This document shows, piece by piece, positions 1 through 32,000 of a DNA stretch of 32,000 nucleotides. Positions within the stretch are counted from its first letter, which is position 1, and each line of letters begins with the position of its first letter. The notes beneath the pieces were generated by a model, which had not been told where the DNA came from, ran no database searches, and was given only the letters and a program-made list of their open reading frames with translations. A program made the translations under genes and the position numbers. Source of the stretch: Methanococcus maripaludis (GTDB taxonomy: Archaea > AGJL01 > Methanococci > Methanococcales > Methanococcaceae); NCBI RefSeq assembly GCF_002945325.1, contig NZ_CP026606.1, positions 450,001 through 482,000 on the forward strand, given 5' to 3'.

Positions 1-147
1 ATGGCCGATGTATGGTTGAGATTAAATGTTAACCTATTTAACGATATAAATAGGAAAGTCGAGGGTTTAAAAAGCGTTTATGTCCCAGATGAAGATTTAA
101 ATATGGACCTTTTAGAAAGGATTAATACTTCTCAAGATTCAAATTAA
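1..147 (+). CDS. 3' end of an ORF entering from upstream of the window, or a 48-aa ORF starting at ATG 1
   Basis: Frame 1 is open from base 1 to TAA at 145-147. No domain recognised. Confidence 0.3.
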   Translation: MADVWLRLNVNLFNDINRKVEGLKSVYVPDEDLNMDLLERINTSQDSN

Positions 148-158
148 TATCATAATTA

Positions 159-1604
159 TTAATTTAATCTATTTTCCAATATTTTCAACATATATTTACA
201 GGCTTCAGCTTCATTTTCTTCAAATCTATGAATATGTAATGGATTAACTAAAGAAAACATTCTTGGATTGAAAGTTAGTTCTGATCGTATAACTTTTTCA
301 ATATATTGTTCTTCGACACGGTTAATCATTTCAATTTCTTCGTTGTTGAAATAATATCGTGCTAAACGCCTACATAATGCTGAAGAAATACGTTTAAATC
401 CCCCGAAGGTAACTTCTTCATGATCTTTCATTGCATGAAGTAATTCTTCAAATTCTTCATAGTGTCGGATATCCCTTGGTTCAAAACAGTTTTTAATATT
501 TAACCGATTAATGTCCTCAGTTAAAGGTATTACTTCGTCAACGTATTCGTTTAAAGATTTTAGAGATAATTTATCAATATTTCTTAATTCGCCTAGTTTT
601 TCCGTTAATTTTTTTATATTACTTTGGTATGAATATGGGAGATCTTTATGATCCAAAATTTTTAAAACGTTCTTCAATAAGTGTTTATCCAAAAATTCAT
701 CTAAATCCTTAATATTTTTTCTAAATAATTGGGTATAGCGTATATCTTCAATTTTTGAAAGATCTGAAATTATATTGGCTTCGCAATAACCTCTTATGAG
801 TTCACTGAAATTTGGAACATTTAATCTTGGATAAAATTCTAATTTTGATAAAATCATAAGATTATCGATACATCGTTTTAAATAAGGGTGATTATCAACA
901 ATTAGTTCAATATTTGACTTTTCGTAAGATATTCCCGGATCAGCATACTGTTTTAGATAATAAATTGTAGAATAAACAGTTATGGCCACATTATATTCAA
1001 ATAAGTGGGCGATTCGTTGCATTTGTTCAGTTGAAACTTTTTTTGATAACAATTCAATATTTTTCATTATGTTTACAGATATATTGGATATTTCAGAAAT
1101 TACCCTATTTTTTTGAATTTCTGAAAACTTTGATATTGCATCATAACTCGAATTTAAAATTTGATAATTCGAAACTATCAGTAAATCCAAATTTAAATAA
1201 AGATAAGAAAGTTCCGCTATTTGTTTTAGCGTTGAAATATATAATTTTTCAAGGTCAGTTTTCATTCCAGGATGATTAATAAGATCTTCCCTTAAATATA
1301 TATAAAATATTCCGGATTTAATGTTAGACATAGTCAATATGACATTAATTACTATTTTTTCTGAAAACTTCGTATTTGTAAGCAGATATACTACATCTGT
1401 TAAAAAATCCCCAATATACTCAATAATATCAATTAATCCCCAACTACGATAATATTGAAGCAATAAAGAAGTGCATAATGTTCCAATAAATGAAAATATA
1501 CTTTTAAATGCCATAGAATATCCAGATAAGCTTAAAATAGATATTATTTTTAAAATTCCTGATTTATACTCGTTTGAAAACTTCAATTTACACTTATCAT
1601 CCAA
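159..1604 (-). CDS. hypothetical protein, 481 aa, hydrophobic N-terminus followed by a long helical region
   Basis: Long ORF in the track. The antisense ORF 1031-1279 looks like a shadow. No motif recognised. Confidence 0.7.
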   Translation of the reverse strand: MDDKCKLKFSNEYKSGILKIISILSLSGYSMAFKSIFSFIGTLCTSLLLQYYRSWGLIDIIEYIGDFLTDVVYLLTNTKFSEKIVINVILTMSNIKSGIFYIYLREDLINHPGMKTDLEKLYISTLKQIAELSYLYLNLDLLIVSNYQILNSSYDAISKFSEIQKNRVISEISNISVNIMKNIELLSKKVSTEQMQRIAHLFEYNVAITVYSTIYYLKQYADPGISYEKSNIELIVDNHPYLKRCIDNLMILSKLEFYPRLNVPNFSELIRGYCEANIISDLSKIEDIRYTQLFRKNIKDLDEFLDKHLLKNVLKILDHKDLPYSYQSNIKKLTEKLGELRNIDKLSLKSLNEYVDEVIPLTEDINRLNIKNCFEPRDIRHYEEFEELLHAMKDHEEVTFGGFKRISSALCRRLARYYFNNEEIEMINRVEEQYIEKVIRSELTFNPRMFSLVNPLHIHRFEENEAEACKYMLKILENRLN

Positions 1605-1924
1605 TAAATACCATTCTGATGATTAAATGGACTTCAGGTATTCAAGATAATTAGGGTCTTGATTTTTAATTCTCGAATATTCAAAATTTAATAGATCCTG
1701 TAGGGATTCCAAAATATCCTTACAAAGTTCTCTCCGGTTTTCTTCAGGATTTGGCCCCATAAATAATGATATTTTCTTTTTTAACATAGTTAATAATTCA
1801 TTAAAGACCCATTTTGACGTTAACTTTTCGGTTACACCCGATATATAATCAATTAAAGTAAATATTGAAAAAATTAAAAGGGAAATTAAGATATAAATTC
1901 CAAATAAACCTCCCTCAGTTTCTG

Positions 1925-2398
1925 TTAAAAATCCTGCATTATTATGCTAAAGACTATTGACGCGGAAAAAACTGAAAAAAGCATCCAAAATTTATTATCT
2001 AAAAATATTTTAAATGTAAAAATAGAAAATCTTTCGGTTGCGATTTGAATTATAACAAAAGTTATCGAAACTATAATCCCCAATATTGCCGCCTGAGATT
2101 GTGAAATTGTACTTAGTATATACCGATAATTATCAAATGCCCCATTAAAAAAATTAAAATAAAAAACGACAGGAAACGCCAGAAATAGCGAAATTACTAC
2201 ATAAATAGGATTATTTCCTGAAACTATACTTTTTATACAATCTCCAACAGATTCTTTTGAAATATATGCATAACTACGGTGAAAAACAGTTATAAATAGT
2301 CCCAAATAAATTAAAAATGCAATACCGCCTAAAAAATGCATGTAAAAAATATTTTGGTTAGCAATCCACCCACAAACTAAATCTGATCCAATCCCCAA
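1925..2398 (-). CDS. polytopic membrane protein, probably the 5' part of a frameshifted gene spanning 1623-2398
   Basis: The 157-aa ORF has several hydrophobic helices. An adjacent frame is open from 1946 to 1623 and continues with another TM helix. An A5 run lies at 1927-1931. Confidence 0.55.
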   Translation of the reverse strand: MGIGSDLVCGWIANQNIFYMHFLGGIAFLIYLGLFITVFHRSYAYISKESVGDCIKSIVSGNNPIYVVISLFLAFPVVFYFNFFNGAFDNYRYILSTISQSQAAILGIIVSITFVIIQIATERFSIFTFKIFLDNKFWMLFSVFSASIVFSIIMQDF

Positions 2399-2586
2399 AT
2401 TATCATCTTTTTTAAAAGTATTAAGTTGAGGTTGAATAATAAATTTTCTATTTTAAAATCAAACGTCCCGATATCTACAAAATAGCAGTTCGTAAAAACA
2501 GTACGGGACTAAATCCTGTAATGTAACTTATCTTAAAAAACCATAAAAAAGCTTTATTTCACTAAAATTTCGCAGATTTAAAAAAA

Positions 2587-2640
2587 CGCGGAGACCGAGA
2601 TTTGAACTCGGGTTACTCAGAGAGTAACGGGATTAGCAGA
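2587..2640 (-). tRNA. partial tRNA-Ser(GCU), 3' portion only (anticodon loop to discriminator); att-site remnant
   Basis: The minus strand reads CTGCTAA (anticodon GCT), TCCCG, a long variable arm GTTACTC-TCT-GAGTAAC, a T arm CCGAG-TTCAAAT-CTCGG, TCTCCGC and G, then a T-run. No D arm or 5' acceptor strand lies upstream. Confidence 0.8.
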
Positions 2641-3038
2641 CCGAAAAATTTTTTAAAATTTTCTAAGTCTTTGGAGAATTCTTTAATAGCTCAATGGCCC
2701 CTCATGATGTCTTGATAGCATGGTCCGCCAGAGTACTTGAAGGTCCATTTGACCAGTACTCTGACCATATTGTCGAGGCAATTTTAGCTATAATCTTGAG
2801 TTATAGGATTCTACCATCTACTTTGAAAATAAGAAGAAATGTTTTATAATCGACGAAAAAACGGCTTTTAAATTTAGAAATAATACATAAATTATAGTTG
2901 TTAAAGAAAATTGGCCTTTGTTTAACAATTCTAAGCGCTTAACCTGCGTTATTAAAATTTTTTAATAGTGGACCATTACTCAACTATCAAAATCTATCAA
3001 AATGTAAAGAATTGATAGATTCTGTTTTTTAAAAGTTC

Positions 3039-3122
3039 TAAAAACCTCTATTTTAATTAAATTTTAAATTAAAACGTTAAAAAGAGAGTTTTGAATAGTT
3101 AAAATTCGTCAACATTGATTTT
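3039..3122. repeat. 84-bp direct repeat, copy A; includes a relic of the last 7 codons plus stop of the 137-aa gene
   Basis: 3099-3122 is identical to 4024-4047 (ttaaaattcgtcaacattgatttt). The rest is near-identical to 3964-4023 by manual alignment. Confidence 0.8.
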
Positions 3123-3209
3123 TTCTATTTTTGAAATTTAAAAAACTCAATAGTTATTTATACAATCTTGTAAATAATAGTTATCAACTTGTATCAAATG
3201 GTGATAAAT

Positions 3210-3479
3210 ATGGCAGTAAGTGAATCAAAATTACAACACTCGCCAACCCTAAATACAATTCTTATGGTTGAAGAAACATTGAAAGATGCAGACAGTATCA
3301 TAACAATTCCAGAATTGAAGAAAAAACTTCCAAAAAAAGTGAATCACAACACTTTAAAAGTAATTTTAGAATATTTGGAAGAAAGTAACAAAATTGCAGT
3401 ATCTTTAAAAGGAATTACCTGGATATTCAATACAAATGTGAATTTAAAAAACGTAGTACATAATGGGCTTGAACTATGA
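3210..3479 (+). CDS. small protein, putative antitoxin or DNA-binding partner of the downstream RelE-like gene
   Basis: GGTGA at 3200-3204 lies 5 nt before ATG 3210 (the track start is TTG 3189). It overlaps the next ORF by ATGA, a typical toxin-antitoxin arrangement. Confidence 0.55.
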   Translation: MAVSESKLQHSPTLNTILMVEETLKDADSIITIPELKKKLPKKVNHNTLKVILEYLEESNKIAVSLKGITWIFNTNVNLKNVVHNGLEL

Positions 3480-3823
3480 AGGATGTAAGAGTAGTTCTTT
3501 CTCCAAATGCTGCTGAAATATATACCAAATTAAAAGAAAGCGATGAAAAACTTGACAAATCGATACTTAACTCATTTTTAGAAAAAGTTGAAATTTTAAA
3601 AACCAACGTTCATTATGGAGATCCTGTTTCTAAAAAGTTAATTCCAAAGGAATACGTTAAAACTTACGAAATTAAAAATTTATTTCGATTCGAATTACCT
3701 CAATTTTTCAGGGTTACGTATACAATTACAAATGGAACGACGGGAATTGAAATTATTGTTTTGGTATTGGATATTATGGACCACAAAACATACAACAAGA
3801 AATTCGGCTATAAAAATCGGTAA
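3476..3823 (+). CDS. RelE/ParE-superfamily-like toxin (putative)
   Basis: 115 aa. The C-terminal pattern NLFRFELPQFFRVTYTI...IEIIVLVLDIMDHKTY resembles the RelE/ParE core (W/F-R-x-R-x-G-x-Y-R-h-h-Y ... h-h-h-h-x-h-x-H-R). Confidence 0.5.
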   Translation: MKDVRVVLSPNAAEIYTKLKESDEKLDKSILNSFLEKVEILKTNVHYGDPVSKKLIPKEYVKTYEIKNLFRFELPQFFRVTYTITNGTTGIEIIVLVLDIMDHKTYNKKFGYKNR

Positions 3824-3963
3824 TTTTTGATTATAGTAAAATTTTGATGCATTACAATTAAATTATCTTTTTTAATTCTTTGAAAATTAAAGAATAATTA
3901 TCGACTATCCACATCTGTTGTAAAACAGGTCCCTTGACTTTTGAATTTTCAAAAAAAGGATTT

Positions 3964-4047
3964 TAAAAACTTTTATTTTACTTAAATTTTAAAATAAAAC
4001 TGTAAAAAGAGAGTTTTTGATAATTAAAATTCGTCAACATTGATTTT
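3964..4047. repeat. 84-bp direct repeat, copy B; the genuine 3' end of the 137-aa gene plus its downstream region
   Basis: Manual alignment with 3039-3122. Confidence 0.8.
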
Positions 4048-4437
4048 GTAGAATAAATCAGCATCTTTTACATAATATAATTCGTTTCCTTTTTTTATTT
4101 CTTCGATTACTTTATCTTCTGGGACAATGTATCCAACTAAGAACTGATCTATTGTTAAATTACCTTCTGACATGATTTCAGTGGTTTTTGTTGAAAGGTC
4201 TGGCAGTTTAATTTTTTGCAATTTGTGAACTGATAACCTGTCATCTTCAACCAGTTCGACCCATTCGATTTTTTTAACAACGTTTGAGAATGAATCTGGA
4301 TTAGCGTAGTTTTTATAGTCTTCAAATGCTTCAAAACCTTCTAAAGACATTTTATAAAGTGTCGATTTTAAAATATCGCTTAATTCTTCGTGACTTTTTA
4401 GATTTCTTAAAACTTTTTCTTCTATTTCTCCTGACAT
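4024..4437 (-). CDS. conserved hypothetical protein, 137 aa, copy 1 of 2
   Basis: ORF with GGTGA upstream of its start. It has a near-identical paralog at 20999-21412. Confidence 0.8.
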   Translation of the reverse strand: MSGEIEEKVLRNLKSHEELSDILKSTLYKMSLEGFEAFEDYKNYANPDSFSNVVKKIEWVELVEDDRLSVHKLQKIKLPDLSTKTTEIMSEGNLTIDQFLVGYIVPEDKVIEEIKKGNELYYVKDADLFYKINVDEF

Positions 4438-4450
4438 TTGTTTTCACCTT

Positions 4451-4530
4451 ATTTGTAGTTAGATAAATAGTTTGCAATTCTACAAATAAAGTATGCCTAT
4501 TTTTCTATAAATAGTTTGCTATTTTACAAA
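4451..4530. promoter_or_regulatory. divergent promoter region with operator-like repeats
   Basis: A 24-nt direct repeat ATAAATAGTTTGC(A/T)ATT(C/T)TACAAA lies at 4463-4486 and 4507-4530 (22/24 identical, 44 bp apart). An inverted repeat ATTTGTAG / CTACAAAT lies at 4451-4458 and 4480-4487. Confidence 0.5.
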
Positions 4531-4608
4531 CTTTTTATAATTGACAAAATATTATTTAATATATAAACAATTTAAGAAAATACAACTACAAACTAAAACA
4601 GTGATTAG

Positions 4609-4878
4609 ATGGTTTTGAAACTGTTATCTAAACGAAATGTGGATAGAATTTTAAAATTATTATCTGAACATGACGAAATGTATTTTGGGCAGATAAAAAC
4701 GGAAATTGAAATAAATCAAAGTAATTTAAGCCAATTGTTAACTGAACTCGTTGAAAATGGATATTTAGAAAAAAGAATCGGGGAAAGTCAAACAAACATT
4801 TCTAAAAGCTATTTTAAATTGACTGGAAAAGGAAAAAGAGCTTTAAAAATTTATGAAATTGCTGAGGAATTAAAATAA
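4609..4878 (+). CDS. winged-helix transcriptional regulator (ArsR/MarR/PadR-like), 89 aa
   Basis: The pattern YFGQIKTEIEINQSNLSQLLTELVENGYLEKR...YFKLTGKGKRAL fits a helix-turn-helix plus wing. It is a paralog of the 14568 and 21751 ORFs. Confidence 0.6.
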   Translation: MVLKLLSKRNVDRILKLLSEHDEMYFGQIKTEIEINQSNLSQLLTELVENGYLEKRIGESQTNISKSYFKLTGKGKRALKIYEIAEELK

Positions 4879-4956
4879 GTTAATTAAATTTAAAACAGCC
4901 TTTTTTAAAATTTTAAAAGTAGAGATATTAACATGGATTTAAATATTACTCAGAAA

Positions 4957-5922
4957 CTATTCCACAATTATCTTCAAATCTTTTTTATGAGTTACATCTT
5001 CAAATTTTATGTCGGCAGATAACCTCAGTACGTTTGAACAGTCTTTTGGGTCTTTGTATTCGTGTTTTAAATTAAATTCCAATATTCTTGATTTTTTAGC
5101 CCCGATAACATATTCTTTTATATTTTTTAGTTCAAAATAATCATTTAAACAGAAACTTTCCTTAAACTCACGGCTTCCATACTTCAACGTAACATTGTTT
5201 GGTATTTTAATTTTAAAATCTTTCACAGATATAGGTTCTGACCCATCATTGTCTATGAATATAACTACAGAATAAGAATACTCATCAGAAATACGAATCA
5301 GATCTTTTGGGTCAATATCAACATTAATCATACCTGCAGATCGAAATCTCAGCTGTTCTACGTATGAATTTTTTCCCATTATCATAAAACATACCCCAAA
5401 AAGCACAATGTATATCCAAATTCGTAACTTTATCCAGATGAATTCGAGGTGATTGTATACATATAAATCCCAAATAGTTAAATTTAAAAAATCTGTCTTT
5501 AATTTTTGTGTAGGCAATATTTCCATTATGTAATAAAATATTTCCCAAGATCCTGTATATACTTTTAGGGATAACCATATAAATAATGAAAATAAGGCCA
5601 TTATTCCAGCAAATGTCATCATTGAAGTTATCGCTGAAAAAAGTAATATTTTTAAATCTTCCCTTTTTGGATTTACGTTTTTTTCGACCGAATTTATAGA
5701 AATATGCCTCACTTTATTATTATTATTATTTAATATTGATTCATCCCTAATATCTTGATTTAAAATTAGTACGTAAAAAATCGTAAAAATAAAGACCAAT
5801 AAACCTGTAAAACATAATACTTCATACTCCAAGCTAAAGTCAGTTAAATAATTTATCGAAACAATTCCAATTATTAGGAGTACTATGTTAGTTACGTGCT
5901 GGCCATATTCTACAGGTTTCAT
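4957..5922 (-). CDS. membrane protein, 321 aa: about 4 N-terminal TM helices plus a beta-rich C-terminal domain
   Basis: Long ORF starting 10 nt downstream of the preceding gene. Hydrophobic segments are visible in the translation. Confidence 0.7.
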   Translation of the reverse strand: MKPVEYGQHVTNIVLLIIGIVSINYLTDFSLEYEVLCFTGLLVFIFTIFYVLILNQDIRDESILNNNNNKVRHISINSVEKNVNPKREDLKILLFSAITSMMTFAGIMALFSLFIWLSLKVYTGSWEIFYYIMEILPTQKLKTDFLNLTIWDLYVYNHLEFIWIKLRIWIYIVLFGVCFMIMGKNSYVEQLRFRSAGMINVDIDPKDLIRISDEYSYSVVIFIDNDGSEPISVKDFKIKIPNNVTLKYGSREFKESFCLNDYFELKNIKEYVIGAKKSRILEFNLKHEYKDPKDCSNVLRLSADIKFEDVTHKKDLKIIVE

Positions 5923-5932
5923 AATTTATCGC

Positions 5933-7243
5933 CTATTGTAGAAATATCCTTTCATATGGCCAAAGGAAAGCATCGTGTGCGTCTTTCAAAAGGTGCCTAT
6001 CTTTATAATTTTCAACCCCTTTAGTTATCTTTAAGCTAACATGAGTTGGCGATATAGTTCCATCACTTTTCCCATGTTTCAAAGAATATTCAATATTTGA
6101 TCCACGATAATATAAATTACCTTTTATACCCACCAATATTCCAGAAACTTCACTGAATTCCTTAAGTAATTTTTCATCATAAACATCTTTCTGGATACAA
6201 CCAATATTTAATTTATCAAATTTTTCGGTCCATTCATAACGTTGTTTTAATTCCTTACCCATAATTCGAGTTCGGATATATCTAGTATTTATCTCATATC
6301 CTTTGACCACCACAGACCTGTTTATCTCATTGATGGCCTTTTGAAAATCATCGTGAAGTAATGTATCCTCAATTTTAGCAATACTATTATCAAAGTTGTA
6401 TTCACCATTGCTTTCAGGTTTCAATCCCATTAATTCAAAATATTTTTGCTGATCCTCGAAATCATATCCTTTAAATCTCTTTAAAAATTTGCTATACCCG
6501 TCCAATGTTTTAAATTTATTTAAATTCTCTTTAAAAGGTTCCGATTTACTCATCTCCTGTTCATTCACGTACTGTGCATAATTTACTGTAAAAATTACCC
6601 TAACATCATTAACAAATTTTTGAAATTTTATACGGGAATTTATCGCATAATCCATATCCATCTCTGTATCATCTTCCACCCCCTTAGTTTCGAGGTATAA
6701 ACTATTTTGTAAGATTGGCTTAATTTTTTTAAGCATTGAGGGCTGCGTATCTTCAACATATACCCTCTTTTTGCTTTTATCTATTCTCACATTGATTTTA
6801 TTTGACCGTTTATAAAATGGAGGATGCTCCCCTTCACTGTAAATATCCAATTTAGCTTTTATGTATTTATAACTGAACCTTAATGGATTTTTTTCCAATA
6901 TCTGGAAATTTTCAGCTTCCGTTAAAATCTTTTCCAAATTTTCAAAATCAACATTTTCATTAGCAATTTTTAGAATATAACCTCCGAGGGGTTTTCCCAA
7001 ATATTTTATATCTCTAAGGGAATCCATTACTACTTTTTTTACTAATTCTCCATTTTTATGAGTTAAAATACTAACTGCAATTTTATCTATTGTTTTTGCC
7101 CCTTTTGAAGGAGTATATTTAAAACCATAAAGGTCTTTATGAATCGTATCTACAGTGGGTAACTTAAGGTTGGATAATGCATCATATAGTGCTTCCCATT
7201 CATCATTAGTCAATCCATTCTTATTTTTAGAATCTGGCAACAT
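5933..7243 (-). CDS. hypothetical soluble protein, 436 aa
   Basis: Long ORF. No motif recognised. Confidence 0.7.
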   Translation of the reverse strand: MLPDSKNKNGLTNDEWEALYDALSNLKLPTVDTIHKDLYGFKYTPSKGAKTIDKIAVSILTHKNGELVKKVVMDSLRDIKYLGKPLGGYILKIANENVDFENLEKILTEAENFQILEKNPLRFSYKYIKAKLDIYSEGEHPPFYKRSNKINVRIDKSKKRVYVEDTQPSMLKKIKPILQNSLYLETKGVEDDTEMDMDYAINSRIKFQKFVNDVRVIFTVNYAQYVNEQEMSKSEPFKENLNKFKTLDGYSKFLKRFKGYDFEDQQKYFELMGLKPESNGEYNFDNSIAKIEDTLLHDDFQKAINEINRSVVVKGYEINTRYIRTRIMGKELKQRYEWTEKFDKLNIGCIQKDVYDEKLLKEFSEVSGILVGIKGNLYYRGSNIEYSLKHGKSDGTISPTHVSLKITKGVENYKDRHLLKDAHDAFLWPYERIFLQ

Positions 7244-7484
7244 ATCCCCCTAAATATATTTTTTAAATTATTGACCCGAATAACATAATTAATTTTCTTA
7301 ATTACCTCAAAATAATATAACTTTTACTATATAATTTACCCACATACTACTCATTTAAATAGAAATTTTGCAGTTATATCAATTTAAATCACTGGATTAA
7401 CCATAATAATTATTTTTTAAAATAAAGTTTTCTTTCATAAATTTCATCTTCAACTTTTTTTCCAGTACTAATCACAAAAATTGT

Positions 7485-7625
7485 GGTAACCTGGTAACCG
7501 CAAAATCAAAACGTACAATTAACCCGTATTTTTAAAAAATAACTTCTGTATCTTCTTAAAAAAGGTTACCAAAAAGTTACCATTTGGTTACCAAACATGG
7601 TAACTTTTGAGAAAAAATGGTAACC
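7485..7625. repeat. iteron-like array of GGTAACC/GGTTACC heptamers; candidate replication origin
   Basis: GGTAACC at 7485-7491 and 7493-7499. GGTTACC at 7564-7570, GTTACC at 7576-7581, GGTTACC at 7586-7592. GGTAAC at 7599-7604 and GGTAACC at 7619-7625. Very AT-rich stretches flank the array, which lies next to the replication gene. Confidence 0.6.
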
Positions 7626-7859
7626 AAAATTAAAAATATTATTTTATCAATTTAAATTTTGAAAAATATTCAAATTTATTAAATTAAACTTTACATATTT
7701 CTTGCAAAAATAGTATTGAAATTAAGGACCAGCTGCAAAAGTTACAGCTCAAACTTGGATTTCTAAAAAACTTTGAAAAATAAGATATATTCCTTAAAAA
7801 AGTATTGAAAATCTTTAAAAATTAGTAATATTTTGATAGCTAACGCTATACCTTTCAAT

Positions 7860-10800
7860 TTACGCGATCATCAGTTTTTGATCTTTAAATGCAGTCAAGA
7901 TCCCCTTATCAATCATTACTTTAATTTTGTCTTCAACAGCCCCTTCCTGATAATTTCTAAACATTGCTCTTGAAATCACTGCAGCTCTTGAAACCACATT
8001 CGATTTCTTTTCTTCAACTTCGTCTTTTATGAGCTCTAAAATTATTCTTTCGTCACTGTCAAGATTTTCCGAATCATTTCTAACGAAACCTATTTCACGA
8101 TCTTTTTCAATAGGCATTAAATTCATTGAAAGAGCTTTTTTCGTCTTTCCGTCAATCTTGTATTCTTTGTAGTCAAACTCTTCTTCGTTTTTTAACTTCC
8201 TTAGACTGTATATTCCAAGCTTATCGATATTTAAATGATCTTTGCTCTCGTTTGTAAGCAGTAATTTAATAAATCCTTCCTTTCGATCTTCTTTTACAAA
8301 GACACCAACTGCGGAAAGTTTGTTCATGAGCTTGTTATAAGCATCTCTAGGAACGGAATTGTTCACTGCATCATAAATATTATACTGTACGCCTTCTTCG
8401 GTAACAATAATTCTCTTAACGTCATCGACAATTGTTTTCCTGATTCTTTTTCCAAGTGTACTCGTATGCGTATAGCTTTCAACAGGATTTTCAGAACTTG
8501 AATTATATTTCATTCCAAAGCTTTCAAATAAGAACTTCAACAGTTCTTTTCCAATGTAAAATATGCTTTCTTTTGCATTCTTTCTGGAAGCCTTAAAATC
8601 CAGCGTTTTTAATTGTTCATAGAATTTATCAATATTTCTATAGATAAACGCTCCAAGTTTGTTGATTTTATCTATCAAATACCTGTGTTCATCCTCAGTA
8701 TTTACCAAAGCTAAGTCATCAACGTCAATAATAACACAACGGTCAACTAGCGCTGGATCTTCTATTCGTATACTGTTTGCTGAAACCATTAATGGTCTTA
8801 TAAGCGAATTTTCGATTCTTGTGCTTATGTTATATCTTGAATCTTCAGTTCTTTTGGAGGTCCCTAAAATTTTTAAAATGTCATACATCTGCTCAGGAAT
8901 TTCCGCTTCGTCAATGATTAAAGGTAAATTGCAGTACTGTTCATTCTCTAATCTTATTCCCGTTCCGCCTGCTACCTTTTTACTGTTTAAAATATCCAGA
9001 TTTAAGAACATTTTTGCAAAAAGCAGTTTTATTCTCGCACTTTTTCCTGTTCCAAGCTGTCCGGTAATTACAAGATTTGGAAACATATCCAGTTTTTTAG
9101 TGTCCATTAAGTAATATCTAAATAATGATGCCATAGAATACTCTAAAATCCACTTTCCAAGATCATCCTGTAAATACTGGTCTAGATGGTAAATTAAATC
9201 TTCAATTTCACCCATTTCATATTTTAAATCAAACAATTCTCTTAATTTCTTTGCTTTTCCGTGACATACATACTTTGAATCAAGTTCCCAATCATTTCCA
9301 AGGATTGAATAATTTTCCCCAAAAAATCCGTATGCTTTTGATCTCTTGATTTTCTGGTTTTTATCGTATTTTTTAACAATATGCTGGTATGTAAGATAGT
9401 AATCTTCTGCAAAATCTTCCCATGTGACATTTTTAGTCTTTACAGTGTTTACAAAGTCCAAAAATGCATGTTCTTCATCCAAAATATCAATTACTTTCTT
9501 ATTTAACACCAATTCTTTATTATATTCAAAATCTTCCAGATTAAAGTACTGAACATGGTTTATATGTGGTTTTGAATAAGAACCAATATTTTTGCTCATT
9601 ATCATCGTGGAATTTGCGAGCTCTTTTTCCCAAGTTTTGTTTATAATACTTGCTCCACCAACCCTCTTGATTAGAACCTGTTTTTCTTCGAGCTGTTCTT
9701 CAAGCTGTTCAGCAGTTAATTCTTCGTTTTCCCTTTTTGTTAAAAAATAGGATTTTAATGGGTTTCCTCGTTTAATATTTACGATACTGCAGTTTTTACA
9801 TGATTCTTTTAATTCTGCAGGAGAATTTGCACAGTTTGAAGGAGCCCGTCTAGTTTTAAACCATTCTTCGAGGCTTTTTAAAGTCAATTCTTCATTGAAA
9901 TTATTTGAATATTTTTTAAAGATTTCAAGAGTTTTTCTCGCATCATTTCCACTATCCTGGTTAAAGTACCTCATGAAAAATGCTCTTAAAAATAACTGGA
10001 TTTCTCGATTTGCAGAACCAGTTTTCCTTAATTCAAGCGCTTTTTTAACACATGGTGGCACATAATCCCAGTTAATCTCTGAATTTGCTTCATAGGTTGT
10101 TTCTTCAATATTTTCTGATTTTACCTGTTCTTTAAATTGAACGTGGCTTTTAAATTCGTTTAATATCTGATCAAAAGAATAAACATTGTTTTTGTGTGAT
10201 AAAATCCTGCCCTGCTTTTCCTGGAATTTTTTATTATTTGAACCAGGAATTCTTAAAACTCTTGCAAGGTCGTAGATGTTAGAATCCGCGTTTATAAAAC
10301 CTTTATTAACATTGTCAAACTCAATTACTTTTTTAAATTCTTTTAACTTTTCTTCAGTGATTGACTCATTTAAAACATAGTAAACTTGCACACCGTGTCC
10401 TGTATAAAATACCCATGAAGGTTCTAGCGGAAGGTAAATACTGTTAAAATATCTTTTAACGATTGAAAATGCTTCTGAATCTGAAAGCTGGTTTAAATCT
10501 TTTTCATTAGGGGTTTCTGGATATTTTGTTTTATCTTTGTAGTCGAGGCAGTCTTTTAAAATATCAATATCTAACGGGATTATCGAGAGTTTATCGTATG
10601 TAGCGTCTTTAGTTCCGCGTTCTTCTTTTTTAAGGCCTATTCCAAAGTATACACAGAGTTTTTTATTTACTGCTCTTGATTCATCTAAAAACAAATCCAA
10701 CTGTTTTGGATATTCATAAAACTTTGAAACTGGCTTTTTATTGGTATTAAATGCCCTCAATTCAAGATATGCAGTATCTTCTGAATTTTTCGAGAAAATC

Positions 10801-10892
10801 TGTTCAAAAAACTTTCTAACAGTATTTTCAGTTAATGCCTGCATACTTTTTTCTTTTGCCTCTGATCGATCCATTTTTCCCCTTTCTAACAT
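7860..10892 (-). CDS. replication protein: N-terminal archaeo-eukaryotic primase-polymerase domain fused to an AAA+/SF3-type helicase
   Basis: AEP motifs IIPLDIDI (DxD), YTGHGVQVYY and DLARVLRIPGSNN. Cys cluster CANSPAELKESCKNC. Walker A GQLGTGKS and Walker B LPLIIDEAE. The start is possibly ATG 10874 (AAGGGG RBS). Confidence 0.8.
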   Translation of the reverse strand: MLERGKMDRSEAKEKSMQALTENTVRKFFEQIFSKNSEDTAYLELRAFNTNKKPVSKFYEYPKQLDLFLDESRAVNKKLCVYFGIGLKKEERGTKDATYDKLSIIPLDIDILKDCLDYKDKTKYPETPNEKDLNQLSDSEAFSIVKRYFNSIYLPLEPSWVFYTGHGVQVYYVLNESITEEKLKEFKKVIEFDNVNKGFINADSNIYDLARVLRIPGSNNKKFQEKQGRILSHKNNVYSFDQILNEFKSHVQFKEQVKSENIEETTYEANSEINWDYVPPCVKKALELRKTGSANREIQLFLRAFFMRYFNQDSGNDARKTLEIFKKYSNNFNEELTLKSLEEWFKTRRAPSNCANSPAELKESCKNCSIVNIKRGNPLKSYFLTKRENEELTAEQLEEQLEEKQVLIKRVGGASIINKTWEKELANSTMIMSKNIGSYSKPHINHVQYFNLEDFEYNKELVLNKKVIDILDEEHAFLDFVNTVKTKNVTWEDFAEDYYLTYQHIVKKYDKNQKIKRSKAYGFFGENYSILGNDWELDSKYVCHGKAKKLRELFDLKYEMGEIEDLIYHLDQYLQDDLGKWILEYSMASLFRYYLMDTKKLDMFPNLVITGQLGTGKSARIKLLFAKMFLNLDILNSKKVAGGTGIRLENEQYCNLPLIIDEAEIPEQMYDILKILGTSKRTEDSRYNISTRIENSLIRPLMVSANSIRIEDPALVDRCVIIDVDDLALVNTEDEHRYLIDKINKLGAFIYRNIDKFYEQLKTLDFKASRKNAKESIFYIGKELLKFLFESFGMKYNSSSENPVESYTHTSTLGKRIRKTIVDDVKRIIVTEEGVQYNIYDAVNNSVPRDAYNKLMNKLSAVGVFVKEDRKEGFIKLLLTNESKDHLNIDKLGIYSLRKLKNEEEFDYKEYKIDGKTKKALSMNLMPIEKDREIGFVRNDSENLDSDERIILELIKDEVEEKKSNVVSRAAVISRAMFRNYQEGAVEDKIKVMIDKGILTAFKDQKLMIA

Positions 10893-10902
10893 TAATTTAA
10901 AC

Positions 10903-11880
10903 TCATAGCATTTTCTTAATGTCTTTAATCATTTTCTGCTGCCTTTCTTTAGAATGTGCATAAAATAACGTCGTTTCAATTGATTTGTGCCCCAAATATT
11001 CTTTTACAATTTCAATTGGAATTCCCTGATCTAAAAGATCTACTGCTCGCCCGTGTCTTAAACTGTGGACTACGATTCGTTTGTTTTTTGGGATTTTACC
11101 TTCTTGTTTTAATTCATCAATTGTACTTTTAAATACCTGACCGATCCAACCAACTTTTACGATTCTACCGCCTTTGTTAGTTTGAAAGATCGTATCTTCC
11201 GGCCCCTGTAGTACATTAAATCTGCAGTAGTGCTTTAAAGCTTCAAGCGTGTCGCCTGAGCACGTTACCATTCTTTCTTCACTTCCTTTAGTATCCCTAA
11301 GCTTGAAGAGTCCTTCGTTAAAGTCGCAGTCGCCATACGTGATGTTTAAAGATTCAGAGAGTCTTGCTCCAGTATCCCATAAAAACCGGATGTGTACTGC
11401 ATCCCTTAATTTTGTTCTACTGCTGCTTTTGATAATTTTTTGAAGCACTTGATTTATCAAATCAGCATTTATTGAATCATAGTGCTTTATTTCAAATTTT
11501 GAATATCTTTTTCTTTCCTTACTTTCTTCTTCAAACTGAGAGAAGTTTTTAAGCCGCATAAGTCGGTAAAACACCTTTAACAGTTTAAAATACTTGTCAA
11601 GAGTATTTCTTTGAAGTTTTCGCTCTTTTTCAAGATAATTAAAGAACTTGACAAAGTCGCCGTTATTTGTAATTTCAGGCGTTTTTTCGATTTCTAGGAA
11701 AACAAACGATAAAAATACCCTTAACCTCGTGATGTCATTTCTCAACGTTGTTTTTTTGATTCCATCAAATTCTCGCTCTTCCCTGAAACGGTCGAGCCAT
11801 TCCCTAATTTGTGGAGTTTCTTTTACCTCATCTCGTTTTGGTTTGATAGATATAAGTTTCTCGATGTCCATCTGATTCAC
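10903..11880 (-). CDS. tyrosine recombinase / integrase
   Basis: Catalytic signature GARLSES (R), HSLRHGRA (HxxR) and LGHKSIETTLFYAH (H...Y). The ORF is intact. Confidence 0.85.
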   Translation of the reverse strand: MNQMDIEKLISIKPKRDEVKETPQIREWLDRFREEREFDGIKKTTLRNDITRLRVFLSFVFLEIEKTPEITNNGDFVKFFNYLEKERKLQRNTLDKYFKLLKVFYRLMRLKNFSQFEEESKERKRYSKFEIKHYDSINADLINQVLQKIIKSSSRTKLRDAVHIRFLWDTGARLSESLNITYGDCDFNEGLFKLRDTKGSEERMVTCSGDTLEALKHYCRFNVLQGPEDTIFQTNKGGRIVKVGWIGQVFKSTIDELKQEGKIPKNKRIVVHSLRHGRAVDLLDQGIPIEIVKEYLGHKSIETTLFYAHSKERQQKMIKDIKKML

Positions 11881-12116
11881 GCTGTGCTTTCTGTCATTAT
11901 TATGTAATTTACGAGTAGATTTGTCGCTCTTCCGAATTTTTCAATTATTTTTTCTTCTTCTTTTGAAAGGCTTAATGGTCGTTTGTGCTGTTTTGGTGCT
12001 TTGACAACTTCTGCGAGCTGTTCTGGGTCGATATTCTCAATATTTTCGAGTTTATGAAAGTAGTATCGAAGGGTCCTTGCATCCATTTCTCTTATCAGGG
12101 TAAAGTGCTGTTTCAT
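11877..12116 (-). CDS. small protein, 79 aa; its position suggests a recombination directionality or DNA-binding factor, but this is unproven
   Basis: It overlaps the integrase start by 4 nt and the upstream micro-ORF by ATGA. Confidence 0.55.
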   Translation of the reverse strand: MKQHFTLIREMDARTLRYYFHKLENIENIDPEQLAEVVKAPKQHKRPLSLSKEEEKIIEKFGRATNLLVNYIIMTESTA

Positions 12117-12271
12117 TGTTCCACCTCTTTTTCGTATTTTTCAAAAATTTCGTTTAATTCCCCTTTTATTTTATCAAAATCTTTTCCTTTAACTTTAAAT
12201 TCTTGAATAACTATTGCTGTAACGTCCGCATTTCCAGATTCGTGATTTTCAACGTTTATCACATCAATCAT
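12113..12271 (-). CDS. micro-ORF, 52 aa (below the ORF-track cutoff)
   Basis: ATG 12271 is preceded by GGTGAAAGT. ATGA overlaps occur at both ends. Manual translation: MIDVINVENHESGNADV...EKEVEQ. Confidence 0.5.
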   Translation of the reverse strand: MIDVINVENHESGNADVTAIVIQEFKVKGKDFDKIKGELNEIFEKYEKEVEQ

Positions 12272-12495
12272 ACTTTCACCCCAATTACTTCTTTAAGCAG
12301 TTTTAATTGCTTATTTTCCAGATTCGTGATTATTTCGTAGTTTCTAACATCGACAGACGAAAATCTTTCAGGTTTTGAATCAACGTCACTTAATGCGATA
12401 AAATCCCCGTTTCTAAATTTTCTAAGAATTAAAAAAAGCACACCCTTGTCGCTTTTCAAAAAATCCCCATCTTTCATTTCCTGCATTTTTTTCAC
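12268..12495 (-). CDS. small protein, 72-75 aa
   Basis: ORF in the track. The more likely start is ATG 12486, preceded by GGGGTGA. Confidence 0.55.
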   Translation of the reverse strand: MKKMQEMKDGDFLKSDKGVLFLILRKFRNGDFIALSDVDSKPERFSSVDVRNYEIITNLENKQLKLLKEVIGVKV

Positions 12496-12647
12496 CCCAA
12501 AAATATTTTGCTTTCATTTTCTTCGACAATTGTTTTAAGTTCATCAAGAACTTCCCTAAGACCTTCCTGGTTTACAAGCCGTCCTTTTGGATTTACTTCG
12601 ACCTGGAGGTTTAAAAGTCCATATTTCCAGTAAGAATAAGTGTCCAT
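12492..12647 (-). CDS. micro-ORF, 51 aa (below the ORF-track cutoff)
   Basis: ATG 12647 is preceded by CAGGTGAAAAAA. Its stop overlaps the start region of the next gene. Manual translation: MDTYSYWKYGLLNLQVEVNPKGRL... Confidence 0.5.
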   Translation of the reverse strand: MDTYSYWKYGLLNLQVEVNPKGRLVNQEGLREVLDELKTIVEENESKIFLG

Positions 12648-12972
12648 TTTTTTCACCTGTTGTAGTAAAATTTTTGAATTTTCCGAAACGTTTATAAATT
12701 GAAACGTCTAGATATATCTCGGGAATGGGAACACGACCACACCGTGCACCTTATTTTTTGATTTGATCATTTTTTTAGATCTAAACTATTTTTCTAGATC
12801 TTTTAGATGATTTTTAAACATTTTAAAGGTTTATTTAGTCTTAATTTCGAATAATTTTAAATATTATAACTTGATATTGCTATTTGGGGTAAATTCGGAT
12901 CCATAATTGTACAAAACGCAATTGTACAAACTTATCGATTTTGAATTTTTACCTTCTTACGCAATTATTTTT

Positions 12973-13212
12973 TCAAGCGTTTAGGTAGTCGATTCTTTCA
13001 ATTTTGAACATTCTATCTCGTTTCCTGTTCGTCTTCATGTCAATTTTTCTCTTGATTTTTAAAAATTCTGGACGGCTTAAAACTTTTAATTTGCATTTTT
13101 CGTCTTTTACAAGTTTCAAAATTCTAAGTAATTCGTTTTTACCACTTGCTACACCGTAACTTTCAGGAATTGCTCCTTTTTTAATGATATAATGAAATTT
13201 CACTGTTTTCAC
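12973..13212 (-). CDS. small basic protein, 79 aa
   Basis: ORF in the track. GAGGTGA lies just upstream of an in-frame GTG. Confidence 0.5.
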   Translation of the reverse strand: MKTVKFHYIIKKGAIPESYGVASGKNELLRILKLVKDEKCKLKVLSRPEFLKIKRKIDMKTNRKRDRMFKIERIDYLNA

Positions 13213-13404
13213 CTCTTCATAATTTACATAATTTGTCGAAACATAACGTTTAAATTTAAGATCGCCTTTGTTACTGTGGGGCCACAGTGTTCAAGGGGGT
13301 AATTTCGTAATCTCACAACCACGATTTTAACGTAGATTTATCTTTTGAAGACTGTAAACCCTTTTTTTAACAATCATCTGAACAAATTTTCTTTTTTTTA
13401 AGTT

Positions 13405-13620
13405 TTATTCAACAGCTTTGGTTTTTAACTGGTTTTGAATCTGAATTGCGATTCTTTCAGGCTCGACCGGGCAGTCTTCATCGTAAATGATGACTCTTGC
13501 GCGCTTTCCAACATGTTCTGGAAATGGATTTGGCCAGACCCTTCCACCGCCGCCCTGCTTTTTTATGACTGCATCGTAGCAGACAAGTATGTTTTTTTCT
13601 GAATTTTCGATAATGACCAC
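13405..13620 (-). CDS. small protein, 71 aa, possibly SpoVT/AbrB-like
   Basis: ORF in the track. The segment KKQGGGGRVWPNPFPEHVGKRARVII weakly resembles the swapped-hairpin motif G-x-x-G-x-h-x-h-P-x-x-h-x-G-K-x-h-x-h. Confidence 0.45.
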   Translation of the reverse strand: MVIIENSEKNILVCYDAVIKKQGGGGRVWPNPFPEHVGKRARVIIYDEDCPVEPERIAIQIQNQLKTKAVE

Positions 13621-13632
13621 CTTTTTTGAATT

Positions 13633-13776
13633 TTAGTTTTGATCTGGTTTAGTTTCTGAATTTTCATCGGATTTTGAGACTTTTACAAAATTTTCAACCT
13701 GTTTTGAACCATTAAAAAGATTTTCAAGTTCATTTTCGAAATTTTCTTTTGTTTTTTTAGCTTCTGAATTGTTCAT
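13633..13776 (-). CDS. micro-ORF, 47 aa, acidic and low-complexity
   Basis: ATG 13776 lies 4 nt after the stop of the zinc-ribbon ORF. Manual translation: MNNSEAKKTKENFENELENLF... Confidence 0.4.
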   Translation of the reverse strand: MNNSEAKKTKENFENELENLFNGSKQVENFVKVSKSDENSETKPDQN

Positions 13777-13780
13777 GAGT

Positions 13781-13924
13781 TTACCGCCCATCTTCCGTTT
13801 CTTCATTTGTGCAGTCTCTGCATTCTAGCCCCACCGTAGTGCTTGCAGCCCTGTAAATTACGTCTACTCTAACGTTTGTAGAACCGCATTTTTTACATAT
13901 TATCTGGAAATCTTTTGGATCCAT
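13781..13924 (-). CDS. micro-ORF, 47 aa, zinc-ribbon protein
   Basis: Manual translation: MDPKDFQIICKKCGSTNVRVDVIYRAASTTVGLECRDCTNEETEDGR, with two CxxC pairs. Confidence 0.55.
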   Translation of the reverse strand: MDPKDFQIICKKCGSTNVRVDVIYRAASTTVGLECRDCTNEETEDGR

Positions 13925-13987
13925 TTTTATCAGCCCCATTTTCTTTAAAATTTAATTTTAAGGATTTTTAGAAATTTACTTGGTTAA

Positions 13988-14191
13988 TCATTCTTCAATA
14001 TTTAATTTTACATCTTGGTACACGCCCATGTTTACTGACATGAAAAAGTCTTCTTCATCCCACGTTATTCCCATTCCGAGAACTTTACGGCCGGTTTTTT
14101 CTAAAACTTCTTTTTCGACGCCTGCCAAGATTTTATAAATGGTTTCATACGTTTTTTCGATATTTTGATTTGAATTTTCCAATTCAGTCAC
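13988..14191 (-). CDS. small protein, about 64-67 aa
   Basis: ORF in the track. GGTGA followed by an in-frame TTG at 14182 is the likely start. Confidence 0.5.
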   Translation of the reverse strand: MTELENSNQNIEKTYETIYKILAGVEKEVLEKTGRKVLGMGITWDEEDFFMSVNMGVYQDVKLNIEE

Positions 14192-14194
14192 CTT

Positions 14195-14392
14195 TTAAAA
14201 TTTTTGAAGTAATAGTAGAACTAAAATTCCAAACGTAATCTGGAGTGCTAAAAACGCCCCATACGTTATTTTCATCTTTTCATAGCCTTGGATTGTTATG
14301 TAAACGAAGCAGAAAGCCAGAAATGCTGTAAAAATTATTTTTAAATATAGATTCAGTATTAAATCCACCAGGATTTCTAGCAATGATTTCAC
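14195..14392 (-). CDS. small membrane protein, about 62-65 aa, 2 TM helices; first gene of the minus-strand operon
   Basis: ORF in the track with a hydrophobic translation. GAGGTGA followed by an in-frame TTG at 14383. Confidence 0.5.
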   Translation of the reverse strand: MKSLLEILVDLILNLYLKIIFTAFLAFCFVYITIQGYEKMKITYGAFLALQITFGILVLLLLQKF

Positions 14393-14404
14393 CTCTTGAA
14401 TTTT

Positions 14405-14495
14405 ACATATAACATTTTTTGTTATTTGATTACACTTGTAATTATGAGTAATTATCCTATATATAGCTTATTACATTTTTTGTTATTTAATAATT
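14405..14495. promoter_or_regulatory. divergent promoter region with a duplicated 16-nt operator-like sequence
   Basis: ACATTTTTTGTTATTT is perfectly repeated at 14412-14427 and 14473-14488. Each copy contains the AACA-N5-TGTT dyad. Confidence 0.5.
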
Positions 14496-14567
14496 AATTT
14501 CGTTATGATTTTCAAATATATATGATAAGGTAAACATAATTGATACATGGAAAACTAGCGGGATAGT

Positions 14568-14963
14568 ATGATTGAGATTTTTAACCAAAAATTCGTAAAA
14601 GATATTCTTACTTTAGTATTCGAGAACTCAGAAGGAATGTTTTTTACAGATCTTCAGGATAAACTAACTGAAACGTATGGGAGCATTCATCAAAGTGCAG
14701 TAAGCCGTGCAATATCCACATTATTTCAAAATAGAATGATTGAAAAATTGGAAGTTAGAGTGGACCAAAAAAATATTCCTAAAAGTTTCTATAGAATAAC
14801 GGAAACAGGCAAATTTGCTTTTAAAATACTTGAAATGGATAAAGAACTTGATGAAGAAGTAAAAGGAGTTAAATTTCACAACGAAATCAACGGGGATGTT
14901 GGACAAGTTATCAACATTGATAAAGCCGACAGCTTAGAGATTAACTTTAAAAAAGGTAAATAA
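14568..14963 (+). CDS. winged-helix transcriptional regulator, 131 aa
   Basis: The pattern FTDLQDKLTETYGSIHQSAVSRAISTLFQNRMIEKLEV...YRITETGKFAFK fits a helix-turn-helix plus wing. It is a paralog of the 4609 and 21751 ORFs. Confidence 0.6.
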   Translation: MIEIFNQKFVKDILTLVFENSEGMFFTDLQDKLTETYGSIHQSAVSRAISTLFQNRMIEKLEVRVDQKNIPKSFYRITETGKFAFKILEMDKELDEEVKGVKFHNEINGDVGQVINIDKADSLEINFKKGK

Positions 14964-15037
14964 TTACTATTTTGATATTTTATCGGGATTGAATCGATAT
15001 TTTTAAATATTCTTTTTTAAATAATTAAGTTATTAAA
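14921..15037. repeat. cassette-boundary direct repeat R1 (about 117 bp); begins inside the last 14 codons of the 14568 regulator gene
   Basis: Manual alignment with 16473-16589 (full length) and 17732-17809 (first 78 bp). Confidence 0.8.
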
Positions 15038-15060
15038 TTTATTATTTTTGAGGTGGGTTA

Positions 15061-15192
15061 ATGGCAAGGAAAAATCCAACGACTACGAATGGTAAAGTAA
15101 ATCGGGCATTAACGGGGGACGGAAGGAAAAAACCTGTAAAACAGATTAAAAAGAACATTAAAGAAATGATTGACGCTTCAAAAAAGAAGTAA
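15061..15192 (+). CDS. micro-ORF, 43 aa, highly basic
   Basis: GAGGTGGG lies 5 nt before ATG 15061. Manual translation: MARKNPTTTNGKVNRALTGDGRKKPVKQIKKNIKEMIDASKKK. Confidence 0.45.
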   Translation: MARKNPTTTNGKVNRALTGDGRKKPVKQIKKNIKEMIDASKKK

Positions 15193-15252
15193 TTTTTTTA
15201 TTTTTTTTAAGATTTATTGTAATTTAAAAAAACTAAAATTTATGGTGTATGT

Positions 15253-16431
15253 ATGGAAATGAAAAATCTTCAAGATTTACTTATGGAAAAGATTTATTTA
15301 GAATATATAAACGGCAAAAAAACATTATCCCAATCAGAATTTAAGTATCTAGGCGTAGACAATGATGATATTTATATCGCATTGAAAGATCTGTGTTATG
15401 AAAACAAAATCGATCTTAAAGCACAAAGAACTACAATGGGTGTTTATTATTTTACAGAATTGACTGCGAATGGAATAAAATCAGTTGAAAACCCAAAATT
15501 TACTAAAAAACAGGTTGAAAAAGCTAAAAAAATTATAAATGAAAATTCAGCACTGGTAATGAATTCTAAATACCAAACACATCAAAACAACATAAAAATA
15601 TTGTTGGATGAATTTGAAAACGACCCTGTTTTAAGACATATAATGCTTAAGTTAAAGATTATAGATTATGATTTTGATAGTTGGTATTCTGAAACAACAT
15701 CTACAATGTCCTCAATGGTGGCTTCTGCTAGATACGAATTACCCTCAAATAAAGATAAAAGATTATCTTTATTATATAAATTTTTAAAGGCTATTTCAGA
15801 AGGTAAACTTAAAGCATACAATTTTTCATTGATGGCATTGAGCGGAGATAAAAACCTTGATACATTAACAGATGTTTTTAACGAACAGATTTTTGTTCAT
15901 TTTTATAATGGAATTCTTTCAAAACTGGAAATTATTCTCGAAGAAATTGAAATTACAGGTGTGAACGTGGAGAATGTTACTATAAACTCAAATATTCAAA
16001 ATTCAATTTTTAAAAACAATGAATTTTCGTTAAATAATAAACTGGTATTTATATTATGTCCTTTTGAAGACGTCTTCAACGTTGTTTGTGCAGATCATAT
16101 TAAACCCCTCATGACATCATTAGACTTGGATTGTATGCGTGCTGACGATATATTTGACACCAAACCGATCATTGAAGATATTTGGAAGTGTATTAACGAA
16201 GCTCGCATTATAATTGCAGATTTAACACATAGGAATCCAAATGTTTTTTATGAATTGGGTCTTGCACATGCATTGGGAAAAGAAGTTATTACAATAACTC
16301 AAAATATTGCAGATATTCCCTTCGATGTTCGCCATATGCGAATTATTGAGTATTCTTACACTCCACGGGGAGTTGAAAAATTACAAAATGATTTAAAAAA
16401 GACTATCGAAACGATTTTAAACAGAACATAA
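15253..16431 (+). CDS. 392-aa protein: N-terminal wHTH-like region, helical middle, and a C-terminal nucleoside 2-deoxyribosyltransferase/TIR-like Rossmannoid domain
   Basis: The C-terminal pattern VFILCPFEDVF...MRADDIF...ARIIIADLTHRNPNVFYELGLAHALGKEVITI...PFDVRHMRII matches the NDT/DrHyd-like family signature as I remember it. GGTG RBS. Confidence 0.65.
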   Translation: MEMKNLQDLLMEKIYLEYINGKKTLSQSEFKYLGVDNDDIYIALKDLCYENKIDLKAQRTTMGVYYFTELTANGIKSVENPKFTKKQVEKAKKIINENSALVMNSKYQTHQNNIKILLDEFENDPVLRHIMLKLKIIDYDFDSWYSETTSTMSSMVASARYELPSNKDKRLSLLYKFLKAISEGKLKAYNFSLMALSGDKNLDTLTDVFNEQIFVHFYNGILSKLEIILEEIEITGVNVENVTINSNIQNSIFKNNEFSLNNKLVFILCPFEDVFNVVCADHIKPLMTSLDLDCMRADDIFDTKPIIEDIWKCINEARIIIADLTHRNPNVFYELGLAHALGKEVITITQNIADIPFDVRHMRIIEYSYTPRGVEKLQNDLKKTIETILNRT

Positions 16432-16472
16432 TACTTTTAAATTTTAAAGTAAATCGATCTTTTTAAATTTTT

Positions 16473-16589
16473 TAAAGCCGAGGGCTTATGGATTAACTTT
16501 AAAAAAAGTAATTAATTCTATTTTTGATATTTTATCGGGATTTAATCGGTATTTTTAAATATTCTTTTTTTAATAATTAAGTTATTAAC
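16473..16589. repeat. cassette-boundary direct repeat R2
   Basis: It aligns with R1 over its whole length. Its first 45 nt would translate to KAEGLWINFKKSN-stop, a relic of the regulator C-terminus KADSLEINFKKGK-stop. Confidence 0.8.
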
Positions 16590-16635
16590 TTTTATAACGA
16601 TTTATTTTGATATTGTAACTTATGGGGGCAACATA

Positions 16636-17712
16636 TTGTTTACGTTACATAATTCAGTAATAAATACTGCGATCATTGTTTTTGAAAAGATGAGAAAGAA
16701 AGACATCAATGCATATTTTTCTAAGAAATCCTACCAGCACGATTTAAGAATAGAAGGAACTGGGGGAAGTAACGCCTCCCTTTTTGAAAGTTGGATATCG
16801 CAATTTCCCCCCGAAATCCAATTAGAATGTTTAAATGAATTAATGCAAAAATATGGCCCTGATGACGATCAAGGTCTTGGTGAGCTTTTAGAAAGTGAAA
16901 CTATTCAATATTCTAAATATTTATCTAAAAATGAATCAGGTTTAAACAATAATAAAAATGAAAAATTAGATTTTGGAGGGGTTACTATGGCAACCAATAA
17001 AAAAAAGAAAATATTTATAAGTCATTCTTCAAAAGATAAAGAATATGCAAAGCTTTTAAGAGATGTTCTGGAAAATGCCGGTTTAACCCATGATCAAATA
17101 TTTTGCACATCCCTAACGGGACATCGAAATGAATTTGGAAAAAATTTCTTAGACAATATAAAAAACAAGCTAAATGATGATTACTTAATATTATTCCTTC
17201 TTTCTAGAAATTTCTATGAAAGTCCCATGTGTATGTGTGAATTAGGTGCAGCATGGGTTAAAACAAAAGAATCCGTTCCCGTATTAATCCCCCCTTTTGA
17301 TTACGACGACATGAATATGACAATAAAACATACTGAAGGTTTTAAAATAAATGAGAAGGATAGAATACACGAATTTAAGGATTATTTAGATTCTAACTTT
17401 AATAATAAACCAATTCCTGTTTCCATTTGGAATGAACGAACTGAAAAAACTTTTTCAGATATCATTAAATTAATTGAAAAAGATTCAAAAAATGCTAAAA
17501 AGTCCTCCAAAAAAACAACTGCAAAGAAAACAAGTGATAAAAAGTCTAAAAACTCAGAAAATAAAACTTCAAAATCAAAAACTGCTAAAAAACCTACTAA
17601 TGCTAGAAAAACCAGTACTACAAAAAAATCAGATGATCCTTTTAATATTAATATATCAACAGATAGTTCAATATCAGGTATTCTTGGCGGAAATTCTAAA
17701 AAATTATTCTAA
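16636..17712 (+). CDS. TIR-domain protein with a Lys/Ser/Thr-rich basic C-terminal tail
   Basis: The segment KIFISHSSKDKEYAKLL...LILFLLSRNFYESPMCMCELGAAW is a canonical prokaryotic TIR pattern including the catalytic Glu. The tail is KKSSKKTTAKKTSDKKSKNSENKTSKSKTAKKPTNARK. There is an alternative strong internal start at ATG 16987. Confidence 0.8.
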   Translation: MFTLHNSVINTAIIVFEKMRKKDINAYFSKKSYQHDLRIEGTGGSNASLFESWISQFPPEIQLECLNELMQKYGPDDDQGLGELLESETIQYSKYLSKNESGLNNNKNEKLDFGGVTMATNKKKKIFISHSSKDKEYAKLLRDVLENAGLTHDQIFCTSLTGHRNEFGKNFLDNIKNKLNDDYLILFLLSRNFYESPMCMCELGAAWVKTKESVPVLIPPFDYDDMNMTIKHTEGFKINEKDRIHEFKDYLDSNFNNKPIPVSIWNERTEKTFSDIIKLIEKDSKNAKKSSKKTTAKKTSDKKSKNSENKTSKSKTAKKPTNARKTSTTKKSDDPFNINISTDSSISGILGGNSKKLF

Positions 17713-17731
17713 TTCTTTCTTTTTTAAATTT

Positions 17732-17809
17732 TAAAGCCGATGGACTTGAAATTAACTTTAAAAAAGGAAAATAATTACTATTTTGATATTTTATCAGGAT
17801 TGAATCGAT
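17732..17809. repeat. cassette-boundary direct repeat R3 (shorter, 78 bp)
   Basis: It aligns with the first 78 bp of R1. It would translate to KADGLEINFKKGK-stop. Confidence 0.75.
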
Positions 17810-17949
17810 CTTGTTTTAAATTTTTAAAGTGCACTTTAAAACATAATTATATTATAAATTAAGCCTATATAATGAGGTAATTTTTAATTTTAACTCACTA
17901 AAATATTCATAATCAAAACGGTAATCAATAAATCAAAAGGCGATTTCAA

Positions 17950-20016
17950 TTGAATTTTTTCAAAATAACAACGTGTTTATTATTACTTTTTGCATTAATT
18001 TCAGTAAATTATTCTGCTGAATTTGTAGATGATGGACAGTATGTCTATTGTAAATTAACAAACGAAAATTTGGGTGAATTTGGTATATTGAATAGATCTA
18101 TCTCAGGCACAGATAATGTTTATCTTGTAACGGGATTTTCTGAAAGTGCTAATTTGCCAAATAATACTTATCTTGACTTATCATTAGATAAATACTTTCC
18201 AAATGTTGGAAATCAAGGTAAAATCGGTTCATGTACCTCATGGGCTTGTTCATACTATGCAAATTCATATTTACAGGCAAGAATTAACAACTGGGATTTA
18301 AAAGGAAATGACAGTTCTAAATGTTTGAATCCGTTGTGGACGTATAATAAAATGAACAATGGGGAAATATACCTTGGAGCTAACTCCGAAGATACATTAA
18401 AAATGCTTTCAAGAATTGGTGCTGTAACTTATGAAACAATGCCTGAAAATGAGAGCTATACTTTTTGGGGCGATGAAGATGACTGGCTTGAAGCACCCCA
18501 ATACAGAATAACAGGCTTTGATTTCACCCTAACGAGTAATACTGAAATTATAAAATCATGGTTGAACGAAGGTTCAATCGTAATTATTGCAATCCATTAC
18601 GATGATTTAAGAAATTGTTTTGAAAATACATCCATAATTTCAGATCACTGCCAATCTCATGAGGACGCAACTCACGCGGTCGTAATTGCAGGGTATAATG
18701 ACAGCATGTCAAAAGATAATGAAACAGGAGTTTTTAAAGTTGTGAATTCTGAAGGCCCATTATGGGGCCCTAATGGTGATGGATGTTACTATATGACGTA
18801 TGATGCAGTTTCAAATCTAAAAGATTGTTATTGTGCTAGGATATCTGATGCAGTGTACAATACTTCAGATTCTCACCCCGAACTTATTGGGTATGTACGG
18901 TTTGATCCCGAAAATAAAGGTACAAAAGATCAAAACATAATTTTTGGAATTGGAAATGAGTCAAATATTTCTGGATATGTAGATATTTTTGGAAGTCTTT
19001 ATTGTAATCAAAATGGCGGAAACGGCTCAATGCCTGATTTTATCGTAATTGATTTGACTGACTGGAAATCTGAATTTGAAAACTCATTAAACACCACTGG
19101 AAAAGGATATTACTTTGTTAATTTTTCAAATGGAACGGAAACTTCAATAATTTCTGAATTTGGAATAATTAAATACAGCTCTTATCCAGATATCGAAGAA
19201 ATAAATACATTAAATTCGTATGCTTGCAATAAATCAGTAGTATTTAAGTTTTACAGTAAAACAGCCCCCGAAATTATTAATTCAAGCGTAAATGTTTTAG
19301 AAAACGAAGTTATTGTTTCAATAAGTGCAGAAGACGTTGAAAACGACCTATGGGGCGTAAACGTATACTTTGACGGTTCAAATGAATATTATTCATTAAA
19401 CGGTACAAATGAAACGTTTAACGGCTCATTTGATAAATCCATGTTTTCATACGGCGAACACTACGCAATATTTGAAGCGTTTGATGGTTCAGGAAACGTG
19501 AATAATAGTGAAATGGTTGCTTTTGAAATTTCAGCCCCAGCTACTTCTTCAAGAAGTACTGGAAACCATTATAGTTCCGATCTTTCTGATGGAATTAGTT
19601 CTGGAACCATTAAAAGAGCAGTTTCAAATTCAAATATTATATATGGAAGCGATGTAGATGAAGGATATGCTTTGAATTTGAGAGAGAATGTTAAAAATGG
19701 AAACGATTACGAACTTTCAGGAGATACAATAATTGTTGGTGGACCAGAAGCAAACGGATTTGCTGAAAAGTACGATTCAGAGTTTGAAATTTCAATTACA
19801 AACGACTATCCTGGGGAAAATAAAGGGCTAATTCAAGTGAAAAATATTGAAGTACGCGACGGAAACATAATCAAAACTTATCAGGTAATATATATTGCAG
19901 GTTCTGACAGGTTTGGAACACAGGCTGCTTTAGAATACTTTAAAACTTTAGATGAGCTTCCCGATATGCCCCTTACTGTTGAATGGACTGAAAATGGACC
20001 TGTGGTTGTTGAATAA
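17950..20016 (+). CDS. secreted papain-like (C1 family) cysteine peptidase with C-terminal surface-attachment domains
   Basis: Signal peptide MNFFKITTCLLLLFALISVNYSA. Catalytic motifs NQGKIGSCTSWA (Q, C), HAVVIAGYND (H) and VVNSEGPLWGPNGDGCYYM (N, W). The C-terminus IIVGGPEANGFAEKY...IYIAGSDRFGTQAALEYF resembles the Methanococcales S-layer C-terminal region. It has many N-x-S/T sequons. Confidence 0.8.
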   Translation: MNFFKITTCLLLLFALISVNYSAEFVDDGQYVYCKLTNENLGEFGILNRSISGTDNVYLVTGFSESANLPNNTYLDLSLDKYFPNVGNQGKIGSCTSWACSYYANSYLQARINNWDLKGNDSSKCLNPLWTYNKMNNGEIYLGANSEDTLKMLSRIGAVTYETMPENESYTFWGDEDDWLEAPQYRITGFDFTLTSNTEIIKSWLNEGSIVIIAIHYDDLRNCFENTSIISDHCQSHEDATHAVVIAGYNDSMSKDNETGVFKVVNSEGPLWGPNGDGCYYMTYDAVSNLKDCYCARISDAVYNTSDSHPELIGYVRFDPENKGTKDQNIIFGIGNESNISGYVDIFGSLYCNQNGGNGSMPDFIVIDLTDWKSEFENSLNTTGKGYYFVNFSNGTETSIISEFGIIKYSSYPDIEEINTLNSYACNKSVVFKFYSKTAPEIINSSVNVLENEVIVSISAEDVENDLWGVNVYFDGSNEYYSLNGTNETFNGSFDKSMFSYGEHYAIFEAFDGSGNVNNSEMVAFEISAPATSSRSTGNHYSSDLSDGISSGTIKRAVSNSNIIYGSDVDEGYALNLRENVKNGNDYELSGDTIIVGGPEANGFAEKYDSEFEISITNDYPGENKGLIQVKNIEVRDGNIIKTYQVIYIAGSDRFGTQAALEYFKTLDELPDMPLTVEWTENGPVVVE

Positions 20017-20127
20017 TTAATTTATTTTTCTTTTTTTAATATTTTGTGGTATTTGCGCAAAAAATCAACACTTTTAAATATACTTCTTTTTAAAAACTTA
20101 AAGTAAAACTATTTCTTAAATTTAAAC

Positions 20128-20385
20128 GTGAAACCAATGATCCCAGAATCTCCAAATATGCTAGAACATATCCCAGAAGACTTTAAGTACTGGAGAAAGT
20201 ATCAGCAGGAAAAAATTGAGGAGATTTTAGGCCATATTTCAAACGGTAAGAAAACAATTGTTTTAAATGCACCAACCGGGGCTGGAAAATCACTTTACAA
20301 TATTTCGGTTGGTTCTATTTTAAATTCATTAAAAAGTTATCAAATAATTAACATTTATATAGTCCATTTTGATAGTTTATTTTGA
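20128..20385 (+). pseudogene. 5' fragment of a DEAD/DEAH (Rad3/DinG-like) helicase gene, truncated shortly after Walker A
   Basis: The sequence WRKYQQEKIEEILGHISNGKKTIVLNAPTGAGKSL is a helicase motif Q/I region. The ORF ends about 30 codons later and no further helicase motifs occur in the window. Confidence 0.6.
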
Positions 20386-20956
20386 CGAAATAACCCATCT
20401 AAACCGTGTGAGAAAAATGTTTAAAAATAAATTATATGGCGAGACCCAAATAATTCAGATTGAAAAAGTAGAAACTCTTGTTTTAAATTACAACGGCAAA
20501 GGAGAAAATAACTATTCAAAGTCCCAAAGCTACTGGGATAAGAAAAAACGCTCTTTAAAAAAGTCTGCTCTTTTTAAAAATTATATTTCTGAAAAAGTGT
20601 TTCCTCCAAATTATTTTAAAATAATGAATCGAGAATGTAAATTTAAAAACGAACCCGACTATAAAGTAATTTTAAAGGAAAATAGCGATTATTTTTATTT
20701 AAAATGTAAATTCAGAGGATATTTATATAATAATTTTTACGATTGGGCAAGGCCTGATCAGATTGATTCGTTTAAAGAATTTTCTGAAAGAGTAGAAACC
20801 CCTGTTTACTTTGCATTTGGTCTTGGCGGCTGTCCAAATGATCCTGATAACGCATTTTTATGTCCTCTTGAAAAAGTAAAGTGTAAATTAAAGTTAAAAG
20901 AGCTTGAACCCTGGAGAATTCAGTGTTTAGAAGATGTTTCAAGGATTATTTGTTAA
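20369..20956 (+). CDS. hypothetical protein, about 179-195 aa, Cys-containing C-terminus
   Basis: ORF in the track. The first ATG is at 20417. No motif recognised. Confidence 0.5.
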   Translation: MIVYFDEITHLNRVRKMFKNKLYGETQIIQIEKVETLVLNYNGKGENNYSKSQSYWDKKKRSLKKSALFKNYISEKVFPPNYFKIMNRECKFKNEPDYKVILKENSDYFYLKCKFRGYLYNNFYDWARPDQIDSFKEFSERVETPVYFAFGLGGCPNDPDNAFLCPLEKVKCKLKLKELEPWRIQCLEDVSRIIC

Positions 20957-20998
20957 TCTATTTTTCATGATGACTCCAGGATTATTCTTTAATAAAAG

Positions 20999-21412
20999 TT
21001 AAAATTCGTCGACATTGATTTTGTAGAATAAATCAGCATCTTTTACATAATATAATTCGTTTCCGGATTTGATTTCTTCGATTACCTTATCTTCTGGGAC
21101 AATATATCCAACTAAGAACTGATCTATTGTTAAATTGCCTTCTGACATGATTTCTGTGGTTTTTGTTGAAAGGTCGGGTAATTTGATTTTCTGCAATTTG
21201 TGAACTGACAACCGGTCATCTTCAACCAGTTCGACCCATTCAATTTTTTTAACAACGTTTGAGAATGAATCTGGATTTGCGTAATTTTTGTAGTCTTCGA
21301 ATGCTTCAAAACCTTCTAAAGACATTTTATAAAGTGTTGATTTTAAAATATCGCTCAATTCTTCGTGGCTTTTTAGATTTCTTAAAACTTTTTCTTCTAT
21401 TTCTGCTGACAT
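20999..21412 (-). CDS. conserved hypothetical protein, 137 aa, copy 2 of 2
   Basis: It differs from 4024-4437 at 25 of 414 nt by manual alignment, giving only 2 amino-acid changes (G3A, K116S). Confidence 0.8.
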   Translation of the reverse strand: MSAEIEEKVLRNLKSHEELSDILKSTLYKMSLEGFEAFEDYKNYANPDSFSNVVKKIEWVELVEDDRLSVHKLQKIKLPDLSTKTTEIMSEGNLTIDQFLVGYIVPEDKVIEEIKSGNELYYVKDADLFYKINVDEF

Positions 21413-21553
21413 TTCTTTTCACCTTTTTCATCTTCTTTAATTTTAACTTCTACTTGTTTTCCAACTAGTTTTTTAGGTAATGTTATGTGTCCAGTGTTTC
21501 CGAATGGTTTCACGTTCTTTTCAATTGTTTTTTCATTTTTGATTCTTCATCAT
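21397..21553 (-). pseudogene. frameshifted small SpoVT/AbrB-like (DUF2080-like) gene
   Basis: The frame containing VKPFGNTGHITLPKKLVGKQVEVKIKE lacks a proper start. ATG 21553/21550 reads MMKNQK-stop. Removing one A from the A5 run at 21536-21540 fuses the two frames. Confidence 0.45.
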
Positions 21554-21609
21554 CTCTTTATTTTTAAAAAAAATAAAATTAAGGGGTGCTGTTCAGGCGG
21601 GTATGTATT

Positions 21610-21741
21610 TCACTAGTGAGTAATTACTCACTAATAAACTAGTGGATATCCAACTATATAAAATTTACGAAATTATATCACTAATGATAAAAACCTCACT
21701 AGAGAATAATATATCTTTAATTACACATTCATCTCTAATGA
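21610..21741. promoter_or_regulatory. divergent promoter region with a palindrome and repeated TCACTA motifs
   Basis: A perfect 14-bp palindrome TGAGTAATTACTCA lies at 21617-21630 inside a near-perfect 22-bp dyad. TCACTA(A/G)TG-like motifs lie at about 21610, 21628, 21678, 21696 and 21732. Confidence 0.5.
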
Positions 21742-21750
21742 TAATATGAG

Positions 21751-22044
21751 TTGGATTGGATGATAAGTGCATTAGCAAAGAAAAATTCTAGAGCAGTATT
21801 GGAATTACTCGCAGAAAAAGAAGAAGGACTTCATTTCGGGGAAATTAAAAAAGAATTGGGGATAGATGGCAGGGTATTAACGGATACTTTAAATGCATTT
21901 TTAGATTTTGAGTTAGTTACAAGGACAGCAGAAGATGAATCAAAAAGGATGTCAAAAGTGTTTTATGCGATTACTAAAAGGGGTTTAGAAGTTTTAAAAG
22001 CATATACTTACTTGGACGAAATTCAAGCAGGAAAATTTGACTAA
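21751..22044 (+). CDS. winged-helix transcriptional regulator, 97 aa
   Basis: The pattern RAVLELLAEKEEGLHFGEIKKELGIDGRVLTDTLNAFLDFELVTR...FYAITKRGLEVL fits a wHTH. Confidence 0.6.
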   Translation: MDWMISALAKKNSRAVLELLAEKEEGLHFGEIKKELGIDGRVLTDTLNAFLDFELVTRTAEDESKRMSKVFYAITKRGLEVLKAYTYLDEIQAGKFD

Positions 22045-22130
22045 AATAAGCTTAATATTATTTTAAATTTGTATTTTGTAAGATTTACTTTAAAGAAGGA
22101 TTTATGTCTTCTTAATTTAATTAATGTTTA

Positions 22131-22403
22131 TTGATTGAGGGAAAATTGATTAAAGGTGGAAATGTGGGCGATAATTTGGAAAAAAAAGATTATTTAAAAT
22201 TCGAACTGGATCAAGCATATTCTGACTATCGGTATTATGATACCAAAATAAAAAATCAGATAAATATGATGATCGGGGCATGGGTAGCTTCAATTCCAAT
22301 ATTCAGTTTAATTTTTAATATTACTACAGATCCGTTTTTAATTTTGAAATTAGCGTCATTATACATAGCATTAATCCTTATGGTATGCCTCATGTTAATG
22401 TAG
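22131..22403 (+). CDS. membrane protein fragment, 90 aa; in frame with the next ORF across a single TAG
   Basis: ORF in the track with a C-terminal TM helix. 22485 minus 22131 equals 354, a multiple of 3. Confidence 0.45.
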   Translation: MIEGKLIKGGNVGDNLEKKDYLKFELDQAYSDYRYYDTKIKNQINMMIGAWVASIPIFSLIFNITTDPFLILKLASLYIALILMVCLMLM

Positions 22404-22484
22404 GATATAAAAAAAGCGGCCAAAGATCTAAAAAATTCTTATAAATCAATTAATATTTTTAAAAAATATTATTATATCGAAAAT

Positions 22485-22871
22485 ATGCCCGAATATAAGA
22501 TATACCCTCCATCTATATCGATAATACAATTTTTATTTATTAACTATATCGCATTTTCAATATGTTCCGGATTATGGGCTATTTTAATATTTTGGCATTC
22601 TATCAAGTTTATAATAGGACATCAAACAGAGGATGAATTATTTAGTATACTTTCGGTAGTAATGATGTTGGCAATACTTTGCTGCTCAGTATATTACTTT
22701 AAAGAATATACTGAAATCCTGAATATTTTTAAAGAATATGATCTTGAGGTAAAAAGCAACATCAGTTTTAAAAGGATAGTTACTAAAATTTTTGATAAAG
22801 ACGCAATTATAGGTTTTTTAAGTTTAATAATTATTTTACTTTCTGGAATAATTTTCAAATTGTTATTTTAA
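22485..22871 (+). CDS. polytopic membrane protein, 128 aa; possibly the distal part of a 246-codon gene
   Basis: ORF in the track with about 4 hydrophobic helices. Confidence 0.5.
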   Translation: MPEYKIYPPSISIIQFLFINYIAFSICSGLWAILIFWHSIKFIIGHQTEDELFSILSVVMMLAILCCSVYYFKEYTEILNIFKEYDLEVKSNISFKRIVTKIFDKDAIIGFLSLIIILLSGIIFKLLF

Positions 22872-22940
22872 ATTTGGTGAATAAGTTTAATTCAAAACAA
22901 GAACAATGTCAATTAAATTATAGAAAAAATAAAATTATTA

Positions 22941-23540
22941 TTGGGAAAACTACATAAAAAATTAAGGACAATATCGAAAAAAATATATAACGTTTTGAGA
23001 AAAGTAAATTATATTCTTTTAAGGGATGAAAACATGCCAGGAAAAAATTCTGAGAACTTTGAACATATTAAAAAAATGGTTGATATTTTAAAAAAATATG
23101 AAAATACTCCAAAATATGCCGTAACTGTAATGAAGAATAATATTGGCATGAGTGTTAACAATGACGTTAAATCAGAATGTGAAAAACAAGGAATACCTAA
23201 AAACAAGATTGATCTATATTTTAGAGAAATTTTTGGAATAATTAACAAAAAAGTTATAGAGAAGAAAAGTGATGAAACTGAAACTTCAAAATACGTTCTT
23301 AAGAATTTATATCATGAAAGTTTTGGTGAAAAATACGAAATGTTTAAATCACAGGTATGCCCACTTTTCGAAAAAATAAGTTTAATGAATTTACGTAAAA
23401 CCGACAGTGCTAACAACGAATACAAATCCAAATTAATTAAAATAGTTTTATCAAATGAAGATGGTACAAAAAAAATAATTAACTTTGAATGTACCTCTGA
23501 CGAATTAATAAATATCATAGAAGTACTGTCTGAAATGTAG
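22941..23540 (+). CDS. hypothetical protein, 168-199 aa
   Basis: ORF in the track. The more likely start is ATG 23034, preceded by AAGGGA. The next ORF starts 9 nt after its stop. Confidence 0.6.
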   Translation: MGKLHKKLRTISKKIYNVLRKVNYILLRDENMPGKNSENFEHIKKMVDILKKYENTPKYAVTVMKNNIGMSVNNDVKSECEKQGIPKNKIDLYFREIFGIINKKVIEKKSDETETSKYVLKNLYHESFGEKYEMFKSQVCPLFEKISLMNLRKTDSANNEYKSKLIKIVLSNEDGTKKIINFECTSDELINIIEVLSEM

Positions 23541-23548
23541 GTGAAAAA

Positions 23549-23968
23549 ATGGGGGAAATGCTTACAATTAATTCAGAAACTTTTGAACATTCAAACTATT
23601 TAGATGATAGTTTTGAAAAACATTATAAAAATCAGGAAGAAGATGAAATTTTAAACATCCAAAGTAATACATTAATATTCCAACGTTCTTTTGAAAAAGA
23701 TGAAGAATTAAACCCTGAAATTGTGCATAACGATAAAAAAAGAGTTATGAACTACATTAGAAATTATAGATTACTGTATAGCTTAGATATTCTTCCGGAT
23801 TATGTTAATGATGATATTTACGAAACAATATTGCAGTCAATGGAATTGAGAAAAAGTAAAAATAAACAAAGAAATGTAAAATCTGTACTTACAGAAATAC
23901 TTTTAAAAGGAACAGTCGCATTGATGGAAGATATTGAGGAAAAATTAGATGCTAAAAAGGGGGAATAA
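23549..23968 (+). CDS. hypothetical acidic protein, 139 aa
   Basis: ORF in the track. AGGTGA RBS at 23539-23544. Confidence 0.6.
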   Translation: MGEMLTINSETFEHSNYLDDSFEKHYKNQEEDEILNIQSNTLIFQRSFEKDEELNPEIVHNDKKRVMNYIRNYRLLYSLDILPDYVNDDIYETILQSMELRKSKNKQRNVKSVLTEILLKGTVALMEDIEEKLDAKKGE

Positions 23969-23972
23969 TTAA

Positions 23973-24824
23973 ATGAAAGTTGGGGGGATCATTAACGATG
24001 TATGCATTGATACATGTGTACTTTACTGTTTATTACTAATATTAAAGTATGAGCAACATTATTCAGCTCCTTTTTTTTCAAAACAGCATTTTCACACTGA
24101 AAAAACCGTATATGATAATGAAATAGACTCTTTTATTAAATCCAAGGCACTTAAAATTAAATTTAAAAGATTTACATTATCAACGTTGGGCGATGAAATT
24201 CAAACAAAATACTACGAATCCGATAAGTTAGATAACAATATGAAAAATTTTTTTGATGAATTAAGGAAAGTTTATCGTGATGATTTTTTTAATAGTTATT
24301 ATAATGAACTTAAAAATAATGGTATTTATGTGCATGATCTAGAAAGCTTCATAAACGACTGTTATTGTGGAAAAACCGTATATGATAATATATTGCCAAA
24401 TCGGAAAGAATATCCTCTCCAAGACGGTCTTTTAATTAATTTAATTAAACTTATAGCTCAGGATACTGACAAGATCTTTCAGTATAATGCCTCCGGAAAA
24501 AAGAATGTTGGTGAACACATATTATATGTTCTTGCAATATTATTAAATGCTACCGATTTTGTAACAATTGATTACAGAGTCTGCGATAGCATATATGAAA
24601 AATTTAACGTTCCGGAAAATGAAAAGAGAGGTACTTCTTCTTATCCTTGGTCAGTGGGTACAAAAGGTTTTGCTACGTATCTGGAAGAAGTTTTAAACGG
24701 CCATAATAAAGAATTAATTGCGTATTTAATCATTTCAAGACATTTTTTAAAAACTTTTCAGGGTAAGGATCATTATGAAATAAGAAAGATTAACGCCCTT
24801 TTAGACCATTATGAAAAAGTTTAA
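23973..24824 (+). CDS. hypothetical protein, 283 aa, with PIN-like motifs
   Basis: The N-terminal VCIDTCVLY and C-terminal LLNATDFVTIDYRV resemble the first and last acidic motifs of PIN domains, with a large insertion between them. The GGGGGA RBS lies within the end of the previous gene. Confidence 0.55.
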   Translation: MKVGGIINDVCIDTCVLYCLLLILKYEQHYSAPFFSKQHFHTEKTVYDNEIDSFIKSKALKIKFKRFTLSTLGDEIQTKYYESDKLDNNMKNFFDELRKVYRDDFFNSYYNELKNNGIYVHDLESFINDCYCGKTVYDNILPNRKEYPLQDGLLINLIKLIAQDTDKIFQYNASGKKNVGEHILYVLAILLNATDFVTIDYRVCDSIYEKFNVPENEKRGTSSYPWSVGTKGFATYLEEVLNGHNKELIAYLIISRHFLKTFQGKDHYEIRKINALLDHYEKV

Positions 24825-25076
24825 TTGTTTTTAAAATTTCTTTTTTAAATTTTAAAATAACCTTATCCTTTTAATTTTAAGAATTCTTATCTTAAATTGC
24901 TCTTTTTAAATAGTAATAAACGCCCATGAATAAACCTTTAAATTATTTATGCGACCATTTACAATGTGATATTATTCAGGGATTAAAGAAATATTACTAT
25001 AAGGGGTGTTAAAATCGAAATAAACAAGAGTTCTAGACATTCTAAAATAACGGGTGATTTTTCAGAATATATTGTA

Positions 25077-25499
25077 TTGTACTGGCTTTCAAAATCGGGT
25101 TTTGAATGTGCGAGGGTTGATCATACAGGTATAGATTTAATCGCAAAAAACAAAGAAACAGATGAATTAATGGGAATTTCTGTTAAAGGTAGGTCCAGGT
25201 CAGAAAATACTGAAAATACTTCGTTAAACATCAAGAATAGTGATTTTGACAAGGTTGATTTGGCATGCGAGGCATTTGGATGCATTCCTTACTTTGCACT
25301 AGTGTTCGATTTAAAAAATACTATGTACCTGTTCATCATTTCAAAAGAAAAGCTGTTGAAAATACATCCCCCTAATAAGGCCGCATGCTCATGGAAGATG
25401 ACTGACAAAAAAATTGGAGAATATCTCAAAGATGAGGAAATCAAAACTATAAAATTTAATTACGAGAATTTATCTTGGTGGGATGAATCTAAAAATTAA
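25077..25499 (+). CDS. PD-(D/E)xK nuclease-like protein (Hjc/DUF4365-like fold motif); true start probably upstream of the track start
   Basis: The pattern GFECARVDHTGIDLIAKN...ELMGISVKGRS fits D...D-h-h-A...x-V-K. The frame is open from 24987. GGGGTG lies at 25003-25008, but no canonical start occurs before TTG 25077. Confidence 0.5.
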   Translation: MYWLSKSGFECARVDHTGIDLIAKNKETDELMGISVKGRSRSENTENTSLNIKNSDFDKVDLACEAFGCIPYFALVFDLKNTMYLFIISKEKLLKIHPPNKAACSWKMTDKKIGEYLKDEEIKTIKFNYENLSWWDESKN

Positions 25500-25731
25500 G
25501 GATGTAATTTATAATATTTTTTTAACTATTTTTCTTTGATTTTAAAGCTAAAAAACGAATTTAAAACGTTATTTCAATAAATTATAAATAATATAAGCTC
25601 TTTTATTTAATCAGGTAGAGTAAATTTTTTTAATTCTTATTTTGAGATTTATCAATCGTTGAAAAATAAGATAAGCCCCGTGATAACTCTATCGACTTTT
25701 TTAAATATCCTCATTTCCCCCTCTTTTTAAG

Positions 25732-26067
25732 GTGATTATTTTGATTAAAATCTGTCCGTATTGTTTAAAGCCTGTTGAACATTTTGAAAGGGATTATCAC
25801 AAATCCGAAGTCAAAGCTGTCAATGTTCATACGAGTAACAAGAATTGCAGTGTTTTACAGACTGGTTTTGTTAAAAATCAGGCGAAATGTTCAAACATTC
25901 AGAGTTTGAAAATAAATGCAGGAAAAATTGCTAAAGATTTGAATTTATCTGAAATTCAAAAGAAAGACTTTTTTAATTCGATTATCAAGTTAAAACGACA
26001 TAAAAACCACCTGAAAGATTATGTTATTTTGCAAAGTGCATTAAACACCGTTTTGGTGGGTGGTTAA
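25732..26067 (+). CDS. small Cys/His zinc-finger-like protein, about 108-111 aa; first gene of the membrane/secreted operon
   Basis: ICPYCLKPVEHFERDYH near the N-terminus. AAGGTGA at 25729-25735 followed by in-frame TTG 25741. Confidence 0.55.
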   Translation: MIILIKICPYCLKPVEHFERDYHKSEVKAVNVHTSNKNCSVLQTGFVKNQAKCSNIQSLKINAGKIAKDLNLSEIQKKDFFNSIIKLKRHKNHLKDYVILQSALNTVLVGG

Positions 26068-28021
26068 TTTGATAAAACGTTATTTTCTTTTTTTGTTGGT
26101 TTTAATGTGTGCAGTTGGTACAGTTAATGCCGTAAACCCTACTGTTCCAGATATGTGTACCGCCACAGAATTTTATGTCATTCTTTCAGATGACACAATG
26201 TCACAAGATTTAGTTATTTCGACATTATCTGCTTATGATTTTAGCGTGTCCGCACCAGTAATATCTGGCATTGACAGTCAAACTATTTATTTTGAGTCAG
26301 AAAATGACCTTGGGCGGTTTTGTTCAATAATAAGTACAACAAATAAAGTATTACCTTTTGCAGGGGCTTTTGATGTTTATAAAAATGGGGAAAGAACTCC
26401 CATGACCGTGATATTACTTGACGGTCAAGCATATACTCCGTATGGTGACTCATTTTATCAGTATGTCGATCTGAATATGACAGGTTCCCAAATAGGCTAT
26501 GTTTATGCATGGATTTCTAACACATACAGCCAAAATTATTTAACCTTGCTCCTTAACGATGCGACGGTAGTTTCATGTTCGGGGGACGCTTCAAAAACTC
26601 AATATCTATCCAGTACATTTTTTCAAAATAATGTACTCGCTATTCATTGGAAAAACTTAAATGGTTATGATAAATTAACTGCTTCTATCGTATTATTTGA
26701 TTATGTGGATTCTGCCACGTATTCGCCAGATGATAGGTGCGATTTTACAGTATCCGAGATATACACGCCACCAGAACGGGCAACCATTGATATATACACA
26801 GAACCCGCAGTCGATATATACAATAATCAAAATAACGAATTTTTGGGAACAACAGATAACGGCGGGTATTTGGCTTTGTCTTTGTTTCTTGGCGAAACTA
26901 CATTAAAATTCGTTAAAGATGGATACTGGGACACTTTAAAAACATTTACGGTAGCTACAGAAAACAATAGTGAAATATATGTTTCAATGACCCCAAGAAA
27001 TGCCATTTTCCAAGTTTCAAAAGAATTTTCTGGAAATATCTATCCAAATTCAGTCGCTTCTCTTTCAATGGATGTAATCCCGGTTAAAACAGCATATGCT
27101 ACAAAATTGAGAGTTTCAGGAGTAGAAGTAAACAAAGTTTATTATCAAACACAAGAACTCCCAAAAACAGCTGATGGATCTTACATTATTGGCGATATGT
27201 CAAGCCCCCAAAATATTGTAATTGATTTTAAAACTACGTCGTCCTGGGGTGAAAGGGCGTTTACTGTCGAATTATCTGCAACAGATATCGAAGGAACAGC
27301 CTATACAAACTTAGAAACGATTAATTATAATGTGTTAGAACTTCCGTTTTTATTTGAAACACCTGATCAATGGGCCATTGGTTCGAATGACGTAACTTTA
27401 ACAGATATGTCTGGTGAATCATATTCTGTTCTTATGGTTTTGTATGATGAATCAGGAACTGAAAAGTGGAGTTCAAGCACAAATCTTTTAGAATACTGCG
27501 ATTACACGTTTGAAGTTCCAATTGAAGACGCAGGAGAATACACTCTTGAATTGAACGCAAAATCTGGAACTGTTAAATCATACTATTCGATTGAAATAAT
27601 CGAGCCTGTATCATTAATTAGTGATTTTTTAACTGCATCTCCCGGAAATGTTGCTACAGTGCAGTTTAAAATTTCAAACCCGACTGAAAGCGTAAAATAC
27701 TATACTGCTGAATTATCGTGTCCATTTTACAATGAAACAGTTGATAAAACGTTTTCAATCGCCCCTGGAACAGTTGAAAAAACAGTTGACATTTCGTTTG
27801 AAGTTCCTGAAGGTCTTGAAATGGAATACTACCAGTTAACACTTGAAGTATTCAATGAAGGAGATACAGAGCCGATATATTCTGGAAATATTGTTTTAAC
27901 AATTTCGACTAGTTCACTTTTCCTGGCTTCAGTTCCTGGGGGTAACACTACACTAATTCTTTTAGCTGCTGCAGTTCTTTTAATTGCGGGAACATTTGCA
28001 GCATTGAGGCTGAAAAAATGA
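26060..28021 (+). CDS. large secreted surface protein, about 650 aa, with signal peptide, PEGA/CarboxypepD_reg-like and CARDB-like beta domains, and a C-terminal TM anchor
   Basis: Signal sequence IKRYFLFLLVLMCAVGTVNA. The segment IDIYTEPAVDIYNNQNNEFLGTTDNGGYLALSLFLGETTLKFVKDGYWD is PEGA-like. The C-terminus is LILLAAAVLLIAGTFAALRLKK. The likely start is TTG 26069, after GGTGGGTGG. Confidence 0.75.
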   Translation: MVNLIKRYFLFLLVLMCAVGTVNAVNPTVPDMCTATEFYVILSDDTMSQDLVISTLSAYDFSVSAPVISGIDSQTIYFESENDLGRFCSIISTTNKVLPFAGAFDVYKNGERTPMTVILLDGQAYTPYGDSFYQYVDLNMTGSQIGYVYAWISNTYSQNYLTLLLNDATVVSCSGDASKTQYLSSTFFQNNVLAIHWKNLNGYDKLTASIVLFDYVDSATYSPDDRCDFTVSEIYTPPERATIDIYTEPAVDIYNNQNNEFLGTTDNGGYLALSLFLGETTLKFVKDGYWDTLKTFTVATENNSEIYVSMTPRNAIFQVSKEFSGNIYPNSVASLSMDVIPVKTAYATKLRVSGVEVNKVYYQTQELPKTADGSYIIGDMSSPQNIVIDFKTTSSWGERAFTVELSATDIEGTAYTNLETINYNVLELPFLFETPDQWAIGSNDVTLTDMSGESYSVLMVLYDESGTEKWSSSTNLLEYCDYTFEVPIEDAGEYTLELNAKSGTVKSYYSIEIIEPVSLISDFLTASPGNVATVQFKISNPTESVKYYTAELSCPFYNETVDKTFSIAPGTVEKTVDISFEVPEGLEMEYYQLTLEVFNEGDTEPIYSGNIVLTISTSSLFLASVPGGNTTLILLAAAVLLIAGTFAALRLKK

Positions 28022-30048
28022 TGAATTCAAAACTATTTTCTATTTTCTGCATTTTTTTAATTGCTTCTCTACCCTCTGCGAATGCTATTTCGGTATTGGG
28101 ACATGAATTAAATGCAGGATGGGATGATGTAGCAGCCCTTGGTGTTGGGGGAGTTGCACTTGGTGCAGTTGCAGTAACTGCCGGAGCTCCCGTACTTGTT
28201 GTTGCAGGAATTGGAATTGGTGGAGCGATTGCAGTCGATTATGCGTATAGGTGGGCTACAGGAAAAGACGTAGAAGAATCTGCAGCAGTTACGGGAGCTG
28301 TAAAGACGAACGTGACTGATGAAGAATATGTAAATGGTTCTTACGTCTACGAAGAACTTGCAGGATACCGACAATACTCAGAAGAATCTGCAGCAAAGGA
28401 TATTGCAGAAATCAAAGATAAATTAGAGTCCGGAATTGGAACATACTCGTTTAAAACTTCAGGGACTTTATCAGACGTTTCAGTTTCGATGAAAGGACCT
28501 GACAAAATATATGGGTTTTCAGCGTTTCCAGTTCAGTTGAAGTTTGATGAAGCATTAACTGGCTCAAAAAGTTCCTATGTAAAAATTGAAAGTGTAAAAA
28601 TATACCTTGTAGATTCTGATGGCGTTAAATGGAATGAAAGGACATATTCAGATGATATAAAACTTCAAGAAGAATCAAATGATTATCCCGATTCAATTGA
28701 AGAATATATTTTAAATTTCACAATGAAAGCGCCTGATCCATACATTGGAAAGGCAAAATCGCAAGTAACAAATGCCCCAGATAGAGAAATTCTTCAGGAG
28801 CTCTTAGGAGCAGAAGTTAAAGAGTTTGAACTTGTTGTTGAAATTAATGGATATGCAAAACTGTACAAAGAAGAATCAGGATACAAACTGGATCCGATAA
28901 CGGGTCTAGAAGTATGGAAAACCTGGGAAGAATATGATAAAACAATTACAATAGATACAAAACTTACAACCCTTGAAGCATGGGATAGAATACACAACGG
29001 TGTTTATTATGTTGATGGAGCTGATGGATCCCTCCCAACTAAATTCGTAAACGAAGTAACCCCAATAGCCTATTCTTCTTATGCAAATGGAGCAACTTCA
29101 AACATTATTGGTCGAGTTTGGGCAAGTCCTGTACACTGCTACAATTCATCAGCACAGTACAAATTTATCCTTGTTGGACAACCTGAGAATTTAAAGCCGG
29201 TTCCAGTAACTATTGAAGATGATTATAGGGCCTTAGTCCTAAAATTAAGAGATGATGGGGTTGCAACAATTGCTTCAGAAACTCCTGGAAACTTCCAGAA
29301 TATGGCAGTCCATAATGGGGTTACAACTTCGCTTAATTATCTAAAAGACGATTCTACAGAAGCTTTTGAAACCTATTTTATTGTAATTGCGGATGTTGAC
29401 GATGATATTGACTCAGCACTTCCAGTATGGTGCATTATCCAGCCAAGAATCTCTGTAATTGACAACGTGAAATACTCATTATCTGAAGAATTCAAAGAAG
29501 AAATTCTTGAGTTACTTTCGGATGGCTCAATTTCTGATTCAGATACTGAAAGAATTACAGAAATCATTGAAATTTCTGAAAACAGTTTAAAAGAAAAACA
29601 GTACGTTGCAGAAATTGAATCTGGAAAATACGAAGATAACGAAAAAGCAAGTAATGCAATTTCAAACGCTTTAGAAGATTATGAAAAAGCCTTTGAATAC
29701 TATGAAAAGGCGAAAAATACTGATGATCCTGAAGAGGTAAAAGTTTACACTTATCTTGCAGGGGATATCTATGAACCAGCAGGGGATTACTGGAGTGAAG
29801 CTGCAGAAAAATACAATTTAGGACTTGATGATCAGGGAAATGCACTTGCAAGTAATGCTGAAAAACTTGAAAGTTTGGCATCTGAATACGAACCCAGTTT
29901 ATGGTTTACTGCAGGATCCACCATTTCTGAATGGTGGGATCAGTTTAAGTCTGGTTTTGGTATCGGTGACGTTCCAAACACTGTTTTAATTATTGTTGTA
30001 GTCATAGTCCTCGTCTGTGGTGCAGCAATTGTCATTAAAGTATTATAA
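28018..30048 (+). CDS. large membrane-anchored or secreted protein, 676 aa
   Basis: ATGA overlap with the previous gene. It has an N-terminal signal sequence, a Gly/Ala/Val-rich hydrophobic segment, a helical acidic region and a C-terminal TM (VLIIVVVIVLVCGAAIVIKVL). Confidence 0.75.
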   Translation: MMNSKLFSIFCIFLIASLPSANAISVLGHELNAGWDDVAALGVGGVALGAVAVTAGAPVLVVAGIGIGGAIAVDYAYRWATGKDVEESAAVTGAVKTNVTDEEYVNGSYVYEELAGYRQYSEESAAKDIAEIKDKLESGIGTYSFKTSGTLSDVSVSMKGPDKIYGFSAFPVQLKFDEALTGSKSSYVKIESVKIYLVDSDGVKWNERTYSDDIKLQEESNDYPDSIEEYILNFTMKAPDPYIGKAKSQVTNAPDREILQELLGAEVKEFELVVEINGYAKLYKEESGYKLDPITGLEVWKTWEEYDKTITIDTKLTTLEAWDRIHNGVYYVDGADGSLPTKFVNEVTPIAYSSYANGATSNIIGRVWASPVHCYNSSAQYKFILVGQPENLKPVPVTIEDDYRALVLKLRDDGVATIASETPGNFQNMAVHNGVTTSLNYLKDDSTEAFETYFIVIADVDDDIDSALPVWCIIQPRISVIDNVKYSLSEEFKEEILELLSDGSISDSDTERITEIIEISENSLKEKQYVAEIESGKYEDNEKASNAISNALEDYEKAFEYYEKAKNTDDPEEVKVYTYLAGDIYEPAGDYWSEAAEKYNLGLDDQGNALASNAEKLESLASEYEPSLWFTAGSTISEWWDQFKSGFGIGDVPNTVLIIVVVIVLVCGAAIVIKVL

Positions 30049-30068
30049 TTCTTTAAAACTTTTTTTAG

Positions 30069-30593
30069 GTGATTTTTTTGGCTTCAAACCCAAATAGCTC
30101 AAGCCCTAAATCATTGCCCCATTGGCTAATCTTTTCTTTGAAAATGGTCGGGTGTGGTGTTGGTTTTGCAGGCCTGATGTGGTATATAATGAATAATTCT
30201 GTTATGGGTTCTGATGTTGTTCGGGGCCTTGCAGCAGTTCCATTTGTATTTTACTTAATGGCTGAACTCTTAGATACAATAGTGGACATGAATAAAGTTG
30301 TATACACTCCCCTTTTTAAAAACTATTCTGGACATGTAGCTATTGGATTAACCATTATAACGATAGTTTGCATGTTCTTTGTAACACTTTGGGCCTTGTC
30401 TGGTTCAATTACTCTTTCAATTGGTTCAGCAGGTGCTTCAAGCGTGGTAGTTGCAGCAATCTTTGCATTGTACCTACTTGCCCCAAACACTGGAAAAGAA
30501 AAACTTCTTTTATACATGTTTGTTGGTGCAACAATTGCAACAAAGTTCGCGTACTTGTCAATAATACCAAGTTTCTCAGGCTTTGGGCTTTAG
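30069..30593 (+). CDS. polytopic membrane protein, about 171-174 aa
   Basis: AGGTGA at 30067-30072 with in-frame TTG 30078. There are 4-5 hydrophobic helices. Confidence 0.65.
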   Translation: MIFLASNPNSSSPKSLPHWLIFSLKMVGCGVGFAGLMWYIMNNSVMGSDVVRGLAAVPFVFYLMAELLDTIVDMNKVVYTPLFKNYSGHVAIGLTIITIVCMFFVTLWALSGSITLSIGSAGASSVVVAAIFALYLLAPNTGKEKLLLYMFVGATIATKFAYLSIIPSFSGFGL

Positions 30594-30618
30594 GTGGTTT
30601 AAAATGTAGGTGTAAATT

Positions 30619-30936
30619 ATGATTAATCAATTAATTGTAGTTATCTTATCTTTTATCCTGTCAATGGTTTTAAAACCACAAGTGGAAGTTATTGGTCAGG
30701 GTTTTGGATTATCGGGACTTCTTTCTTGGATTGTTCCAACACTAATTGTTTTATTATGCGTTTGGAAAATAGGTTCTGATAAATGGAATTTAGGCGATTT
30801 AATCGCTTCTTTTGTTTTAATTGTACTTATTTTAATGTATTTTTACCAAGATGTTTCCCAGATTTTCCTTGAATGTTCAAGGATCATGCTTGGGGCATGT
30901 GTCGGTGCAATAGTCGCTTATTCCGCTAAAAAATAG
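30619..30936 (+). CDS. membrane protein, 105 aa
   Basis: AGGTG RBS and about 3 TM helices. Confidence 0.6.
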   Translation: MINQLIVVILSFILSMVLKPQVEVIGQGFGLSGLLSWIVPTLIVLLCVWKIGSDKWNLGDLIASFVLIVLILMYFYQDVSQIFLECSRIMLGACVGAIVAYSAKK

Positions 30937-30951
30937 TGGTGGTGAGTTTAT

Positions 30952-31188
30952 GTGAACTTTGAATCAATAATTCCAATAATTCAAGCTTATTGGATTCAGA
31001 TTGTTATAATAATGCTTGTAACTCTTTTAATTAAAAATATTAAGGCAATAATTCTTGCCACCGCAGTTGTTTTTTCAATAAGTTATTTTGGATTTCTGGA
31101 TTTTTCAAACGTTGATTTTTCGGAAATCATTGAACAGGTTAATTATTTAATTGGAGGTATTGAATGGCAGAAATTATTGGTAAGGTAA
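30952..31188 (+). CDS. membrane protein, 78 aa
   Basis: GGTGGTGAG RBS at 30938-30946, GTG start, 2 TM helices. Confidence 0.55.
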   Translation: MNFESIIPIIQAYWIQIVIIMLVTLLIKNIKAIILATAVVFSISYFGFLDFSNVDFSEIIEQVNYLIGGIEWQKLLVR

Positions 31189-31292
31189 AACGAAAAAAAG
31201 GATCTTTCGTCTACGTTGACGGAAAAGGAAACGTGATTCAAAAGAATCGAAGTGAAATGAAGAAAAAGGCAGGTAAAAAATCTAAAAGGTGA
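31164..31292 (+). CDS. micro-ORF, 42 aa, highly basic
   Basis: GGAGGT at 31153-31158 lies 5 nt before ATG 31164. Manual translation: MAEIIGKVKRKKGSFVYVDGKGNVIQKNRSEMKKKAGKKSKR. It overlaps the end of the previous gene. Confidence 0.45.
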   Translation: MAEIIGKVKRKKGSFVYVDGKGNVIQKNRSEMKKKAGKKSKR

Positions 31293-31297
31293 AACTA

Positions 31298-32000
31298 ATG
31301 GCTAAAAATAATATATGGATTGGCCTTGCGATTGCAGTGATCCTCGTTGCTGCAGGAACGTGGTATTACTTAAGTCAGGATGATGCAGGGGGAATTATTG
31401 TACCTACCGGAACAACATTCTCATCAGATGCAGTATTTAACAGTGAAACGGGGGACGTTTTAATTACATTCAATGCTTCAAAAGAAAATATAACCGCAGA
31501 TTCAATTGAACTATATGTTTCATATGATGAAGTAACATTTACAAAAACAAATACCTTCGAAGACGTGGCATTCCCTATTGATGTTGAAGTAACGCCTGAA
31601 GAAGGAGAAGAAAACCTTTACTATTACGCTGTAGTTTCGTACAGTGACAAAACTTACAGATTGCCTACAGATGCAGGATCTTATGAAACTGTTGAAATAA
31701 TTGTTTCAAACACTACTGAAGAAAATACAGATCTTTTGACGTTCACTGCAGTATCTGACTTTGATAACACCACAGGAATTGTTTTATTCTCGCTTTCCGC
31801 TTCAGAAGACAATAAAACTGCTGATGTTTTATTATTCACTTCATACGATAACACAACATTCACAAATACTGTAAATTCAACCGCATTGGATCTTCCAGGA
31901 ACTTTTGAATTTACTGCAGATGCTGCTGAAACAGATCTTTATTACTACTTAGAAATTGTCTGTGATGGAAACACATCAAGACTCCCTGCTGAAAGTGCTG
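31298..32000 (+). CDS. membrane-anchored surface protein with tandem repeated domains; 3' end beyond the window
   Basis: GGTGA RBS and ATG 31298. I read the frame as open to the window edge, which explains its absence from the track (no stop). It has an N-terminal TM (IWIGLAIAVILVAAGTWYY) and two roughly 95-aa repeats ending LYYYAVVSYSDKTYRLPTDAG and LYYYLEIVCDGNTSRLPAESA. Confidence 0.7.
   Translation, partial: MAKNNIWIGLAIAVILVAAGTWYYLSQDDAGGIIVPTGTTFSSDAVFNSETGDVLITFNASKENITADSIELYVSYDEVTFTKTNTFEDVAFPIDVEVTPEEGEENLYYYAVVSYSDKTYRLPTDAGSYETVEIIVSNTTEENTDLLTFTAVSDFDNTTGIVLFSLSASEDNKTADVLLFTSYDNTTFTNTVNSTALDLPGTFEFTADAAETDLYYYLEIVCDGNTSRLPAESA

Follow-up and report, generated by a model that had tools for sequence, protein, structure and literature searches.

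Genes are known to accumulate behind the 3′ end of another gene when insertion regenerates that end, as with phage 21 and e14 in icd, ICESt1/ICESt3 and their CIMEs at fda, and tycheposon arrays at tRNA genes: the insert brings a new 3′ end that differs synonymously from the old one, which persists as a relic, and successive insertions yield arrays separated by partial repeats of the target gene. The morons and defence hot spots of lambdoid and P2/P4-type phages and their satellites, as well as the minimal mobile elements of Neisseria, hold variable and often defensive cargo between conserved flanks, with genes carrying their own promoter and terminator, and homologous exchange at conserved flanks or linkers leaves mosaic patches. 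Xer/dif-dependent modules, including the IMEX arrays and the pdif modules of Acinetobacter, are recombinase-less cargo units with recurring short border sites and an association with a Xer-type recombinase. Integrons, defined by IntI, attI and attC cassettes, have been reported in Archaea too (PMC9668308).

The pT26-2 plasmid family has as hallmarks the T26-6p protein, a type II tyrosine integrase and insertion at tRNA-Ser, and its Methanococcales integrases target tRNA-Ser with the anticodon usually included (PMC6972569). All three hallmarks are present in the 32,000-nt stretch of Methanococcus maripaludis DNA analysed here (the window), which is an integrated plasmid of this family. Its T26-6p core protein (7e-64, 2e-26 and 5e-17 for the three domains) is 97% identical to the MMPV1 counterpart of M. 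maripaludis S2. The integrase gene is intact and encodes a generic Xer-like enzyme far under the cut-offs of the IntI and XerA models: the NCBIfam XerA model, the best match among the models, gives 136.7 bits (cut-off 220), and the integron-integrase models 69.8 bits (cut-off 265) and 44.2 bits (cut-off 435). The boundary of the element is marked by an att relic, a half of tRNA-Ser(GCT) whose arms were identified by direct reading of the sequence (Table 1).

At 2.7 kb from the integrase gene, with at least eight small ORFs of the ORF list in between, lies a regulator gene whose product combines a winged-helix N-terminal domain with a conserved C-terminal tail of about 30 aa (ending in KFHNEINGDVGQVINIDKADSLEINFKKGK and the stop codon). 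The tail is common to homologues despite N-terminal domains only about 40% identical, and is conserved across nine loci. An earlier reading of this DNA, made from the sequence alone, had proposed that three direct copies of a repeat, the first starting inside this gene and the others retaining relics of its end with no gene body upstream, bound two cargo cassettes. Repeat search, alignment and sub-pattern matches all recover the three copies, R1 to R3, at 14922-15036, 16474-16588 and 17733-17809, each of which opens with the last 13 codons of the regulator. The repeat search spans 14908-15040, 16460-16592 (85%) and 17719-17851 (69% overall, with good agreement only as far as about 17809), and two sub-patterns of the repeat match at these three places only, with 0.00 matches expected from shuffles. 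R1 does start within the regulator ORF, the tail of which reads KADSLEINFKKGK-stop, and constitutes the left anchor of the array; R2 and R3 translate as KAEGLWINFKKSN-stop and KADGLEINFKKGK-stop with no gene body before them.

Table 1. Features of the integrated element, in window coordinates
Feature	Position	Strand	Evidence
tRNA-Ser(GCT) 3′ half, anticodon loop to acceptor end	2587-2639	-	best window match to tRNA-Ser probe
87-nt repeats bracketing a 96-aa + 115-aa gene pair	3036-4047	-	repeats 3036-3122, 3961-4047
Xer-like tyrosine integrase of the element	10903-11880	-	Pfam Phage_integrase 1.5e-27
Regulator gene, 131 aa	14568-14963	+	ORF list; weak PadR match
R1: functional last 13 codons, stop codon and TTA	14922-14966	+	repeat and motif comparison
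Leader 1	14967-15036	+	motif positions
Cassette 1 cargo: 43-aa basic ORF (15061-15192) and 392-aa protein (15253-16431)	15061-16431	+	
Inter-cassette linker 1	16441-16518	+	nhmmer 2.5e-17
Leader 2, copy of leader 1, with AATCGGT at 16544-16550	16515-16588	+	repeat search, alignment, motifs
Cassette 2 cargo: 358-aa SpbK-like TIR-domain protein	16636-17712	+	
Inter-cassette linker 2	17706-17778	+	nhmmer 1.9e-15
Terminal cargo-free unit	17778-17829	+	identity to L001 and L006
688-aa protein, papain-like and S-layer-like domains, right flank of array	17950-20016	+	

The cargo is also as proposed, a 43-aa and a 392-aa ORF followed by a 358-aa TIR ORF. The 392-aa protein matches PADLOC PDC-M14B (3.4e-12) and a TIR-type effector C-terminus (1.6e-9), with a weak match to Pfam Nuc_deoxyrib_tr, while the 358-aa protein matches Pfam TIR_2 (1.5e-11) and PADLOC spbK (2.5e-39) and has a 100% identical entry on record for M. 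maripaludis.

The conserved unit reaches about 33 nt further left of R2 and R3 according to the nhmmer profile, and the repeat is better described as an inter-cassette linker of about 78 nt, made up of a 33-nt T-rich cassette end and a 45-nt relic of the regulator tail, after which a leader of about 70 nt may follow. Linkers of this kind were found in five arrays, that of the window and those of the related elements L001, L006, L008 and L051. In all linkers of the five arrays the T-rich part and the relic meet at the identical nucleotide, AAAG/CCGA, and no copy departs from direct orientation. R3 runs on after GAATCGAT (17803-17809) into a T-rich stretch, CTTGTTTTAAATTTTTAAAG, which recurs before R2 (16459-16477), as the earlier reading had noticed, and also before R3 itself (17719-17736). 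In linker 1, AATCGAT (16452-16458) precedes the first of these T runs, joined to relic R2 (16474-16514); in linker 2 the other is joined to relic R3 (17733-17777). No sharp break follows ATCGAT, as the continuations ATTTTTAAATATTC and CTTGTTTTAAATTTTT keep a resemblance in the alignment.

Leader 1, a putative operator/promoter of cassette 1, contains a palindrome, TGATATTTTATC (14973-14984), AATCGAT (14992-14998) and a TATA-like stretch running from ATTTTTAAATATTC to AAGTTATTAA (14999-15036), and is repeated at 16515-16588 as well as in L001 and L051. The terminal unit comprises a palindrome-bearing stretch, AATCGAT and a T run (17810-17829), and the conserved right flank begins after it (TGCAC...); the segment 17721-17960, terminal unit included, is 98.3% identical in L001 and 96.3% in L006. 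AATCGAT recurs at module borders in four combinations.

These motifs bring up the idea that the repeat is kept as a portable terminator-operator-promoter (T run, palindrome TGATAnnnTATC, TATA-like TTTAAATA) that places the cargo under common control, the coding relic being incidental. T runs do come after cargo stop codons, and the palindrome and TATA-like stretch stand 40-100 nt upstream of cargo starts in R1, R2, L001 and L051. Nevertheless, many L006 linkers have no leader and end at TAATTA, the L008 linkers have decayed, and such a role would account for maintenance and not for origin or reshuffling; it is more a complement than a rival, and as the explanation of the array we find it very improbable.

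In L001, L006 and L008 the DNA left of the regulator is 97.6-99.8% identical to the window; L051 was compared directly over the array and right flank. The four relatives carry the same linker, or regulator-tail repeat, with other cargo and three or four cassettes, so that the five arrays range from two to four. The first cassette is NDT/TIR-like or AF_1680, the second TPR+TIR or a 518-aa gene with TIR, and the later ones DUF6978+DUF1828/9, a 275-aa gene, a 589-aa gene, or GmrSD with a helicase. Between arrays, cassette identity is 77-98%, whereas the shared DNA left of the regulator reaches 97.6-99.8%, so that cassettes must have separate histories; in its 3′ part, for instance, the 392-aa gene has 77% identity with the first L001 cassette. 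Moreover, cassettes common to several arrays have different neighbours (the 589-aa cassette is preceded by the 275-aa cassette in L006, by the TIR cassette in L051 and by a 700-aa cassette in L008), and cassette turnover is therefore real. The 688-aa gene is missing from the L051 array and is therefore accessory too.

Could these arrays be the remains of one old tandem duplication that has decayed in place, with occasional gene replacement and its mobility over? The first two positions tend to be kept in arrays with well-preserved linkers (an NDT-like gene takes first place in the window, L001 and L051, and TIR second place in the window, L001, L006 and L051), the decay of the L008 linkers would fit, and all elements with linkers seem to belong to a single close clade. 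However, DNA common with the window is up to 99.8% identical where the cargo is 77-92% identical or unrelated, copy number varies, neighbours are reshuffled, L051 holds a visibly recombinant linker, and several functional alleles are found among the relics. We judge a frozen duplication improbable; variable cargo, neighbours and relic alleles therefore argue against both a fixed locus and a duplication without turnover.

A recurrent, variable cassette array, as the sequence-only reading had it, stands; the defined crossover at ATCGAT that it had placed in the array does not, since natural recombinants switch at several other positions. In a map drawn from five arrays and a handful of events, switch points fall within the T-rich part, the conserved CTTTAAAAAAGG block of R, the sequence past the leader and an unrelated promoter repeat. 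The linker from the TIR to the 589-aa cassette in L051 is L001-like up to GTATTGACTTT and L006-like from AAAAAAGGAAATTAATTA on, and L008 also switches within the CTTTAAAAAAGG block. The TPR+TIR cassette switches in the T run, the window and L001 at 15042 (past the leader) and 17721 (T run), where the homology of the window with both L001 and L006 resumes, and L051 and L001 at an unrelated 53-nt promoter repeat.

Exchange has also reached the regulator itself. Between the window and L001, the body of the gene differs at 9 of 293 nt and the tail at 15 of 79 (Fisher p = 3e-6); 14 of the 15 tail differences lie at third codon positions (counted in multiples of three from the start codon), the fifteenth changing G to S, and the leader beyond the diverged tail is 96% identical again. 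On these comparisons the 79-nt difference is best read as a gene-conversion patch, by which one tail allele was synonymously swapped for another. Furthermore, 61 of 66 relic codons are also found in functional tails, which implies repeated exchange with them, and the relics carry several different functional tail alleles.

The most probable of the alternatives is site-specific capture. The Xer-like integrase, from the element itself or from a co-resident pT26-2 element, would insert integrase-less cassette circles into the regulator 3′ end, the linker acting as an attP-like site and the 3′ end as a pseudo-att, and each insertion would replace the last 13 codons, as in ICE/CIME accretion or in an integron without attC hairpins. 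The invariant join, the direct orientation of all copies, the tyrosine integrase encoded in the same element and a topology that matches 3′-end-regenerating integrases speak in its favour. In addition, the start of R3, AAAGCCGATGGACTTGAAAT, agrees with AAAGGCGCCGGACTTGAAAT of tRNA-Ser(TGA) at 17 of 20 positions in the anticodon-arm region, including the whole anticodon loop; R3 is the second-best window locus for tRNA-Ser, only the true tRNA relic scoring higher, tRNA-Ser(TGA) sits at the border of the related S2 element, and this is the class of gene that Methanococcales pT26-2 integrases target, usually together with its anticodon (PMC6972569).

Yet the tRNA-Ser(TGA) match was found post hoc, and the element's own att relic, the tRNA-Ser(GCT) half, shows no similarity to the R units: its best local alignment score of 10 is below the 95th percentile of window tiles, which speaks against the repeats being att copies of this integrase. 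Crossovers occur at no fewer than four positions, and the supposed overlap, CTTGAAA, is polymorphic in functional tails and relics (TTAGAGA, TTGGAAA, CCCGAAA, TTATGGA). By eye, no dyad core longer than 5 bp is present in the linker, the only short palindromes of the unit being ATCGAT, TGATAnnnTATC and AAGCC-n3-GGCTT (longest 5-6 bp). No hairpin was predicted in seven linker sequences (the two from the window folded on both strands, three from L006 on the + strand), with DNA folding z-scores of -1.6 to +0.8 against shuffles. Finally, L005, whose integrase region is 89% identical, has no internal linkers. Capture by the integrase therefore appears to us unlikely, if tenable.

The same evidence bears on the likeness to integrons. 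The array has one-directional, mostly single-gene cassettes, a recurring element of about 80 nt, a fixed anchor and a nearby tyrosine recombinase, and its content varies among close relatives by whole cassettes. The integron-like reading put forward earlier is nevertheless not supported: no IntI-type integrase and no attC-type hairpins were found, and crossovers are scattered. Direct reading of the linkers also revealed no GTTRRRY-type border. In integrons the integrase gene is adjacent and divergent, whereas here the recombinase gene is well apart; the linker is a direct-repeat fossil of the 3′ end of a neighbouring gene, and the cassettes bring their own promoter-like leaders. A functional analogue of the integron in Archaea, in which the pT26-2 Xer-like integrase would capture promoter-bearing defence cassettes at a pseudo-att resembling the tRNA-Ser anticodon arm, the scattered exchanges being secondary homologous events, we consider slightly more doubtful again than capture as such. 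Under it, each capture would rewrite the regulator C-terminus and leave a dated relic, the newest cassette coming first.

As in 3′-end-regenerating accretion, direct repeats of a gene 3′ end accompany a regenerated copy, R1 being functional and R2, R3 and the relics of L001, L006 and L051 displaced. However, known events of that type depend on an integrase acting at a defined core, whereas the cassettes here are without integrase and the handful of events reveals no single constant crossover position. From Xer/dif modules, whose recombinase-less cargo and short border sites it shares, the array differs in having no 28-nt dif-like site (two 11-nt arms) and no alternating orientation of its sites; an inverted-repeat search of 13500-19000 returned AT-rich arm pairs of 70-85% complementarity only, with no dif-like site at cassette borders.

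In exchange pattern the array resembles defence hot spots. Unrelated cargo lies between conserved flanks, diverging within 3-30 nt of the stop codon, to the same extent and from the same distance in the linker-less relatives L005, L016, L019 and L003, and both the short mosaic patch in the tail and the recombinant linker are of the kind left by homologous exchange. What sets the array apart is its internal subdivision by a repeated linker holding a coding relic of the flanking gene, so that cassettes can be stacked and reordered. In a limited literature search, no description of such a subdivided hot spot was found for the pT26-2 family, within the available part of its description (PMC6972569).

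We accordingly lean, with somewhat more belief than doubt, towards homologous recombination and gene conversion at a linker that formed once as the process that reshuffles the cassettes. The interval right behind the regulator stop codon is a cargo hot spot of the element, mostly for anti-virus defence. In one recent sub-lineage, a segmental duplication would have joined the last 13 codons of the regulator to the hot spot's T-rich end, and the AAAG/CCGA join would thus probably have a single origin. The product, the linker, would carry a terminator-like T run and the tail relic, often followed by the promoter-like leader. Linker, functional tail and leader would then serve as short portable homologies, and the host recombination machinery presumably drives the exchange among diverged copies of the element, whether co-resident, on sister chromosomes of a polyploid cell or in incoming DNA. 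Single (Campbell-type), unequal and double crossovers would insert, delete, swap or reorder cassettes, and because the left anchor lies inside the gene, an exchange could also give the regulator a different C-terminal allele, the former one persisting as a relic. Polyploidy, natural competence and proficient recombination are features of M. maripaludis.

Some observations sit less easily with recombination at a once-formed linker. A single join nucleotide everywhere would also be expected from a site-specific enzyme, and AATCGAT stands at module borders. Efficient recombination would call for longer homologies than these 45-78 nt at 80-90% identity.

The topology is not confined to this array. 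As claimed earlier, the toxin-antitoxin-like gene pair elsewhere in the window is bracketed by a repeat that carries a gene end, namely the last 8 codons of a 137-aa gene plus 63 nt. The sequence of this repeat bears no relation to that of R, a point in favour of a process that does not depend on sequence. The same topology, again with unrelated sequence, is seen where the 137-aa gene, present in duplicate, flanks 17 kb.

The array shows, nucleotide by nucleotide, how an archaeal plasmid assembles and reshuffles a small defence island, whose cargo includes TIR, TPR, AbiTii/NDT-like, GmrSD and restriction-modification genes. As a fossil of the adjoining regulator gene, the linker repeat also preserves, in its relics, a readable record of earlier regulator-tail alleles. 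M. maripaludis is genetically tractable, and the choice between a dedicated recombinase and general recombination is therefore directly answerable; if the integrase were responsible, the array would represent a new kind of archaeal gene-capture platform.

Three repeat copies bound the cargo of the window (Table), and a common core is visible in their alignment; furthermore, two sub-patterns of the repeat have three occurrences each and no others, where shuffles predict 0.00. The 131-aa regulator ORF contains the start of R1; R2 and R3 encode KAEGLWINFKKSN and KADGLEINFKKGK, respectively, each followed by a stop, the gene body upstream being absent in both. Between R1 and R2 lie ORFs of 43 and 392 aa, and between R2 and R3 one of 358 aa, in agreement with the sequence-only reading. 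As had also been seen, CTTGTTTTAAATTTTTAAAG stands directly after R3 and again before R2, with a further copy before R3 itself. The proposal that ATCGAT marks a defined crossover point was not supported, since the divergence there is gradual in the alignment and both continuations contain nTTTTTAAATnTT.

The 392-aa protein has a PDC-M14B-like region and a TIR/nucleoside-deoxyribosyltransferase-like C-terminus, and the 358-aa product is an SpbK-like TIR protein; the TIR cargo protein of the window has 100% identity to an M. maripaludis protein. The two cargo proteins show no relationship to each other (E = 0.26), which rules out plain tandem duplication of a gene. The first cassette ends in two tandem T-run modules, which may be the trace of an unequal exchange within the T run; the homologous cassettes of two related elements, L001 and L051, have a single module each.

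Positions of the features in the window and in related elements, and cargo of the arrays (cassettes separated by semicolons)
Feature	Element	Position	Remarks
tRNA-Ser(GCT) 3' half	window	2587-2639 (-)	class II; anticodon loop to acceptor end
87-nt direct repeat	window	3036-3122 / 3961-4047	89% identical; last 8 codons of 137-aa gene + 63 nt
137-aa gene, two copies	window	4024-4437 (-), 20999-21412 (-)	2 aa differences; ~93% identical over first 300 nt
137-aa gene	L001	26-439, 20148 onward	
Tyrosine integrase	window	10903-11880	Xer-like, intact
Small-ORF region beside integrase	window	12499-13109	85% identical to L046 (strain S2) 3016-3626
Palindromes upstream of regulator	window	14409-14441 / 14470-14486	ATAACAtttttTGTTAT, TTACActTGTAA
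Regulator	window	14568-14963 (+)	131 aa
Repeat R1	window	14908-15040	
Repeat R2	window	16460-16592	85% identical
Repeat R3	window	17719-17851	69% overall, good only to ~17809
CTTGTTTTAAATTTTTAAAG before R2	window	16459-16477	
CTTGTTTTAAATTTTTAAAG before R3	window	17719-17736	
Tandem T-run modules	window	16428-16477	TACTTTTAAATTTTAAAG then TAAATCGATCTTTTTAAATTTTTTAAAG
Switch points, window/L001	window	15042; 17721	after leader; in T run
688-aa gene	window	17950-20016	
85-aa ORF	window	20128-20385	ResIII helicase N-terminus
654-aa DEAD/ResIII helicase gene	L051	14567-16531	intact
T26-6p core protein	window	28018-30048	97% identical to strain S2 protein
~53-nt promoter-like repeat	L001	13934-13986	
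~53-nt promoter-like repeat	L006	14602-14654	
~53-nt promoter-like repeat	L008	14327-14380	
~53-nt promoter-like repeat	L005	15228-15281	
Array	window		43 aa + 392 aa; TIR 358. Internal linkers: 2
Array	L001		291 aa; TPR + TIR 411; DUF6978 + DUF1828/9. Internal linkers: 3
Array	L006		AF_1680 444 aa; TPR + TIR 414; 275 aa; 589 aa. Internal linkers: 4
Array	L051		90 aa + AbiTii/NDT 328 aa; 518 aa + TIR 411; 589 aa; GmrSD + helicase ... Internal linkers: 3
Array	L008		three blocks, one a frameshifted 589-aa cassette. Internal linkers: 2-3, decayed

Homologues of the regulator form only nine clusters in a large protein collection; contexts were fetched for seven of the nine, and one further array was reached through a TIR homologue. 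In this set, all regulators but one end in the common tail KFHNEI(N/K)G(D/N)VGQVINIDKA(D/E)GLEINFKKGK followed by a stop; that of locus L021 has a different tail. The identity between their winged-helix domains drops to ~40%, and in every element the DNA after the regulator stop turns to different cargo within 3-30 nt, comprising restriction-modification, trypsin-like, AAA, TPR, TIR, AbiTii and GmrSD genes. The differences between tail alleles lie almost all at third codon positions, so that conservation acts on the protein sequence of the tail and not on a DNA site. Upstream of the regulator, the divergent intergenic region of the window carries palindromes that look like operators, part of the motif recurring 61 nt downstream; together with the hypervariable winged-helix domain, they suggest an immunity-type switch.

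A linker profile, made from the internal copies, found further copies in five elements only: the window, L001, L006, L051 and L008. Where compared, the DNA that L001, L006 and L008 share with the window is 97.6-99.8% identical to it; the comparison with L051 covers the array and the right flank. The conserved unit, of ~78 nt, consists of AATTTTAAAATAAATCGATCTTTTTAAATTTTTA and a 45-nt tail relic ending in TAATTA, and the join between them is always AAAG/CCGA. In some cassettes it is followed 3' by a ~70-nt leader with, in that order, the palindrome TGATAnnnTATC, AATCGAT and a TATA-like stretch. That the repeat is retained mainly for a regulatory reason would be a complement rather than a strict alternative to the other readings, and is very doubtful as the main explanation. 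The arrays of the window, L001 and L006 end in a cargo-free unit, beyond which come the same T-rich stretch and the conserved right flank, in this order. The exact pattern AAAGYYGAN10ATTAAYTTTAAAAAA had six matches in species-representative genomes, all bacterial, 19 in JGI metagenomes, none of them confirmed by the linker profile, and none in IMG/VR.

The variable cassette array proposed from the sequence was borne out. The 589-aa cassette, 96-98% identical across L006, L051 and L008, has three different left neighbours, and the TPR+TIR cassettes of L001 and L006, 92% identical, differ in their neighbours on both sides. Moreover, identity between the window and L001 is 99.8% left of the regulator and falls to 77% in the TIR gene, the cargo being far more diverged than the shared surrounding DNA. 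Because neighbours differ and the cargo is more diverged than its surroundings, the locus is neither fixed nor devoid of turnover; that it represents a frozen duplication appears distinctly improbable. Empty sites, in which the terminal unit would directly follow the regulator, were seen in none of the loci examined.

The exchange points are scattered over several positions. The L051 linker between the TIR and 589-aa cassettes is a visible recombinant, resembling L001 as far as GTATTGACTTT and L006 from AAAAAAGGAAATTAATTA on; the switch in L008 falls within that conserved block too. For the TPR+TIR cassette the switch lies in the T run, as does one of the two between the window and L001; L051 and L001 switch at an unrelated promoter repeat. 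Furthermore, the regulator tails of the window and L001 differ in a 79-nt patch at 15 of 79 nt, almost purely synonymously, against 12 of 378 nt in its flanks (Fisher p = 3e-6); this patch is a gene-conversion signature. Of the relic codons, 61 of 66 are also used by functional tails, which implies continuing exchange between relics and functional tails. The ~53-nt promoter-like repeat (…AAATATAATTATATTAT…AAAATTAAAATAAA) lies upstream of unrelated cargo genes (TIR; the 700-aa gene) and coincides with an L051/L001 exchange point.

On the right of the array, a 688-aa protein with a weak papain-type peptidase C1 match and a match to the Methanococcales S-layer outer domain is encoded in the window, L001 and L006, and is missing from L051. 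Of the 697-700-aa genes of L005 and L008, considered as its orthologues, the one tested, encoding the L008 700-aa protein, is not homologous to it. Beyond it, the 85-aa ORF appears to be the remnant of the helicase gene intact in L051, the flanks being 93% identical.

The window belongs to an integrated plasmid of the pT26-2 family in Methanococcus maripaludis, with a T26-6p core protein and an integrase; PMC6972569 describes Methanococcales members of this family as integrated in tRNA-Ser, with the integrase mid-element. The tRNA-Ser(GCT) half, with anticodon loop CTGCTAA, a 7-bp variable arm (GTTACTC/GAGTAAC), T arm CCGAG-TTCAAAT-CTCGG and acceptor strand TCTCCGCG, is an att relic at the border of the integrated element. 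It was called by neither ARAGORN nor Rfam, which gave no matches at gathering thresholds, and att sequences are absent from the PMC6972569 supplements. IMG/VR relatives of the integrase (57-61% identical) carry neither regulator tail nor linker.

The integron-like, dedicated site-specific system of the sequence-only reading is argued against by several lines: the scattered exchanges, the gene-conversion patch, the codons shared by relics and functional tails, and the gradual divergence after ATCGAT; the folding, as the linker shows no excess single-strand folding, which rules out an attC-like hairpin, and no dyads above 5-6 bp were seen in it; the integrase scores, far below the IntI and XerA thresholds; the att relic, which is unlike R and so rules out R as the element's own att site; and L005, a relative whose integrase region is 89% identical, yet without internal linkers. 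Capture of the cassettes by the integrase is rather unlikely. Three observations nevertheless speak for it: the T/R join never varies, AATCGAT is found repeatedly at module borders, and R3 begins with a stretch that matches, at 17 of 20 positions, the anticodon-arm region of tRNA-Ser(TGA), which sits at the border of MMPV1 of strain S2. Of the 121-nt tiles of the window, taken from both strands, the true tRNA relic alone outscores this match; it is post hoc, however, and the R copies are polymorphic in the supposed overlap.

The topology of the array does recur elsewhere in the element with unrelated sequences, a further argument against a dedicated system: the 87-nt repeat, as had been claimed, flanks a pair of 96-aa and 115-aa genes, and near-identical copies of a 137-aa gene of unknown function flank ~17 kb containing integrase, regulator and array. 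The pair had no matches in Pfam, NCBIfam or PADLOC, and by sequence pattern the 115-aa protein looks RelE/ParE-like. A recognition sequence common to this toxin-antitoxin-cassette repeat and R was ruled out, since 47-343 of 500 shuffles scored at least as high. The arrangement of the two 137-aa gene copies resembles a co-integrate that arose through one crossover in that gene, or a nested element. The S2 DNA matching the small-ORF region lies across tRNA-Ser(TGA) from MMPV1, outside its limits as drawn in PMC6972569, and may be a remnant of a second element.

The best supported model, which we consider somewhat probable, starts from a single segmental duplication that, in a recent ancestor, would have fused the T-rich end of a hot spot to the regulator tail. 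The fusion would have given a portable linker. Defence cassettes would then have been stacked, swapped and reordered among related elements through homologous recombination and gene conversion, acting on this linker as well as on the leader, the functional tail and further short repeats. A description of such an array was found neither in a literature search nor in the parts of PMC6972569 consulted. We class the array among recombination hot spots or moron-type cargo regions, as one in which the subdividing linker is itself a fossil of the neighbouring gene.

Follow-up and report, generated by a model that had tools for sequence, protein, structure and literature searches.

Adjoining NDT-like and SpbK-type TIR proteins in an integrated pT26-2-family element of Methanococcus maripaludis, probably two independent single-gene defence modules

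TIR domains and the Rossmannoid domains related to nucleoside 2-deoxyribosyltransferases (NDT) both occur in immune proteins. Among the TIR proteins, the one most relevant to the present work is SpbK, the TIR NADase of the Bacillus subtilis integrative element ICEBs1, which acts against phage, is encoded on a mobile element (PMC8880864, PMC12847820) and yields cADPR besides ADPR (PMC12847820). On the NDT side, the NDT, DNPH1 (Rcl) and BcmB enzymes belong to the Pfam clan Nribosyltransf and to the superfamily described as "DrHyd" by Burroughs, Iyer and Aravind. Fusions of NDT to Abi N-terminal domains have been predicted to be toxins (Anantharaman et al. 2013; PMC3710099), DrHyd members have been presented as NADase effectors on a par with TIR (PMC9503650), and the NDT-like effector of retron Ec86 is reported to deplete NAD+ (PMC13276650). 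In NDT and DNPH1 a β1 Tyr, hydrogen-bonded to the Glu, is tied to 2'-deoxy specificity, whereas the TIR NADases have Phe or Ala in this place (PMC11204291).

Here we analyse two adjoining genes, ORF1 and ORF2, in a stretch of 32,000 nucleotides of M. maripaludis (hereafter the window), a species in which the pT26-2 family of elements is documented (PMC6972569). In our reading, which we consider the probable one, they are two independent single-gene abortive-infection-type modules that adjoin each other in the cargo hotspot of an integrated plasmid of the pT26-2 family. The features of the locus are as follows.

10903..11880, minus strand: tyrosine integrase of the pT26-2-family integrated element (Phage_integrase, 1.5e-27)
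14568..14963, plus strand: winged-helix (wHTH) regulator gene of the element, PadR/MarR/Csa3-like (weak PadR/HTH_34/HxlR and Csa3 matches)
14908..15040, plus strand: repeat R1 (repeat search, alignment, core motif)
15061..15192, plus strand: small ORF for a very basic 43-aa peptide, in the ORF1 cassette, with an SD-like GAGGTG 6 nt upstream
15253..16431, plus strand: ORF1, 392 aa, ATG start, putative single-chain sensor-effector protein
16460..16592, plus strand: repeat R2, between ORF1 and ORF2, 85% identical to R1
16636..17712, plus strand: ORF2, 358 aa, TTG start, SpbK-type TIR protein by sequence and model
17719..17851, plus strand: repeat R3, 69% identical to R1, closing the ORF2 cassette and preceding a 688-aa gene
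28018-30048: T26-6p homologue, which marks the pT26-2-family element

The coordinates and lengths of both genes in the original prediction were confirmed, and the motifs quoted there were found in place: FILCPF (residues 266-271), ADLTHRNPNVFYELGLAHALGK (322-343) and PFDVRH (356-361) in ORF1, and FISHSS (127-132) and CMCELGAAW (199-207) in ORF2. The two products are identical to the NCBI M. maripaludis proteins P0001 and P0121, respectively. As no stop-free run of 358 or more codons appeared in 200 shuffled versions of the window, the length of the two genes is not due to chance, and the 117 codons that precede an internal ATG of ORF2 would stay open by chance with a probability of ~3e-4.

Although ORF1 and ORF2 are on the same strand and only 204 bp apart, three copies of a ~130-bp repeat place them in separate cassettes, bracketing the 43-aa ORF with ORF1, then ORF2, then the next gene; the core motif of the repeat had no chance matches in shuffles. 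In R1 the wHTH gene's 3' end (reading KADSLEINFKKGK up to the stop) is followed by the palindrome TATCG-N9-CGATA and by a TATA-like box, TTTTTAAATA, and it is the last ~14 codons of this gene that the cassette repeats duplicate. R2 contains a degenerate remnant of the same 3' end, together with the palindrome and the TATA-like box, and from these elements it probably supplies ORF2 with its own promoter. As each gene has its own promoter-like copy of the repeat, ORF1 and ORF2 are probably separate transcription units, and the putative promoter and operator roles of the repeats suggest that both are probably under a common regulator, the upstream wHTH protein. A wHTH equivalent lies upstream of the NDT-like gene, directly or a few genes away, in the loci L001, L197, L199 and L200; the cargo of L001 and L199 is bracketed by the same repeat, and an identical copy of R3 precedes the same 688-aa gene in L199.

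The tyrosine integrase, the T26-6p homologue and the repeats together bear out the mobile-element and defence-island setting first proposed for this locus. In the element variants of five strains the cargo slot holds differing mixes, including PDC-M50, Hachiman, GmrSD, PDC-M24A and TPR, and in the four other M. maripaludis variants it consists of reshuffled defence genes. As archaeal defence-cargo hotspots go, the locus is an ordinary if tidy one, in which ORF1 and ORF2 are fresh representatives of already known types. A Pfam scan of 27 ORFs of the window detected no SIR2, Macro or SLOG, upholding the view that no such effector is present, nor any CD-NTase or other CBASS gene.

ORF2 comprises the following parts.

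16636..16947, plus strand: N-terminal domain, residues 1-104, four-helix in the AF2 model, presumed trigger-binding, not conserved
16999..17475, plus strand: TIR domain with an extra αF helix, residues 122-280 (profile, structure, invariant columns)
17239-17241, plus strand: codon of the predicted catalytic Glu, E202, invariant in homologues
17476..17709, plus strand: Lys/Ser/Thr-rich tail, residues 281-358, not conserved

That ORF2 is a canonical TIR protein with the catalytic Glu, as had been claimed, is clear from a Pfam TIR_2 (PF13676) match at residues 126-220, well above threshold (45.3 bits versus a cut-off of 28; E 1.5e-11), and from 48 homologues in which E202, F127, I128, S129 and H130 are invariant, with SHSS 129-132, G204 and W207 as further conserved residues. 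More specifically, the profile, sequence and structural comparisons all identify it as a SpbK-type TIR. The PADLOC spbK model matches it at 2.5e-39, covering only model positions 115-305; SpbK in the PDB is matched by sequence at 1.7e-14, in an alignment confined to residues 122-249; and the predicted structure superposes on the SpbK filament 9phb (Foldseek E 1.4e-8, TM 0.86, rmsd 2.3 Å over 155 columns), αF helix included, with an E-value four orders of magnitude below that of the runner-up (2e-4). E202 aligns to SpbK E192 and the β1 loop to SpbK S121/S122, and the SpbK residues S121/S122, T148, E192, G194 and W197 (listed in PMC12847820) all have counterparts in ORF2. Of the residues N191, G194 and W197 in the interstrand (CC) interface of SpbK, the αC Gly and Trp are kept as G204 and W207, whereas N191 is replaced by a Cys (C201), a residue found in at least 90% of the family of ORF2 itself.

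Like SpbK, ORF2 is single-gene cargo of an integrative mobile element, with a helical domain of ~100-120 aa N-terminal to the TIR, but its host is archaeal and it adds a tail of ~80 residues, of which the last 79 include 21 K, 15 S and 10 T. In the AF2 model a helix (262-312) follows the TIR core and the rest of the tail is disordered; the homologues are mostly ~265-285 aa long. The N-terminal helices (2-30, 46-54, 59-73 and 81-104; pLDDT 50-80) have no detectable homology, in the profile or PDB alignments, to the domain with which SpbK binds YonE (portal clip), the likeness being limited to an all-helical, ~100-aa architecture, and therefore the trigger of ORF2 would have to differ from that of SpbK. 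The ORF2 N-terminus also shows no similarity to that of the M. maripaludis paralogue P0122, and among 194 neighbours of 80 loci of this family there is no recurrent neighbour. Thoeris was considered as well, as ORF2 has weak matches to ThsB (1.7e-7), likewise a TIR with a catalytic Glu, and was rejected on account of the far better fit to spbK and of the lack of a ThsA-type effector (SIR2-SLOG, Macro or TM) among the 27 window ORFs scanned.

ORF1 has a different composition.

15268..15459, plus strand: putative winged-helix, residues 6-69 (AF2, three helices and a β-hairpin, low confidence)
15496..15951, plus strand: PDC-M14B-type helical domain, residues ~82-233, presumed sensing/oligomerisation module
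16015..16428, plus strand: NDT/TIR-like Rossmannoid effector domain, residues 255-392 (AF2, Foldseek, PADLOC, invariant columns)
16252-16254, plus strand: codon of the predicted catalytic Glu, E334 (invariant column; DNPH1/Rcl YELG alignment)

The C-terminal domain is modelled confidently (pLDDT ~96) and retrieves in Foldseek an NDT (2a0k, 2.1e-4), 8qc0, 7o62, DNPH1 entries and BcmB, at E-values of 2e-4 to 3e-3 and with TM of 0.52-0.75 relative to the target (prob 1.00); TIR structures score about as well. Its own match to PF05014 is below threshold (20 bits, cut-off 28.8) and spans only residues 304-354. The proposed NDT/TIR-like nature of the domain nevertheless stands, given the predicted fold and the 18 of its 60 homologues that match PF05014 with E-values of at most 1e-3, the best being 1.6e-9. 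None of the 60 matches a TIR family of Pfam, and in a profile-profile comparison the score against the SpbK-type TIR family was non-significant. E334 is invariant in the 60 homologues and aligns, in a weak alignment (E-value 0.3-2), with the Glu of the Rcl/DNPH1 catalytic motif GYELG, which in ORF1 reads YELG; F266, P270, D298, W311, N330, Y333, G336, K343 and D354 are also invariant. We found no solved or characterised close relative of this domain.

With the NDT, DNPH1 and BcmB enzymes the domain shares the Rossmannoid fold and the aligned Glu, but identity to the solved structures is only 13-20%, and strand β1 (LVFILCPF) has the invariant F266 and no Tyr, the equivalence of this position to the NDT Tyr being judged from motif and strand position. 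In addition, the domain is fused to N-termini of conflict systems, in mobile or defence settings and not in nucleotide salvage. The retron Ec86/Eco1 and the Abi-NTD/NDT fusions resemble ORF1 in using an NDT-superfamily domain as the toxic arm and in joining sensor and NDT domains in a single chain, whereas the ORF1 locus has no reverse transcriptase or ncRNA. As the retron effector structure is absent from the top 50 Foldseek matches, the ORF1 module is a family distinct from it. A PADLOC model for CBASS effectors/TIR (PDLC00733) matches ORF1 (1.6e-9) and all 60 homologues (best 1.9e-20), the homologues falling in the C-terminal ~100 positions of the model. The ORF1 module is thus a terminal effector also found in CBASS-type operons, but the wHTH and PDC-M14B-type N-terminus is unlike the N-terminal part of that model.

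The N-terminal wHTH and helical region was also anticipated, and is supported at low confidence by AF2 (pLDDT 35-68 for the winged-helix), and in its helical part by the PADLOC model PDC-M14B and 134 HMMER relatives. PDC-M14B (PDLC04449) matches residues 84-255 at 3.4e-12, over model positions 4-167 of 267, that is the N-terminal part only, and is also matched by 95 of the 105 relatives that were aligned. The winged-helix is common only to P0241 and partly to P0247 and P0313; P0241 has the same wHTH and helical N-terminus, but its C-terminus is 2-TM. Elsewhere the helical domain has C-terminal partners of the TIR_2, PycTIR, SpbK-like TIR, ThsB and SLFN-AlbA_2 types, and because it is fused directly to TIRs, it is best understood as acting upstream, in partnership with TIR-class effectors, and not as a reader of their products. 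ORF1 thereby resembles component B of the PADLOC candidate PDC-M14, and some of its relatives are single-gene candidates of the PDC-S35 type (PDC-S35/S50), although the effector half of ORF1 differs from that of PDC-M14. No match to PDC-M14A was found in the four flanking products (the wHTH protein, the 43-aa ORF, ORF2 and the 688-aa ORF), and we found no publication or test of PDC-M14 or PDC-S35/S50 in the literature.

The original prediction had also raised the idea of a functional pair, one member producing a signal and the other being a new sensor/effector, next to the alternative of two independent single-gene systems, and it is the latter that the evidence favours. As one system, the ORF2 TIR would make an NAD-derived signal sensed by the wHTH/helical region of ORF1, or the NDT-like enzyme would process the TIR product. 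The common promoter-like repeat of two closely spaced genes and the cADPR and ADPR made by SpbK speak for this, as do a TIR-family gene at most two genes from the NDT-like gene in four of the five M. maripaludis variants and a protein of an Algicola MAG in which TIR_2 and the NDT-like module are fused, each with its catalytic motif preserved. However, 108 NDT-like loci from bacteria, archaea and viruses include not one with a separate SpbK-like TIR gene, and an NDT-like gene is likewise absent from all 83 SpbK-like TIR loci, so that the proposed check of co-occurrence across genomes went against the pair. No TIR family of Pfam reaches two members among the 148 immediate neighbours; there is no recurrent neighbour cluster, and the plasmid settings are standalone. 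The fusion is unique (1/108 loci, 0/275 matching plasmid records), and apart from it the two families co-occur only in M. maripaludis elements, which are related and not five independent samples. In two of these variants an opposite-strand gene lies between the NDT-like gene and the TIR gene, the TIR of L197 is of the ThsB type with its own partner, PDC-M50, and L200 has no TIR gene. Together with the separate repeat-bounded cassettes and the direct fusions of the ORF1 helical domain to TIRs, this makes a single system improbable. The linkage in four variants and the Algicola fusion are residual hints of coupling, compatible with some functional link: it is conceivable, at rather long odds, that in Methanococcus the TIR- and NDT-class enzymes are linked and act in series on NAD-derived nucleotides, for instance with a TIR signal or intermediate sensed or converted by the NDT-like protein, which, if true, would amount to a defence pathway of a new type, with two enzymes.

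Two further readings concern what the proteins do. ORF1 might be a defence effector with a target other than NAD+, namely a dNMP/NMP/NTP N-glycosidase that depletes or damages (deoxy)nucleotides, or an enzyme excising bases from nucleic acid. The true NDT, DNPH1 and BcmB enzymes act on (deoxy)nucleotides, the best Foldseek matches are an NDT, DNPH1 and a CMP N-glycosidase, PF05014 is the sole Pfam signal and the profile comparison with SpbK-type TIRs gave nothing significant; moreover, action on DNA was what the Aravind group first proposed (PMC3710099). We regard this as unlikely, though less so than a single two-gene system, since TIR structures score nearly equal to those of NDT, the invariant F266 occupies the inferred place of the β1 Tyr (criterion of PMC11204291), the characterised NDT-like defence effector of retron Ec86 depletes NAD+, and PADLOC groups the module with TIR CBASS effectors. 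Least probable of all would be that ORF1 and ORF2 are addiction or stabilisation modules of the toxin type that retain the integrated plasmid, with, for example, the 43-aa peptide or the wHTH protein restraining ORF1. Toxicity to the cell is predicted for the effectors, the genes lie in a mobile element beside its regulator, and the small ORF in the ORF1 cassette is annotated as a gene in three assemblies. Nevertheless, this ORF, which has no PADLOC match, is not conserved alongside other NDT-like genes (L199 lacks such an ORF, and that of L001, hydrophobic and of 90 aa, is unrelated), the NDT-like family members are mostly standalone and have no small conserved partner, the nearest characterised relative of ORF2 is antiphage while being on a mobile element, and the other cargo of the slot is of defence type (Hachiman, GmrSD, PDC candidates).

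For the two independent modules that we favour, a shared design may be proposed, in which a fast-evolving N-terminal domain for trigger recognition and oligomerisation would precede a conserved C-terminal TIR/NDT Rossmannoid N-glycosidase. The most likely mode of action of ORF2 is that of SpbK, whereby its four-helix N-terminal domain would bind a protein multimer from an incoming virus or plasmid, upon which the TIR domains would cluster head-to-tail, building composite active sites around E202, and would hydrolyse NAD+. For ORF1 an analogous mechanism is the most likely, in which the wHTH and PDC-M14B-type region would sense an invader cue, either protein or nucleic acid, and drive self-association, which would activate the NDT-like domain (E334), so that the N-glycosidic bond of NAD+ or of another essential nucleotide would be cleaved and the cell arrested, giving a presumed antiviral phenotype.

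The NDT-like module is itself widespread, with at least 584 matches in species-representative genomes and more than 2,000 protein clusters, and it is found C-terminal to swappable N-termini that include AbiTii, HSP70, REC, PP2C and others. A module so common and so tightly conserved could conceivably have a substrate or chemistry new to immunity.

Both genes of the original prediction are present where it had placed them, and each is identical to an annotated M. maripaludis protein, ORF1 to the 'hypothetical protein' P0001 and ORF2 to the 'TIR domain-containing protein' P0121. The motifs that it quoted were also located, at residues 266-271, 322-343 and 356-361 of ORF1, and at residues 127-132 and 199-207 of ORF2. 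The features considered here are the following, in window coordinates:

10903-11880, minus strand: tyrosine integrase
14908-15040: first copy (R1) of a ~130-bp repeat
15061-15192: highly basic small ORF of 43 aa (MARKNPTTTNGKVNRALTGDGRKKPVKQIKKNIKEMIDASKKK) with a good Shine-Dalgarno, in the cassette of ORF1
15253-16431, plus strand: ORF1, 392 aa
16460-16592: second repeat copy (R2), 85% identical
16636-17712, plus strand: ORF2, 358 aa, TTG start
17719-17851: third repeat copy (R3), 69% identical
17950-20016: ORF of 688 aa (L199:14611-16677 in a related element), with weak matches to S_layer_C and Peptidase_C1 and an N-terminal hydrophobic segment
28018-30048: T26-6p homologue

No open frame of 358 codons arose in any shuffle of the window. 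ORF2 contains an internal in-frame ATG (M118) with a strong Shine-Dalgarno sequence, GGAGGGG, 7 nt upstream (16973-16989). The long form of ORF2 is probably real, since the 117 codons before M118 would stay open by chance only with p ~3e-4, and a TIR-only isoform started at M118, without the N-terminal domain, is possible. The integrase and the T26-6p homologue identify the element as an integrated pT26-2-family plasmid, a type already recorded from M. maripaludis (PMC6972569). The cargo of this plasmid family has hardly been studied for defence. Scans of the window for tRNAs and Rfam families detected nothing.

ORF1 and ORF2 lie in different cassettes. The three copies of the repeat bracket, in turn, the 43-aa ORF together with ORF1, ORF2 alone, and the next gene of 688 aa. 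At the start of each copy is what remains of the 3' end (~14 codons) of the upstream winged-helix (wHTH) gene (KADSLEINFKKGK, with its stop), followed by a TATCG-N9-CGATA palindrome and then by a TATA-like TTTTTAAATA, and the core motif of the repeat had zero chance matches in shuffles. A T-rich stretch follows the ORF1 stop. We infer that ORF1 and ORF2 probably each have their own copy of one promoter/operator. The sigma-70 promoter scan, which is not meaningful for an archaeon, gave a match count near the shuffle expectation. The region just 3' of the wHTH gene is a cargo hotspot at which cassettes are exchanged, since the same repeat element brackets cargo in two other M. maripaludis variants: in L001 it is found 3' of the wHTH gene, with a second remnant closing the AbiTii-NDT cassette, and the distal copy of L199 has the same sequence as R3 and stands ahead of the same 688-aa gene. 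This repeat-bounded slot offers a genetically tractable M. maripaludis system in which the exchange and co-regulation of defence genes by archaeal mobile elements could be studied.

The 688-aa ORF follows the last repeat copy in the window as it does in L199, where it is conserved, and it has no resemblance to a defence gene. The 43-aa ORF had no PADLOC match, and was dropped as a conserved partner because it is absent in L199 and not homologous to the 90-aa ORF of L001. Upstream, in the divergent intergenic region between a leftward block of small genes and the wHTH gene, a 40-nt direct repeat (14408-14447 and 14469-14508, 75% identity) was observed, each copy of which contains a short inverted repeat (TAACA…TGTTA); the arrangement resembles a pair of operators in the switch region of the element.

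In all five M. maripaludis variants, the cargo slot that follows the wHTH gene contains a gene with the NDT-like domain; it is the first gene of the slot in L197 and L199, the second in the window and L001, and the fourth in L200. The N-termini of these proteins differ, with an orphan head in the window, AbiTii in three variants and yet another head in L199. The TIR-family genes nearby also vary:

TIR-family genes near the NDT-like gene in the five M. maripaludis element variants
Window: SpbK-like TIR, adjacent, same strand
L001: SpbK-like TIR; an opposite-strand 518-aa gene lies between it and the NDT-like gene
L199: SpbK-like TIR; an opposite-strand 823-aa TPR gene lies between it and the NDT-like gene
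L197: ThsB-type TIR, adjacent to the NDT-like gene, convergent
L200: no TIR-family gene; a Hachiman system (HamA and helicase) nearby, L200:10053-13255

In the cargo region of L197, the ThsB_TIR gene and a 136-aa gene (L197:9406-10318) correspond to the A and B components of the PADLOC candidate PDC-M50, and a gene with a CD_NTase_C domain is present beyond the integrase, at the edge of the locus (L197:1-303).

Co-occurrence of the two domains was judged in both directions, with HMMs built from the two domain alignments, on 80 genome loci (from at least 584 genome matches) and 28 viral loci for the NDT-like domain, and on 80 metagenome and 3 viral loci for the SpbK-type TIR. There was no separate SpbK-like TIR ORF in the flanks of the NDT-like loci (0/108), nor any NDT-like ORF at the SpbK-type TIR loci (0/83). 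When the 290 proteins encoded up to two genes away from the NDT-like genes were clustered, no cluster extended over more than four loci, and Pfam assigned the 148 immediate neighbours (98 loci) to methylases, Mrr, GNAT, AAA and integrases, with no TIR family having two members among them. On annotated plasmids the NDT-like gene stands alone, as a 'hypothetical protein' close to recombinases or at a phage-moron position. The functional pair that had been proposed was thus not borne out by co-occurrence, neighbour clustering or Pfam analysis of the neighbours, and we reject it as the main reading.

A genuine functional coupling between NDT-like and TIR genes of the ORF1/ORF2 type is, in our view, quite improbable. 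Although a TIR-family gene lies near the NDT-like gene in 4 of the five M. maripaludis variants, these elements are related, so that the linkage does not constitute independent evidence, and the TIR of L197 has a partner of its own in PDC-M50. In an Algicola MAG (locus L049, JABSOG010000604.1, 984-1985), one 333-aa protein does join TIR_2 (residues 7-128, E 1.5e-30) to an NDT-like module (residues 214-328), with the catalytic Glu motifs of both intact, but this is the only such fusion in the 108 loci. The fusion was also discarded as a common architecture, with 0/275 among the matching plasmid records (72,556 plasmids).

Wide conservation in ORF1 is limited to the C-terminal ~140 residues, which are matched by more than 2,000 protein clusters, and this NDT-like domain is found in at least 584 species-representative genomes, 98 plasmids and 28 viral contigs, with 50-60% identity between archaea and bacteria. 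Many of the matches are bacterial proteins of ~300 aa, with 55-60% identity in this domain, and the N-termini ahead of the domain vary (AbiTii, HSP70, receiver, PP2C). The invariant positions include F266, P270, D298, W311, N330, Y333, E334, G336, K343 and D354. Foldseek searches with the AF2 model of the domain (pLDDT ~96) retrieved nucleoside 2-deoxyribosyltransferases, DNPH1/Rcl, the CMP N-glycosidase BcmB, and TIR domains (MAL, SARM1, SPARTA), the NDT-type and TIR matches scoring alike (E 2e-4 to 5e-3, target-normalised TM 0.5-0.75, 13-20% identity). Pfam PF05014 is matched by 18 of 60 relatives, ORF1 itself being below threshold, no TIR Pfam family is matched by any of the 60, and all 60 match PDLC00733, a PADLOC model for a CBASS effector that carries the label 'TIR'. 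The description of this domain as 'NDT/TIR-like Rossmannoid' is therefore accurate. E334 is in line with the 'YELG' Glu of DNPH1/Rcl, with weak E-values, and MAFFT places 'YELGLAH..PFD' of ORF1 in register with 'CELGAAW..PFD' of ORF2. Homology of the two domains at the sequence level was dropped, as the hhalign probability did not exceed 2.6% with either the full or the trimmed profiles, so their relationship holds at the fold level only.

The C-terminal domain of ORF1 is a distinct family between NDT and TIR. A PDB profile search with the family gave no significant match. We found no solved or assayed member, which makes the family a good target for biochemistry. The DUF4062/Swarozyc TIR-like NADases were rejected as its home, Pfam giving no DUF4062 match, and CBASS was ruled out for ORF1, as no cyclase was found among the 27 window ORFs scanned. 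In the beta1 strand of the family a Phe is invariant and Tyr is absent; in NDT/DNPH1 the beta1 Tyr is tied to 2'-deoxy specificity, whereas Phe or Ala takes its place in TIR NADases (PMC11204291). If the position is equivalent to that of the NDT Tyr, as we infer, the Phe hints at NAD+/ribo-substrates. This widespread effector may be another NADase or may have a new nucleotide-depleting activity.

Other arrangements of the module were also observed. The 403-aa JGI metagenome protein P0060 has two NDT-like modules: besides the one in the usual C-terminal position, there is a second at the N-terminus (KANPNVFYELGIAHSLGKNV…DVPFDIRH). Three Acidobacteriaceae MAGs (L055:9450-10378, L062:9483-10459 and L024) carry short standalone NDT-like genes of 172-183 aa. 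In L055 and L062 an upstream gene of ~140 aa overlaps the NDT-like gene by 4 nt and a large gene (671-1136 aa) precedes; both neighbours, the one of ~140 aa and the large one, have homologues in each of the three loci, which may represent a multigene system with the NDT-like module as a separate effector.

A word-indexed homologue search with residues 1-255 of ORF1 retrieved only ORF1 itself, and exhaustive HMMER gave 134 cluster representatives for the helical domain (residues 82-233); 95 of the 105 that were aligned match PADLOC PDC-M14B. Elsewhere the C-terminal partners of this helical domain include TIR_2, PycTIR/CAP12 TIR, SpbK-like TIR, ThsB TIR and Schlafen-AlbA_2. The closest relative, P0241, has the wHTH and helical region in common with ORF1 (40% identity over 244 aa), and ends in two transmembrane helices. 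Such swapping, of effectors on a common head and of heads on a common effector, is the hallmark of Abi proteins that combine sensor and effector in a single chain. Abi-NTD/NDT fusions of this kind were predicted in 2013 (PMC3710099), DrHyd domains were predicted to be 'NADase effectors equivalent to TIR' (PMC9503650), and a retron NDT-like effector was reported to deplete NAD+ (PMC13276650). The combination of wHTH, PDC-M14B-type helical domain and NDT-like effector in ORF1 is new, but of a class already predicted by comparative genomics and PADLOC candidates. The PDC-M14 system itself was ruled out for ORF1, with no A component in the four neighbours examined; a literature search for 'PDC-M14' returned no papers.

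ORF2 matches Pfam TIR_2 above threshold (45.3 bits), the PADLOC SpbK model over its TIR part (2.5e-39) and the SpbK chain of Bacillus subtilis ICEBs1 (9phb, 1.7e-14). In its AF2 model, for which 48 homologues were used, residues 122-280 form a confidently predicted TIR core (pLDDT about 80-98). The core is preceded by an N-terminal four-helix domain of moderate confidence and followed by an additional long C-terminal helix and a disordered tail rich in Lys, Ser and Thr. The top Foldseek match is the SpbK filament structure (E 1.4e-8, TM 0.86, rmsd 2.3 Å, 155 columns), followed by SPARTA TIRs (about 2e-4), which the SpbK authors consider the nearest structural neighbour of SpbK (PMC12847820). 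Of the SpbK residues implicated in NAD+ binding or filament contacts (PMC12847820), S121/S122, T148, the catalytic E192, G194 and W197 correspond to S131/S132, T158, E202, G204 and W207 of ORF2, whereas the position of N191 is a Cys. By profile and sequence comparison, the N-terminal domain is not homologous to the YonE-binding domain of SpbK, nor is it conserved even in P0122, a paralogue from M. maripaludis with 58% identity in the TIR domain. The homologues of ORF2, mostly 265-285 aa long, have no recurrent neighbour. Given these SpbK-best matches and the non-homologous N-terminus, ORF2 carries a SpbK-family TIR domain with a different trigger-recognition head in place of the portal-binding one, and would work in a SpbK-like manner without being an orthologue. 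In SpbK, the portal protein clusters the TIR domains, which switches on the NADase (PMC12847820); by analogy, ORF2 would be a one-gene NAD+-depleting sensor-effector. Thoeris was ruled out, as there is no ThsA in the window. SpbK-type TIR immunity, characterised only in Bacillus, would in this way extend to a methanogenic archaeon. Overall, this archaeal defence-cargo slot is neatly organised and ORF1 and ORF2 belong to known classes, the main value lying in an untested, extremely widespread NDT-like effector and in the tractability of the archaeal cassette-exchange and co-regulation system.

Two further direct repeats were observed in the window. A 300-nt duplication (4024-4323 and 20999-21298, 93% identity, 17 kb apart) represents two copies of a 137-aa minus-strand ORF (4024-4437 and 20999-21412), a gene also found in L001 (17240-17653), and could point to elements that are nested or in tandem, or to duplication within one element. 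An 87-nt repeat (3036-3122 and 3961-4047, 89% identity, 925 nt apart) flanks two small plus-strand ORFs at 3189-3823.

Follow-up and report, generated by a model that had tools for sequence, protein, structure and literature searches.

A probable pT26-2-family core module in a Methanococcus maripaludis-type genome and its possible role in transfer of the element

The window, a stretch of 32,000 nucleotides from Methanococcus maripaludis, carries eight tightly packed open reading frames (ORFs) on the forward strand between 25732 and 32000, encoding secreted, anchored and polytopic membrane proteins. The features are listed below. The last entry gives their continuation on contig L001, a contig that shares 5983 nt of identical sequence with the window.

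25579..25731, forward strand: conserved upstream region of the operon; similarity to element MMPV1 of M. maripaludis S2 starts here
25732..26067, forward strand: small soluble basic protein with four cysteines, 111 aa; likely start TTG 25741
26060..28021, forward strand: t26-5p homologue, core gene, 653 aa; likely start TTG 26069
26175..26894, forward strand: swapped hypervariable cassette covering the distal part of the t26-5p homologue (about aa 40-280), by comparison with S2
28018..30048, forward strand: t26-6p homologue, core gene, 676 aa (Pfam, PDB and AF2)
30069..30593, forward strand: t26-7p homologue, core gene, 174 aa, four hydrophobic helices; likely start TTG 30078
30619..30936, forward strand: t26-8p homologue, membrane protein of 105 aa, 3-4 hydrophobic helices (BLASTP and alignment)
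30952..31188, forward strand: protein in the t26-9p position (same place in the gene order), 78 aa
31164..31292, forward strand: highly basic peptide of 42 aa with 15 K/R; 25-nt overlap with the previous gene, GGAGGT upstream
31298..32000, forward strand: 5' part of the gene in the t26-10p position, cut by the window end; complete protein 243 aa (L001 5349-6080)
Past the window end, on L001: second t26-7p paralogue, t26-11p, t26-13p, t26-14p ATPase, t26-15p and a gene in the t26-16p position

The eight genes are co-directional with overlapping or very short junctions, as the preliminary description had noted. The first two overlap by 8 nt with a start at 26060 and are separated by 1 nt with a start at 26069, and an ATGA overlap (28018-28021) joins the 653- and 676-aa genes. 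Later gaps measure 20-29, 25 and 15 nt; the 78- and 42-aa ORFs then overlap, and 5 nt separate the latter from 31298. Shine-Dalgarno motifs of the GGTG/GGAGG type lie 5-9 nt ahead of most starts. Their positions suggest slightly shorter genes, with true starts at TTG 25741, 26069 and 30078; the homologue consensus begins with MIKRY at 26069, and 30078 is the start in the gene calls as well. On alignment with S2 and contig L017, the DNA was near-identical from 25579 onwards and unrelated upstream of that position. The stretch 25579-25731, with an AT-rich TATA-like segment and AGGTGA ahead of the first gene, is probably the promoter or leader of the operon. The G+C content is 0.35-0.38 in 26001-32000 compared to 0.24-0.36 upstream (mostly below 0.31), which bears out the earlier remark that it exceeds that of the accessory region. 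Topologies were taken from a Kyte-Doolittle scan, by which 11 of the 15 module proteins possess hydrophobic anchor or transmembrane segments.

The 111-aa protein is 92% identical to its S2 copy and 46% identical to a 110-aa protein (BLASTP, 1.9e-33) of the Methanocaldococcus fervens plasmid pMEFER01. The zinc finger proposed for it is plausible from the four cysteines (CPxC...C...C) kept in the pMEFER01 homologue, but no Pfam, PHROG or NCBIfam family was found. As the first gene of the module it is specific to Methanococcales, and it is not homologous to t26-4p.

The 653-aa protein matched t26-5p (1.8e-51) and a 'PEGA domain-containing protein' of pMEFER01 (1.3e-107) in BLASTP. Its signal-like N-terminal segment and C-terminal transmembrane helix had been recognized before, and it is predicted to be a type-I anchored surface protein consisting of a signal peptide, a variable distal domain, a string of beta-sandwiches and a membrane anchor. 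Such a string was seen in the AF2 model (pLDDT 80.9), for which Foldseek retrieved generic Ig/MG-domain arrays only, and matches in BFVD were generic Ig/FN3 arrays with a TM-score of at most 0.25. Of the two domain types suggested for this protein, the PEGA-like one agrees with the modelled fold and with PF08308/PF13620 in precomputed annotations of homologues, but the protein itself gave no Pfam match at E<=0.1; the CARDB-like domain was not confirmed. The distal domain is hypervariable. Its cassette has no nucleotide match in S2, with flanks that are about 90% identical, and its dN is 0.63 versus 0.05. Among M. maripaludis homologues the amino acid identity is 17-37% in the distal domain and 70-93% in the C-terminal part. 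On these comparisons the distal domain appears to behave like an exchangeable specificity cassette.

The 676-aa protein, 97% identical to that of S2, contains all three T26-6p domains of Pfam above the gathering score (PF22092, 1.7e-26; PF22265, 7.3e-64; PF20984, 4.5e-17). It matched the crystal structure of pT26-6P (PDB 2WB7) with an E-value of 1.5e-47, and its AF2 model superimposed on that structure with a TM-score of 0.85. The ectodomain is made up of two Ig-like domains and one helical domain. The other traits described earlier were also recovered: a signal-like N-terminus, a Gly/Ala-rich hydrophobic stretch at aa ~36-76, a C-terminal transmembrane helix and, at aa 488-626, an acidic helical region that coincides with the Pfam domain PT26-6P_helical. 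Since the Gly/Ala-rich segment of the pMEFER01 counterpart resembles a plain N-terminal signal-anchor, the comparison favours a membrane hairpin over a fusion peptide. A fold search among structures solved up to 2026 revealed no functional relative of the ectodomain, and for both large proteins such searches returned nothing function-specific. Divergent extra t26-6p-like paralogues also occur in M. maripaludis.

Three small polytopic membrane proteins follow, in accordance with the preliminary description. The 174-aa protein matched t26-7p (1.4e-18) and its pMEFER01 counterpart (3.5e-31), and the 105-aa protein matched t26-8p (8e-6) and pMEFER01 (1.4e-30). The 78-aa protein, with two hydrophobic helices separated by a short basic loop and a conserved C-terminal GG, is similar to a 93-aa protein of pMEFER01 (1.7e-8), and its family alignment takes in t26-9p and copies from metagenome-assembled genomes. 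The basic peptide, equally confirmed, is 98% identical in S2 and appears among the gene calls of all contigs; a lysine-rich counterpart of 50 aa occupies the same position in pMEFER01, and the peptide is Methanococcales-specific. The last protein, correctly described as anchored and repeat-containing, possesses an N-terminal anchor, two acidic, sequon-rich internal repeats and nine N-X-S/T sequons. It matched a 165-aa protein of pMEFER01 twice (4.6e-18 and 5.6e-12) and, weakly, the t26-10p position of contig L009 (3e-7).

BLASTP of the genes further along L001 identified the second t26-7p paralogue (6092-6571, 2.5e-23 to t26-7p) and homologues of t26-11p (2.9e-16), t26-13p (1.8e-9), t26-14p (8.3e-96) and t26-15p (7.6e-20). 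Because L001 and the window are identical over 5983 nt, we infer that the last four genes probably lie downstream in the window's own genome as well. All seven core genes that define the pT26-2 family (PMC6972569) were present in the published order in the window and L001, each with BLASTP matches to pT26-2 and pMEFER01 proteins, and tblastn with the proteins of the two plasmids gave colinear matches from 25735 to 36241 of the window plus L001. The module proteins are closest to those of named M. maripaludis (74-97% identity), one homologue cluster being located on the S2 chromosome (1,661,137 bp), with DNA 87-91% identical; this places the host within Thermococcales/Methanococcales. The module is also found on plasmids that exist in free form, namely pT26-2, pMEFER01 and one of Pyrococcus abyssi. 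Region 25579-32000 very probably represents the first eight genes of a conserved core module of about 15 genes, belonging to a pT26-2-family integrative plasmid in an M. maripaludis-type genome. The family link made in the preliminary description is borne out by the T26-6p domains, the 2WB7 match and the BLASTP matches of every core gene. The outcomes named there as refuting it did not occur, as the genes are located on free plasmids and, in S2, inside MMPV1 next to a tRNA-Ser attachment site. With dN/dS values of 0.05-0.34 against S2 for all 12 genes compared, the copy is, by this measure, intact and under purifying selection.

This type of element has been described, and the module is a near-copy of the published core of MMPV1 (MmaS2_IP of M. 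maripaludis S2; Soler 2010, PMC2926602; Badel 2019, PMC6972569), not a new kind of system. Gene set and order are shared from the 111-aa gene to the gene in the t26-16p position, protein identities are 80-98% except for the t26-5p homologue (69%), and in both an SBP_bac_3 gene adjoins the module end. The S2 module lies within the published MMPV1 limits beside the tRNA-Ser attachment site, beginning about 400 nt from the tRNA gene, whereas here 25.5 kb of unrelated accessory DNA (integrase, PrimPol-type Rep and TIR genes) lie ahead of it. The cargo downstream also differs, consisting here of methyltransferase, resolvase, DUF6884 and NurA genes, and the t26-5p distal domain is replaced. What the analysis adds is small: the swapped hypervariable domain, a layout unlike that of S2 and the occurrence of an entire module on a Korarchaeota-binned contig.

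Compared with pT26-2 (Thermococcus sp. 26/2, GU056179) and pMEFER01 (NC_013157), the order of the seven core genes is kept, as are the t26-8p and the t26-9p/10p/16p positions, and the t26-6p ectodomain has the fold of the pT26-2 crystal structure. Protein identity is low, at 23-39% to pT26-2 and 26-49% to pMEFER01. No homologue of t26-4p, which is not among the core genes of the family, is present here; only pMEFER01 shares the four-cysteine first gene and the basic peptide with the window. There is an extra t26-7p paralogue here, and neither the integrase nor the Rep is related to its counterpart in either plasmid.

The intact Phage_integrase gene (10903-11880, reverse strand; Pfam) lies 14 kb upstream of the module in the same window as a gene for a primase-helicase-type Rep, and no similarity of its product to the integrase of pMEFER01 was detected. 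In the Methanococcales branch of the family, the tyrosine integrase is of type II (XerC-like, non-suicidal), located mid-element in M. maripaludis, and attachment sites are at the 3' end of tRNA-Ser or tRNA-Leu genes (PMC6972569). Neither tRNAs or their fragments nor copies of the 3' end of the S2 tRNA-Ser were detected in the window or L001 (40 kb examined), and the window and the L001 extension have no repeat in common. This is compatible with family membership, since several M. maripaludis members are listed with 'no detectable limits' (Badel 2019, PMC6972569), and the limits of the element may lie outside these 40 kb. As neither the limits nor the attachment sites of the element were located in the window or L001, this copy can be called no more than putatively mobile.

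The preliminary description had proposed a search beyond 32000 for an ATPase of the HerA/FtsK/VirB4 type. The t26-14p homologue on L001, just beyond the window, is such a protein, of the HerA/FtsK type and 450 aa in length, with Walker A (GKSGYGKT) and Walker B (FFVVDE) motifs. It matched HerA/DUF87 of Pfam above the gathering score (5.6e-8), the structures of HerA, TdpA, EccC and FtsK in the PDB, and FtsK-like and packaging-ATPase families of the PHROGs (phrog_2666, 1.2e-10). The E-value for the VirB4-type AAA_10 family was 0.028, with no VirB4 structure among the PDB profile matches, and the TrwB match (0.0089) was at the P-loop level only. Judged from its size, much shorter than VirB4, and its HerA/FtsK/EccC matches, the enzyme would be equally compatible with genome packaging and protein secretion.

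A HerA/VirB4-superfamily ATPase encoded together with polytopic and small two-helix membrane proteins is also found in the archaeal DNA-transfer systems Ced and Ted and in bacterial type IV secretion (PMC9905601), and like archaeal conjugative plasmids the module contains no recognisable relaxase. Neither a relaxase nor a VirD4 coupling-protein family was detected in any ORF scanned, and PLSDB typing classified the three free plasmids as non-mobilizable. Unlike in Ced/Ted, the best scores of the ATPase are to HerA, TdpA, EccC and FtsK instead of VirB4, and Ced/Ted have nothing that corresponds to the two large anchored surface proteins. Nor do the small proteins show a detectable sequence relation to VirB2/CedA1/TedC, VirB6/CedA or VirB8: family profiles of t26-7p, t26-8p, t26-9p and t26-11p gave no such match among all PDB sequences at E<=10, and Pfam, NCBIfam and PHROGs contained no VirB2-, VirB6- or VirB8-like family for them. 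Sequence methods miss such small proteins even between Ced and Ted (PMC9905601).

The module could be the self-transfer machine of the element, envelope-spanning and ATPase-driven, a reading with slightly less than an even chance. In such a machine the homologues of t26-5p and t26-6p and the repeat protein in the t26-10p position would contact another cell, with the swappable distal domain of t26-5p setting partner specificity; hypervariability and exchange between strains are what is expected of a recognition determinant. The small polytopic t26-7p, t26-8p and t26-9p would form a membrane conduit, at which the bitopic coiled-coil protein t26-13p would dock the hexameric-type ATPase t26-14p, and the ATPase would pump DNA across the membrane. 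Mobility of the family is indicated by CRISPR spacers against its members and by the existence of free and integrated forms (PMC6972569), and Ced/Ted offer a precedent for a VirB4/HerA-like ATPase working with polytopic and two-helix membrane proteins that lack recognisable similarity between systems (PMC9905601). More tentatively, the core module may constitute a DNA-transfer machine of an undescribed kind, unrelated or very remotely related to type IV secretion, with t26-6p as a putative arch that is membrane-anchored at both ends. The ideas of an envelope, a vesicle or a conjugation-like pore repeat hypotheses of Soler 2010 (PMC2926602) and Badel 2019 (PMC6972569).

Conserved candidates for a machine that moves plasmids between euryarchaeal cells are few, and the pT26-2 core module is one of them. 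The window provides a copy that is intact, under purifying selection and situated in a methanogen background amenable to genetics. As M. maripaludis is a genetically tractable mesophile, the idea of a transfer machine of an undescribed kind is directly testable; if it is true, the swap of cassette 26175-26894 would be a host-range switch.

The main rival, unlikely in our estimation, is that the module serves to build a particle with an envelope but no capsid, or 'plasmid vesicle', comparable to pleolipoviruses and the haloarchaeal plasmid pR1SE. The large type-I proteins would then be spikes that bind the receptor and insert into or fuse the membrane, the envelope would include the small membrane proteins, and the basic peptide would condense the DNA that the HerA/FtsK ATPase loads. 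Pleolipoviruses and pR1SE plasmid vesicles likewise combine anchored spike-like glycoproteins, small membrane proteins and a P-loop NTPase. FtsK/HerA-type packaging ATPases are known from the membrane-containing viruses PRD1 and STIV2, and Badel and colleagues reportedly noted in 2019 a Phyre2 similarity of t26-14p to B204 of STIV2. The arrangement of signal, ectodomain and C-terminal anchor in both large proteins is typical of viral spikes, one having a strain-variable distal domain and the other, close to its mature N-terminus, a hydrophobic segment rich in Gly and Ala, and the very basic peptide and the packaging-ATPase PHROG match also fit. However, no PHROG or Pfam structural family, capsid or known virion family was recognized in any module protein, and no sequence or fold match to any virion protein was obtained. 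The t26-6p homologue had no tblastn match in 50,697 phage and virus records, Foldseek against viral models and the PDB yielded generic Ig-like arrays with no fusogen among the top matches listed, and the signal-anchor character of the pMEFER01 segment, suggestive of a hairpin, speaks against a fusion peptide. The elements were first named as virus-like, but Soler et al. observed no virions or other particles, and vesicles of carrier strains contained neither element DNA nor element proteins (PMC2926602).

Distinctly improbable is a host-serving surface system for secretion, adhesion or cell-cell interaction, which would move protein or mediate aggregation instead of transferring element DNA. 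The purifying selection, the resemblance of the ATPase to EccC, which is the FtsK-like enzyme of type VII protein secretion, and that of the large proteins to adhesins or S-layer-type beta-sandwich arrays would suit it. The module nevertheless invariably occurs together with genes for integrase and replication, on plasmids or tRNA-flanked islands, it is strain-variable and not part of the core genome, and no candidate secreted substrate is apparent.

That the genes are a usual chromosomal operon for S-layer proteins or adhesins, or a decaying remnant without present function, is scarcely credible and already largely refuted, for the generic beta-sandwich fold of the large proteins, the failure to find attachment sites for this copy and the divergent t26-6p-like paralogues are set against seven intact core genes syntenic with free plasmids, the low dN/dS, the integrase and Rep in the same window and an S2 module inside a tRNA-Ser-bounded element, MMPV1.

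On the plus strand of window positions 25732-32000 eight ORFs were found, encoding proteins of 111, 653, 676, 174, 105, 78 and 42 aa and one that runs off the end. They are packed as tightly as the preliminary description had stated, with junctions that are either overlaps (one of them ATGA at 28018) or gaps no longer than 29 nt. Most starts in the module are preceded by GGTG/GGAGG motifs, and the placement of these motifs indicates that the true starts of three genes are probably slightly shorter (TTG at 25741, 26069 and 30078). The homologue consensus of the 653-aa protein likewise starts with MIKRY (TTG-derived). The raised G+C content relative to the accessory region was also confirmed, with 0.35-0.38 across the module versus mostly 0.24-0.31 in window 1-26000.

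A hydrophobicity scan gave both large proteins a signal-like N-terminus and a C-terminal TM helix, the 676-aa protein a Gly/Ala-rich hydrophobic stretch, the 174-, 105- and 78-aa proteins four, three to four and two hydrophobic helices respectively, and the last protein at the window end an N-terminal anchor. The 42-aa peptide contains 15 K/R residues. Signal peptides and C-terminal anchors, small polytopic proteins and a basic peptide, all described before, were thus recovered; the domain labels fared less well. The Zn finger is no more than plausible, from four Cys residues conserved with one homologue. A PEGA-like domain is carried by homologues of the 653-aa protein and was not detected by Pfam in the protein itself, and the search gave no confirmation of a CARDB-like domain. 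No archaeosortase-type (PGF-CTERM-like) sorting signal was detected in the C-terminal anchors by NCBIfam, nor any other family.

The 676-aa protein has all three Pfam domains built on t26-6p of plasmid pT26-2 (PF22092 at 1.7e-26, PF22265 at 7.3e-64 and PF20984 at 4.5e-17) and matched the crystal structure 2WB7 (PT26-6P) at 1.5e-47. By tblastn it was found on three PLSDB plasmids only, pMEFER01, a Pyrococcus abyssi plasmid and pT26-2, with no match in phage or virus records. An exact-sequence look-up led to a contig (L001) that equals the window over the full 5983-nt overlap and then continues for 8 kb. When all module proteins were compared by BLASTP with those annotated on pT26-2 and pMEFER01, the matches were, in gene order, t26-5p (1.8e-51), t26-6p (2.6e-48), t26-7p (1.4e-18) and t26-8p (8e-6). 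The 78-aa gene at the t26-9p position was assigned by position, with a pMEFER01 match of 1.7e-8 and a family alignment, as was the gene at the t26-10p position, which has two repeats with a pMEFER01 match for each. Beyond the window follow a second t26-7p paralogue (2.5e-23), t26-11p (2.9e-16), t26-13p (1.8e-9), t26-14p (8.3e-96), t26-15p (7.6e-20) and then a gene at the t26-16p position. The seven core genes that define the family, t26-5p, 6p, 7p, 11p, 13p, 14p and 15p (Badel et al., PMC6972569), are all present and colinear, three of them inside the window. The attribution to the pT26-2 family made in the preliminary description is therefore correct on the grounds of Pfam domains, 2WB7, BLASTP and synteny. 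The module belongs to an already known type of element; the only new points are a cassette swap in t26-5p, a different element layout and a possible homologue outside the known orders.

The HerA/FtsK-type ATPase sought beyond position 32000 was found on L001 as the t26-14p homologue, with a Walker A motif GKSGYGKT, a Walker B motif FFVVDE and a Pfam HerA/DUF87 match above threshold. Its PDB matches were TdpA, HerA, EccC and FtsK, and its PHROGs were FtsK-like and packaging ATPases. Pfam, PHROGs and NCBIfam were silent for the module proteins scanned other than the t26-6p and t26-14p homologues, and family profiles of t26-7p, -8p, -9p, -11p and -15p gave nothing meaningful against PDB sequences; the t26-15p homologue set is shallow (five sequences, 87-97% identity). 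The second t26-7p paralogue (L001 6092-6571, equivalent to window 32041-32520) lies between the t26-10p-position gene and t26-11p, and is absent from both pT26-2 and pMEFER01.

Homologues of both large proteins are named Methanococcus maripaludis, and the 97%-identical cluster takes in the chromosome of strain S2 (BX950229; 1,661,137 bp). DNA identity to S2 is 87-91% from window 25579 up to the SBP_bac_3 gene that follows the module. The S2 counterpart lies within the limits published for the element MMPV1 (735,195-773,477), and its start is about 400 nt away from tRNA-Ser(tga). Because of this identity and position, the module is a close variant of an element that was described in 2009-2010 and analysed again in 2019. 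The surroundings differ, the 25.5 kb upstream in the window being unrelated to the tRNA flank of S2 and the downstream cargo not being the same. Window 12500-13143 and 19833-20024 are 84% and 73% identical to positions 3016-3660 and 2740-2929 of an S2 chromosome segment (L016), which lie outside the MMPV1 limits on the opposite side of tRNA-Ser. This hints that a related element has left remnants in the S2 DNA beyond tRNA-Ser.

The distal domain of the t26-5p homologue (window 26175-26894) has no DNA similarity to S2, whereas both flanks are about 90% identical, and dN against S2 is 0.63 for codons 30-270 and 0.05 for codons 270-640. Among 20 Methanococcus homologues, nearly all from M. maripaludis, identity is 17-37% for residues 26-250 versus 70-93% for residues 300-650. 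The same distal variant occurs in the protein of one other strain (P0024, 94%). The distal domain has thus been exchanged in the manner of a cassette. The AF2 model (pLDDT 80.9) consists of a small alpha/beta domain, a jelly-roll-like domain, a string of beta-sandwiches and a TM helix. Foldseek against PDB and viral models returned generic Ig/macroglobulin arrays only (TM-score <=0.25), for example complement C3, Bap, a Nitrosopumilus S-layer and phage FN3/Big proteins.

The ectodomain of the t26-6p homologue was modelled by AlphaFold at pLDDT 80-94 and superposed on 2WB7 at a TM-score of 0.85. Among the matches listed, the next best were arrestin/VPS26-type tandem sandwiches (TM-score <=0.25), and none was a solved structure that suggests a function. 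Over the first 96 residues, which include the Gly/Ala-rich segment, the pLDDT is 20-33. Because its pMEFER01 counterpart resembles a simple basic-then-hydrophobic N-terminal signal-anchor, this segment is read as a putative membrane hairpin or anchor that would tether the protein at both ends. A fusion peptide was down-weighted in view of this resemblance, the low pLDDT and the lack of a fusogen among the matches listed.

The limits of the element were sought in the window and L001. Neither a tRNA or part of one nor an att repeat was detected (ARAGORN; Rfam E<=1), a k-mer comparison gave no repeat common to the window and the L001 extension, and the search found no copy of the S2 tRNA-Ser 3' end. 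Badel's Table 2 (PMC6972569) likewise gives no limits for several family members from M. maripaludis. The following accessory features were located:

7860-10892, minus strand, putative replication protein of 1010 aa; PrimPol-like N-terminal domain, PHROG DNA primase families at 1e-9 to 4e-6
10903-11880, tyrosine integrase in the upstream accessory DNA; intact Phage_integrase gene
15253-16431, adjoining defence-type gene; PDC-M14B and TIR-effector model matches, weak nucleoside 2-deoxyribosyltransferase-like C-terminus
16636-17712, SpbK-like TIR-domain protein; PADLOC spbK 2.5e-39, Pfam TIR_2 1.5e-11
17950-20016, plus strand, secreted protein of 688 aa in the AT-rich accessory region; weak Peptidase_C1 (papain-like) N-terminal region 0.0046, S_layer_C 2.4e-5
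L001 11253-14099, cargo after the SBP_bac_3 gene; N6/N4 DNA methyltransferase, serine resolvase, DUF6884 protein and NurA-domain protein

The integrase with a GTG start gave no hit in an exact-sequence look-up. The 1010-aa protein, which contains a central P-loop (GTGKS), has no sequence match in Pfam or PDB and is not similar to the replication proteins of pT26-2 or pMEFER01. Since Methanococcales members are listed with MCM, MCM-like and PCNA proteins instead (Badel 2019, PMC6972569), it may represent another replication module or an adjacent element. An intergenic repeat of about 133 nt is present in three copies (14908-15040, 16460-16592 and 17719-17851; 69-90% identity), each immediately preceding one gene in a run of three on the plus strand, two TIR-type and the 688-aa secreted one, and may be a promoter or regulatory region that they share. 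A 137-aa gene of unknown function is directly duplicated (4024-4453 and 20999-21428; 430 nt, 93.7% identical, 17 kb apart), its copies bracketing the integrase, replication and defence genes. S2 has other genes at the position of the L001 cargo. The NurA domain there deserves mention, since a role for HerA-NurA in preparing DNA for transfer by the archaeal Ced/Ted systems has been proposed (PMC9905601).

Literature searches yielded no functional work on the core module. The module is membrane-rich, looks co-transcribed, contains a HerA/FtsK-superfamily ATPase and surface proteins, one with an exchangeable distal domain, and is linked to mobile elements. It is kept even where replication genes are lost, and family members, which exist in free and integrated forms, are targeted by CRISPR spacers (PMC2926602, PMC6972569). 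The authors of these studies proposed a new system for the transfer of DNA or protein, and a contact-dependent DNA-transfer apparatus is the reading we tentatively favour, at somewhat short of even chances. The lack of sequence similarity to T4SS parts is weak evidence against a conjugation-type machine, because of the Ced/Ted precedent (PMC9905601). A route through vesicles or pleomorphic particles is unlikely; virions were not seen, and vesicles were without detected element DNA or element proteins (PMC2926602, PMC6972569). That the module is a secretion or adhesion system serving the host seems more doubtful still. That it is an ordinary operon of the chromosome or a remnant is hardly credible, as dN/dS is 0.05-0.34 in all 12 genes compared with S2 and all 12 are intact, which argues against decay. 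Part of the probability is assigned to none of these four readings.

The family is small, because a T26-6p profile search of 1.84 billion representative proteins yielded only about 29 true clusters. A scan of genome contigs with the T26-6p alignment returned three Thermococci MAG loci and a 33-aa edge match; it missed Methanococcus and is thus no census. The edge match (L010 10001-10096, contig DTYI01000159.1 of a Thiotrichales MAG) is 52% identical over 33 residues to the part of t26-6p around the IYGFSAFP motif. It lies at the extreme end of this bacterial contig, which has no other module gene, and was rejected as spurious, being probably a chance match or the product of a chimeric end. One cluster (RLG49933.1) belongs to a contig with a complete syntenic module, QMVX01000008.1 of GCA_003661315.1 (L012, also L013 and L014), a MAG labelled Candidatus Korarchaeota/Thermoproteota:

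L012 116-10394, module with 5p, 6p, two 7p paralogues, 8p, 9p, 10p, 11p, 13p, ATPase, 15p and 16p, assigned by size and order

Either the family reaches beyond Thermococcales and Methanococcales, the two orders to which it is said to be confined, or this contig is mis-binned. Tandem t26-7p pairs are also present in the Thermococci MAG loci L007 and L008, and the neighbouring genes of 166 and 171 aa at the corresponding position of L012 match in size.
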